Part shown: one piece after another, positions 1 to 29,618 of the stretch
How positions within the stretch are numbered: the first letter of the stretch is position 1
Layout of the letters: each line of letters starts with the position of its first letter
Assembly: GCA_964493585.1 (NCBI GenBank)
Contig: CAZBOR010000007.1
Coordinates: 1-29,618, forward strand
Source of the DNA: an uncultured Oscillospiraceae bacterium
GTDB taxonomy: Bacteria; Bacillota; Clostridia; Oscillospirales; Oscillospiraceae
DNA length: 29,618 nt
Direction: 5' to 3'
Made by a program: the position numbers and the translations under genes
Notes under the pieces: generated by a model
Told to the model about the DNA's origin: nothing
Database searches by the model: none
The model's input: the letters and a program-made list of their open reading frames with translations, nothing else

Positions 1-1454
1 CAGACGCGGAGGAAAAGGGCATCGAGGCGTGTACCGCCTGGCTGGGCCAGGAGCCTGTGATCCTCACCTCGGAGGAGTATCCCTGGTTCGGCGTGGACGA
101 GAATGGCGGTCTCCAGTTCTACCCCAGCGATTATGACTATACCAAATATGAGGACAGCGACGACGACGCCTTTTTTCCGACCATTCTGGACGGGACCCTG
201 GTGACGGGCTTCGGCGAGGACTGCTTTGAGAATGTGTCATGGGACAATACCCCCGTGGACGTGCCGGCCAACTACACCTGGGTGGGGAGCTATGCCTTTG
301 CGGGCTGCGACGGCCTGACCAGAATCAATCTCAGCGCGAATACGACGTCTATTGAGAAAAAAGCGTTCTATAACTGCGACAGCCTCACGGCTGTGGTGAT
401 GCCGGACAGTCTGGAGTATCTGGGCGAGAGCGCCTTTGAAGGCTGCGACTATCTGAATTCCGTGACATTGAACGAGGGCCTTGTGGAGATTGGCGAGTAT
501 GCGTTTTACGACTGCGGAAGTCTGAAAAGCATTACCATTCCCGGCACGGTACAGAATGTGGGGAAGCAGGCATTCTACCAATCCAATCTGGAGAGCCTGA
601 CATTGGAGGAAGGCGTGGGCTATCTGGGCGAAAAATCCTTTTCCAGCTGCGACAGCCTCGTCTCTGTGACGATCCCCTCCACTGCGGAGGTGGGAAATTA
701 TGCCTTTGCGTACTGTGACAATCTGGGGACCGTGGTGCTCACCAGCGGCGTGACGACGATCGACGAGGGCGCGTTCCGGGAATGCCCGCAGCTATGGAAT
801 CTGGGCATCAGCGATACCCTCTCGGTGATCGGCGACTGCGCGTTCTATCAGGACGGAGCGCTCAGCAGCATTTCCCTGCCGGCCACCATCACCTATATCG
901 GGGCCAGCGCCTTTTCCGGGTGCGACGGTATCGGCGAGATCTGGATCGCGGACAACGATGGACTGGTCATCGGGGACGAGGCCTTCTATAGCTGCGACAG
1001 TCTCAGCGGCGCCAGCCTGGGCGTCGGCACCACCAGCCTGGGCGAGAGCGCCTTCGACTGCTGCGGCAGCATGACCTGGGTGACGCTGCCTGAGGGCCTG
1101 ACCTCCATTGGGAACTACTGCTTTGCCGCGGACGCCCTCTATGAGGTGAGTATCCCCAGCACTGTCACCTACATCGGCGAAGGGGCCTTCAAGGAGTGCG
1201 ACTACCTCCAGGGCATTTCGATCCCCGCCGGGGTGTCGATCCTTGAATCCGGGACCTTTGCCTACTGCGACAGCCTCTACTGGGTGTGGTTCAAGGGAGA
1301 AATGAGCATCATCCGGGACGACGCATTCAGCGGCTGCGGCAGCTTTGCCCAGGTGTACTACAGCGGCAGCGCCGATTCCTGGTATGCGGTGAGCACCGGC
1401 AACAACGAGGTGCTGTCCAATGCCCAGTTGATTTCCGATTTCTATGGGAATTGA
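1..1454 (+). CDS. BspA/TpLRR-type leucine-rich repeat surface protein, 5'-truncated at the window edge
   Basis: Reading frame is open from nt 3 with no stop, so the gene starts upstream and GTG at 57 is not the true start. About 20 tandem ~23-aa repeats of pattern (A/E)F.xCxxLxx(V/I)x(I/L)Pxx(V/L)xxIGxx fit the BspA/Treponema LRR family. Stop TGA at 1452-1454. Confidence 0.75.
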   Translation, partial: DAEEKGIEACTAWLGQEPVILTSEEYPWFGVDENGGLQFYPSDYDYTKYEDSDDDAFFPTILDGTLVTGFGEDCFENVSWDNTPVDVPANYTWVGSYAFAGCDGLTRINLSANTTSIEKKAFYNCDSLTAVVMPDSLEYLGESAFEGCDYLNSVTLNEGLVEIGEYAFYDCGSLKSITIPGTVQNVGKQAFYQSNLESLTLEEGVGYLGEKSFSSCDSLVSVTIPSTAEVGNYAFAYCDNLGTVVLTSGVTTIDEGAFRECPQLWNLGISDTLSVIGDCAFYQDGALSSISLPATITYIGASAFSGCDGIGEIWIADNDGLVIGDEAFYSCDSLSGASLGVGTTSLGESAFDCCGSMTWVTLPEGLTSIGNYCFAADALYEVSIPSTVTYIGEGAFKECDYLQGISIPAGVSILESGTFAYCDSLYWVWFKGEMSIIRDDAFSGCGSFAQVYYSGSADSWYAVSTGNNEVLSNAQLISDFYGN

Positions 1455-1467
1455 GAGGAGGAGAATC

Positions 1468-3252
1468 ATGGCAAAGTTTGTGATTGAATGCCCTAGCTGC
1501 CAGAGCTATGTGCGGGTGTCCGGCGGCCTGTTCGCGAAAAAAGCGATCACCTGCCGCTGCGGTCAGGTCATTGATATTCAGGCCAACCGCATGATGAGCC
1601 GGGTATGCCCCCACTGCGGGAACAGCGTGGTCTTTGACGCAGCCAAGGGCGAAAAGGCGAAATGCCCCGTCTGCAAGGAGCTAATCAACACCACTGCGGA
1701 GCAGAGCCATACCGAGGAATTTGTCTGCGCCCAGTGCGGCATCCGGCTCCGGGCGGACAAAAACGCGGCCACCTACCGCTGCCCGGCCTGCGGCGCCGAG
1801 AACGACGTTCAGGCCCAGATTGCAAAGGAGCGCATCTCCCGCCAGGGCGTGGCCAGCATCATCAAGTACGAGGGCGACAACAAGACCTTTATCTGGAAGC
1901 ACCCCGTTGAGGATTTCAACATGGGCTCCCAGCTCATCGTCCATGAGACTCAGGAGGCGGTGTTCTTCCGGGACGGTCAGGCGCTGGACAGCCTGGGACC
2001 GGGACGGCATACCCTGGAGACCCAGTCCCTGCCGATCCTGGAGAAATTCTACAAGCTCCCCACGGATTCCACCAAAACCTTCCATGCCGAAGTCTATTTC
2101 ATCAATCTGACCACCCAGATGGGGATCAAGTGGGGGACCGACTCCAAGGTCCGGGTGAAGGACCCGGTCAACGGCTTCTATGTGGAGCTGGGCGCGGGCG
2201 GCGAGTTCAGCCTGAAGGTCAGCGACCCCAGGCGGCTGCTGCTGAAGCTGGTGGGAACTGGCTCCGGCATTGGCCAGGAGGACCTGCTGAGCACCGGCAC
2301 CGTGGGCGGCGTCAGCCGTCAGACCGGCTATCTGCGGGGCATGATCGTCACCCATATCAAGACCTATCTGGCCCAGACCATCCGCCAGGAGAACATCAAT
2401 ATTCTGGAGATCGACGACAAGCTGCTGGAGCTGAGCCAGGGCATGAAGGCCGTCATCAATCAGGAGCTGCGGGAATACGGCCTGACCATGCCGGACTTCT
2501 TCGTGAACCGCATTGTCACCCCGGATGACGATGAGAACTTCATCCGGCTCAAGCAGCAGTTCGCCCAGGAGGTCCTGGACGTCCGGCAGGAGGCCATCCG
2601 GCAAAGGACCGCCGAGGCCGCCCGCGACCGTATGCGGGTGGAGGCCGAGACCCAGGCGGAGATGCAGATCATCGCCGCCAAGGCGGAGGCCGAGGCCAAG
2701 CGTCAGGCCATTCTGGTGGAGGCGGAGGAAATGCGCCTCAAGGGATACAGCTATCAGCAGGAGACGGCCCGGCAGGTGGGGCTGAACGCCACCGGACAGA
2801 TCGGCGAGGGCGGCGGCTCCGGCGGTCTGGGGGACCTGATGGGTCTGGGCGTGGCCATGGGAGCCATGGGCTCCATCGCCAGCACCACCCGGAACGCGGT
2901 GTCCGGGATGATGGAGCCCGGCAGCGTTCCGGCAGGGAGCTGGACCTGTAGCTGCGGTGCTCAGAACACCGGGAAATTCTGCGCCGAGTGCGGCGCGCCC
3001 AAGCCCCAGACGGCGGAGAGCTGGACCTGTGCCTGCGGCGCGCAGAATACGGGCAAGTTCTGCTCGGAGTGCGGCGCGCCCAAGCCCCAGACAGCGGAGA
3101 GCTGGACCTGTAGCTGCGGGGCCAGAAACACCGGGAAATTCTGCGCCGAGTGCGGTGCGCCGCGCCCGGATGGGACCTGGACCTGCTCCTGCGGGCAGAC
3201 GGGCATCACCGGAAAATTCTGCCCGGAGTGCGGCAAAAAGAAGGGAGAATGA
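1468..3252 (+). CDS. Multi-zinc-ribbon Band-7/SPFH-like protein (Band_7_1/COG4260-like core with a coiled-coil), 594 aa
   Basis: RBS GAGGAGGAG at 1455-1463 is followed by ATG 1468; the track's upstream M at 1444 lies inside the RBS. The N-terminus has three CxxC...CxxC pairs: CPSC/CRCG, CPHCG/CPVC, CAQCG/CPACG. The core IWKHPVEDFNMGSQLIVHETQEAVFFRDGQALDSLGPGRHTLETQSLPIL resembles SPFH 'virion-core-like' proteins. An Ala/Glu/Arg-rich coiled-coil follows, then a Gly-rich linker. The C-terminus has four tandem WTCxCGxxNTGKFCxECGAP repeats. Stop TGA at 3250-3252. Confidence 0.7.
   Translation: MAKFVIECPSCQSYVRVSGGLFAKKAITCRCGQVIDIQANRMMSRVCPHCGNSVVFDAAKGEKAKCPVCKELINTTAEQSHTEEFVCAQCGIRLRADKNAATYRCPACGAENDVQAQIAKERISRQGVASIIKYEGDNKTFIWKHPVEDFNMGSQLIVHETQEAVFFRDGQALDSLGPGRHTLETQSLPILEKFYKLPTDSTKTFHAEVYFINLTTQMGIKWGTDSKVRVKDPVNGFYVELGAGGEFSLKVSDPRRLLLKLVGTGSGIGQEDLLSTGTVGGVSRQTGYLRGMIVTHIKTYLAQTIRQENINILEIDDKLLELSQGMKAVINQELREYGLTMPDFFVNRIVTPDDDENFIRLKQQFAQEVLDVRQEAIRQRTAEAARDRMRVEAETQAEMQIIAAKAEAEAKRQAILVEAEEMRLKGYSYQQETARQVGLNATGQIGEGGGSGGLGDLMGLGVAMGAMGSIASTTRNAVSGMMEPGSVPAGSWTCSCGAQNTGKFCAECGAPKPQTAESWTCACGAQNTGKFCSECGAPKPQTAESWTCSCGARNTGKFCAECGAPRPDGTWTCSCGQTGITGKFCPECGKKKGE
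2938..3237 (+). repeat. In-frame tandem repeat, 81-bp period, about 3.7 copies, encoding C-terminal zinc-ribbon repeats
   Basis: Units begin at 2938, 3019 and 3100 with AGCTGGACCTGT; a degenerate fourth unit starts near 3172. Copies differ mainly at synonymous third positions, e.g. gct cag aac acc ggg aaa versus gcg cag aat acg ggc aag. Confidence 0.85.
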
Positions 3253-3255
3253 GCC

Positions 3256-3921
3256 ATGAAGCAGAAGTATTCTGTATTGGCAGTGGCAGGCATCCTGCTG
3301 GTGCTGTTTTCCTTGATCGTGTTTATCGCGCCGTTCCCCAAGACGGGGGTGTTCTGGCTTTCCTATGTGTTTGCGTTGATCGCCATAGCCGCGCAGCTCC
3401 TGTTTGTGTATGTGGCCTTCTCCGACGGCACATCGGCCCGGAGCCGGTTCTACGGTTTCCCCATTTTCCGCATCGGCATCATCTATCTGGTGGTTCAGCT
3501 TGCGCTGAGCGTGGTGTTTATGCTCCTGGGCAGATGGATTCCCATGTGGATACCGACCCTGTGTGATCTGGTGGTGCTGGGATTGGCGGCCATCGGCCTG
3601 ATCGCGGCGGACAACGTCCGGGACAGCGTCCGCGTGGTGGAGCAGAAGCAGGCGGACAATACCCGCCAGATGCGCGCCCTGCGCCGCACCGCCGATGTGC
3701 TGGCCCAGCGCTATCCGGAGCTTTCCCCGGTGGCCGAGGCGCTGCACCTTGCGGATCCGGTGTCAACGGGGGCCTCGGAGGAGTACGAACGCCACATCTA
3801 TGATCTGCTGCGGGAAATGGAACAATGCCCGGATGAGGCCGGCCGTATTCAGCGGAAGAATCAGGTCCTGGAGGCCATCTCCCAGCGAAATGCCGTCTGC
3901 AAGGCCGGCAAGACAAGATAA
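3256..3921 (+). CDS. Hypothetical membrane protein: four predicted TM helices plus a roughly 100-aa charged alpha-helical C-terminal domain
   Basis: ATG at 3256 lies 3 nt after the upstream stop, with RBS AAGGGAG overlapping that stop, so it is translationally coupled. Hydrophobic segments: AVAGILLVLFSLIVFIA, VFWLSYVFALIAIAAQLLFVYVAF, IFRIGIIYLVVQLALSVVFMLL and LCDLVVLGLAAIGLIAA. Confidence 0.6.
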   Translation: MKQKYSVLAVAGILLVLFSLIVFIAPFPKTGVFWLSYVFALIAIAAQLLFVYVAFSDGTSARSRFYGFPIFRIGIIYLVVQLALSVVFMLLGRWIPMWIPTLCDLVVLGLAAIGLIAADNVRDSVRVVEQKQADNTRQMRALRRTADVLAQRYPELSPVAEALHLADPVSTGASEEYERHIYDLLREMEQCPDEAGRIQRKNQVLEAISQRNAVCKAGKTR

Positions 3922-3925
3922 TTCG

Positions 3926-3977
3926 GCGCCCGGAGCTGTCCCAAATCGGTCAGCTCCGGGCTTTTCACTGTTTTTTT
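3926..3977 (+). terminator. Rho-independent terminator ending the LRR / Zn-ribbon-SPFH / membrane-protein operon
   Basis: GC stem GCGCCCGGAGCTG (3926-3938) pairs with CAGCTCCGGG (3951-3960) across a 12-nt loop. It is followed by CTTTTCACTGTTTTTTT at 3961-3977. Confidence 0.8.
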
Positions 3978-4008
3978 ACGGGTTGTTCATACACTTTTGC
4001 GGATGTTG

Positions 4009-4017
4009 TGCTATAAT
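4009..4017 (+). promoter_or_regulatory. Extended -10 promoter element TGcTATAAT for the LtaS-family gene
   Basis: tgTGcTATAAT at 4007-4017 sits 36 nt upstream of ATG 4053. No good -35 is seen at 17-nt spacing. GGAG at about 4039-4042 serves as RBS. Confidence 0.55.
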
Positions 4018-4052
4018 GACCGGAGAGATTTTTACAATGGAGTGTTTCTTAG

Positions 4053-6191
4053 ATGCAGTATTCACGGCGGTCCGTTCGTATTGGAGCGGTCATATCCTTT
4101 GTGCTGTTCGCTCTGATCGCGGTCCAATACGAGAAATTCCTTGCTGTAGAGGACTGGGGCTGGCTCATGTACGCGGTGAGCCTTGGGGCGGCGCTGCTGG
4201 TCTGGCCGATGCTGGCGGTCCGGTGGACAAGTCCCAGATGGCTCCGCGGCATCTGCATGGTCTGGCTGATGACTGCCGCGCCCCTTATCATGATGATCGC
4301 CGTGGAGCGGCTCAACGGCAATTATATCACCGGCTTTCTGTCCGGGGACGAGGACGTGCTGGCCAACTATGTGGTGTATATGCTGCTGTACCTGCTGGTG
4401 TTTGGACTGAGCGGCAGCCTGCGTATCTCCATCCTGACGGTCAGCCCGGTGGTGCTGCTGTTCGGCATCGCCAATATGTACGTCAAGGAGTTCAAGGGCA
4501 GCCCTCTGGTACCCATGGACCTGGGCAGCATCGCCACGGCGGCCAACGTGGCGGCGGGCTATACCTACGAGATCGGCTATGAGATATTGTTCGCGGTGGC
4601 GCTGACGGCGGCGCTGATGGCGGCGGCCTCCCGGCTCCGCATGAGCCGATGGAAGCTGCCGGCAAAGCTCGTGGTCCGGGCCCTGTGCCTGCTGGTGGTG
4701 GGCGGCTTCGCCTATACCTTCTATTGCACGGACATTGTGGCGGACAACGGGCTCAAGCCGGACTTCTTTAATCAGACCCGCGGCTACAGGAACCACGGCG
4801 CGCTGCTGGAGTTCACGCTGAACACCAAGTACCTCTGGCTGGTGGAGCCCTCCGGCTATGACGCGGACGCGGTGGAGGACATCGTGGCGGAGCAGCTCGC
4901 CGACGGCACGGACAACATTCTGGTCACGGCGCTGGTGCGCCAGGGCATGGACCGGACGGAGGCGGAGGAGTATGTGAATTCCATTCTGACCGCCGGGGAG
5001 CAGGGCGTCACGCCCAATATCATCGTCATCATGAACGAGAGCTTTTCAGACCTGCGGGTGGTGGGGGATATTGAAACGAACATCCCCTATATGCCCTTTA
5101 TCGACAGCCTGGAGGAGAACACGATCCAGGGCAACGTCTATGTGTCCACCATCGGCACCGGCACCAGCAACACGGAGTTTGAGTTCCTGACGGGAAATAC
5201 CATGGCCTTTCTCCCGGCGGGGAGCAACGCCTATCAGCTCTATGTGAAGCAGCAGCAGCCCGGACTGGTGTCCACGCTGCTGCATCAGAACTACACCGCC
5301 GACGCCTTCCATCCCTACTTTGAGAGCAGCTGGAACCGGGTCAGCGTCTACGACCTGATGGGGTTCCGGGATTTCATCACCCTGGAGGACATCGTTGACG
5401 AGGACATCATCGAGCGGTACAAGTCCAGCGGCTACAGCTACAGCCTCTATAAGCGGCTGCTGAAGCAGCGCTATCCCGACGAGGACATCATTCTCCGGCG
5501 GTATGTCAGCGACGAGTATGATTTTCAGAAGGTCATTGAGATGTACGAGAACAAGGACGACCAGCCCTTCTTCCTGTTCAACGTCACCATGCAGTCCCAC
5601 TCCAGCTACGACCAGAAGTTCGACAACTTTGACCAGGAGGTGTATCTGACCTCCACGGAGAAGGAGTACCCCAAGACGGACCAGTACCTGTCCCTCATCA
5701 AGCGCACGGACGACGCCTTTCAGGAGCTGCTGGAATACTTCTCCGAGGTGGAGGAGCCGACCATCATCCTGATGTTTGGGGACCATCAGCCCTTTATCGA
5801 GGACGCCTTCTACAGCGAGGTCATGGGCCAGTCCGTCAGCCAGATGGACGATGAGACCCAGCAAAAGCGCTATATCACCCGGTTCATCCTGTGGGCCAAC
5901 TACGACATCCCGGAGGGCTGGATCGACGAGATCAGCATGAACTATCTGTCCACGCTGCTGCTGCAGGTGGCGGGGCTGGAAATGCCGGACTACAACGCCT
6001 ATCTGGCGGACCTCTATACCCGGATGCCGGTCATTACGGCCCTGGGCTGCCGGGACGCGGAGGGAAACTACTTCCAGGCGGACCAGGCCACAGACCTCCG
6101 GACCCTGGTGCAGAACTACCGCTATGTGGCCTATAACAATCTGGCCGACACGGAAAACCGCAAGGACAGATTGTTCTATTTGGGGGACTGA
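4053..6191 (+). CDS. LTA-synthase (LtaS) family membrane sulfatase-fold transferase
   Basis: An N-terminal polytopic membrane region of about 230 aa precedes an extracytoplasmic alkaline-phosphatase/sulfatase domain. It carries the LtaS-like nucleophile motif STIGTGTSNTEFEFLTGN and the metal-binding motif ILMFGDHQP. Stop TGA at 6189-6191. Confidence 0.7.
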   Translation: MQYSRRSVRIGAVISFVLFALIAVQYEKFLAVEDWGWLMYAVSLGAALLVWPMLAVRWTSPRWLRGICMVWLMTAAPLIMMIAVERLNGNYITGFLSGDEDVLANYVVYMLLYLLVFGLSGSLRISILTVSPVVLLFGIANMYVKEFKGSPLVPMDLGSIATAANVAAGYTYEIGYEILFAVALTAALMAAASRLRMSRWKLPAKLVVRALCLLVVGGFAYTFYCTDIVADNGLKPDFFNQTRGYRNHGALLEFTLNTKYLWLVEPSGYDADAVEDIVAEQLADGTDNILVTALVRQGMDRTEAEEYVNSILTAGEQGVTPNIIVIMNESFSDLRVVGDIETNIPYMPFIDSLEENTIQGNVYVSTIGTGTSNTEFEFLTGNTMAFLPAGSNAYQLYVKQQQPGLVSTLLHQNYTADAFHPYFESSWNRVSVYDLMGFRDFITLEDIVDEDIIERYKSSGYSYSLYKRLLKQRYPDEDIILRRYVSDEYDFQKVIEMYENKDDQPFFLFNVTMQSHSSYDQKFDNFDQEVYLTSTEKEYPKTDQYLSLIKRTDDAFQELLEYFSEVEEPTIILMFGDHQPFIEDAFYSEVMGQSVSQMDDETQQKRYITRFILWANYDIPEGWIDEISMNYLSTLLLQVAGLEMPDYNAYLADLYTRMPVITALGCRDAEGNYFQADQATDLRTLVQNYRYVAYNNLADTENRKDRLFYLGD

Positions 6192-6883
6192 AGCCTGTAG
6201 CTTAAAAGGAGCGCCTTGTCCTCCGGCGTGACCCGGCGGCTCTCCCGGCACTTCTGGATGGCCTTGTTCTGGACCCAGGGGGAGAGGCTCTGCCGCCGGA
6301 GCAGCGCCAGGGTCGGGTCCCGGAATTGTATAAAGCACTCGGACAGGGCCCAGGCCACGGCCATGTTGACATAATATCCGTCGTGGCGGATGCCGCTCAG
6401 GGTGTCCAGCACCCGATCAATGTAGTCCTCCGTGAGAAAATCGTCCATGAGCATGACCACGGCGAACCGCAGCGCAAATTCCTCCCGGCCCCGCAGATAG
6501 GGCTGAAGGAACGCCCAGGTTTCCGGCAGGTGCTTCTTTCCGTCCCGGATGCTGCCGGCAACGCAGTCGCAGATAGCCCAGTTGCGGATCTCCGGCACGA
6601 AGTCCCGGAGCAAATCCAGCCGCCGGGGATAGCCGCAGGGGGCGGTGGCCGTGACCAGGCCGCGGAGCATGGTGATCTCATATACCGGGCTGCCCCTGGC
6701 GGCGGATAAAAAGCTCTGCCAGTCACCCCGGAGCAGCTCTTTGGCGATGCGCCGAAGCTGGGGCATCCGCACCCCGTAGGAGGTGTTTTCCGCGCCGGGG
6801 ATCAGGCCCTCGTTGAAGCGCCGGTATTTCTCGTCGCCCAGGGCCTCCAGCCGCGCCAGCAGCGGCGCAAGTGGATCGGACAT
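6176..6883 (-). CDS. DNA alkylation repair protein (AlkD/AlkC-like HEAT-repeat DNA glycosylase family)
   Basis: ATG is the reverse complement of 6881-6883, giving MSDPLAPLLARLEALGDEKYRRFNEGLIPGAE... with GGAAG upstream. The track ORF extends to 7030 as an unsupported N-terminal extension. The sequence matches the DNA_alkylation family pattern. The 3' end overlaps the LtaS-like gene by 16 bp (6176-6191). Confidence 0.65.
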   Translation of the reverse strand: MSDPLAPLLARLEALGDEKYRRFNEGLIPGAENTSYGVRMPQLRRIAKELLRGDWQSFLSAARGSPVYEITMLRGLVTATAPCGYPRRLDLLRDFVPEIRNWAICDCVAGSIRDGKKHLPETWAFLQPYLRGREEFALRFAVVMLMDDFLTEDYIDRVLDTLSGIRHDGYYVNMAVAWALSECFIQFRDPTLALLRRQSLSPWVQNKAIQKCRESRRVTPEDKALLLSYRLQSPK

Positions 6884-6960
6884 TCCATCACTTCCTTTTC
6901 GGTTGTATGATACATGATACCATAAGCGGCGGCAAAAAACAATGTATGGAGGGTAGCGGC

Positions 6961-7440
6961 ATGAACAAGACCAACGCGATGCGGCTGCTGGACGCGGCCG
7001 GGATCGCCTACAGGGCGGTGGAGTATCCATACGACGAAAACGACCTGGGCGGAATGCACGTGGCGGCGGCCACCGGCATGGACCCGGACCGGATCTTCAA
7101 GACCCTGGTGGCCAGGGGAGAGCGGAAGGGGATACTGGTGTTCTGTATTCCCGTGAGCTGCACCCTGGATCTGAAAAAAGCGGCGATAGCCGCCGGGGAC
7201 AAGAAGGTGGAGATGACCCACATGAAGGAGCTTCTGGGGCTGACGGGCTATATCCGGGGCGGGTGCAGCCCCGTGGGCATGAAGAAGAAGTATCCCACCT
7301 TCATCGAGGAGACGGCGCTGCTCTACGATGAGATCGCCGTGTCCGGCGGAGCGCGGGGACTCCAGGTGCTGCTGGAGCCGGCGGCGCTGCTGGAGTACAC
7401 GGAGGCCGCAGCGGCGGACCTGACGGAGATCCCCCATTGA
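6961..7440 (+). CDS. ybaK: Cys-tRNA(Pro)/Cys-tRNA(Cys) deacylase YbaK
   Basis: RBS GGAGGG at 6947-6952 is followed by ATG 6961. The N-terminus MNKTNAMRLLDAAGIAYRAVEYPYDE is typical of the YbaK/EbsC family, and a GxxGY(I)RGGCSPVG motif is present. The track's 6871 start is an upstream extension overlapping the divergent AlkD start. Confidence 0.75.
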   Translation: MNKTNAMRLLDAAGIAYRAVEYPYDENDLGGMHVAAATGMDPDRIFKTLVARGERKGILVFCIPVSCTLDLKKAAIAAGDKKVEMTHMKELLGLTGYIRGGCSPVGMKKKYPTFIEETALLYDEIAVSGGARGLQVLLEPAALLEYTEAAAADLTEIPH

Positions 7441-7456
7441 TTCCGGCGGAGAAGTG

Positions 7457-7465
7457 TGCTAAAAT
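7457..7465 (+). promoter_or_regulatory. Extended -10 promoter element TGcTAAAAT for the TSCPD gene
   Basis: tgTGcTAAAAT at 7455-7465 lies within the last codons of ybaK, 26 nt upstream of the GTG start. Confidence 0.45.
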
Positions 7466-7490
7466 GAAGCAAAAAAAGGAGGTAAAAACC

Positions 7491-7739
7491 GTGGATTATG
7501 AATACAAGACCAAGGGCGTATGTTCCCGGAAGATCACATTTTCCGTGGAGGATGGCAAGGTGCGGAACGTGGCCTTTGAGGGCGGCTGCAACGGCAACGG
7601 CAAGGGCGTTTCCGCGCTGGTGGATGGAATGGACGTGGACGAGGCCATCTCCCGCATGAAGGGCATCACCTGCGGCATGAAGCCCACCTCATGCCCGGAC
7701 CAGCTTGCCCGGGCGCTGGAGCAGACAAAGGCGCAATAA
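7491..7739 (+). CDS. TSCPD-domain 4-Cys small protein (TIGR03905-like), 82 aa
   Basis: A canonical RBS AAAGGAGGT at 7476-7484 sits 6 nt before GTG 7491. The product MDYEYKTKGVCSRKITFSVEDGKVRNVAFEGGCNGNGKGVSALVDGM...GITCGMKPTSCPDQLARAL carries the family-defining motifs TSCPD and GGCNGN. The track's 7437 start has no RBS. Confidence 0.7.
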   Translation: MDYEYKTKGVCSRKITFSVEDGKVRNVAFEGGCNGNGKGVSALVDGMDVDEAISRMKGITCGMKPTSCPDQLARALEQTKAQ

Positions 7740-7890
7740 GCCTGCTTTTCCATAAAATACTTCGCTTTATGGGAAAACAGTATAAAACAAGGAAATATCG
7801 GGAATCCTCCCTATACCGGGCTTCTGTCAGACGCCGAAAAGCGTTTGACGGCGCGGAAGGCGCCTTGAAGCCTGTATAAGGAGGATTTTT

Positions 7891-8430
7891 ATGGAATTAA
7901 AGGGGTCAAAGACCGAGAGCAACCTGATGGCGGCCTACGCGGCGGAATCCGAGGCCAGGAACAACTACACCTTTTATGCGGGCGTCGCCCGGCGGGACGG
8001 CTACGAGCAGATCGCGGCCATCTTTGAGGAGACGGCCGCCAACGAGAAGGAGCACGCGGAGCTGTGGTACAAATACCTCAACGGCGGCGACTTCTCGGAC
8101 ACCGGGGCAAACCTGGCCGCGGCTGCCCAGGGGGAGCGGTACGAGCATACGGAGATGTATCCCCGGTTTGCCAGGGAGGCCAGGGAGGAGGGCTTCGAGG
8201 AGATCGCCCAGCGCATGGAGCGGGTGGCCCGGGTGGAGCGGGAGCACGAGGAGCGCTACCGGAAGCTGCTCCGGAATGTGGAAAATGGTCTGGTGTTCTC
8301 CAGGGATGGAGACATGGTCTGGCAGTGCCGCAACTGCGGCCACATCCACGTGGGAAAATCCGCGCCGTCGGTGTGTCCCGTGTGCAACCATACGCAGGCG
8401 TACTTCCAGCTCAAGCCGGAAAATATTTGA
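7891..8430 (+). CDS. rbr: Rubrerythrin: ferritin-like diiron domain plus C-terminal rubredoxin-like domain
   Basis: RBS AGGAGG at 7878-7883 is followed by ATG 7891. Diiron ligand motifs E..E.H appear twice ([10 protein letters not shown] / EKEHAELW and ERYEHTEMY / EREHEERY). The C-terminus reads CRNCGHIH...CPVCNH. Stop TGA at 8428-8430. Confidence 0.9.
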
Positions 8431-8433
8431 GGT

Positions 8434-9945
8434 TCATTCCCGCATATAGGCCCTTGCGTCCTTCATAAAGCTCAATATAATCAGGACCAGTACCGCCGCG
8501 ATGGGGAAGGCGGCGACGATGCTCACCGACTGGAGGGCGTTCATGGAGCTTTCCGCAAAGACCAGCGCCATGGGCAGCAGGATCAGCAGGATGCACCACA
8601 TGAGCTGTACCAGCTTGTGCGGCGCGGCCCCATCGCTCAGGGTGTGGTAGCTGTAGCAGGAGGCCGTCAGGGCGATGGAGTCAAAGCTGGTGGCGTAGAA
8701 GGCCACCATGGTCAGCAGCACCAGCGCCAGCACCAGCGGCGCGCAGGGCAGCGTGCTCAGAATGGACACGATGAGGCCGTACAGGTCCCCGGTCTCCTGA
8801 TAGATGCCGAGAAAGTCCGCCCCGCCGGTCATCTGCAGGCCCATGGAGTAATTTCCGAGGATGATGAAGCTCACCACGGTGGACCCGGCCCCGAAGCAGT
8901 AGCCGCCCAGGATGGTCTGCCGCACGGTGCGGCCCTGGGAGATGTTCCCAATGAAAAAGGGCGCGGCCACGCACCAGACCATCCAGTAGGCCCAGTAGTA
9001 GATGGTCCAGTTCTGGGGAAACGAGGTGGTGCGTAGGGGGTCTGTGTAGGTGGACAGCTCCGGGAAGTTTTGCAGCATCCGGCCCAGGGAGGAAAGCCCC
9101 GTTTCGAGGATATACCGGGTCTGCCCGCCCAGCAGCAGCACATAGGCCAGCAGACCGAAGAACAGATAGATGCAGACCTTGGCCAGAATACAGATGCCCC
9201 GGAACCCGTGGAGCAGGGAATAGGTATAGACCACACAGGTGACAGCCAGGATGGCGATCGTCACGGCGGTTCGGTTCAGCTCCGTGTGGAACAGCGCCTC
9301 CAGGAGGCTCGCCATCAGCGGCGTGGCCACGCTGAAGGTGGTGGCGGTGCCTGCCAGCAGCGCAAACACCGCCAGCAGGTCAATGATGCGGCCGGGGATG
9401 CCGTCGGTGTGACGGCCCAGGATGGGACGGCAGGCCTCGGAGTATTTCTGGCGGTCCCGTCCCCGGACGTGGAGCATGAATCCGAAGGCCACGGCCAGCG
9501 TCAGATAGAAGCTCCAGGGGATCAGGCTCCAGTGGAACAGCGGGAACACGCCCGCCCAATCCTGGATGCTGCCCAGCTCCGCCAGGTGCGGGTCGGAGGC
9601 GTACAGGATCCACTCGGACAGGGAGTAGAACAGGATGTCCGCCGCCAGACCGCAGGTGAACATCATGCAGCCCCAGGCGAAGAAGGAATACCTGGGCGTT
9701 TCGTTTTTGCCGCCCAGGACGATGGTTCCGTATTTGGACAGGGCGATATACAGGCTCAGCAGAAAAACGCCAAGGCCGATCACCAGATAGTACCCGCCGA
9801 AGGTATCTCCAAAGAAGAACCGTATCTGGCCCAGGACCTGGGTGCTGCGCTCCGGATAGAGGAGGAACAGCGCGCAGAGGGTCACGATCAGGCCCAGGGG
9901 TACCAGAGTGATAAGCCAGTCGATGCTTCGTGCCGGACGTTTCAT
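8434..9945 (-). CDS. BCCT-family (betaine/carnitine/choline) transporter, likely the choline importer of the lic-like operon
   Basis: ATG is the reverse complement of 9943-9945, preceded by AAGGAGG with 9-nt spacing. The first 7 codons in the track (TTG at 9966) are rejected. Twelve TM helices are predicted, and the BCCT signature WTIYYWAYWMVWCVAAPFFIGNISQGRTVRQ is present. The start overlaps the upstream gene's stop as ATGA. Confidence 0.8.
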   Translation of the reverse strand: MKRPARSIDWLITLVPLGLIVTLCALFLLYPERSTQVLGQIRFFFGDTFGGYYLVIGLGVFLLSLYIALSKYGTIVLGGKNETPRYSFFAWGCMMFTCGLAADILFYSLSEWILYASDPHLAELGSIQDWAGVFPLFHWSLIPWSFYLTLAVAFGFMLHVRGRDRQKYSEACRPILGRHTDGIPGRIIDLLAVFALLAGTATTFSVATPLMASLLEALFHTELNRTAVTIAILAVTCVVYTYSLLHGFRGICILAKVCIYLFFGLLAYVLLLGGQTRYILETGLSSLGRMLQNFPELSTYTDPLRTTSFPQNWTIYYWAYWMVWCVAAPFFIGNISQGRTVRQTILGGYCFGAGSTVVSFIILGNYSMGLQMTGGADFLGIYQETGDLYGLIVSILSTLPCAPLVLALVLLTMVAFYATSFDSIALTASCYSYHTLSDGAAPHKLVQLMWCILLILLPMALVFAESSMNALQSVSIVAAFPIAAVLVLIILSFMKDARAYMRE

Positions 9946-10670
9946 CGGTCCATGCCTCCTTCCCAATCGGAGCGGTAGCTGGGGTCCAGCTCCGCCAGCT
10001 CCCGGAGACTGTCGATCTCCCGGACGGCGTCTGGCGGCATCTCCCGTATGCCCAGGCTGTATTTTTCCGGGTGGCAGAACAGCGGCACGTCGTCCCAGTA
10101 GAGCTGACGGTTTTGCTTCTGCTCAAATTCCAGCTCCAGGTGGGCTCGGAGGCGGCGGCCGTCCTCCGCGTTCCAGCGGGAGATGCTGTAGAGGATATAG
10201 CCGCCGGAGCCGCCGCTGCGGCTGCACGAGGTGATGATCCCGTCCTCAACGGTCAGCAGCCACTCCCCGGTGCTGCCGTCGGTCCGGACGCAGTTGTAGC
10301 CGGAGCGCTCAAATTCCGGCCGGAGCACGGTGTCGTCATAGATGACCTGGTCCCCGTCGAGTATGATGGCGTCCTCCAGATGGGACCGGGCCACATACAG
10401 GGAGGAGATATTGCCGCAGGTCCGGTAGTAGGGATTTTCGATCAGATGGAGGCCGGGATAGGCCCGTTCCAGCGGGGCAAACAGCTCCTTGAGATACCCC
10501 ACCACAACATAGATTTCGTGGATGCCCTGGCGGCGCAGGCCGGTAATGGCCGTTTCGATCATGGGAACGCCGCCCACAGGCACCAGGGGCTTGGGAATGG
10601 TCAGGGTCAGAGGCCGCATACGGAGTCCCAGCCCGGCGGCCATGAGGATCGCACGCTTTACCCGGTACAT
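9942..10670 (-). CDS. LicC-like sugar-phosphate/choline-phosphate nucleotidyl (cytidylyl)transferase, 242 aa
   Basis: ATG is the reverse complement of 10668-10670 with RBS GGGAGGTGA. The N-terminus RAILMAAGLGLRMRPLTLTIPKPLVPV carries the G-x-G-x-R glycine-rich loop of the GlmU/RmlA/LicC nucleotidyltransferase fold. The motif NISSLY and a C-terminal LYWDD segment are present. It overlaps the upstream gene by 13 nt. Confidence 0.7.
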   Translation of the reverse strand: MYRVKRAILMAAGLGLRMRPLTLTIPKPLVPVGGVPMIETAITGLRRQGIHEIYVVVGYLKELFAPLERAYPGLHLIENPYYRTCGNISSLYVARSHLEDAIILDGDQVIYDDTVLRPEFERSGYNCVRTDGSTGEWLLTVEDGIITSCSRSGGSGGYILYSISRWNAEDGRRLRAHLELEFEQKQNRQLYWDDVPLFCHPEKYSLGIREMPPDAVREIDSLRELAELDPSYRSDWEGGMDR

Positions 10671-12442
10671 ATCTCGTCACCTCCCGTGGCGTCCAGCATT
10701 TCCCGGACCAGCTTGTAATAGTCCTTGGCATAGCGGTACTGCCGGAGGGAGTATGCGCCGAACTCCACGCCCAGGGCCCGCTTGTACTCGCACCAGTTGC
10801 TCCAGAGCAGTCCCGCGGCGGCGATGAAGCAGTAGATTTTGATGCGTGTCTCCTTTGCACAGCCATCGGGGAAATACAGCCCGATGAGCCGGTCCACCTG
10901 GTCCCGGCTGTACATGGAATAGATGCAGAACATGGCGATGTCCAGATGCGGGTCCTGCATTCCCGCGTACTCCCAGTCGATGAGGTGCAGCTCCTCCCGG
11001 CCATGGCTGTTTTGGACAAAGAGAAAGTTGTCCGGCACCGCGTCCACATGGGTCAGCACATACGGCTCCGCGTGGGCCTCCACATAGGGACGGAGGGACA
11101 GCACCCGGTCGCGGGTCTGCCGGTAGTCCCGGTAGACCGAGGGCGCGCCATTCCACAGGGATTCATAGAATACGATCTGCCCGAACAGGTCAAAGGTGTG
11201 GTCCACCGTCAGCTTCATCCGGTGAAAGTCCCGGAGCCGCTCCATACATCGGGCGACGTCGTTCCAGTCCCGGCTGTCGCATACCCTGGCGTGGTCCAGA
11301 AACCGCGTGAGCTTATACCCGGAATCCGGGTCCATATAGACCACCGGAGGACAAAGGCCCTTTCCGGCGATGGCGGCGTAGACTGCGGCCTCCTGGCGGC
11401 GGTCTATGAGGCGGTTGGAGCCCTCTCCGGGGATCCGCATGAGATAGCTGCATCCCCGGCAGGTAAAGCGGAAGGAGCGGTTGGTCATGCCCTTTTTCAT
11501 CACCGTGATGTCCGTAAGCTCCTCAGGCCGGACCGTCAGGGCCTGGCAGATCGCGGAGATCGCGTCGGACCGCAGCTGGTTGGATCGGCTGTCCAGGTCC
11601 CGGAGCTGCTCATAGGTGTTGATCTCCACGAAGTCGGAGGCGGAAACCAGCCGGGCGGCGGTCAGCATCCGGCCATTTTGATCGAGGGCCGCCTCCCAGA
11701 AGGCGTCGTTGTACCTGGGGTCCCGGCAGAGCTCCCGGATGCGCTGCCGGACCATCGGGGCGTCCTCCTCCGTCAGATAGCAGATGCCCAGCATGGCGTT
11801 GCCCACGGAGTTCCGGGGGACGGACACAAGCTCCCGTTTCCGATTGACATGGACGGAGCTGCCGGGGTCCATTCGGTCGCTGACCATGTACCAGGAGTAC
11901 AGCTCGTGGCGGCGATAGGGGTTGTCGGCGCACCAGATGTCACAGGGGATGATGTAGCTGTTGGAGAGGTGGTCCAGAGCCAGGGCCAGAGAGTGCAGAT
12001 TGTTTCCGGCGGCATAGTCGGCATTTACGATCAGCTCCACGCCGTATTCGTCGATCAGGTATTCGTAGTGCTCCTTCATAAAGCCCACGACCACATAGAT
12101 TTCGCGGATGCCCGCCGCGTGGAGCTGCCGTATGGTCCGCTCGATGAGCCGCTGGCCATGCACCTCCAGCAGGCCCTTGGGCGTCTCGGTGTTGATGGGG
12201 ACCATCCGCATCCCAAAGCCCGCCGCGAGGATCACGGCGCGTTTCGGGGATAGGGCCTGCGCGGCGCGGACAGCCTTCTCGGTGGGCCGGGCGGAATCGC
12301 CAAGATAGCCCGCCTCCGTCAGCGATTTGAGACAGCGGTTGACCATCCCCAGACTGTGACCGGAGGCTTTGGCCAGGGCGCGCTGGCTCGAAAAGGGCCG
12401 GTCCATCAGCGCGTTCAGAATATCACATTCCTGTATGTTCAT
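10658..12442 (-). CDS. Tri-domain fusion: N-terminal winged-HTH + LicC-like cytidylyltransferase + LicA-like choline/ethanolamine kinase (LicCA-like)
   Basis: ATG is the reverse complement of 12440-12442 with RBS AAGGTGA. Residues 1-50 (ILNALMDRPFSSQRALAKASGHSLGMVNRCLKSLTEAGYL) form a MarR/TrmB-like wHTH. Residues about 70-300 form the nucleotidyltransferase fold, with AVILAAGFGMRMVPINTETPKGLL and NNLHSLA. Residues about 300-594 form the kinase, with the Brenner motif LTHVDAVPDNFLF and the choline-kinase motif IDWEYAGMQDP. Confidence 0.75.
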   Translation of the reverse strand: MNIQECDILNALMDRPFSSQRALAKASGHSLGMVNRCLKSLTEAGYLGDSARPTEKAVRAAQALSPKRAVILAAGFGMRMVPINTETPKGLLEVHGQRLIERTIRQLHAAGIREIYVVVGFMKEHYEYLIDEYGVELIVNADYAAGNNLHSLALALDHLSNSYIIPCDIWCADNPYRRHELYSWYMVSDRMDPGSSVHVNRKRELVSVPRNSVGNAMLGICYLTEEDAPMVRQRIRELCRDPRYNDAFWEAALDQNGRMLTAARLVSASDFVEINTYEQLRDLDSRSNQLRSDAISAICQALTVRPEELTDITVMKKGMTNRSFRFTCRGCSYLMRIPGEGSNRLIDRRQEAAVYAAIAGKGLCPPVVYMDPDSGYKLTRFLDHARVCDSRDWNDVARCMERLRDFHRMKLTVDHTFDLFGQIVFYESLWNGAPSVYRDYRQTRDRVLSLRPYVEAHAEPYVLTHVDAVPDNFLFVQNSHGREELHLIDWEYAGMQDPHLDIAMFCIYSMYSRDQVDRLIGLYFPDGCAKETRIKIYCFIAAAGLLWSNWCEYKRALGVEFGAYSLRQYRYAKDYYKLVREMLDATGGDEICTG

Positions 12443-12471
12443 GTACTTATCACCTTCGCTTATTCGTGAAC

Positions 12472-12489
12472 AATGCGTTCAGACGCATT
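12472..12489 (-). promoter_or_regulatory. Perfect 7-4-7 inverted repeat AATGCGT-TCAG-ACGCATT, candidate operator at the lic-like operon transcription start
   Basis: The palindrome is seen directly in the sequence. It overlaps the -10 hexamer and the predicted +1 of the minus-strand promoter. Confidence 0.6.
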
Positions 12490-12515
12490 ATAGCATATCC
12501 GGGCCGGCGGGTCAA
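12487..12515 (-). promoter_or_regulatory. Sigma-A-type promoter of the licCA-licC-BCCT operon: TTGACC, 17 nt, TGcTATAAT
   Basis: Read on the minus strand, the -35 TTGACC is the reverse complement of 12510-12515. A 17-nt spacer follows. The extended -10 TGCTATAAT is the reverse complement of 12487-12495. The start codon is 38-45 nt downstream. Confidence 0.65.
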
Positions 12516-12623
12516 GACCGGGATCCGGGGAACGACAACGGGCCTGCTTGACACAATTCCGCGCTTCGGCGGGTATGGCGCTGCGGCAACGGAGACTTTT
12601 TTCAAAAAAGTTGTTTTTATGTC

Positions 12624-12652
12624 TTGGATTTCTTGAAATAATCTGATATAAT
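12624..12652 (+). promoter_or_regulatory. tig promoter: TTGGAT, 17 nt, TGaTATAAT
   Basis: -35 at 12624-12629, extended -10 TGATATAAT at 12644-12652. The 5' UTR of about 80 nt contains a GGC-UUCG-GCC tetraloop hairpin at 12706-12715. Confidence 0.5.
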
Positions 12653-12736
12653 CTATAAGCTGTCCCAGAGTGCTTTTACATCTGGAAACCTTATATAAAA
12701 AAGTGGCTTCGGCCGTGAATACAGGAGGAAAAACCA

Positions 12737-14041
12737 ATGAACGTGAAAAGCGTAGAAAAAAACGAAAACAGTACCGCCAAGCTTGTGCTGGAATTTGACA
12801 AGGCCACCTTCCAGACTGCCCTGGATAAGGCTTACCGCCGCGTCCGGAACGACATCTATATCCCCGGCTTCCGCAAGGGCAAGGCGCCCAGGAAGATCGT
12901 GGAGGGGATGTACGGCGCCCAGGTGTTCTATGAGGACGCCATCAACCTGCTGTTCCCCGACGCATGGGAAGAGGCTACCAAGGCGGAGAATCTGAATGTG
13001 GTGGGCAGTCCCAGTATTGCCGACCTGAACGTGGAGGACAGCGGCAATCTGGTGCTCACGGTGGAGGCCGGACTGTATCCTGAGGTCACACTGGGCCAGT
13101 ACAAGGGCATCGAGGCCGAGAAGTCCGCCGTGGAGGTCTCCGAGGAGGAGATTGATGCGGAGGTCCGGAAGCTGGCCGACCGCAATTCCACCGTGGAGAC
13201 GGTGGAGCGTCCTGCGGAAAACGGCGACACCGTGGTGATCGACTACGAGGGCTTTATGAACGACGTTCCCTTTGAGGGCGGCGCGGGCGAGGGCCACAGC
13301 CTGAAGCTCGGCTCCGGCACCTTTATCCCCGGCTTTGAGGACCAGCTGGTGGGCGCGTCCGCCGGCGAGGATCGGGAGGTCAACGTGACCTTCCCGGAGG
13401 ACTACGGCGCGGAGGACCTGGCCGGAAAGCCTGCGGTCTTTAAGGTCAAAGTCAAGGAGGTCAAGGCCACCAACACGCCGGAGCTGGACGATGAGTTCGC
13501 CAAGGACGTGTCCGAGACCGCCGATACCATGGAACAGCTCCGGGACGAGCTGAAGGAGAAGCTGCTGAAGGAAAAGACGGACAGCGCCGAGAGCGCCTTC
13601 AAGGACGCCGTGATGGAAAAGGCGCTGGAGAACATGACGGCTGTGATTCCGGACGCGATGGTGGAGGAGCAGCTTGACAGCACCATGCAGCAGCTCTCCA
13701 TGAGTATGCAGCAGAGCGGCTTCACCCTGGAGCAGTATGCACAGATGATGAGTACCACCGTGCAGGGCATCCGGGACAGCCAGCGGGAATCCGCAGTGAG
13801 CCAGATCAAAAACACGCTGCTGCTGGAGAAGGTGGCCGAGACGGAGAACATCGAGATCACCGACGAGCAGGTGGAGACGGCCTATCAGAAGATGGCGGAG
13901 CAATATGAGATGGAGCTGGAAAAGGTCAAGGAGTATGTGTCGGTGGAGGAGATCCAGCGGGATCAGAAGTTCCAGAAGGCCATGGAGCTGATCGTTGACA
14001 GCGCTGTGGAGAAGGCGCCGGAGGCTCCCGCCGCAGAATAA
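12737..14041 (+). CDS. tig: Trigger factor (ribosome-associated PPIase chaperone)
   Basis: RBS AGGAGG at 12723-12728 is followed by ATG 12737. The 434-aa product has an N-terminal ribosome-binding domain including the GFRKGKAP motif, an FKBP-like middle domain and a C-terminal helical arm. Confidence 0.95.
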   Translation: MNVKSVEKNENSTAKLVLEFDKATFQTALDKAYRRVRNDIYIPGFRKGKAPRKIVEGMYGAQVFYEDAINLLFPDAWEEATKAENLNVVGSPSIADLNVEDSGNLVLTVEAGLYPEVTLGQYKGIEAEKSAVEVSEEEIDAEVRKLADRNSTVETVERPAENGDTVVIDYEGFMNDVPFEGGAGEGHSLKLGSGTFIPGFEDQLVGASAGEDREVNVTFPEDYGAEDLAGKPAVFKVKVKEVKATNTPELDDEFAKDVSETADTMEQLRDELKEKLLKEKTDSAESAFKDAVMEKALENMTAVIPDAMVEEQLDSTMQQLSMSMQQSGFTLEQYAQMMSTTVQGIRDSQRESAVSQIKNTLLLEKVAETENIEITDEQVETAYQKMAEQYEMELEKVKEYVSVEEIQRDQKFQKAMELIVDSAVEKAPEAPAAE

Positions 14042-14118
14042 TTGGGAAAGCGGGAATATTTTTCCGGAGGCGTGGCTACAATTAGCATACTGCGTTTATT
14101 TTACAAGGAGTTGTTACC

Positions 14119-14700
14119 ATGAGTTTAGTACCATATGTGGTCGAGCAGACCAGCCGGGGCGAGCGCTCCTATGACATTTTCTCCCGTCTGCTCAACGACA
14201 GGATCATTATGCTGTCGGAGGAGGTCAACTCCACCACGGCCAGCCTGATCGTCGCCCAGCTTCTCTATCTGGAGGGGCAGGACCCGGAGAAGGACATCAG
14301 CTTTTATATCAACAGCCCCGGCGGCTCCGTCACCGACGGTATGGCCATCTACGACACCATGCAGTATATCAAGTGCGACGTGTCCACCATCTGCGTGGGC
14401 ATGGCCGCCAGTATGGGCGCGTTCCTGCTGGCGGCGGGCGCCAAGGGCAAGCGTATGGCGCTGCCGAACGCGGAGATCATGATTCACCAGCCCTCCGCCG
14501 GGACCCAGGGCCAGATCACGGATATGGCCATCCACCTCAAGCGTCTGGAGACCATCAAGCGGCGCATGAACCACATCCTGGCGGAGAACACCGGCAAGAG
14601 CATCGAGACCGTCACCGCCGACTGCGAGCGCGACAACTTTATGACGGCCGACGAAGCGGTGGAGTACGGTCTGATCGACAAGGTCATCGAAAAGAGATAG
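14119..14700 (+). CDS. clpP: ATP-dependent Clp protease proteolytic subunit
   Basis: RBS AAGGAG is followed by ATG 14119. The Ser-His-Asp triad sits in its conserved contexts ([19 protein letters not shown] in the C-terminal part). The product is 193 aa. Confidence 0.95.
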
Positions 14701-14719
14701 CGGAAGGGAGTCATCGCCA

Positions 14720-16000
14720 GTGGCAAGAAACAACAGTGACGAGAAGAATGTCCTCCGGTGTTCCTTCTGCGGGAAAAAGCAGGGGCAGGTCCAGCGGATC
14801 ATCGCCGGACCCGGCGTGTACATCTGTAACGAGTGTGTGAACCTGTGCAGCGATATTCTGGAGGATGAGATGTATGAGGACAGCTCCCAGGAGCTGCTGC
14901 CTGAGACCATCCCGTCGCCGAAAGCGATCAAGGAATACATGGACCAGTATATCGTGGGGCAGGAAAAGGCAAAGGTTTCCCTGTCCGTGGCGGTGTATAA
15001 TCACTATAAACGGTTATACTATGGTTCCGGCAGCGATGTGGAGCTGCAAAAGAGCAATATCCTGCTGATCGGTCCCACCGGCAGCGGCAAGACCCTGTTT
15101 GCTCAGACCCTGGCGAAAATCCTGGACGTTCCCTTTGCCATCGCCGACGCCACCACGCTGACGGAGGCGGGCTATGTGGGCGAGGATGTGGAAAACATTT
15201 TGCTCCGGCTCATTCAGGCGGCGGATTTTGACGTGGAACGGGCGGAAAAGGGCATCATCTATGTGGATGAGATCGACAAAATCGCCCGGAAGAGCGAAAA
15301 CACCTCCATTACGCGGGACGTCAGCGGCGAAGGGGTCCAGCAGGCGCTGCTGAAAATCGTGGAGGGAACGGTGGCCAACGTGCCGCCTCAGGGCGGCCGG
15401 AAGCACCCGCAGCAGGAGTTTATCCCGATCGACACCAGCAATATCCTCTTTATCTGCGGCGGGGCCTTTGACGGTCTGGATAAGATCATCGAACGCCGCA
15501 CCTCCAGCACCGGCATGGGCTTCGGCCAGGAGCTGGGAGCGCGGGGAGAGCGGGACGTGGGGGAGCTGTTTGCCCAGGTGCAGCCCCATGATATTCTGAA
15601 GTTTGGCATCATACCGGAGCTGGTGGGCCGCCTGCCGGTCATCACCAGCCTCAGCGACCTCACCAAAGAGGATATGGTGCGGATCCTGACAGAACCGAAG
15701 AATGCTCTGGTCAAGCAATACCAGAAGCTGCTGGAATTTGACGGCGTGGAGCTGGCCTTTGAGGACAAGGCTCTGGAGGCCATCGCCCAGGAGGCGCTGG
15801 ACCGCAAGGTGGGCGCACGGGGTCTGCGCTCCGTGATGGAGGGGGTCATGACGGATGTGATGTTTGAAATCCCATCGGACCTGTCCATCCAGAGCGTCAC
15901 CATCACCGAGGAAAACATCACCGGCCACACGCCGCCGGAGCTTGTGCGGGACCAGACCCGGCCCCGGCAGCCTGTCCATAAGGTCGGAAAGATCAGCTAA
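14720..16000 (+). CDS. clpX: ATP-dependent Clp protease ATP-binding subunit ClpX
   Basis: GTG start at 14720 with GGAAGGGAG upstream. N-terminal C4 zinc-binding domain (CSFCGK...CNEC), Walker A GPTGSGKT and a sensor/IGF-loop region are present. Confidence 0.93.
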
Positions 16001-16083
16001 CTGTACTGGGGCTTGCCCGGACCCGTTTGGGCCTGGCCGGCCCCAGCGTGTCTATATTGCCGTTCCAGAAAGGAGCGTTTTCT

Positions 16084-18492
16084 ATGAATGATATTTTGGA
16101 GGCTGTGACTCCGGTCATGGCGCTGCGGGGACTTTCTGTGTTTCCCAAGATGATCTACTCCTTTGACGTGGGCCGGGAGAAGTCCATCCGCGCCCTGGAG
16201 GAGGCCATGAACGGCGACCAGAACCTGACGCTGTTGATGCAGAAGGACGTGGCCGTGGACGAGCCGGGTCCCGACGATCTGTACGATGTGGGCGTATACG
16301 TCCATGTGCGCCAGGTGCTGAAGCTGCCCGGCGAGGTCATCCGGATCCTGGTGGAGGGCATCTGCCGGGTGCAGATCATGGAGTTTACCCAGGAGAGCCC
16401 CTATCTGGAGGCGGATTGCATGGGGCTGACCGATTCGCCGTATCGCGGCTCCGCCGCCAAGACAGAGGCGCTGCTGCGAGTGGCCTATCAGATGTACGGG
16501 ACCTACAGCGACCTCCTTCCCAAGGGGTCTGCGGAGAATCTGCTGCGGCTCCTGACCAGCGACGAACCGGGCTTCGTGGCGGATTTCCTGGCCCAGAACT
16601 GCGGCTTCAAATATACCGACAAGCAGACCGCCCTGGAAACGCTGGCTACGGGGAAGCGGCTGGAATTTGTGCTCAAGGCGCTGAACTCCGAGATCGAGAT
16701 CATGAAGATCGAGAACGACATCTCGGAGAAGGTCCAGGTGGCGGTCAACAAGAGCCAGCGGGATTTTTACCTCCGGGAGCAGCTCAGGGTCATTCACTCG
16801 GAGCTGGGGGAAGAGGACGAGGATCAGGAGTTTGAGGACTACGAGCAGCGGATCAAGGCCCTGAAGCTGGACGGCGCCATCGAGGAGAAGCTCCTCAAGG
16901 ACGTGGCGCGGCTCAGCAAGCATCCCGTTGGCTCCGCCGAGGGGGCGCTGCTGCGGGACTATCTGGACATCGTTCTGGAGCTGCCCTGGAACATCGAGAC
17001 CAAGGAGACCGTCAACATCGAGGCGGCGCAAAAGACGCTGGACCAGGACCATTACGGCCTGGAGCAGGTGAAGAAGCGCGTGCTGGAGCTGCTGGCGGTG
17101 CGGAAGCTGTCCCCCAATATCTCCGGGCAGATCATCTGCCTGGTGGGACCGCCCGGCACCGGCAAGACCTCCATCGCCACCTCCATCGCCAAGTGTCTCA
17201 ACCGGAATATGGCCCGCATTTCCCTGGGCGGCATCCATGACGAGGCGGAGATACGGGGCCATCGCAAGACCTATATCGGGGCCATGCCGGGACGCATCAT
17301 CACCGGCGTCAAGCAGGCCGGGTCCAGGAATCCGCTGCTGCTCCTCGACGAGATCGACAAGCTGGGGACCGACTACCGGGGCGACCCGTCCTCCGCGCTG
17401 CTGGAGGTGCTGGACGCGGAGCAGAACAAGACCTTCCGGGACAACTTTGTGGAGGTCCCCTTTGATCTCAGCGGCGTGCTGTTCATCACCACCGCCAACA
17501 CCACCTCCACCATTCCGGCGGCCCTGCTGGACCGCATGGAGGTCATCGAGCTGTCCAGCTACACCGACGAGGAGAAGCTGATGATCGCCAAGCACCATCT
17601 GCTGCCGAAGGAGCTGGGGCGTCTGGGCCTCAAGCGGAGCCAGATCACCGTCAATGACAATGCGTGGCGGGAGATCATCGACGGCTATACCAGAGAATCC
17701 GGCGTCCGCAACCTCCAGCGGGAGATCGCGGCCCTGTGCCGGAAGGCGGCGGTGAAATTTGCCACGGATGAAAACCTCAAGCGGGTCAGCATCACCGCCA
17801 ACCGGGTGGAGGAGTACCTTGGGGTGCGGAAATATCTGCCCGATGTGATGCCCAGCGTCAATCAGGTGGGCCTGGTCACGGGTCTGGCCTGGACCGCCGT
17901 GGGCGGCGTGACCCTGGAGGTCGAGGTCAACGTCATGGACGGCTCCGGAAAGCTGGAAATGACCGGCTCCCTGGGCGATGTGATGAAGGAATCCGTCCAC
18001 GCGGCCATGAGCTATATCCGTTCCCGTGCGGACCATTACGGGATTCCCGCGGATTTCTACAAGACCAAGGACATCCATGTACACTTCCCGGAGGGTGCGG
18101 TGCCAAAGGACGGGCCGTCCGCAGGCATCACCATCTGCACGGCCATGGTGTCGGCGCTGACGGGGGCGCCCGTGCGGCGGGACATCGCCATGACCGGGGA
18201 GATCTCCATTCGCGGCCGGGTCATGGCCATCGGCGGCCTCAAGGAAAAGACCATGGCGGCCCTGCGCCATGGGGTCAAGACCGTCATTATCCCGGCGGAG
18301 AACGAGAAGGATCTGGAGGAGATCGACCAGACCGTCCGCAGCCGCCTGAACTTCATCACGGTCAGGACCATGGACGCGGTGCTCACTGCGGCGCTGGATA
18401 TGACCCACTGTGCGGCGGAGGAGCCGGAAAAGCCCAAGCTGGAGATGCCGGTGCCGGAGCGCCGGGAGAGCCGACGGACCCTGAGACAGTGA
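16084..18492 (+). CDS. lon: ATP-dependent Lon protease (LonA)
   Basis: RBS AAAGGAG at 16069-16075 is followed by ATG 16084; the track's 16027 start is an unsupported extension. Lon N-domain, Walker A GPPGTGKTS, and a proteolytic Ser-Lys dyad context (DGPSAGIT...K) are present. The product is 802 aa. Confidence 0.93.
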   Translation: MNDILEAVTPVMALRGLSVFPKMIYSFDVGREKSIRALEEAMNGDQNLTLLMQKDVAVDEPGPDDLYDVGVYVHVRQVLKLPGEVIRILVEGICRVQIMEFTQESPYLEADCMGLTDSPYRGSAAKTEALLRVAYQMYGTYSDLLPKGSAENLLRLLTSDEPGFVADFLAQNCGFKYTDKQTALETLATGKRLEFVLKALNSEIEIMKIENDISEKVQVAVNKSQRDFYLREQLRVIHSELGEEDEDQEFEDYEQRIKALKLDGAIEEKLLKDVARLSKHPVGSAEGALLRDYLDIVLELPWNIETKETVNIEAAQKTLDQDHYGLEQVKKRVLELLAVRKLSPNISGQIICLVGPPGTGKTSIATSIAKCLNRNMARISLGGIHDEAEIRGHRKTYIGAMPGRIITGVKQAGSRNPLLLLDEIDKLGTDYRGDPSSALLEVLDAEQNKTFRDNFVEVPFDLSGVLFITTANTTSTIPAALLDRMEVIELSSYTDEEKLMIAKHHLLPKELGRLGLKRSQITVNDNAWREIIDGYTRESGVRNLQREIAALCRKAAVKFATDENLKRVSITANRVEEYLGVRKYLPDVMPSVNQVGLVTGLAWTAVGGVTLEVEVNVMDGSGKLEMTGSLGDVMKESVHAAMSYIRSRADHYGIPADFYKTKDIHVHFPEGAVPKDGPSAGITICTAMVSALTGAPVRRDIAMTGEISIRGRVMAIGGLKEKTMAALRHGVKTVIIPAENEKDLEEIDQTVRSRLNFITVRTMDAVLTAALDMTHCAAEEPEKPKLEMPVPERRESRRTLRQ

Positions 18493-18499
18493 GGCGGCC

Positions 18500-19093
18500 A
18501 TGAACTATCAGAAGGTGGAATTCATCCTGTCTGCGGCCAAAAGCGCCCAGTTCCCCAGGGATGGCCGCCCGCAGATCGCCTTTGCGGGCAAGTCCAACGT
18601 GGGCAAGTCCTCGGTCATCAATCGGGTGCTCCAGCGGAAAAACTACGCCTACACCGGCTCCGCGCCGGGAAAGACCATTCACATCAACTATTTTCTGGTG
18701 GATGAGAGGGCCTATCTGGTGGACCTGCCGGGCTACGGCTACGCCAAGGTGTCCCGTGGGGAAAAGGAGCGCTGGAGCAGACTCATGGAGGACTACTTCG
18801 CCGCCAAGGAGCTCATTACGCTGGGTATCCTGATCGTGGACGCCCGCCACGCGCCGACCGGGAACGACGTGACCATGGCGTCCTGGTTCCAGCAGACCCG
18901 CTGCCCCTTCGTCGTGGTGGCCAACAAGCTCGACAAGCTGAAAAAGCGGGAGATCGAGCCGAATCTGGCCTGTATCCGGCAGACCCTTTCGCTGTCGGAG
19001 GACACGGTGCTTCTGCCCTTTTCTGCGGAGAAGGGGACTGGCCGGGACCAGCTTGTGAGTCTGATCGACGCGGCGGCGGGCTGCGCCGTGTGA
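18500..19093 (+). CDS. engB: Ribosome biogenesis GTPase EngB/YsxC (YihA)
   Basis: ATG at 18500 follows 7 nt after the lon stop. G1 motif GKSNVGKSS and the DLPGYG and NKLDK motifs are present. Confidence 0.9.
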   Translation: MNYQKVEFILSAAKSAQFPRDGRPQIAFAGKSNVGKSSVINRVLQRKNYAYTGSAPGKTIHINYFLVDERAYLVDLPGYGYAKVSRGEKERWSRLMEDYFAAKELITLGILIVDARHAPTGNDVTMASWFQQTRCPFVVVANKLDKLKKREIEPNLACIRQTLSLSEDTVLLPFSAEKGTGRDQLVSLIDAAAGCAV

Positions 19094-19100
19094 ATATGGG

Positions 19101-19135
19101 ACCGCCGGAGGACGCCTCCGACGGTCTTTTATTTC
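19101..19135 (+). terminator. Rho-independent terminator after engB
   Basis: Stem GACCGcCGGAGG-ACG-CCTCCGaCGGTC with one bulge, followed by TTTTATTTCTT. Confidence 0.7.
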
Positions 19136-19165
19136 TTGCTATTTTCCGGGATACATGGTATACTA
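19136..19165 (+). promoter_or_regulatory. Promoter for the M50 protease / scpAB block: TTGCTA, 18 nt, TGgTATACT
   Basis: -35-like TTGCTA at 19136-19141 and extended -10 TGGTATACT at 19157-19165. Confidence 0.45.
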
Positions 19166-19189
19166 GACTATCGGCGGGAGGTGCTGCCA

Positions 19190-19882
19190 ATGGACGCATT
19201 TACAAGCTGGCTTTCTCAGCTGGATTTTAGCTTCGTGTGGGACTATGTCGTCATTGTGGCGGCATCCCTGCTGTGCATCATGTTCCACGAGGTGAGCCAC
19301 GGCGTGGTGGCGCTGAAGCTGGGGGACCCCACGGCGAAAAACGCCGGACGGCTGACCTTCAATCCCATAAAGCACATCGACATCTGGGGACTGCTGATGA
19401 TGGCAATCTTTAAGTTCGGCTGGGCCAAGGCCGTGCCGGTGGATATGCGGAATTTCAGACATCCGATCCGGGATATGGCCATCACTGCGGCGGCGGGACC
19501 GATTTCCAATGTGGTGCTGGCGTTTCTGGCGATGTGCGTCCGGGCTGTGGCGGTGTATGTCTATTCCCGCACGGGCGGCGCTGTGGCCGGCTTCGTGGTG
19601 ACGTTTCTGGAGTATGTGGCCGTTCTCAGCGTGGGCCTGGCGGTGTTCAATGTGATTCCGATCCCGCCCCTGGACGGGTCCAAGGTGCTCAACGCCCTGC
19701 TGCCCCAGCATATCTATTACAAGGTGCTGCGATATGAGCGGTACGGATTTCTGGTGCTGATGGTGGTGCTGTACACGGGGATTTTGGACACCCCGCTGAC
19801 AGTGTGCCGCTCGGCGCTGCTGAACGCGCTGTCCGCCGTTTCGTCGTTTCCCTTTTACATTCTCCGGCATTTCTTGGGATAA
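19190..19882 (+). CDS. Site-2 protease family (peptidase M50) membrane metalloprotease
   Basis: RBS GGGAGGTG is followed by ATG 19190; the track's 19136 start is an extension. The HEVSHG zinc motif lies in the first TM helix. Several TM helices are predicted and an LDGSKVL second motif is present. Confidence 0.75.
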   Translation: MDAFTSWLSQLDFSFVWDYVVIVAASLLCIMFHEVSHGVVALKLGDPTAKNAGRLTFNPIKHIDIWGLLMMAIFKFGWAKAVPVDMRNFRHPIRDMAITAAAGPISNVVLAFLAMCVRAVAVYVYSRTGGAVAGFVVTFLEYVAVLSVGLAVFNVIPIPPLDGSKVLNALLPQHIYYKVLRYERYGFLVLMVVLYTGILDTPLTVCRSALLNALSAVSSFPFYILRHFLG

Positions 19883-19891
19883 GGAGCCAGC

Positions 19892-20680
19892 ATGAACGAA
19901 CCGACCTACCACCTGAGCCATGTGGTGAAGTCCAAAAACGCGGAGCCGGAGGACTTTTCCGGGCCGCTGGATGTGATTTTGCTGCTGCTCAGCAAAAATA
20001 AAATTGAAATTCGGGATATTCAGATCTCCGTGATCTTGGAGCAGTATCTGGCCTATCTGGACGAGATGAAACGCATGGATCTGGAGATCGCCAGCGAGTT
20101 TATCTCCATGGCCTCCCATCTGGTGCTCATCAAGACCAAAATGCTGCTCAGCGAGGCGGAGCAGCAGGAGGGCCTGAGCGAAATGGAGCTGCTGATCCAA
20201 TCCCTGGAGCAGCGACAGCGGCAGGAGATCATGGAGCGGCTCAAGGGTCCGGCGTCCTGGCTGGAGGGCCGCAACGACATCGGCCGGAGCCTGCTGACCA
20301 AAGAACCGGAGCCGCTGCGCCGGGACCGGAGCTACCGCTACCGGCACGACCGGGAGGACCTGCGCCGGGCGCTGTTCGCGATCCAGGAGCGCGGCGGCAG
20401 AAAGCTCCCGTCCCCCATGAACGCCTTTGTGGGCATCGTGGGGAAGGAGCCGTATCCCGTGGAGAAAAAGGCGGCGGAGGTCCTGCGGCGTCTGCTGAAG
20501 CAGGGGGCGCAGCGGCTCAAGGCGCTGTTTCGCGGCAGCCGATCCCGGTCTGAGATCGTGGCGACCTTCCTGTCCATTCTGGAGCTGTGCAAGCTCAGCT
20601 CCGTTCAGGTGACGGAGCGGGACGGGGAATACGAGGTCGGCTTTCTGAAAATGCCGGAGGAGAGCGAGGTGCAGGAATAA
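19892..20680 (+). CDS. scpA: Segregation and condensation protein A
   Basis: RBS AAGGAG at 19881-19886 is followed by ATG 19892. The ScpA N-terminus (DFSGPLDVILLLLSKNKIEIRDIQISVILEQYLAYL) and a C-terminal winged-helix region are present. Confidence 0.9.
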   Translation: MNEPTYHLSHVVKSKNAEPEDFSGPLDVILLLLSKNKIEIRDIQISVILEQYLAYLDEMKRMDLEIASEFISMASHLVLIKTKMLLSEAEQQEGLSEMELLIQSLEQRQRQEIMERLKGPASWLEGRNDIGRSLLTKEPEPLRRDRSYRYRHDREDLRRALFAIQERGGRKLPSPMNAFVGIVGKEPYPVEKKAAEVLRRLLKQGAQRLKALFRGSRSRSEIVATFLSILELCKLSSVQVTERDGEYEVGFLKMPEESEVQE

Positions 20681-21259
20681 TTGGAGCAGGAGGACGTCAG
20701 ACGCGGCATAGAGGCGATCCTGTTTGCTGCGGGAGACCCGGTGGATGCCGGACGCATGGCGGCGGCCATTGGGGTCAGTGTAGAGATGGTCCATCAGGAG
20801 GCAAAGGCCCTGATGGATGAATACGGCTTTGCGCGGCGGGGCGTTCGGCTGGTCCGGCTGGAGGACGCATACCAGATGGTTTCCGCGCCGGAGCAGGCGG
20901 ACGTGGTGACGCGGGCGCTGGAGACCAGAAAGCCGCCCAAGCTCAGCGCCTCCGCGCTGGAGACTCTGACGGTGATCGCCTACTACCAGCCCACCACCAA
21001 GGCCTTTGTGGAGCAGCTTCGCGGTGTGGACAGCTCCTATACCATCAGCGCGCTGCTGAACAAAAAGCTCATCGAGGAGCGGGGGAGGCTCACGGTGCCG
21101 GGACGACCCATCCTTTACGGCACCACGGCGGACTTCCTTCGGACCTTTGGCCTCAGTTCCCTGGACGAGCTCCCGGAGGTGGAGCTGCCCCAGGGCTCTG
21201 TCAGCCCGGAGCAGGCGGAGCTTCAGCTTTCCATTCAGGACAGCGGGGCGCAGCCGTGA
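20681..21259 (+). CDS. scpB: Segregation and condensation protein B
   Basis: It starts directly after the scpA stop. TTG at 20681 is the only in-frame start before the conserved IEAILFAAGDPV block. Tandem winged-helix domains are present. Confidence 0.8.
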   Translation: MEQEDVRRGIEAILFAAGDPVDAGRMAAAIGVSVEMVHQEAKALMDEYGFARRGVRLVRLEDAYQMVSAPEQADVVTRALETRKPPKLSASALETLTVIAYYQPTTKAFVEQLRGVDSSYTISALLNKKLIEERGRLTVPGRPILYGTTADFLRTFGLSSLDELPEVELPQGSVSPEQAELQLSIQDSGAQP

Positions 21260-21879
21260 CGGCGGTGTGGGTGCTGCTGGGAATCGCGGCGGCACTGGCG
21301 GCGATCGGCTTTATGCCGGTGGGCGTCACGGCGGAATACAGCGGCGAGGGCGCCTGCGTCTGGGCTCTGATCGGTCCTCTGCGGCTGAGACTGCTGCCCC
21401 GTCCGAAGAAGGCGGAGAAAAAGCCCGCCCAAAAGCCCCCCCGGAAACAGACCGGGCCGGAGGCTGAAACGCCAAAGCCCGGCGGCAGTCTGCCCCTGTT
21501 CCGGGAGCTGCTGGGCCTTGTCCTGGAGGCCCAGGCGGAGATTCGCTGCCGCCTCCGGATACGGGAGATGGTACTGTGGCTCACCGTGGGCGGCAAGGGG
21601 CAGGACCCGGCGCTGCTGGGGACTCTCTATGGCGGCGGCTGGGCGGCGCTGGGGAATCTGCTCCCGCTGCTGGAGCGGTCCTTCCGCATCCAGAGCCGGG
21701 ACATCCGGACCGGCGTGGACTTTCTCTCGGAGGAGACAAAAATCTACGCCAAGGCCACGGCGGTGCTCTCGGTGGGGGCGGCGCTGCGTATGGCCGGATA
21801 TTATGGAGTTCGCGGGTTAAAATTGTATCAGAGGCATCAAAAGAAAGGCGGAAATAAACATGGCACATCCGATCAGTGA
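21256..21879 (+). CDS. DUF2953 / YtfI-like sporulation-associated membrane protein
   Basis: GTG at 21256 overlaps the scpB stop as GTGA. It has an N-terminal TM helix and a Lys/Pro-rich linker. Synteny with the ytfJ gene immediately downstream matches the B. subtilis ytfI-ytfJ pair. Confidence 0.55.
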   Translation: MTAVWVLLGIAAALAAIGFMPVGVTAEYSGEGACVWALIGPLRLRLLPRPKKAEKKPAQKPPRKQTGPEAETPKPGGSLPLFRELLGLVLEAQAEIRCRLRIREMVLWLTVGGKGQDPALLGTLYGGGWAALGNLLPLLERSFRIQSRDIRTGVDFLSEETKIYAKATAVLSVGAALRMAGYYGVRGLKLYQRHQKKGGNKHGTSDQ

Positions 21880-22258
21880 TCTAATGGCGACAACAATGGC
21901 GAAGATTCGGGATATGATGGATGCAAATACCGTTGTGGGCCAGCCCATTGAGGCGGGCGGCGTAACGGTGATTCCGGTCTGCCGTATTTCCATCGGCTAC
22001 GGCTCCGGCGGCTCGGATTTTGCCCAGAAGAACCAGAAGCCGGAGAATCCCAATGCCTTTGGCGGCGGCGCGGGGATGGGGGTGTCCATCACGCCCATCG
22101 CCTTTCTGGTGATCCGGGAGGGAAATGTCCGTATGCTGTCCGTGGAACAGCCCACCTCCACCGTGGCGGAACGGGTCATCGACCTGGTGCCGGACGTGGT
22201 GGACCGCGTCGCCACCGCGGTGAAGAAAAAGGACCGGACGGAGACGGGAGAGGAATAA
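21860..22258 (+). CDS. ytfJ: YtfJ/GerW family sporulation protein
   Basis: MAHPISDLMATTMAKIRDMMDANTVVGQPIEAGGVTVIPV... and the GGGAGMGVSITPIAFLVI block match the YtfJ/GerW family. It overlaps the upstream gene by 20 nt. Confidence 0.8.
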   Translation: MAHPISDLMATTMAKIRDMMDANTVVGQPIEAGGVTVIPVCRISIGYGSGGSDFAQKNQKPENPNAFGGGAGMGVSITPIAFLVIREGNVRMLSVEQPTSTVAERVIDLVPDVVDRVATAVKKKDRTETGEE

Positions 22259-22298
22259 TCCCGGCCGGATGGGGAGATACTGTGTGCGGTGATGCAGT

Positions 22299-23384
22299 AT
22301 GAAACACAAATGTGCATGGATGGCTGCGAGTATTGCCGCGGCCATCCTCGTCTATCTGGCTCCGGCTTCTGCGCTGGACGTGTCCGCCCACAGCGCGGCC
22401 CTGCTCGACGGCTACAGCGGCCAGGTGCTGTGGGAGAAAAACGCCCGCGAGCAAAGCCTCATCGCCTCCACCACCAAGATTATGACGGCGCTGGTGGTGC
22501 TGGAGCAGGGAGATCTGAGCGACACCGTGGAGATCCCGGAGGAGGCCGTGGGCGTGGAGGGGTCCTCCATGTACCTGAGGGCCGGAGAAACGCTGACGGT
22601 GGAGGACCTGCTCTATGGCCTGATGCTGTCCTCCGGTAATGACGCGGCGGTGGCCCTGAGCATCTATGTCAGCGGCAGCCCGGAGGCCTTTGCGGCGGAG
22701 ATGAACCGCAGGGCGGCGGAGCTGGGGCTGGAGAACACCCATTTTGCCAACCCCAACGGTCTGGACCAGGAGGGGAACTACGCCACCGCCGAGAGCCTTG
22801 GTCTCCTGGCGGCGGAGGCCATGCGGAATGAGGACTTCCGCACCATCGTGTCCACCAGGACCTATACCTGCGCGGGACATTCCATGACCAACCACAACAA
22901 GCTCCTGTGGCAGTATCCCGACGCGGTGGGGGTCAAGACGGGCTTCACCAGGCACGCCGGACGGATCCTGGTGGGCAGCGCGGAGCGAAACGGACGGCGG
23001 CTCATCTCCGTGACCATCAATGCGCCGTCGGACTGGTCCGACCATCGGGCCATGCTGGACTATGGCTTTTCCCGATATACCTGCCGGACCCTGGTGGACG
23101 CGGGGCAGACCGTTGGGAGCATCCCGGTGATGTCGGGACAGGCGGAGCAGACGCCGCTGGTGGCGGCGGAGCGCGTGTCCTATGACCTGCTGGACACGGA
23201 AGCACCGGAATACCGGCTCTGGACGGCGCCGTTTGTCTACGCGCCCGTGGCGGAGCATACGCCCATGGGAACGCTGCAGGTCTATGTGTCCGGCGTTTTG
23301 GTGGGGCAGACCGCCCTGCTGGCCGGAGAAGCGGTGGAACAGATACCGGAGGAGCCGGGCCTTCTGGAGCGGCTGTTTTCGTGA
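22299..23384 (+). CDS. D-alanyl-D-alanine carboxypeptidase (PBP5/DacB/DacF-type, S11)
   Basis: Signal peptide, the SxxK motif STTK, SGN within LSSGND, and KTG within VKTGFT are all present. Confidence 0.88.
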   Translation: MKHKCAWMAASIAAAILVYLAPASALDVSAHSAALLDGYSGQVLWEKNAREQSLIASTTKIMTALVVLEQGDLSDTVEIPEEAVGVEGSSMYLRAGETLTVEDLLYGLMLSSGNDAAVALSIYVSGSPEAFAAEMNRRAAELGLENTHFANPNGLDQEGNYATAESLGLLAAEAMRNEDFRTIVSTRTYTCAGHSMTNHNKLLWQYPDAVGVKTGFTRHAGRILVGSAERNGRRLISVTINAPSDWSDHRAMLDYGFSRYTCRTLVDAGQTVGSIPVMSGQAEQTPLVAAERVSYDLLDTEAPEYRLWTAPFVYAPVAEHTPMGTLQVYVSGVLVGQTALLAGEAVEQIPEEPGLLERLFS

Positions 23385-23397
23385 GAGGAGCAGTGCC

Positions 23398-24102
23398 ATG
23401 CAGGAACGTGTGCAAAAGATACTCGCATATAACGGAATTGCGTCACGGCGGCAGGCGGAGACGCTGATCGCCCAGGGCCGGGTCACGGTCAACGGCCGGG
23501 TCTGCCGTCTGGGGGACCGGGCCGACGGGGAACAGGACCTGATCCTGGTGGATGGGACGCCGCTGGCGTCCCGCCCGGAGAAGGTTTACATAATGCTCCA
23601 CAAGCCCCGTGGGGTCGTGACCACGGCCTCGGACGAAAAGGGACGCAGGACGGTGCTGGACCTGGTGGAGTGTCCCCAGCGGGTCTTTCCCGTGGGACGG
23701 CTGGACATGGATTCCGAGGGGCTGCTGCTGCTGACCAACGACGGGGACCTGGCCAACCAGCTGCTCCATCCCGCCCATCAGGTGGAGAAAACCTATCTGG
23801 TCTGGCTGGAAAACGCCGACGACCGGGCTCTGGAGGCCATGGCGCGGCCCATGGAGCTGGACGGCTACCGCATCCGTCCGGCGCGGATGGAGGTCCTCTG
23901 GCGCCGGGACGCCGCGGCCCATATCCGGCTGACCATCCATGAGGGCCGGAATCGCCAGATTCGGAAAATGGCGGCGGAGTGCGGGATGCGCGTGACGCGG
24001 CTGAAGCGGACCGCCGAGGGACCGCTCCGCCTGGGGCCGCTGCCGAAGGGGCAGTGGCGGTATCTGACGAAAAATGAAGTGCGGCAGCTCAGGAACTTGT
24101 AA
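23398..24102 (+). CDS. rluB: Pseudouridine synthase, RsuA/RluB family (S4 domain + catalytic domain)
   Basis: RBS AGAGGAG is followed by ATG 23398; the track's 23182 start is an extension running through the dacB 3' end. The S4 domain (ASRRQAETLIAQGRVTVNG) and the catalytic Asp in GRLDMDSEGLLLLTNDG are present. Confidence 0.85.
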   Translation: MQERVQKILAYNGIASRRQAETLIAQGRVTVNGRVCRLGDRADGEQDLILVDGTPLASRPEKVYIMLHKPRGVVTTASDEKGRRTVLDLVECPQRVFPVGRLDMDSEGLLLLTNDGDLANQLLHPAHQVEKTYLVWLENADDRALEAMARPMELDGYRIRPARMEVLWRRDAAAHIRLTIHEGRNRQIRKMAAECGMRVTRLKRTAEGPLRLGPLPKGQWRYLTKNEVRQLRNL

Positions 24103-24123
24103 ATGAATAATATTCTTGAAATA

Positions 24124-24167
24124 TTGCAAAAAACATCTTGCAAAAATGTGCCGGAATGTAGTATGAT
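24124..24167 (+). promoter_or_regulatory. Promoter TTGCAA, 17 nt, TATGAT, with a TTGCAAAAA(A/T) direct repeat, upstream of the RpiR-family gene
   Basis: TTGCAAAAAA at 24124-24133 and TTGCAAAAAT at 24139-24148 form a direct repeat. The -10 TATGAT is at 24162-24167, 17 nt from the second TTGCAA. Confidence 0.5.
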
Positions 24168-24220
24168 AAAGGGTAGTGAAAGAGCGGGCCGGACCCACGG
24201 CCCTGTGTGGAGGCGCGAAG

Positions 24221-25090
24221 ATGACAAGCGATATTTTAACTCTGATCCAGAACGGCATGAGCCGGTTTTCCAAGGGGCAGAAGCTCATCGCCAACTACAT
24301 TATCAATTCCTATGACAAGGCGGCCTTTATGACGGCCAGCAAGCTGGGCAAGACCGTAAACGTCAGCGAATCAACGGTGGTTCGCTTTGCGGTGGAGCTG
24401 GGCTACGACGGCTACCCGTCCATGCAGAAGGCGCTGCAGGAGATGATCCGCAACAAGCTCACCTCGGTCCAGCGCATCGAGGTGGCCAACGACCGCATCG
24501 GAAATCAGGAGATCCTGTCCATGGTGCTGCAATCCGACATCGAAAAGATACGCACCACCCTGGAGGAGGTGGACAAGGCCGCGTTCCAGGCAGCGGTGGA
24601 TGACATTCTGCAGGCAAAGACCATTTATATTCTGGGGGTCCGAAGCTCCGCGTCCATTGCCAGCTTTCTGGGCTTTTATTTCAACCTGATGTTTGACAAT
24701 GTCAAGCATATCCACACCTCCTCCAACGCGGAGATGTTCGAGCAGATGGTCCGCATTTCCGAGGGGGACGTGGTCATCGGCATCAGCTTTCCGCGCTATT
24801 CCAGCCGGACGGTGAAGGCCATGAAATTTGCATATGACCGGGGCGCCACTGTCATCGCGCTGACGGACTCCCGGTCCTCGCCCATCGCCCAGAACGCCAA
24901 CCACGTCCTGATTGCCATGAGCGATATGGTGTCCCTGGTGGACTCTCTGGTGGCGCCGCTCAGCGTGGTCAACGCCCTGATCGTGGCGTGCAGCTACAAG
25001 AAGGAGAAGGAGATTTCCGAGACCTTCACCAATCTGGAGTCTATCTGGGATGAATACGGGGTCTATGAAAAGGTCGATGACGGCGTTTGA
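24221..25090 (+). CDS. RpiR/MurR-family transcriptional regulator (HTH_6 + SIS domain)
   Basis: RBS GGAGG at 24208-24212 is followed by ATG 24221. The N-terminal HTH (KLIANYIINSYDKAAFMTASKLGKTVNVSESTVVRFAVELGY) and a SIS phosphosugar-binding domain (IYILGVRSSASIASF) are present. Confidence 0.8.
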   Translation: MTSDILTLIQNGMSRFSKGQKLIANYIINSYDKAAFMTASKLGKTVNVSESTVVRFAVELGYDGYPSMQKALQEMIRNKLTSVQRIEVANDRIGNQEILSMVLQSDIEKIRTTLEEVDKAAFQAAVDDILQAKTIYILGVRSSASIASFLGFYFNLMFDNVKHIHTSSNAEMFEQMVRISEGDVVIGISFPRYSSRTVKAMKFAYDRGATVIALTDSRSSPIAQNANHVLIAMSDMVSLVDSLVAPLSVVNALIVACSYKKEKEISETFTNLESIWDEYGVYEKVDDGV

Positions 25091-26321
25091 CGTGATCGTG
25101 GTGGGCGGCGGCGCTGCTGGGATGCTCTCAGCGGGGACCGCCGCCGGTCCGCACTGTCGTGTCCTGCTGCTGGAGCGCAACCACATTCTGGGCAAGAAGC
25201 TCCGCATCACCGGAAAGGGCCGCTGCAACCTCCTCAATGACTGCCGGCAGGAGGAGGTACTGAAAAACGTCCCCACCGGGGGCCGCTTTCTCCACAGCAG
25301 CGTCCGGGGCTTTCCGCCCAGCGCCGCCAAGGAGTTTTTCACGGGACTGGGCGTGCCGCTGCAAACGGAGCGGGGAAACCGCGTGTTCCCGGTGTCCGGT
25401 CGGGCGGGGGACGTGGCGGACGCGCTGGAGCGCTGGGTCCGGGACCGGGGCGTGGAGATTCGCCGGGGAAGGGTCACAGAGCTGATCCTCCGGGACGGCG
25501 CGGTGGCCGGGGTCTCCACGGAGCGGGAGCGGCTTTTCGCGCCCAAAGTGATCCTGGCCACCGGGGGCAGGAGCTATCCCGCCACCGGCTCCACCGGGGA
25601 CGGCTATGAGATGGCGGTCCGGGCGGGGCATACCGTCACGCCGCTGTCCGGCTCTCTGGTGCCGCTGGAGGTCCGGGGAGGGTGCCGGGACCTGGCCGGT
25701 CTGAGCCTCAGAAACACCGGCGTAACCCTCTGGGGCGGCGGGAAGAAGCCCATATACCGGGATTTCGGAGAGCTGCTGTTTATGAACTATGGCCTGTCCG
25801 GCCCCACGGTGCTCAGCGCCAGCGCCCATGTGGAGGAGCAGAAGGGACCCTATGTGCTGGAGCTGGACCTGAAGCCCGCGCTGGATATGCAGAAGCTGGA
25901 CGCGCGGCTCCTGCGGGACTTTTCGGAGCGCAAAAACGAGCCGATAGGCTCCTGCATCCGGGGCCTGCTCCCCGCGCAGATGGCGGGCCATGTATTGCGG
26001 CGCTGCGACATTTCCGGAGCGCAGATGGTCCACGACGTGACCCGCCAGCAGCGGCAGCGGCTGCTGGAGACCGTCAAGCATCTGCGGTTTCCCATCACCG
26101 GAAAGCGCCCGGTGGAGGAGGCCATCGTCACCCACGGGGGCGTGAAGCTCTCGGAGGTGGACCCGGCCACCATGGCCTCCAGACGGACCAGAGGGCTGTA
26201 CTTCGCGGGAGAGATTTTGGACTGCGACGCCTATACCGGGGGCTTCAATCTGCAGATCGCCTGGTCCACGGCCTATGCGGCGGGAACTTCCTGTGGAAAT
26301 TGCGAAAAGGATGTGCTATAA
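25077..26321 (+). CDS. HI0933/BaiN-like FAD-dependent flavoprotein (YhiN/YtfP family)
   Basis: The N-terminus FDVIVVGGGAAG is a Rossmann dinucleotide-binding motif. ATG candidates lie at 25050, 25065 and 25077, so the start is uncertain. It overlaps the RpiR 3' end, which suggests co-transcription. Stop TAA at 26319-26321. Confidence 0.7.
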   Translation: MTAFDVIVVGGGAAGMLSAGTAAGPHCRVLLLERNHILGKKLRITGKGRCNLLNDCRQEEVLKNVPTGGRFLHSSVRGFPPSAAKEFFTGLGVPLQTERGNRVFPVSGRAGDVADALERWVRDRGVEIRRGRVTELILRDGAVAGVSTERERLFAPKVILATGGRSYPATGSTGDGYEMAVRAGHTVTPLSGSLVPLEVRGGCRDLAGLSLRNTGVTLWGGGKKPIYRDFGELLFMNYGLSGPTVLSASAHVEEQKGPYVLELDLKPALDMQKLDARLLRDFSERKNEPIGSCIRGLLPAQMAGHVLRRCDISGAQMVHDVTRQQRQRLLETVKHLRFPITGKRPVEEAIVTHGGVKLSEVDPATMASRRTRGLYFAGEILDCDAYTGGFNLQIAWSTAYAAGTSCGNCEKDVL

Positions 26322-26322
26322 T
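26314..26322 (+). promoter_or_regulatory. Extended -10 TGcTATAAT for cmk, embedded in the last codons of the upstream gene
   Basis: tgTGcTATAAT at 26312-26322 lies 54 nt before the cmk ATG. Confidence 0.5.
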
Positions 26323-26375
26323 ATTCTGGCGGACCGCGTATCCGCACAAATTTTGCAGGAAAGCGGGAGAACACC

Positions 26376-27053
26376 ATGAACAAATGCCTCTCAGTGGCCA
26401 TTGACGGGCCGTCGGGCGCGGGGAAGAGCACCGTGGCGAAGGCCGCGGCAAAGGCACTGGGCTTCGTCTATCTGGATACCGGGGCCATCTATCGGACCGT
26501 GGCGTGGCACATCACCATGCTGGGGATCGGCCCCAGGGATACGGACCATGTGCCGGCGCTGCTGAACGACGCGAATATCGAGATACGCTTTTTGGAGGAC
26601 GGCCAGCACATGATACTCAACGGCCGGGACATCACCGGGGAGCTTCGGACGCCGGAGATCACGGCCTGCGCCTCCCAGGTGGCGGCCCAGGGCGCCGTGC
26701 GGGAGCTCCTGCTGGACCTCCAGCGGGAGATGGCCGGGAGCCACAACATCATTATGGACGGCCGCGACATCGGCACTGTGGTCCTGCCCGACGCCAGCCT
26801 GAAGATATACCTGACGGCCTCCCCGGAGAAGCGCGCCCGGCGCCGCTATGAGGAATATCTCCAAAAGGGCCAGAAGGCCGTCTACGAGGAGGTCCTGGCG
26901 GATCAGAAGCAGCGGGACTACAATGACTCCCACCGGAAGATCGCGCCGCTCAGACGCGCCAGGGACGCGGTGGAGGTGGACACCACGGACATGGACCTGC
27001 AGACCGCCATCGACACCGTGGTGGGCCTCATACGGCAGAGGCTGGGCCTATGA
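26376..27053 (+). CDS. cmk: Cytidylate kinase
   Basis: RBS GGGAGA is followed by ATG 26376. The P-loop AIDGPSGAGKST and the NMP-binding region LDTGAIYR are present. Confidence 0.93.
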   Translation: MNKCLSVAIDGPSGAGKSTVAKAAAKALGFVYLDTGAIYRTVAWHITMLGIGPRDTDHVPALLNDANIEIRFLEDGQHMILNGRDITGELRTPEITACASQVAAQGAVRELLLDLQREMAGSHNIIMDGRDIGTVVLPDASLKIYLTASPEKRARRRYEEYLQKGQKAVYEEVLADQKQRDYNDSHRKIAPLRRARDAVEVDTTDMDLQTAIDTVVGLIRQRLGL

Positions 27054-27646
27054 CGACAAAAAGCTGGTATAAGCTGCTGTACGCCGTGGTGCGGCCCTTC
27101 GTGGGGCTGTACTACCCGATGAAATTCATCGGCCGGGAGAATATCCCGGAGGGCGGGGCCCTGGTCTGCAGCAACCATTCCTCCGCCATTGACCCGTTTT
27201 TTCTGGCCTTTGCCCTGACCATGCGGCGGCCCATGTGCGCCATGGCGAAGGAATCCCTGATGAAGATCCCCGTCCTCGGCTGGCTGCTGAAAAAGGTGGG
27301 GACCTTTGGAGTTAAACGCGGCGCGTCGGACATTCACGCGGTGAAGTACGCCATGGAGCAGCTCAGGAACGGGGAATATGTGGTGCTGTTCCCGGAGGGA
27401 ACGCGGGTCAGGTCCCGCGAGGAGGGCCAGCCGAAAACCGGCGCCGCCATGCTTGCCTGCCGAACGGGCGTCCCCGTACTGCCCGTGTACGTCCCCATGA
27501 AGAAGCGGCCCTTCCGCATCAACCGGGTGTATATCGGCCAGCCCCTCTTCTTAAAGCCGGAGGGCAGGCGCGCCACCAATCAGGACTATGAAAGCATGAC
27601 CGGTCTCCTGATGGACCGCATCTATGACTGTGGGGACGGACGATGA
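27050..27646 (+). CDS. plsC: 1-acyl-sn-glycerol-3-phosphate acyltransferase
   Basis: The start overlaps the cmk stop as ATGA. Acyltransferase motifs NHSSAIDP (HX4D) and FPEGTR are present. Confidence 0.88.
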   Translation: MTTKSWYKLLYAVVRPFVGLYYPMKFIGRENIPEGGALVCSNHSSAIDPFFLAFALTMRRPMCAMAKESLMKIPVLGWLLKKVGTFGVKRGASDIHAVKYAMEQLRNGEYVVLFPEGTRVRSREEGQPKTGAAMLACRTGVPVLPVYVPMKKRPFRINRVYIGQPLFLKPEGRRATNQDYESMTGLLMDRIYDCGDGR

Positions 27647-29580
27647 GGGTAGAGCTTGCGAAAACGGCGGGCTTTTGCCCCGGCGTCACCCGCGCGGTGA
27701 ATATGGTGGAAGAGGCGGCTCGGACCGGCGCGCCCACCGTCACCTACGGACCGATCATTCACAACCACCATGTCGTGGAGCGCTTTGCCGCCATGGGCGT
27801 CCGGGAGATCGACCACTACGCGGAGGCGGAGCCGGGGACCACGGTGATTATCCGGTCCCACGGGGTGGCGCGGGAGGTCTATGAGGGGCTGAAGCAGCGG
27901 GGCGCGGTGATCGCGGATGCCACCTGTCCCTTTGTCAAGCGCATCCACCGCATTGTCTCGGAGGCGGAGGAGCGGGGCCGTATCTGCCTGATCGTCGGGG
28001 TCCGGAGCCATCCGGAGGTGGTGGCCATCGCCGGCTGGTGCCGCCAGCCCCATGTGTTTGAAACGGCCCAGGAATTGGAAAATTGGCTGTTGGAGGATGA
28101 AAAACGCCGAGATCAGCCCTTTATCATCGTCAGTCAGACCACAAGTACAGAAAAGTTGTGGAAAAACTGCACAGAAATTATAAAAAAGCTATGTACAAAT
28201 TGCGAAATATTTGATACAATATGCAGTGCAACAGAGAAACGCCAAAGCGAAGCTGGCCAATTAGCCCAGCGGTGTGAGTCAATGATCGTCATTGGCGACA
28301 GGAATAGCTCCAATACCAAGCGATTGAAAGAAATCTGTATGGGATCGTGCAAGGATACCTGCCTCATCGACAGTGCTGCGGATTTACAAACCGTTCGCTA
28401 TCGCGGTAGATCATCTGTTGGCATCACTGCCGGTGCGTCCACGCCGGAGTGGATAATTAAGGAGGTATACAACATCATGAGCGACGAAATCAAGAACGAG
28501 GCAATCGAGGAGTCCTTTGACCAGCTGCTGGAGCAGTACGACAAGTCTTTAAATACAGGAGATAAGGTATCCGGTGTCGTCACCGGGATCACCCCCACTG
28601 AAATCGCAGTGGACCTGGGTACGAAGCATGCCGGCTACATACCCTACAGCGAGGTCAGCGACGATCCCTCTGTGAAGCCTGAGGAGCAGTTCCAGGTGGG
28701 CCAGGAGATCGAGGTCTATGTGATCCGTGTCAACGACGCCGAGGGAACTGTCATGCTCTCCAAGAAAAAGCTGGACGCCCAGAAAAACTGGGAGGAGATC
28801 GAGCAGGCCTGCGAGGATAAGACCGTCGTGGAGGGCTTCATCACCGAGCAGAACAAGGGCGGCGTGGTCGCCAACTACAAGGGCATCCGCGTGTTCATCC
28901 CCGCCTCCCAGACCGGCGTTCCCAAGAACGGCGACATGGGCGCTCTGGTCAAGACCACTGCCAAGATGAAGATCACCGAGGTCAACCGCCAGCGCAAGAG
29001 AGTGGTCGGCTCCATCCGCGCCGTGGCCGCCGAGGCCCGCAAGGCCGCTGCGGAGAAGGTCTGGAGCGAGATCGAGGTCGGCAAGAAGTATCATGGTACG
29101 GTCAAGAGCCTGACCTCCTACGGCGCGTTTGTGGACATCGGCGGCGTGGACGGCATGGTACACGTGTCCGAGCTGAGCTGGAGCCGCATCAAGAGCCCCG
29201 CCGATGTGGTGGCAGTGGGCGACGAGATCGAGGTCTATGTGATCTCCTTCGACCCTGAGAAGCGCAAGATCTCCCTGGGCTACAAGACCGATGAGACCAA
29301 CCCCTGGACCATCTTCACCAACAACTATTCGGTGGGCGACGTGGTCCCGGTAAAGATCGTCAAGCTGATGACCTTTGGCGCCTTCGCCGAGATCATCCCC
29401 GGCATTGACGGCCTGATCCACATCTCCCAGATCGCGGACCGCCGCATCGGAAAGCCGGAGGATGTGCTGTCCGAGGGCCAGACGGTGGACGCCAAGATCA
29501 TCGACATCGACACCGAGCGGAAACGCATCTCCCTGTCCATCCGCGCACTTCTGGAGGAAGGCTACGGGGCAGAGGAGTAA
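27643..29580 (+). CDS. ispH: Bifunctional 4-hydroxy-3-methylbut-2-enyl diphosphate reductase (IspH/LytB) / ribosomal protein S1 fusion
   Basis: The start overlaps the plsC stop as ATGA. The N-terminal ~278 aa is IspH, with conserved Cys in FCPGV, TCPFV and a third Cys region. The C-terminal 367 aa comprises four S1 (OB-fold) repeats. This fusion is common in Clostridia. Confidence 0.88.
   Translation: MRVELAKTAGFCPGVTRAVNMVEEAARTGAPTVTYGPIIHNHHVVERFAAMGVREIDHYAEAEPGTTVIIRSHGVAREVYEGLKQRGAVIADATCPFVKRIHRIVSEAEERGRICLIVGVRSHPEVVAIAGWCRQPHVFETAQELENWLLEDEKRRDQPFIIVSQTTSTEKLWKNCTEIIKKLCTNCEIFDTICSATEKRQSEAGQLAQRCESMIVIGDRNSSNTKRLKEICMGSCKDTCLIDSAADLQTVRYRGRSSVGITAGASTPEWIIKEVYNIMSDEIKNEAIEESFDQLLEQYDKSLNTGDKVSGVVTGITPTEIAVDLGTKHAGYIPYSEVSDDPSVKPEEQFQVGQEIEVYVIRVNDAEGTVMLSKKKLDAQKNWEEIEQACEDKTVVEGFITEQNKGGVVANYKGIRVFIPASQTGVPKNGDMGALVKTTAKMKITEVNRQRKRVVGSIRAVAAEARKAAAEKVWSEIEVGKKYHGTVKSLTSYGAFVDIGGVDGMVHVSELSWSRIKSPADVVAVGDEIEVYVISFDPEKRKISLGYKTDETNPWTIFTNNYSVGDVVPVKIVKLMTFGAFAEIIPGIDGLIHISQIADRRIGKPEDVLSEGQTVDAKIIDIDTERKRISLSIRALLEEGYGAEE
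28459..28479 (+). promoter_or_regulatory. Internal Shine-Dalgarno AAGGAGGT plus in-frame ATG at the IspH/S1 domain junction
   Basis: AAGGAGGT at 28459-28466 is encoded by the K-E-V codons and lies 10 nt upstream of in-frame ATG 28477 (MSDEIKNE...). The position coincides with the start of the S1 portion. Confidence 0.5.
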
Positions 29581-29618
29581 TTCCATCAGCCAAAGAAAAA
29601 AGGGCGACGCTTCCATAA

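Follow-up and report, generated by a model that had tools for sequence, protein, structure and literature searches.

A three-gene operon at the end of a contig

The window analysed here is a stretch of 29,618 nt on the forward strand of contig CAZBOR010000007.1 (assembly GCA_964493585.1) from an uncultured Oscillospiraceae bacterium, and the operon described below occupies its positions 1-3977. Three open reading frames lie on the + strand, as the original prediction had it: 57(3)-1454, 1468-3252 (594 aa) and 3256-3921 (221 aa). The segment holds the last two-thirds of an operon of three genes, with the following features.

1-1454, + strand: 3' part of a receptor gene (ectodomain, aa ~632-1114); frame open from base 3, LRR_5 match
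1455-1467, + strand: intergenic spacer of 13 nt with ribosome-binding site GGAGG, read from the sequence
1468-1827, + strand: SPFH protein aa 1-120, three N-terminal Cys4 zinc ribbons; cysteine conservation, DZR/zinc-ribbon matches
1855-2517, + strand: SPFH (Band_7_1) core, aa ~130-350; PF13421, AlphaFold and Foldseek
2533-2796, + strand: long Ala/Glu/Arg-rich helix, aa 356-443; DSSP, Foldseek alignment
2797-2934, + strand: Gly-rich low-complexity linker with GLGDLMGLGVAMGAMG (aa ~452-475); alignments, low pLDDT
2935-3252, + strand: four tandem C-terminal zinc ribbons and stop codon; alignments
3256-3921, + strand: 221-aa membrane protein with four TM helices; hydropathy, AlphaFold
3928-3977, + strand: intrinsic terminator, end of the operon; folding against shuffles, sequence read

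The block resembles a transcription unit, its genes being separated by gaps of 13 nt and 3 nt and its terminators being found at the two ends only. The first gap, predicted to be 14 nt with a ribosome-binding site, does contain the site and is one nucleotide shorter. Translational coupling of the second and third genes had also been proposed, and the SPFH stop codon is indeed followed by the next start codon after 3 nt (TGAgccATG). The expected terminator consists of an 11-bp GC-rich stem (3928-3961) with a T-tract reaching 3977; its folding energy is -28.8 kcal/mol (z = -5.7), none of 200 shuffled sequences fold equally well, and a consensus scan missed it solely because its loop is longer than 8 nt. 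The upstream bound of the operon is the trpA terminator, present on a contig from a second strain (L081). In agreement with the claim that the locus lacks pspA, neither the annotated genes of the window nor, in an upstream check, the preceding 3.3 kb include a PspA-like gene.

The SPFH protein is flanked by zinc ribbons and followed by a 4-TM protein

The fold check with Pfam, AlphaFold and Foldseek showed that the central domain of the 594-aa protein is a true SPFH/Band_7_1 fold, as had been proposed. Band_7_1 (PF13421) matches aa 149-360 with 2.7e-36 and a score of 125.6 bits, where the cut-off is 24, and Band_7 matches with 6.8e-9. The AlphaFold model reaches a pLDDT of 71 over its whole length and roughly 80-90 within the core, and Foldseek pairs it with stomatin (9oh9, 4e-9), prohibitin (8rrh), HflK/C (7vhq), flotillin (9bq2) and QmcA (8z5g), at E-values ranging from 4e-9 to 6e-6. 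About 300 columns, the long helix included, align with the full-length stomatin, prohibitin and HflK/C chains. DSSP places helices at 356-424 and 429-443, and this Ala/Glu/Arg-rich stretch is the 'wall' coiled coil typical of ring-forming SPFH proteins. A hydropathy scan detected no TM helix in the protein, and PADLOC returned no match.

The cysteine pattern agrees with the zinc ribbons predicted, three at the N-terminus and four at the C-terminus. The former are Cys4 ribbons (C8/C11+C29/C31, C47/C50+C66/C69 and C87/C90+C105/C108; DZR matches aa 81-117), whereas the latter (C494/496+505/508, C521/523+532/535, C548/550+559/562 and C573/575+585/588) repeat the pattern W-x-C-x-CG...KFC-x-x-CG-x-x-K/R-P. 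Across 75 homologues all 12 N-terminal cysteines are invariant, as are nearly all ribbon cysteines of both ends, and the four of the last C-terminal ribbon are at least 90% conserved. The N-terminal ribbons number three in 78 of 80 species loci; the C-terminal copies range from 2 to 6 among relatives. The Gly-rich linker preceding them (pLDDT <50) contains the glycine-zipper-like GLGDLMGLGVAMGAMG, in which G455, D456, G459, G461 and G465 are invariant in an 11-sequence alignment; in the 75 sequences only G461 and G465 of the five glycine and aspartate positions keep full conservation, G455 and G459 being at least 90% conserved, and the segment recurs in the Band_7_1 proteins of three further loci (L083, L084, L086). 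The fused arrangement had been regarded as unusual, but the ZnR3-SPFH-ZnR4 architecture is found in >7,700 protein clusters, and relatives over the full length occur in 458 species genomes.

The 221-aa protein has the four TM helices assigned to it, on which the hydropathy scan and AlphaFold (pLDDT 91.5) agree. It is predicted to have both termini inside, with TM4 running on into a cytoplasmic helical domain, and carries conserved motifs (a FYGFP loop, DPVS and RN..CK). Profile searches placed it in no family of Pfam, NCBIfam or PADLOC, and neither Pfam nor NCBIfam gave an NfeD match; at E<=1e-3 its homologues number 3,943 cluster representatives.

The first gene encodes a TIR-TM-LRR receptor

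The original prediction placed a BspA-type LRR gene upstream and viewed its product as an adhesin-like partner. The LRR is there (LRR_5, 9.5e-155), but it is not a complete stand-alone gene, the frame being open to base 3 and truncated by the contig end. The LRR part in the window is 59% identical to, and colinear with, aa 599-1071 of a TIR-TM-LRR protein from another locus (L001). The contig of the second strain, which differs from window positions 1-13252 by 51 mismatches (99.6% identity over 13.2 kb), carries the full gene of 1,114 aa at L081:1427-4771, behind the trpA terminator and directly upstream of the SPFH gene, with both TIR_2 and LRR_5. The LRR of the window is the ectodomain of this ZnR-TPR-TIR-TM-LRR receptor, whose N-terminal two-thirds, TIR included, fall outside the window, past the contig end. 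Over the three genes the two strains differ by 17 nucleotides, all 17 of them synonymous, and there is no hypervariability of the ectodomain between them.

The order of the receptor is zinc ribbon, TPR, TIR_2, TPR, coiled coil, a polybasic stretch, one TM helix and BspA-type LRR_5, and the WxxxE motif is retained in its TIR domain. By its predicted topology the product is a single-pass type-II membrane receptor, with the part from the zinc ribbon to the coiled coil (roughly 570 aa) in the cytoplasm and the LRR outside. Among single-TM members of the family, lysine and arginine are more numerous before the TM helix than after it in 31 of 32 (median 6 versus 2).

In eight of nine family members scanned, TIR_2 scored 37-44 bits against the Pfam cut-off of 28. 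W237 and E241 of WxxxE, like the zinc-ribbon cysteines, do not vary in any of 38 sequences, and 80 of 91 complete proteins carry the motif W[VILA][KR]NEW. In TIR NADases, WxxxE serves for NAD+ binding and catalysis (PMC10641520). The motif of the family is of this catalytic type, and its TIR domain may cleave NAD+. PADLOC defence-system models gave no match for five TIR-family proteins, two of which had weak generic TPR or SMC-like coiled-coil matches only.

The outer part of these proteins varies. Of 77 C-termini, 26 carry RCC1, nine DUF6273, six LRR_5 and two a match to the MIT domain, and multi-TM C-termini also occur among ZnR-TPR-TIR proteins. LRR at this position is confined to the closest relatives. 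DUF6273 is known from phage proteins whose diversification is driven by diversity-generating retroelements (DGRs) (PMC11792537). A crude hydropathy scan predicted no TM helix or ectodomain in ~40% of the TIR paralogs, and sensing of the outside is therefore not the whole story. Variants of the third component without TIR (locus L034 and plasmid pNP21) keep the ZnR-TPR head.

These outer domains could also mean that the operon builds a surface display or adhesion complex, in which LRR, RCC1 and DUF6273 bind host or fibre and the ZnR-TPR-TIR part, with a non-catalytic TIR, clusters them on the SPFH platform. BspA-type LRR_5, RCC1, Flg_new and DUF6273 are typical surface or binding domains, the nearest NCBIfam models of the LRR part are adhesins (HupY/LrrG and Gli349, both far below their cut-offs), Ruminococcus loci are flanked by dockerin and cellulase genes, and the TIR-less variants point in the same direction. 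Against this stand the invariant W and E of the TIR family, the many paralogs missing a TM helix or ectodomain, and a cytoplasmic module of signalling type with two dedicated partners, the need for which an adhesion complex leaves unexplained. We consider adhesion quite unlikely as the function of the operon.

The cassette is conserved in gut and rumen Clostridia

The 4-TM gene directly follows the SPFH gene in all 78 testable species loci, mostly at a spacing of -8 to +6 nt, and in 73 of 80 loci the pair is flanked on the same strand by genes for ZnR-TPR-TIR proteins, with 1-5 TIR paralogs per locus. Each of the seven remaining loci is cut by a contig end near the pair, on one side, and the TIR-head gene may therefore lie past that end. 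The reciprocal test, starting from TIR homologues on long contigs, returned the order Band_7_1, 4-TM homologue, TIR in four of four cases (4-TM homologues at E 5e-43 to 1e-10). The three genes thus form a conserved cassette that is widespread in gut and rumen Clostridia. It is apparently unnamed and so far undescribed; no description of it was found in PADLOC, NCBIfam or Pfam system models, nor in the literature.

These linkage counts already contradict a chance neighbourhood of unrelated LRR, SPFH and 4-TM genes. The restriction of LRR to the closest relatives and the variability of the other flanks would fit such a neighbourhood, which the short gaps within the block and the confinement of terminators to its ends also oppose, and we regard it as highly improbable.

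The surroundings of the cassette are heterogeneous. Its immediate neighbours (n=100) belong to 84 Pfam families, resolvases and integrases included; prophage, integrase or WYL genes adjoin some copies, and one copy is carried by a Butyrivibrio plasmid of 20.5 kb, next to genes for restriction-modification and toxin-antitoxin systems. We count all of these surroundings as signs that the cassette is autonomous. Defence matches in the flanks are scarce and for the most part generic, and no copy was found in 50,697 phage records. In the organism studied here the neighbours are housekeeping genes (trpA on one side; an LtaS-like gene, choline genes and tig-clpPX-lon on the other), with no defence island. 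The PspA family is absent from the recurrent flanking families of the 80 loci.

A model for the function of the cassette

What the analysis shows is which genes and domains are present, the signals of topology, and how the genes are linked and conserved; the protein contacts, TIR catalysis, ligand and physiological output that follow are all what we infer from them. The reading that we prefer, giving it about an even chance, is that the cassette is a membrane TIR signalling module with a topology like that of Toll-like receptors, organised by an SPFH scaffold. It probably serves as a surface-sensing conflict or defence system. The 4-TM protein would dock the soluble SPFH protein beneath the membrane, as YdjG and YdjH do for YdjI, and an SPFH oligomer, by way of its zinc ribbons, could organise or corral one or more TIR receptors by their ZnR-TPR heads. 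Binding of a ligand to the variable outer domain (here LRR, elsewhere an RCC1 propeller, DUF6273 or others), or perturbation of the membrane, would alter receptor clustering. TIR-TIR assembly might then lead to NAD+ cleavage or a nucleotide signal, and hence to an outside-in response, most likely conflict or defence against phage or other surface attack.

Several observations point away from defence: the housekeeping context, the scarcity of defence matches and the lack of copies in the phage records, as well as the TIR-less variants, the paralogs without a predicted TM helix or ectodomain, the absence of hypervariability between strains and the lack of a known defence model for any of the three proteins. 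TIR domains can, besides, serve purely as interaction domains.

More tentatively, gut Clostridia may own a family of single-pass 'Toll-like' receptors with swappable ectodomains (LRR, RCC1 propeller, DGR-type DUF6273) and a catalytic TIR that signal from the outside in, from a flotillin-like SPFH scaffold anchored by the 4-TM protein. If this holds, the cassette would be a new kind of surface-sensing system for immunity or conflict, in which prokaryotes would have arrived independently at the receptor-TIR-raft logic known from innate immunity in animals.

Comparison with known systems

One of the known systems nearest to the cassette is the PspA-YdjG/YdjH/YdjI (SamGHI) module of B. subtilis. 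YdjI is a soluble SPFH protein that combines Band_7_1 with a zinc ribbon at its C-terminus, lacks a TM helix and depends on membrane partners (PMC11237479, PMC8581546); YdjG combines an NTF2-like domain and a TM segment with two zinc ribbons, and YdjH has a TPM domain (PMC11237479). The SPFH protein of the cassette likewise is a TM-less Band_7_1 protein that carries zinc ribbons at its C-terminus along with a low-complexity region; its gene adjoins that of a membrane protein, a possible tether. Unlike SamGHI, the cassette has no pspA, only three genes lying between the trpA terminator and that at 3928-3977; its membrane partner is an unrelated 4-TM protein in place of the TPM-domain YdjH; there is no NTF2-like/TM YdjG (compared by domain description), the N-terminal ribbons being fused to SPFH; three N-terminal and several C-terminal ribbons are extra; and a third partner, a TIR protein, is obligatory. 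The label 'YdjG/YdjH-like' thus could not be upheld, NTF2-like and TPM domains being undetected and the 4-TM protein being without a family match. With no PspA, TPM or NTF2-like component, the cassette is YdjI-like in its SPFH and zinc-ribbon core only.

The original prediction saw here a PspA-independent envelope-stress or membrane-microdomain module, in which an SPFH protein tethered by the 4-TM protein would survey or stabilise the membrane as YdjGHI/SamGHI do, with the TIR-LRR protein assisting as a sensor of the state of wall or envelope. Its YdjI-like SPFH protein and the lack of pspA were borne out; the YdjG/YdjH likeness, the adhesin partner and the rarity were not. PspA is a relative of ESCRT-III, and the MIT domain of two TIR-family C-termini is one that binds ESCRT-III proteins. 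The shared architecture with YdjI (PMC11237479), which needs membrane partners and has a role in stress signalling that goes beyond PspA (PMC8581546; bioRxiv 10.64898/2026.02.06.704340), also favours envelope stress, as do the next genes of the window, an LtaS-like sulfatase and a choline uptake and activation cluster, which act on the envelope. These neighbours, however, are not conserved across loci, the pspA, TPM and NTF2-like components are absent, some copies lie on a small plasmid or beside mobile-element genes, and envelope stress does not predict a strictly linked TIR partner with an invariant motif of the catalytic type, in paralog arrays with swapped binding domains. Because parts of this first interpretation found no support, an envelope-stress function is possible and not the best-supported reading; we judge it unlikely.

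The cassette shares with HflK/C-FtsH, QmcA-YbbJ/NfeD, stomatin and flotillin the SPFH core with its long helix and a small membrane partner in the operon. It differs from these ring- or cage-forming complexes in that its SPFH protein lacks both TM helix and hairpin and its partner is neither NfeD nor a protease. With Thoeris ThsB/ThsA and other TIR defence systems it has in common a TIR domain bearing WxxxE, a membrane protein as possible effector, arrays of TIR paralogs and some copies on mobile DNA; unlike them, it matches neither ThsA/ThsB nor PADLOC models, holds its TIR within a membrane receptor with an outer domain, and has an invariant SPFH partner.

Metazoan Toll-like receptors present the same set of an extracellular LRR, a single TM helix and a cytoplasmic TIR, in the topology predicted here, and their signalling depends on clustering within SPFH/flotillin-rich membrane domains. 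The polarity of the cassette's receptor is inverted (TIR N-terminal, type II), its LRR is of the BspA LRR_5 type, a ZnR-TPR head and a coiled coil are additional, and MyD88-type adaptors are missing. Given the inverted order, the different LRR type and a homology limited to shared domains, we treat the likeness as an analogy: on this comparison of architectures, the resemblance is more probably one of convergence than of family membership.

The receptor gene and the three-gene operon

ORF calling recovered all three ORFs of the original prediction on the plus strand at the left end of the window. Their coordinates and Pfam matches, together with the terminator that closes the block, are as follows.

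ends at 1454, plus strand: LRR ORF (LRR_5, 9.5e-155)
1468-3252, plus strand: 594-aa SPFH ORF (Band_7_1, 2.7e-36, amino acids 149-360; Band_7, 6.8e-9; zinc-ribbon families)
3256-3921, plus strand: 221-aa 4-TM ORF (no Pfam match)
3928-3961: 11-bp terminator stem, followed by a T-tract (dG -28.8 kcal/mol, z = -5.7)

The terminator had been predicted from the sequence; a consensus scan overlooked it on account of its loop of more than 8 nt. A 13-nt spacer containing GGAGG lies at the LRR/SPFH junction and a 3-nt spacer (TGAgccATG) at the SPFH/4-TM junction. An in-frame ATG at 1444, which overlaps the LRR stop and would add 8 residues, was rejected as the SPFH start in favor of 1468, since homologues start with MAKFVIEC or MSKFVIEC.

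The LRR ORF, described in the original prediction as an LRR surface protein, is open as far as base 3 of the window. It is colinear with residues 599-1071 of a 1,071-aa TIR-TM-LRR protein of the closest species (L001), with 59% identity. A Logan contig of a near-identical strain (L081; 51 mismatches over 13,252 nt) reaches 3.3 kb further upstream and carries the complete receptor gene, demonstrating directly that the LRR ORF is the outer half of a TIR receptor. The 1,114-aa protein encoded in L081 is organized as follows.

residues 6-28: zinc ribbon
after the zinc ribbon: TPR
residues ~164-290: TIR domain, with the sequence SPWVRNEW
after the TIR domain: TPR
residues ~400-560: E/K/A-rich coiled coil
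directly before the TM helix: polybasic KKRVRKRRMKRLRH
residues ~572-590: one TM helix
from the TM helix to the C-terminus: LRR_5 ectodomain

Upstream of the full receptor gene in L081 we found trpA, a terminator hairpin and promoter-like sequence, indicating that the operon consists of exactly three genes. Comparison of the two strains revealed no hypervariability of the ectodomain; all 17 nucleotide differences within the three genes are synonymous.

The TIR head is the conserved element

Clustering of all neighboring ORFs in 80 species loci fetched around SPFH relatives revealed, besides the SPFH/4-TM pair, a third recurrent same-strand family located before, after or between the pair. By Pfam, its members have an N-terminal zinc ribbon, TPR, TIR_2 and again TPR, followed by a variable C-terminus. 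An HMM of the N-terminal ZnR-TPR-TIR part (the head, ~330 aa) matches 73 of the 80 loci, with 1-5 paralogs per locus, and each of the seven others is cut by a contig end near the pair on one side, beyond which the TIR gene could lie. An LRR occupies the same position as in the window in only ~5 of the 80 loci, compared with 73 for the head; the LRR gene as such was therefore rejected as a conserved partner, and the conserved element of the cassette is the TIR head.

Alignment of 38 heads showed that the zinc-ribbon cysteines, C103, several TIR core residues, W237, V238, N240, E241 and W242 are invariant, and the motif W[VILA][KR]NEW is present in 80 of 91 complete TIR-family proteins. W237 to E241 form the WxxxE motif, which in AbTir, BtpA, SARM1 and plant TIRs binds NAD+ and provides the catalytic glutamate (PMC10641520). 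The head family comprises at least 3,395 clusters, whose only names are "TIR domain-containing protein" and "TPR repeat protein". When the TIR head was searched against PDB sequences, all matches were to TPRs, apart from marginal TIR ones to TLR15 and the flax L6 resistance protein.

Among 80 complete proteins, one TM helix follows the head in 36, two to five in ten and none in 34, as counted with a crude hydropathy threshold that would overlook the window organism's own TM helix too. Most single-TM proteins (32/36) have at least 150 residues past the helix, and in 31 of these 32 cases K+R content is higher before the helix than after it, so that an N-in, C-out topology is predicted. The C-terminal domains of 77 proteins include RCC1 propellers (26), DUF6273 (9), LRR_5 (6), MIT (two) and one each of Flg_new, ankyrin and TM2, the others being TPR or of no recognized type. 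DUF6273 is found in DGR-diversified phage proteins (PMC11792537). In comparisons of close species, the TIR head and the SPFH protein change more slowly than the ectodomain, the juxtamembrane stretch and the coiled-coil linker; relative to species locus L003, identity is 87% in the head, 80% in SPFH, 66% in 4-TM, 58% in the linker and 52% in the ectodomain.

The two MIT matches are to NRBF2_MIT (best 5e-7). MIT domains bind ESCRT-III proteins, and PspA is a relative of ESCRT-III. These matches are a possible, thin link back to Psp-type membrane remodeling.

The SPFH protein and its 4-TM partner

The cysteine pattern of the SPFH protein corresponds to three N-terminal and four C-terminal Cys4 ribbons. 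Among 75 homologues almost every ribbon cysteine is invariant, and those of the final C-terminal ribbon, four in number, reach at least 90% conservation. Searching 5.8 billion proteins yielded more than 7,700 protein clusters; each of the best 120 spans 96-100% of the query with 50-100% identity, and the few named ones among them are called "SPFH domain-containing protein" or stomatin/prohibitin-family membrane protease subunit. In a scan of one genome per species, 458 species carry a full-length relative, mostly Oscillospiraceae, Lachnospiraceae, Ruminococcus and Acutalibacteraceae, and also Allobaculum. Hence the fused ZnR-SPFH-ZnR protein, initially considered unusual, is in fact common.

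In the AlphaFold model (pLDDT 71), the SPFH core spans 130-350 and a long helix 356-443; the Gly-rich linker is disordered, and the zinc ribbons form beads. Foldseek matched it to stomatin, prohibitin, HflK/C, erlin, flotillin and QmcA, in agreement with the SPFH fold proposed for the central domain. No TM helix was found in the SPFH protein, and a sequence search of the PDB with the SPFH profile gave no match. We also observed a conserved glycine-zipper-like segment, GGLGDLMGLGVAMGAMGSIAS (SPFH amino acids ~452-475, window 2821-2892), that is disordered in the model and has a hydropathy of ~1.3. G455, D456, G459, G461 and G465 are invariant in an 11-sequence alignment; over 75 sequences G461 and G465 remain invariant, with at least 90% conservation at G455 and G459. 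The segment is also present in Band_7_1 partners lacking N-terminal zinc ribbons, and it could dip into the membrane or insert into it.

A homologue of the 221-aa protein is encoded 3' of the SPFH gene in 78 of the 80 species loci, and the two loci without it end at a contig edge; the 4-TM gene is an obligate partner of the SPFH gene. Gaps between the two cluster between -8 and +6 nt. Four loci (L015, L034, L049, L050) have one additional gene in between, a paralog with a ZnR-TPR head and an RCC1 propeller; in the paralog of L034 (5007-6515) Pfam reported no TIR. For the 4-TM family there are 3,943 cluster representatives (E<=1e-3), almost all of them stand-alone proteins of ~230 aa, and no model of it was found in Pfam, NCBIfam or PADLOC. 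Conserved positions are S63, Y66, G67 and P69 in the cytoplasmic loop and DPVS, R211, N212 and K219 in the tail.

Reciprocal linkage and mobile copies

Starting from four TIR-head homologues, picked solely for their position on long contigs, we found the gene order Band_7_1, 4-TM homologue, TIR in all four loci (L083-L086). The 4-TM homologues were matched at E 5e-43 and 7e-41, and shortened 141-142-aa forms at ~1e-10 to 1e-11; in one locus an additional 228-aa gene separates the 4-TM gene from the TIR gene. A divergent HTH_3/XRE-type regulator gene is located upstream of the Band_7_1 gene. The SPFH proteins of these loci lack the three N-terminal zinc ribbons and end in zinc ribbons or a SHOCT domain, indicating that the core cassette is Band_7_1, 4-TM and ZnR-TPR-TIR. 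The window represents a sub-branch whose SPFH protein acquired N-terminal ribbons. Among the species loci, 16 have a ~95-aa ORF directly upstream of the SPFH gene (L037:5702-5989 and 15 others), a candidate regulator that by eye looks ribbon-helix-helix-like. An apparent correlation of C-terminal zinc-ribbon number with TIR paralog number (rho 0.25, p 0.03) was confounded by truncated loci and discarded.

One reciprocal locus adjoins terminase and portal genes and another integrase, WYL and resolvase genes; no TIR-head homologue was found in phage records. The 20.5-kb Butyrivibrio fibrisolvens plasmid pNP21 (L087, 6700-10053) encodes an SPFH protein with zinc ribbons, a 4-TM homologue and a 464-aa head protein with a ZnR-TPR head and a coiled coil, without TIR. 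Nearby are a restriction-modification S subunit, a recombinase and the toxin-antitoxin pair YoeB/RelB. The annotated start of the plasmid 4-TM homologue looks too late.

Genomic context of the cassette

The window operon is flanked by trpA on one side and housekeeping/envelope genes on the other. Beyond it lie an LtaS-like sulfatase gene (4053-6191), genes for DNA-alkylation repair, YbaK and rubrerythrin and, on the opposite strand to the sulfatase, BCCT transporter, NTP-transferase and HTH/NTP-transferase/choline-kinase (LicA/LicC-like) genes (8434-12442). The sulfatase gene and this opposite-strand set look like a choline uptake and activation cluster for teichoic acid decoration. A housekeeping run follows at 12737-21259 (tig, clpP, clpX, lon, engB, M50 peptidase, scpA, scpB), placing the cassette in the core chromosome here. 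Further genes encode a 207-aa ORF after scpB (21256-21879; no Pfam family), PBP5 and a 645-aa ispH-rpsA-type fusion of IspH (LytB) with four S1 RNA-binding domains (27643-29580).

Across species the flanks vary, with 84 Pfam families in 100 immediate neighbors. Matches to defense models among these neighbors were single SspH, LmuA, ZorD and Avs1a and generic HTH and ATPase hits, too scattered and weak to claim defense-island enrichment. The cassette therefore behaves as an autonomous accessory unit, without demonstrable enrichment of this kind. PADLOC, NCBIfam and PHROGs gave no system-level match for the three proteins, the sole matches being generic zinc-ribbon hits, one weak "lipoprotein" PHROG (coiled coil) and LRR PHROGs. 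A literature search found no description of the cassette and, within the library searched, no paper linking TIR with SPFH.

A putative function and comparison with known systems

Together these data strongly support that the locus belongs to a conserved TIR-receptor/SPFH/4-TM cassette. From domain knowledge and linkage, we suggest that the 4-TM protein would tether an SPFH scaffold, that the scaffold may organize TIR receptors, and that clustering driven by ligand or damage would activate the TIR domain. We favor a function in defense or conflict because the TIR motif is of the catalytic type, the paralogs form arrays in which binding domains are swapped, the genomic location varies, and some copies are carried by plasmids and mobile elements. 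Against this reading stand the housekeeping surroundings in the window, the missing enrichment in defense islands, the paralogs that have no TM helix and the variants that have no TIR. That the cassette is instead an adhesin platform appears unlikely.

Human, rumen and caecal Clostridia carry the cassette in abundance (thousands of protein clusters, at least 458 species). Cultured carriers include Allobaculum stercoricanis DSM 13633, Ruminococcus sp. FC2018 and B. fibrisolvens D1 (plasmid pNP21), making the hypothesis directly testable. The bacterial TIR systems known so far respond to intracellular events; a TIR receptor that binds ligands through an outer domain, if true, would be a bacterial route to sense surface threats or partners, and would provide a concrete client for the poorly understood Band_7_1 SPFH proteins. 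Should the cassette instead serve envelope homeostasis or adhesion, three large families without annotation still gain a shared context: the 4-TM protein, the ZnR-TPR-TIR head and the SPFH protein with multiple zinc ribbons.

The operon had been likened to the PspA-linked YdjGHI module of B. subtilis, as a PspA-less YdjG/YdjI-like arrangement. The soluble Band-7 protein YdjI, which has a zinc ribbon at its C-terminus, requires the membrane proteins YdjG and YdjH and recruits PspA; YdjG combines two zinc ribbons with an NTF2-like domain and a TM segment, and YdjH has a TPM domain (PMC8581546, PMC11237479, bioRxiv 10.64898/2026.02.06.704340). The YdjI-like SPFH core and the absence of PspA hold for the window operon, whereas the YdjG part of the comparison does not, the NTF2-like domain being absent. 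An envelope-stress module, the function that this likeness would suggest, is in our view unlikely. Unlike YdjGHI, the cassette has no PspA, TPM or NTF2-like parts; it resembles that module only in its YdjI-like core and in the principle of tethering a soluble SPFH protein to the membrane.

Follow-up and report, generated by a model that had tools for sequence, protein, structure and literature searches.

A lic-type gene cassette of gut Clostridia predicted to import and activate choline and to repress its own expression

Three minus-strand genes in the window (the whole stretch of DNA analysed here, 29,618 nt, which is one entire contig from a fragmented assembly) represent a variant form of the established lic pathway. 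Judged from sequence comparisons, this cassette probably imports choline and makes CDP-choline for the phosphocholine tagging of surface sugars, with a winged helix in its first product autorepressing the operon via boxes in the leader. In the proposed scheme, one promoter would drive a translationally coupled operon that supplies activated choline: the BCCT transporter would import choline, the LicA-type kinase domain at the C-terminus of the gene 1 protein would convert it to phosphocholine, and a LicC-type cytidylyltransferase would make CDP-choline. For this last step the gene 2 enzyme is a candidate, as probably is the kinase-fused domain. A LicD-family phosphotransferase encoded elsewhere in the source genome, the presumed consumer of CDP-choline, would then move phosphocholine to a surface glycopolymer (candidate acceptors are exopolysaccharide, capsule, a teichoic-acid-like polymer or a glycolipid), on which choline-binding-repeat proteins could dock.

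The coupled minus-strand arrangement described in the original prediction is confirmed on the sequence (Table 1). The gene 1 stop codon (TAA, 10658-10660) and the gene 2 start codon (ATG, 10670-10668) delimit a 13-nt overlap, and the gene 2 stop codon (TGA, 9944-9942) shares an ATGA with the start codon of the BCCT gene (ATG, 9945-9943); the listed open reading frame of the latter begins at a longer TTG start at 9966, but an AGGAGG lies 9 nt 5' of the ATG at 9945. These are real genes rather than chance open reading frames, since relatives at 58-70% identity, with the gene order kept, are present in at least 566 species genomes, mostly of gut Clostridia, for 80 of which the neighbourhoods were examined. 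More than 59 species share the three-gene order, which is kept in Oscillospiraceae, Faecalibacterium, Lachnospiraceae, Erysipelotrichales and one Streptococcus; natural fusions of gene 1 and gene 2 are also found. The earlier domain reading correctly identified the LicC-like/LicA-like fusion, the free LicC-like enzyme and the BCCT transporter, but overlooked the N-terminal winged helix of gene 1.

Table 1. Positions of the cassette genes, protein domains and leader elements in the window.
Feature	Position	Strand	Basis
Gene 3, 503 aa, BCCT-family transporter, putative choline importer	8434..9945	-	BCCT 399.9 bits
Gene 2, 242 aa, free LicC-type cytidylyltransferase, canonical LicC pocket	9942..10670	-	alignment to LicC
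Gene 1, 594 aa, winged helix/LicC-like/LicA-like fusion	10658..12442	-	domain search, alignments, structure comparison
Choline kinase, gene 1 residues 301-572	10727..11542	-	alignment to LicA 4R77, Foldseek
LicC-like nucleotidyltransferase, remodelled substrate pocket, gene 1 residues 68-290	11573..12241	-	alignment
Winged helix-turn-helix (HTH_24, MarR-like), gene 1 residues 1-47	12302..12442	-	HTH_24 E 5.7e-11
Box O2 GTACATGAAC, second motif copy across start codon	12437..12446	-	79-locus profile
Gene 1 Shine-Dalgarno AAGGTGA	12450..12456	-	read off sequence
Box O1 GTTCACGAAT	12462..12471	-	conserved leader motif GTTCA(C/T)(G/A)AAA, 27-28 nt 5' of ATG
Perfect inverted repeat AATGCGTctgaACGCATT, overlaps -10 box end	12472..12489	-	window-specific
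Sigma-70-type promoter, TTGACC + 17-nt spacer + TG-extended TATAAT	12487..12515	-	consensus match only

The earlier proposal that these genes import, phosphorylate and CTP-activate their substrate in the manner of a lic locus is supported by the relatives of the enzymes and by the pocket residues of the kinase and of gene 2, which point to choline as the substrate. The kinase domain (Choline_kinase/APH match over residues 313-523, E 1.2e-13) has LicA (4R77) as its best solved relative (E 3.6e-25; Foldseek TM 0.84-0.85). When compared using the residue roles assigned to LicA (PMC4364537), it retains the Brenner-type catalytic residues and the choline-kinase motif, with T320, R336, D467, V469, N472, D489 and E491 conserved, together with the aromatic choline box (Y492, W547, W550 and Y564); the sole substitution among the LicA catalytic and choline-pocket residues compared is Tyr508, which replaces Glu213, a contact of the choline ammonium group. 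For each of the two nucleotidyltransferase domains, the best solved relative over the full length is S. pneumoniae LicC (1JYK), with E 1.8e-25 and 1.4e-32; in both, Met or Leu replaces the Thr/Ser of the GXG(T/S)R signature. This signature change and the loss of Glu213 count against the choline reading. The gene 2 enzyme (NTP_transf_3, E 9.2e-14) keeps 10 of the 11 tabulated LicC pocket and catalytic positions, the exception being Y85, which is Cys; its pocket comprises R17, K27, Y92, D105, D107, W137, W166, Y191, W192, D193, E218 and D220. LicC residues D105, D107, W136, W165, Y190, W191, D192, E216 and D218 are kept in 59 of 59 gene 2 relatives, except for Y190F in 3 (for the roles of D105, D192 and E216, see PMC6697681). 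The suggestion that this free copy is MurU-like fails because the enzyme retains the LicC pocket residues checked, bar Y85; MurU matches only the first ~55 residues, and the LicC alignment covers 227. The description of the two LicC-like domains as paralogous needs a correction in that their similarity (41% identity over 116 residues) is confined to the nucleotide-binding N-terminal halves, the substrate lobes giving no BLASTP alignment to each other.

The transporter (BCCT, E 1.7e-119) scores 397.5 bits against TIGR00842, whose cut-off is 407.55, and reaches no NCBIfam equivalog cut-off. Among solved structures it is nearest to the DMSP transporter DddT (295 bits), followed by CaiT (173) and BetT (169), so that its predicted choline specificity rests on context. 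In four related loci lacking a BCCT gene, an EamA (LicB-family) transporter fills the slot, where it follows either the ~290-aa nucleotidyltransferase directly or an extra stand-alone kinase. Among the genes directly beside the cassette in relatives, LicD is the most frequent. Of 80 species, 12 have it adjoining the cassette and 23 have it at a distance of up to 10 kb; it is absent from that range in the other 57, which counts against LicD as the consumer. The cassette and LicD often terminate polysaccharide clusters with a Wzx-type flippase (Polysacc_synt), a priming transferase (Bac_transf) and glycosyltransferases, and choline-binding-repeat genes recur beside the cassette, making up 3 of 70 genes upstream of it and 6 of 64 downstream. 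As originally noted, the major open reading frames of the window include no LicD and no CDP-alcohol phosphatidyltransferase, nor any other phosphocholine transferase; however, this absence is uninformative, because the window is a whole short contig and LicD is the most frequent direct neighbour in relatives. The further idea that a nearby LtaS-family gene relates to a decorated polymer finds no support: none of the 80 relatives has an LtaS-like gene within 10 kb of its cassette, and the open reading frame in the window, which two unrelated genes separate from the cassette, scores 41.5 bits against an LtaS cut-off of 970.

The predicted promoter of the operon matches 11 of 12 consensus positions and is the sole promoter-like site in 8200-12800. 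The inverted repeat at the end of its -10 box is not conserved in other loci. Box O1 keeps a constant spacing to the ATG in about 68 of the 79 species loci; across 2.95 Mb, a regular expression for this motif gives 102 matches, 68 of them at the gene 1 leader and the other 34 in line with the ~32 expected by chance. Box O2 lies downstream of O1 at an offset of 25 nt in the window and 24-25 nt family-wide. Its non-coding positions, -4 to -1, read GTAC in 30, GTTC in 16 and GTAT in 6 of the 79 loci, and GTTCATGAAC at this box is a perfect palindrome; the region equivalent to the Shine-Dalgarno sequence is purine-rich in the same profile. The GTWCAYGAA boxes are specific to the gene 1 leader, at a set distance from the start codon, and this newly seen, family-wide pair between promoter and start codon may serve as the operator of the DNA-binding domain fused in gene 1. 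(The boxes were not found 5' of two non-family nucleotidyltransferase-kinase fusions examined, one of which has no HTH and the other an uncharacterised N-terminal extension.) The N-terminus of gene 1 scores 31.7 bits, under the model cut-off, against MarR_EPS (TIGR04176), and several residues of its SGHSLGxVN stretch (S27/G28-G32, V34 and N35) are invariant or almost so across the family. The presence of a winged helix makes a regulatory role likely; we infer that it most likely binds the two boxes and that the gene 1 enzyme would thereby repress its own operon. Enterobacterial NadR likewise joins a DNA-binding domain to a nucleotidyltransferase (NMN adenylyltransferase) and a kinase (ribosylnicotinamide kinase) and has a dedicated importer. 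The likeness to gene 1 is an analogy only, both enzymatic folds being unrelated and without sequence similarity, but this layout too suggests an enzyme that may repress its own pathway genes. Instead, the boxes could be an RNA feature, since base pairing is possible between GUUCA and a UGAAC at the start codon; no covariation was found that would favour or disfavour such pairing.

The nucleotidyltransferase fused to the kinase (NTP_transf_3 match from residue 69, E 4.3e-17) keeps the catalytic residues R79, K89, D168 and E273, which 81 to 83 of the 83 family members share, yet in its pocket P166, V197, L223, F248, E250 and N275 replace LicC D105, W136, W165, Y190, D192 and D218, substitutions that recur in 76 to 83 of the 83. 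Changes such as D105P, W136V, W165L and D192E, the last of which equals the Glu at the matching position of the phosphonate enzyme PntC (PMC6697681), would fit two head groups, one cytidylyltransferase serving phosphocholine and the other supplying a second decoration from some further phospho- or phosphono-compound, such as phosphoethanolamine, 2-aminoethylphosphonate or glycerol phosphate. The second-gene slot is indeed variable: 13 of the 83 loci have a distinct ~290-aa nucleotidyltransferase there, in some cases accompanied by another stand-alone kinase, and TagF-like glycerophosphotransferases are occasional neighbours. Nevertheless, a second head group is rather unlikely: the cassette in the window has a single kinase, phosphonate/ethanolamine genes are absent from the 25 commonest Pfam families of immediate neighbours, and in 7 of 83 loci gene 1 and BCCT occur without any second nucleotidyltransferase. 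Moreover, the fused domain is attached to the choline kinase almost without exception, which fits phosphocholine channelling, as in the canonical LicC-LicA fusion P0382. The retention of the LicC choline pocket by gene 2 alone of the two enzymes could also mean that gene 2 is the working LicC, while the fused domain mainly senses CTP or CDP-choline and thereby adjusts its two flanking partners, the kinase and the DNA-binding domain; the conserved leader boxes would be a plausible target for the latter. Such an arrangement would be akin to NadR, to GMPPA/GMPPB and to the large/small subunit pairs of ADP-glucose pyrophosphorylase (AGPase); GMPPA/GMPPB and the AGPase large subunit, regulatory paralogues within the nucleotidyltransferase superfamily, are among the solved relatives found. 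This sensor role is doubtful, however, given the retained catalytic residues and the 7 loci from which gene 2 is missing altogether, and the AlphaFold model of the fused substrate lobe is unreliable (pLDDT <50 at residues 169-218 and 262-290) and supports no structural conclusion.

In Treponema, the LicCA-type product goes to phosphatidylcholine. A fate of this kind, via a CDP-choline:diacylglycerol cholinephosphotransferase as in T. denticola rather than glycan decoration, would be compatible with the nucleotidyltransferase-kinase order shared with LicCA-type P0382 and with a window devoid of an acceptor enzyme, but it is very improbable: the recurrent neighbours are LicD, glycosyltransferases, flippases and choline-binding-repeat proteins, CDP-alcohol phosphatidyltransferase is not among the 25 commonest neighbour families, and in the only gut clostridial lic operon to have been studied functionally the phosphocholine was on an exopolysaccharide (bioRxiv 10.1101/2024.06.12.598703). 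It is scarcely credible that the kinase and nucleotidyltransferases instead recycle amino sugars (AmgK/MurU-like or NahK-like) beside an unrelated osmoprotectant importer. Both nucleotidyltransferases do give weak scores with NCBIfam MurU models (51-55 bits, cut-off 250), and MurU structures match their first ~55-60 residues; however, LicC matches both full length, and LicA and choline/ethanolamine kinases far outrank NahK in structure matches to the kinase (E 2.7e-17 versus 1.7e-8; TM 0.84 versus 0.54). An AmgK-like kinase acting on MurNAc/GlcNAc fails because the LicA catalytic residues and the four aromatic residues of the quaternary-ammonium box are retained, and with the conserved, coupled gene order this recycling scheme is effectively refuted.

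The favoured reading, CDP-choline supply for LicD-dependent tagging of surface glycans, places the cassette beside the lic1 locus of S. pneumoniae and Haemophilus influenzae (licA, licB and licC, with licD elsewhere or adjacent), which likewise combines choline import, choline kinase and CTP:phosphocholine cytidylyltransferase to feed LicD, and which provides the closest solved relatives, LicA and LicC, whose pockets are kept in the kinase and gene 2, respectively. Unlike lic1, the cassette has a BCCT transporter in place of the DMT/EamA-family LicB, a kinase fused to a divergent second LicC-like domain and a DNA-binding domain, two cytidylyltransferases, and no licD linked to it in the window. 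LicCA-type fusions (Treponema denticola type, here P0382) also carry a nucleotidyltransferase followed by a choline kinase on one polypeptide, but P0382 has a canonical LicC pocket (D-G-D, W136, Y-W-D) and the LicA Glu213, and has no DNA-binding domain, whereas gene 1 has its winged helix. The licABC genes of Clostridium immunis are, like the cassette, a three-gene kinase/transporter/licC operon of a gut clostridium; they are required for exopolysaccharide phosphocholine and sufficient when moved into C. symbiosum, and licABC is reported to be widespread in gut commensals, probably through horizontal spread (bioRxiv 10.1101/2024.06.12.598703). That paper describes neither a DNA-binding domain nor a second cytidylyltransferase domain, both of which the cassette has. 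The C. immunis primers were not found in the loci examined or in JGI metagenomes. Two of the licA primers, when translated, correspond to motifs of the gene 1 protein (residues 104-108 and 366-372), a weak hint that C. immunis licA may have the gene 1-type fusion architecture, and the spacing of the two matches agrees with the published 800-bp homology arm.

The choline genes of the window form a minus-strand operon that runs from gene 1 through gene 2 to gene 3 and is best explained as a pathway for decorating the cell surface with phosphocholine. Choline would enter through the BCCT transporter encoded by gene 3 and would be phosphorylated by the C-terminal domain of gene 1. A LicC-type activity, for which gene 2 looks competent and the nucleotidyltransferase (NT) fused within gene 1 probably is too, would then give CDP-choline, and a LicD-family enzyme encoded elsewhere would move phosphocholine onto a surface glycopolymer. 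We consider this route from choline to CDP-choline to LicD-dependent decoration likely.

The original prediction of three coupled genes with 13-nt and ATGA overlaps is borne out by direct reading of the sequence. Gene 2 begins with an ATG at 10670 and so takes in the TAA of gene 1 (10660-10658), and the TGA of gene 2 (9944-9942) overlaps the ATG of gene 3 (9945-9943) as ATGA; both downstream genes have a GGAGG-type ribosome-binding site 9 nt 5' of the start codon. Upstream of gene 1, a TTGACC-17-TATAAT sequence with a TG extension (12515-12487) is the sole sigma-70-like promoter in 8200-12800. At the other end, gene 3 and the stop codon of the convergent rubrerythrin gene are 3 nt apart (8430-8434), and no terminator-like hairpin was found in the gap between the two genes. 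(The window, at ~61% G+C, also has long minus-strand ORFs of 416-834 aa at 15997-18501, 19163-21295, 1681-3747, and 12653-13903, which are antisense to lon, the scpA region, the SPFH gene, and tig, respectively. A Pfam scan of 15997-18501, 19163-21295, and 12653-13903 gave no match, and all four are the usual spurious ORFs of G+C-rich DNA.)

Cassette genes and conserved leader boxes in the window
Feature	Position	Strand	Description
Gene 1	10658-12442	minus	594 aa
Gene 2	9942-10670	minus	242 aa
Gene 3 (BCCT transporter)	8434-9945	minus	503 aa counted from ATG
O1	12471-12462	minus	GTTCACGAAT
O2	12446-12437	minus	second conserved box

Pfam divides gene 1 into an HTH_24 winged-helix domain (residues 1-47, E 5.7e-11), a DNA-binding domain that the original prediction lacked, followed by NTP_transf_3 from residue 69 (4.3e-17) and Choline_kinase/APH at 313-523 (1.2e-13). 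Gene 2 matches NTP_transf_3/NTP_transferase, and gene 3 matches BCCT (PF02028; 399.9 bits, E 1.7e-119) over profile positions 1-483 of 485. None of the three proteins reaches an NCBIfam equivalog cut-off. In an AlphaFold model of gene 1 (mean pLDDT 72.6), confidence is high for the kinase and moderate for the DNA-binding domain; the substrate lobe of the fused NT is poorly predicted (pLDDT <50), and its pocket is not readable from the model. The DNA-binding domain has no solved relatives at E up to 1.

The kinase domain is predicted to phosphorylate choline, as judged from its residues and its fold. Its closest solved structure is LicA (4R77, E 3.6e-25), and a Foldseek search with gene 1 returns LicA first (TM 0.84-0.85), then other choline/ethanolamine kinases, with NahK-type sugar kinases far lower; the first nucleotidyltransferase match in this search is LicC. 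In an alignment of gene 1 to LicA, whose residue roles, including those of the catalytic Asp and Asn of a Brenner-type phosphotransferase motif, are defined in PMC4364537, this motif is present as T-H-V-D467-A-V-P-D-N472, aligned with C-H-I-D176-L-V-P-E-N181 of LicA. Two sets of homologues, one of 9 and one of 28, show no variation at H465, D467, A468, V469, P470, D471, or N472. The choline kinase motif (I/L/V)xxID(F/W/Y)E(Y/F) is likewise present, as L487-I-D489-W-E491-Y492, and its later positions differ from LicA (N201 is Q496, W205 is L500, and E213 is Y508). Human ChoK Arg146, which contacts the alpha-phosphate (PMC4364537), would be the equivalent of LicA K45 and gene 1 R336. Apart from Y508, which is invariant in the 28 homologues, all of the gene 1 residues tabulated below are invariant in both sets, and the pocket is of the choline type.

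Correspondence of LicA functional residues with the kinase domain of gene 1
LicA	Gene 1	Remark
T29	T320	hydroxyl contact
K45	R336	
D176	D467	
V178	V469	
N181	N472	
D194	D489	
E196	E491	
Y197, W251, W254, Y268	Y492, W547, W550, Y564	aromatic box
E213	Y508	charge contact; sole pocket difference

For both NT domains, LicC of S. pneumoniae (1JYK) is the best and the sole full-length solved match (E 1.8e-25 for the fused domain and 1.4e-32 for the free one), followed by the phosphonate enzyme PntC (6PD1). The two domains are 41% identical to each other, with this identity limited to 116 N-terminal residues. To compare them by position, 83 fused domains, 59 free gene 2 proteins, and 13 proteins of a variant type were aligned to the 1JYK sequence; of the LicC positions compared, four have cited roles, and the others were chosen on general grounds or from the alignment. 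Residue numbers were checked against D105, R129, D192, and E216 as given in PMC6697681, which is also the source for the roles of these four residues and for the GXG(T/S)R-X(4-8)-PK signature with its catalytic Arg and Lys. This signature reads G13-L-G15-L-R17...P-K27 in gene 2 and G75-F-G77-M-R79...P-K89 in gene 1. Every member retains its Arg and Lys; its T/S position is Leu in gene 2 of the window and Met in gene 1, and most relatives of gene 2 have Asn, Lys, or Ser there. The metal-binding/catalytic acids of LicC (D107, E216, and D218) correspond to D107, E218, and D220 in gene 2 and to D168 and E273 in gene 1, but in the latter N275 replaces D218.

The gene 2 relatives keep LicC R18, K28, Y92, D105, D107, W136, W165, Y190, W191, D192, E216, and D218 in essentially all 59 cases (R17, K27, Y92, D105, D107, W137, W166, Y191, W192, D193, E218, and D220 in the window). 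Among these, the choline pocket positions D105, D192, W136, Y190, and W191 are kept in 59 of 59, except for Y190F in three. Judged by these residues, gene 2 is a canonical LicC. The fused domain does not keep this pocket: it has P166, V197, L223, F248, E250, and N275, in 76 to 83 of the 83 members, together with W249 at the position of LicC W191. It also has conserved aromatics of its own (W170, Y182, W184, and Y185, in 81-83 of 83) and keeps the catalytic R79, K89, D168, and E273, which would make it a catalytically plausible, pocket-remodelled relative of LicC.

Both enzymatic assignments bear on the AmgK/MurU route of MurNAc recycling, which the original prediction had raised in two ways, with a MurU-like free NT as an alternative and an AmgK-like kinase as the outcome that would overturn it. 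This route is rejected, since the kinase pocket is of the choline type, NahK-type kinases fall far lower in Foldseek, and the NCBIfam MurU models give 51-55 bits against a cut-off of 250. The kept LicA catalytic and aromatic pocket residues rule out an AmgK-like kinase; gene 2, for its part, keeps the LicC pocket, and MurU structures align with only the first ~55-60 residues of the NT domains.

The presence of two cytidylyltransferases recurs both in operons and in fused proteins, and candidate explanations are a second substrate, a pair made up of a catalytic and a sensor domain, or simple redundancy. The slot of the second gene was scored in 83 loci (80 fetched loci of relatives, the window, and two further contexts). 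It holds a gene of the gene 2 type in 59, a different NT of ~290 aa in 13 (L026, L030, L033, L036, L040, L059, L062, L064, L065, L067, L072, L073, and L084), and no second NT in 7. The ~290-aa NT has S105, W136, L190, and E192 at the LicC-equivalent positions, and in three of its loci (L036, L040, and L064) there is a second stand-alone choline-type kinase. In the seven species without a second cytidylyltransferase (L022, L028, L042, L043, L046, L051, and L078), gene 1 is followed directly by BCCT, which argues that the fused domain can suffice; L046 has LicD immediately upstream. Gene 1 and gene 2 are naturally joined into one protein in P0003, P0051, and P0249, and there are further fusions of 889-956 aa with two NT stretches. 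The several orders of the two-NT fusions P0003, P0051, P0249, P0279, and P0341, which include HTH-NT-kinase-NT and, in P0341, NT-NT-kinase, indicate that the pairing of two NTs with one choline kinase is recurrent. In an exhaustive representative search, the fused domain is almost always joined to a choline kinase, usually with ~64 residues of DNA-binding domain ahead of it and sometimes with none, as in P0309, which shares the P-x-D-I-W and W-E-E pocket of the fused domain. P0382 is a canonical LicC-LicA fusion with a D-G-D and Y-W-D pocket.

A homology search with gene 1 gives at least 8000 candidates, and the best among the matches listed are proteins of 589-594 aa with 66-70% identity and an identical Pfam architecture. 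One scan of species-representative genomes, among which the window's own genome is not included, finds a relative of gene 1 in at least 566 genomes. The carriers include Faecalibacterium prausnitzii, Gemmiger, Blautia, Lachnospira eligens, Fusicatenibacter, Dorea, and many Oscillospiraceae and Lachnospiraceae MAGs, as well as Erysipelotrichales and Streptococcus porci. In the 80 fetched loci, gene 1 is as a rule followed by gene 2 and then by BCCT. The window shows what is probably the common architecture of the phosphocholine pathway in gut Clostridia. The Lon protease of the window is at most 85% identical to any match in the protein collection, and the one match listed with a name, at 77% identity, belongs to an Oscillospiraceae bacterium. 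Its closest relatives by this measure (82-85% identity; L087-L090) have the whole tig-to-ispH gene order of the window; upstream of tig they have a sigma factor, lepB, ylqF, rnhB, thrC, and a metallophosphatase, and they lack the lic cassette, rubrerythrin, and the LtaS-like gene at that place (about 1-12700 in the window). Consequently, the cassette lies at a break in synteny, which fits an accessory element.

Compared with the lic systems that have been characterised biochemically, the cassette differs in having BCCT instead of LicB, a DNA-binding domain fused to LicC-LicA, an additional canonical LicC, and a conserved leader element. An EamA-fold transporter (LicB, of the DMT/EamA family) is absent from the cassette of the window, where BCCT occupies the transporter slot; such a transporter does take the place of BCCT in L040, L064, L065, and L073, all of which have the ~290-aa NT. 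Gene 3 scores 397.5 bits with TIGR00842, just below the cut-off of 407.55, and reaches no substrate-specific equivalog. Its closest solved relative is the DMSP transporter DddT (295 bits, versus 173 for CaiT and 169 for the choline transporter BetT), and the assignment of choline as its substrate is contextual. In two loci, a gene of the MTTB family (trimethylamine-methyltransferase-like) lies between gene 2 and BCCT (L012:12495-13925 and L061:12488-13936), which hints that in some species the importer is shared with quaternary-amine demethylation.

The original prediction had stressed that the acceptor transferase was missing. No LicD-family phosphocholine transferase is indeed present in the 29,618 nt, but because these are the entire record, this says nothing about the genome, and the apparent absence is an artefact of contig size. 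The other genes of the window are housekeeping genes (rubrerythrin, tig, clpP, clpX, lon, engB, scpAB, ytfJ, dacB, cmk, and ispH-S1) and, on the left side, genes for a BspA-type repeat protein, an SPFH protein, an LtaS-like sulfatase-fold protein, and a DNA-alkylation-repair protein. In some relatives LicD adjoins the cassette: of 80 species loci, 12 have it within 400 nt and 23 have it somewhere in the ±10 kb fetched. In relatives the gene is found just ahead of gene 1, where it closes clusters that contain a Bac_transf priming transferase, glycosyltransferases, and a Wzx-type flippase (Polysacc_synt). Among 70 immediate upstream genes, LicD is the commonest family (11), followed by TagF-like glycerophosphotransferases and GT1 (4 each) and by choline-binding repeats (3), and the commonest families of 64 immediate downstream genes are choline-binding-repeat proteins (6) and EamA (4). 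For the window alone, the outcome is mostly deflationary: the pathway is of a known kind, and the "missing" transferase reflects the assembly.

Two other views of the acceptor can be set beside a surface glycopolymer. A tie between the cassette and the LtaS-family gene of the window, suggested originally from their proximity, is rejected, as none of the 80 relative loci has an LtaS-like gene. A glycolipid acceptor may be involved in F. prausnitzii, where the best NCBIfam match of the LicD at the cassette (L008:9070-9927) is the Mycoplasma fermentans diacylglycerol cholinephosphotransferase Mf1, at 85 bits against a cut-off of 225.

Bacteria that carry phosphocholine on their surface glycans are well known to modulate host immunity by it. 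In the gut clostridium C. immunis, as a preprint shows, the exopolysaccharide acquires phosphocholine only if a three-gene licABC operon is present, and transfer of this operon into C. symbiosum is sufficient; the authors describe licABC as common among gut commensals and as probably having spread by horizontal transfer (bioRxiv 10.1101/2024.06.12.598703). A recent preprint also ties a gut clostridial licABC operon to obesity protection in mice. An operon that is probably equivalent to the cassette of the window has been characterised genetically. The primers of the C. immunis paper, allowing up to 3 mismatches, have no match in 86 loci and none in JGI metagenomes. When translated, one licA primer matches gene 1 residues 366-372 (score 31 versus a null maximum of 29) and a second matches residues 104-108, which alone is not significant; the two matches are 269 codons apart, in agreement with the 800-bp arm of the paper. 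We take these peptide matches as a hint only.

When the DNA ahead of gene 1 is aligned between species, two conserved boxes of the form GTWCAYGAA, O1 and O2, stand out from flanks that otherwise do not align. They lie between the -10 box and the start of gene 1 (12437-12471 on the minus strand, with equivalents in L007-L086). About 68 of 79 loci have O1, GTTCA(C/T)(G/A)AAA, with its first base 27-28 nt ahead of the ATG. O2, GT(A/T)CATGAAC, spans the start codon; its non-coding positions, -4 to -1, are GTAC, GTTC, or GTAT in 52 of 79, and GTTCATGAAC is a perfect palindrome. The two are spaced by 24-25 bp, and L014, L015, and L035 have a third box 24 bp further upstream. A regular expression for O1 has 102 matches in 2.95 Mb, of which 68 are at the gene 1 leader and the other 34 compare with ~32 expected by chance; in the window there is one match, with 0.18 expected. 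In the 31 of 74 loci with a recognisable -10-like hexamer, O1 most often starts 6-8 nt after it, about where transcription would start, a soft figure since AT-rich DNA yields such hexamers easily. The box is absent upstream of two NT-kinase fusions outside the family, one without the DNA-binding domain (L080) and one with an uncharacterised N-terminal extension (L031).

The simplest reading of the boxes is that they are a candidate operator pair for the conserved winged-helix domain of the cassette itself, which would imply autorepression. A GUUCA/UGAAC hairpin in the leader RNA is also possible. No covariation bears on it either way, as both sides are nearly invariant and shuffles score no lower than the observed alignment; the minimum-free-energy folds are weak (-3 to -7.5 kcal/mol), and an Rfam search of the window found nothing. 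We consider a hairpin less likely than a DNA site, because it would account neither for the third box nor for the GT(A/T)C that is conserved at the non-coding positions -4 to -1.

With the boxes read as a DNA site, gene 1 would autoregulate the operon, a proposal to which we give slightly less than an even chance. If the two conserved boxes in its own leader are the operator of HTH_24, the arrangement would follow the logic of NadR or BirA. By analogy with NadR, gene 1 could be a trifunctional enzyme-repressor: its winged helix would bind the paired boxes, which span the transcription start and the start codon, and its divergent LicC-like domain would sense CTP or CDP-choline and so set DNA binding and kinase output, leaving most of the catalysis to gene 2. 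This fuller scheme is rather unlikely as it stands. If true, the cassette would be a mobile unit, complete in itself and passed on horizontally, that sets the level of phosphocholine decoration in at least 566 bacterial species, most of them from the gut. The leader boxes and the fused DNA-binding domain provide a testable handle on how commensals regulate decoration, and the puzzle of the two cytidylyltransferases is a defined biochemical question.

A further symmetrical element belongs to the promoter of the window only and is not shared by relatives: a perfect 7+7 inverted repeat, AATGCGTctgaACGCATT, at 12472-12489 on the minus strand, which overlaps the end of the -10 box.

Follow-up and report, generated by a model that had tools for sequence, protein, structure and literature searches.

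A winged helix-turn-helix fused to choline-activating enzyme domains as a candidate repressor of its own operon

Can an enzyme of choline activation serve as the transcriptional regulator of the operon that encodes it, and which DNA element would it then recognize? This question is raised by a three-gene operon on the minus strand of the window (the whole stretch of 29,618 nucleotides analyzed here, from an uncultured Oscillospiraceae bacterium). The initial annotation described its first product as a three-part protein of 594 residues, and took a palindrome overlapping the promoter to be its operator.

Organization of the fusion protein and its operon

Gene 1 (10658..12442, minus strand) is an open reading frame of 594 codons encoding a winged helix-turn-helix (wHTH), a LicC-like nucleotidyltransferase and a LicA-like choline kinase, and the three-part description is confirmed by the reading frame itself, the Pfam domains (NTP_transf_3 at residues 69-170 and Choline_kinase/APH at residues 312-523) and the relatives present in the PDB. 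The closest solved relatives are Streptococcus pneumoniae LicC (1JYK, E 1.8e-25) in the case of residues 68-284 (11591..12241, minus strand) and Streptococcus pneumoniae LicA (4R77, E 3.6e-25) in that of residues 301-572 (10727..11542, minus strand). The AlphaFold model of the protein gave Foldseek matches to both, with target-normalized TM scores (TMt) of 0.83-0.85 between the kinase domain and LicA. No solved structure was found to correspond to the full-length protein, LicA and LicC having been solved separately. The kinase motifs pointed out at the outset, H465-x-D467-xxxx-N472 (HxDxxxxN) and IDWEYAGMQDP (I488-D489-W490-E491-Y492), are invariant across the family. The fused nucleotidyltransferase domain carries the N-terminal GxGxR...PK signature of LicC-type enzymes in the form AAGFGMRMVPINTETPKGLL; in the alignment with 1JYK, the DAD and EID of LicC are replaced by PCD and EIN. 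Judging from its sequence, this domain may be either catalytic or a sensor.

Gene 2 (9942..10670, minus strand), which overlaps gene 1 by 13 nt, encodes a stand-alone LicC-type cytidylyltransferase of 242 amino acids, identified from its reading frame and by Pfam, which is closer to LicC (1JYK, E 1.4e-32) than the fused domain is and retains both Asp residues at the DAD and EID positions. Gene 3 (8434..9945, minus strand) encodes a BCCT-family transporter (Pfam BCCT, E 1.8e-119), presumed to be a choline importer. The reading frame called mechanically starts at a TTG (9966), and gene 3 was called at 503 amino acids in a contig of the same species (L089); the likely start is the ATG at 9945, which overlaps the stop codon of gene 2 (ATGA). 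The end of the operon is set by a convergent rubrerythrin gene at 7891-8430. The sigma-70-type promoter TTGACC-17-TGcTATAAT (12515..12487, minus strand; 11 of 12 consensus matches plus the TG), which had already been recognized, is the only promoter-like site of the intergenic region in the scanned interval 12300-12800.

The N-terminus of the gene 1 protein is a genuine wHTH domain (residues 1-64; 12251..12442, minus strand), as the initial annotation had claimed. HTH_24 matches residues 1-47 with an E-value of 5.7e-11 (42.2 bits, the Pfam cut-off being 21.9), and MarR_2 gave a score lying under its cut-off of 27 (24.3 bits, E 3.6e-5). In the AlphaFold2 model, helices at residues 3-14, 20-27 and 31-43 form a three-helix bundle, the recognition helix (residues 31-43, SLGMVNRCLKSLT) is followed by a beta-hairpin wing (strands at 47 and 53), and a fourth helix covers residues 55-64. 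The pLDDT of the domain is 72-90 within the full model and 85 when the domain is modelled alone. The isolated sequence had no sequence match in the PDB; the best Foldseek matches are MarR-family wHTH domains, including the DNA-bound Rv2887 and ZitR (TM 0.7-0.8, rmsd 1.5-2.5 A, with E-values of 0.05-0.2 for this small domain). Across 70 homologues, residues G28, H29, S30, L31, G32, V34, N35 and R36 do not vary. The recognition helix as a whole (SGHSLGxVNR) hardly changes, and no other part of the domain is as strongly conserved. The three-domain architecture was found in more than 500 species, among which are Faecalibacterium prausnitzii, Fusicatenibacter, Dorea, Streptococcus porci and Granulicatella.

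A conserved 12-bp element and its possible modes of action

The motif TGTTCAYGAAAA is conserved (at least 8 of 12 positions matching) in 69 of the 77 HTH-bearing loci compared, and in 62 of these 69 it sits at -29 or -30 relative to the start codon. The loci carrying it belong to many families in three phyla (Bacillota, Coriobacteriia and one spirochaete, a Treponemataceae genome), and the positions flanking it are not conserved (0.05-0.4 bits). The copy present in the window, site 1 (TGTTCACGAATA; 12461..12472, minus strand; 17.9 bits), adjoins the palindrome; it precedes the ATG by 30 nt and would occupy roughly +9 to +20 of the transcript predicted from the promoter. Using a position weight matrix (PWM) built from the same sites that it scores, 54 matches of at least 12 bits were detected in the 25-nt target zone vs. 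80 in the other 1.69 Mb, a rate at which about 0.09 would be expected in the zone.

Of the 41 loci where a promoter could be recognized, 27 have the end of the -10 box 1-16 nt ahead of the motif. At L028, the strongest copy lies inside the untranscribed 17-nt spacer of a promoter with 11 of 12 matches. The gene order at L066 is LicC followed by HTH-LicCA, and there an inverted pair of motifs lies ahead of LicC, just after a promoter with 12 of 12 matches; the element hence goes with the promoter of the operon and not with the start codon of the putative regulator. Both loci point to an action of the element on DNA at the promoter. At L081, the closest relative from a different species, the best promoter-like sequence precedes the motif by 47 nt, which places the motif away from the transcription start there.

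Two further copies lie closer to and within the coding sequence. Site 2 (AGTACATGAACA; 12436..12447; 7.4 bits on either strand) is a weaker, nearly palindromic copy over the start codon; its family consensus is wGTwCATGAACA, and conservation among the loci extends to its non-coding positions, -4 to -1. The Shine-Dalgarno sequence read between sites 1 and 2 (GAAGGTGA; 12450..12457, minus strand) corresponds to a purine-rich block present at this place in all the loci compared. Site 3 (CGTTCAGAATAT; 12412..12423, plus strand; 8.3 bits) is an inverted copy in codons 7-10 (D-I-L-N), and reverse-strand matches of at least 8 bits occur at +19 in 13 of 67 loci, where about 0.02 would be expected. It is the weakest of the three sites, since it is confounded by protein conservation. 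The synonymous codon choice at Asn2 and Asn10 is biased towards the motif: with the 36% AAC usage elsewhere in the same genes as a baseline, AAC occurs at Asn2 in 58 of 68 genes (26.8 expected, p 5e-17) and at Asn10 in 30 of 34 (12.3 expected, p 3e-10). The three sites are spaced 24 bp apart and are mirror-symmetric about the start codon, site 3 mirroring site 1.

The gene 1 enzyme probably also represses its own operon through the 12-bp element, in the manner of BirA or NadR. Based on homology, the BCCT transporter would import choline, the LicA-like domain would phosphorylate it, and a LicC-type domain would produce CDP-choline for the phosphocholine decoration of a surface polymer, this last step being attributable to the fused domain, to the gene 2 product, or to both. 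Comparative genomics suggests that the MarR-like wHTH binds the element TGTTCA[C/T][G/A]AAAa, the strong copy of which comes directly after the -10 box and the transcription start predicted from it (12461-12472), with the weaker copy over the start codon (12436-12447) and, in many genomes, the inverted copy in codons 7-10 (12412-12423). An oligomer bound to three copies would cover about +9 to +70 and block either initiation or early elongation. By analogy with BirA and NadR, the affinity for DNA might depend on whether the catalytic domains are occupied by choline, phosphocholine, CTP or CDP-choline, so that the uptake and activation of choline would come under feedback control. The 24-bp spacing, which amounts to 2.3 helical turns, is structurally unaccounted for and counts against autorepression.

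A more elaborate form of this reading, which we put forward only tentatively, is that the operator is a mirror-symmetric array of about 60 bp consisting of three 12-bp sites centered exactly on the start codon. The large oligomeric body of the enzyme would set the unusual spacing, and DNA binding would be switched as ligands fill the LicC-like and LicA-like active sites; the fused LicC-like domain might serve as a dedicated CDP-choline sensor, leaving catalysis to gene 2. Codons 1-10 of the DNA-binding domain would then also form part of the operator recognized by that domain, and this would account for the bias towards AAC at Asn2 and Asn10.

The same bias is compatible with a role of the element in the mRNA. 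GUUCA at -28 might pair with UGAAC, in the start codon and Asn2 or in codons 9-10, and mask the ribosome-binding site, or the protein might bind its own 5' UTR as a translational repressor. The motif is indeed transcribed in most of the loci, flanks the Shine-Dalgarno sequence and keeps a fixed distance of 24-25 nt from the start codon even where the promoter is apparently further off, and GUUCA and UGAAC are complementary, with AAC preferred at both Asn codons. We nevertheless regard this explanation as unlikely. The consensus fold has only five pairs, all invariant (-1.45 kcal/mol), with no compensatory changes, and the site 1 variants GCTCA, ATTCA and TTTCA are uncompensated. Pairing does not explain the conserved 3' half, CGAAAA, or positions -4 to -1; the L028 copy lies in untranscribed DNA, and double-stranded DNA is the normal target of MarR-type wHTH domains. 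A known RNA family was rejected, the leader having no match in Rfam. The five pairs show no covariation and the leader of the window folds no better than shuffled sequences (z = 0.07), so that a hairpin between site 1 and the start codon is retained as a minor alternative.

Co-occurrence of the element with the HTH, and the case of the palindrome

Five distinct loci belonging to a clade of HTH-less LicC-LicA fusions (P0121-P0143) retain the same LicCA-LicC-BCCT operon as that of gene 1 without the cis-motif, the best match in these loci reaching 8.6 bits, and no split-off HTH gene was found near them using tblastn. The motif is also absent from L054 and L078, in both of which the recognition helix has diverged. 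In all, 67 loci with a canonical HTH carry the motif and 9 do not, vs. 2 with and 7 without it among those where the HTH is absent or degenerate (Fisher p 7e-5), the latter class including L066, which was placed there by a regular expression although its helix, AISLGLAN, is near-canonical. When L066 was reclassified by hand, the counts became 68 vs. 9 and 1 vs. 7, and since the HTH-less loci form one clade, the independent losses of the HTH number only about four or five. The remaining exception, L065, has lost the HTH and kept the promoter and both sites; it could be a recent HTH deletion. The nine canonical loci had no motif match of at least 12 bits, and several of them are embedded in larger polysaccharide operons.

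These exceptions would also fit a view in which the HTH is a structural, oligomerization or vestigial module, and the motif is bound by a separate transcription factor of the host or is a feature of the promoter or leader. The motif is kept at L065 without an HTH and is missing from some HTH-bearing loci, and a neighboring 809-residue enzyme at L025 has a similar N-terminal module that is not called an HTH by Pfam. This explanation strikes us as improbable, however: the motif travels with the operon through Bacillota, Coriobacteriia and a Treponemataceae genome, where no common host factor would be expected, it disappears when the HTH is lost or the recognition helix changes, and the residues of that helix show the strongest conservation in the domain.

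The palindrome reported initially, AATGCGTTCAGACGCATT (AATGCGT-N4-ACGCATT; 12472..12489, unstranded), is a perfect 7-4-7 inverted repeat as described, and is not statistically remarkable, repeats of this size being common by chance: counting arms of 7 bp or more with loops of 0-10, the window has 33 such repeats vs. 26 +/- 6 in shuffles, and 14% of the shuffled copies of the 294-nt intergenic region hold at least one. That it is the operator of a wHTH dimer is very improbable: it is perfect and overlaps -10 to +9, the classic position for a repressor, but none of the 82 orthologous upstream regions examined in other species contains it, not even those of the closest homologues (70% and 64% identity). 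Its absence there, in the presence of the conserved fusion, is the outcome that the initial annotation had itself named as refuting. With a recognition helix that hardly varies, a species-specific target is unlikely; the best score of the palindrome against the family motif (-6 bits) indicates no similarity. Although it is kept in the contig L089 (protein 99% identical), this is uninformative as to its conservation because 359 of the 361 upstream bases are identical. Being unconserved, frequent by chance and unlike the motif, the palindrome was rejected as the operator; it is lineage-specific, and most likely incidental or at most a species-specific addition. The proposal that the enzyme is its own regulator gains strong support from the comparison of loci (69 of 77 with the motif, which is missing where the HTH is absent or its helix diverged), but loses the operator originally assigned to it. 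This move from the palindrome to the 12-bp motif matters for the design of EMSA or reporter experiments.

Relation to known systems and further occurrences of the element

BirA consists of an N-terminal winged HTH fused to an enzyme of the regulated pathway and represses the operon of its own pathway, the ligand or product state of the enzyme controlling both oligomerization and DNA binding. The gene 1 protein similarly has an N-terminal wHTH fused to a pathway enzyme; its catalytic domains are unrelated, and whereas BirA binds as a dimer to a single 40-bp palindromic operator, the candidate sites here are two or three 12-bp units 24 bp apart, one of them on the start codon. NadR, which regulates uptake and salvage genes, combines an HTH with an NMN adenylyltransferase and a ribosylnicotinamide kinase. 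The statement that gene 1 has the same architecture as NadR holds for the three-part logic, in which a DNA-binding domain is joined to a nucleotidyltransferase and a kinase that share a metabolite, but not for the domains themselves, which are not homologous: no NadR-related models were found in the gene 1 protein with Pfam or NCBIfam. This protein is composed of an HTH_24/MarR-like domain, an NTP_transf_3 domain (LicC-like, GT-A-type fold) and a choline/APH kinase, the nucleotidyltransferase preceding a protein-kinase-like kinase, and its candidate operator bears no relation to that of NadR.

LicA and LicC of Streptococcus pneumoniae catalyze the same pathway from choline to phosphocholine and CDP-choline; unlike gene 1, they are separate proteins without a DNA-binding domain. 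The N-terminal domain of gene 1 has the wHTH fold of MarR-family repressors, but the MarR dimerization helices are replaced by an enzyme body, and the 16-20-bp palindrome bound by MarR repressors contrasts with a candidate 12-bp unit repeated at 24-bp spacing.

Bacterial surface phosphocholine shapes interactions with host immunity. In Clostridium immunis, the three-gene licABC operon (choline kinase, transporter, phosphocholine transferase) is reported to be needed for phosphocholine on an exopolysaccharide, and homologues in many gut commensals have been described, the operon having been linked to host metabolic effects (bioRxiv 10.1101/2024.06.12.598703). It is a homologous three-gene gut operon, the licA of which may share the architecture of gene 1, and that paper mentions neither a helix, nor a fusion, nor autoregulation (bioRxiv 10.1101/2024.06.12.598703). 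Within the library of papers searched, there was likewise no mention of the fusion as a regulator or of the 12-bp motif; the architecture is widespread and apparently uncharacterized in this respect. The comparison of sequences suggests that the choline operon of more than 500 species has a first enzyme doubling as its transcriptional regulator, and it provides a precise candidate operator sequence. If this is the case, the protein would be a new member of the small set of enzyme-repressors comprising BirA, NadR and similar proteins, would account for an automatically annotated and unexamined domain in thousands of database proteins, and would offer a handle for predicting or engineering phosphocholine display. 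Should the three-site array also apply, hundreds of gut and oral commensal species would possess a widespread, previously unrecognized metabolite-sensing enzyme-repressor of this display.

The resemblance of the element to the CodY, Rex and cre motifs is presumably superficial, and these factors are, to our knowledge, not common to the phyla carrying it. Scanned with the PWM, neither the window nor 846 kb of DNA flanking the loci showed extra sites clustered at other promoters. One match of 18 bits, for which chance could account, lies at positions 1529-1540 of the window within an SPFH-domain gene.

A winged-helix enzyme at the head of a choline operon

Gene 1 (10658..12442, minus strand) encodes a protein of 594 aa in which Pfam identifies HTH_24 at residues 1-47 (E 5.7e-11, exceeding the gathering score), MarR_2 (a weaker match), NTP_transf_3 at residues 69-170, and Choline_kinase/APH at residues 312-523. 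The nearest solved structures are those of pneumococcal LicC for residues 68-284 (1JYK, 1.8e-25) and pneumococcal LicA for residues 301-572 (4R77, 3.6e-25), and both can be superposed on the AlphaFold model of the gene 1 product (pLDDT 75). Sequence and fold alike place the two catalytic domains in the LicC and LicA families. In the same model, residues 1-64 form a helix-helix-helix-wing-helix arrangement, the top structural matches of which are wHTH domains of the MarR family (TM 0.7-0.8), several of them solved on DNA, and the N-terminus is a member of the wHTH superfamily. The fusion of a wHTH, a cytidylyltransferase and a choline kinase, described in the initial annotation, is confirmed. 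In the protein P0213, encoded by a contig of the same species (L089), 7 of the 594 residues are substituted, including the otherwise invariant Gly28, which is replaced by Ser just before the recognition helix (KASSHSLG).

Gene 1 is followed on the minus strand by gene 2 (9942..10670), encoding a second LicC-type enzyme (LicC match 1.4e-32) which is closer to LicC than the domain fused in gene 1, and by gene 3 (8434..9945), encoding a BCCT transporter according to Pfam; the overlaps amount to 13 nt between genes 1 and 2 and 4 nt between genes 2 and 3. Since the fused LicC-like domain carries PCD and EIN at the positions where LicC and the gene 2 product have D-x-D and EID, it may possibly play the role of a sensor. 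The end of the operon is set by a convergent rubrerythrin gene. Upstream of gene 1, the divergent neighbor is the trigger factor gene, followed on the plus strand by ORFs presumed, from their order, to be ClpP, ClpX, and Lon, and then by those of a GTPase and ScpA/ScpB. The setting is chromosomal, among housekeeping genes, in a bacterium of about 61% G+C that is probably of clostridial type. A preprint describing a gut licABC operon that looks homologous (bioRxiv 10.1101/2024.06.12.598703) lends support to phosphocholine on a surface polymer as the end use; none of the window ORFs scanned with Pfam gave a match to a licD-type transferase. The window also encodes, unconnected with the present findings, an IspH(LytB) fused to four S1 domains (27643-29580, plus strand), an LtaS-like membrane protein with a sulfatase domain (4053-6191, plus strand), and a BspA-type leucine-rich-repeat protein (57-1454, plus strand).

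The upstream region and its conserved 12-bp element

The promoter previously proposed upstream of gene 1, TTGACC-17-TGcTATAAT, is present (11/12 match), as is the perfect 7-4-7 palindrome at 12472-12489, which had been taken to be the operator. This palindrome was rejected in that role: it occurs in none of the 82 other upstream regions compared (those of the best 80 loci and of the two closest metagenomic homologs, showing 70% and 64% identity), and is thus missing from the promoters of orthologs that keep the fusion, a result named in the initial annotation as refuting it; the window has no excess of palindromes with arms of 7 bp or more (33, as against 26 +/- 6 in shuffled sequences), 14% of the shuffled intergenic regions holding at least one; and it scores -6 bits against the matrix of the family motif. 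The only closer relative, L089, is identical to the window at 359 of 361 upstream positions and hence uninformative on this point. A second palindrome, ACTTTTTTCAAAAAAGT (12595-12611), and the element TTTCAAGAAAT (12628-12639) are found in this intergenic region as well, toward the trigger factor side; both are AT-rich, with weak motif-like matches (12-13 bits).

Nearly every upstream region contains the consensus TGTTCA[C/T][G/A]AAAa. This motif is matched at 8 or more of its 12 positions in 69 of the 77 HTH-bearing loci, and in 62 of these 69 it starts (first T) at -29 or -30 relative to the ATG. Nine positions have an information content of 1.4-2.0 bits, as compared with 0.05-0.4 in the flanks. 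Over 76 loci, matches of at least 12 bits number 54 in the 25-nt target zone, where about 0.09 would be expected, and 80 in the remaining 1.69 Mb on both strands, the matrix having been trained on the very sites scored. In the window, site 1 (TGTTCACGAATA, 12461-12472, minus strand, 17.9 bits) directly adjoins the palindrome. Site 2 (12436-12447) lies over the start codon, with the consensus wGTwC-ATG-AACA; its TGTTCATGAACA form is a perfect palindrome, and across loci there is conservation at its non-coding positions, -4 to -1. Site 3 (12412-12423, plus strand) is an inverted copy at +19..+30, within the stretch coding for D7-I8-L9-N10. With the start codon as the axis it mirrors site 1 exactly, and the three sites are therefore 24 bp apart; at some loci, site 1 is preceded by an extra forward copy lying about 24-25 bp further upstream. 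Codon usage shows nucleotide-level selection at Asn2 and Asn10: AAC is used for Asn2 in 58/68 genes and for Asn10 in 30/34, as against 26.8 and 12.3 expected from each gene's own usage, and accounts for 36% of the Asn codons elsewhere in the same genes. A further match to the family motif, TGTTCGCGAAAA (1529-1540, plus strand, 18 bits), inside an SPFH/Band-7 gene (1444-3252), is compatible with chance in a search space of 59 kb.

In 27 of the 41 loci with a recognizable sigma-70 promoter, the distance from the end of the -10 box to site 1 is 1-16 nt, most often 5-7 nt, so that the motif begins at or just past the transcription start; site 1 of the window lies at about +9. At locus L028, the strongest copy falls between the two boxes of an 11/12 promoter, in the 17-nt spacer, which is not transcribed. 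Locus L066 (4914-5010 and 5004-7462) shows the reversed gene order, LicC preceding HTH-LicCA, and an inverted motif pair, TGTTCACGAAAT-N14-ATTCCGTGAACA, comes upstream of LicC, right behind a 12/12 promoter; the element thus tracks the promoter of the operon rather than the start codon of the regulator. The geometry of this pair is unlike the usual one. We favor a putative DNA operator at the promoter on these grounds. Action at the RNA level is kept as a minor rival, because the motif lies at a fixed distance from the start codon and the only promoter-like site of the closest different-species relative is 47 nt upstream. However, the leader has no Rfam match, its folding in the window is no better than that of shuffled sequences (z = 0.07), the pairing in the alignment consensus is limited to GUUCA:UGAAC, five pairs that are all invariant (-1.45 kcal/mol) and show zero compensatory changes, and the variants of site 1 are uncompensated. 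At six loci (L004, L010, L017, L018, L041, and L076), terminator-like hairpins precede the motif, their ends lying 13-16 nt from it with little variation, which leaves little room there for a sigma-70 promoter.

Co-occurrence of the element with the DNA-binding domain

A clade of LicCA proteins devoid of the HTH (P0121-P0143, 515-539 aa) retains the LicCA-LicC-BCCT operon, and at five distinct loci of this clade no site in the 150 nt upstream scores above 8.6 bits with the matrix. The motif is also missing at loci L054 and L078, where the fold is kept and the recognition helix has diverged (STKFLND and PTRILDR, respectively, vs. SLGxVNR in the family). The motif is present in 67 and absent in 9 of the loci with a canonical HTH, and present in 2 and absent in 7 of those with an absent or degenerate one (Fisher's p 7e-5); since the HTH-less loci form one clade, these counts reflect only about four or five independent events, and L066 (helix AISLGLAN, near-canonical) was placed by the regular expression in the absent/degenerate row, the counts after moving it by hand being 68/9 and 1/7. 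The only true case of a motif without an HTH is L065 (3780-3900), where the HTH is cleanly deleted (MNCRRNTMPDAENPHLFYHQARNAVILAAG...) and the TATAAT box is retained together with TGTTCATGAAAT and, at the start codon, the copy TGTACATGAAC; since there is no split HTH gene nearby, this looks like a recent deletion. Four loci with a canonical recognition helix (L034, L043, L047, and L048) have HTH-LicCA inside longer polysaccharide-biosynthesis operons with no motif nearby, and L043 also carries a separate HTH-less NT-kinase paralog (283-1893).

The motif accompanies the operon across phyla that are not expected to share a host factor, which makes the DNA-binding domain encoded by the operon itself its likely partner. 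Judging from these sequence comparisons, the gene 1 product probably autoregulates the operon through the TGTTCAYGAAAA sites. The wHTH would bind the motif sites on DNA, covering approximately +9 to +70 and repressing the operon; an oligomer might read the array of sites, the 24-bp spacing being set by the body of the enzyme. By analogy with BirA and NadR only, DNA binding could be expected to vary with the occupancy of the catalytic sites (by choline, phosphocholine, CTP, or CDP-choline), which would result in feedback control over choline uptake and activation. The idea of an enzyme-regulator with its own operator is strengthened by the conserved motif and its co-occurrence with the HTH, the 12-bp motif taking the place of the palindrome; as for the NadR-like logic of the initial annotation, the likeness to NadR and BirA holds for function, neither protein being homologous to the gene 1 product.

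Distribution of the architecture

The HTH-LicC-LicA architecture is very common. In two protein searches (at least 8000 candidates each), PF13412 was present in all 120 best hits of the first and in most of the second, and a scan with one genome per species gave at least 557 relatives. The carriers include Faecalibacterium prausnitzii, Fusicatenibacter, Dorea, Acetatifactor, Streptococcus porci, Granulicatella, Anaerococcus, and Limosilactobacillus, as well as Coriobacteriales and one Treponemataceae genome. The databases name these relatives just "choline kinase," "NTP transferase domain-containing protein," or "phosphotransferase," and no paper treating the HTH fusion as a regulator or describing the motif was found in the literature searched. 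Variants of 824-831 aa (P0003-P0005, P0051, P0054, and P0142) appear, from their lengths and Pfam lists only, to have the second LicC fused at the C-terminus (HTH-NT-kinase-NT). At locus L025, the gene at 2486-4915, directly upstream of the HTH-LicCA gene, encodes an 809-aa protein consisting of an HTH-resembling N-terminal module of about 70 aa (KKAEFDILLYM...) together with LicC-like NTP_transf_3 and SHMT/aminotransferase-like domains. This protein is similar to the phosphonate cytidylyltransferase-aminotransferase fusion PDB 6PD1, apart from the additional N-terminal module, which suggests that the wHTH-LicC arrangement recurs on other enzymes.
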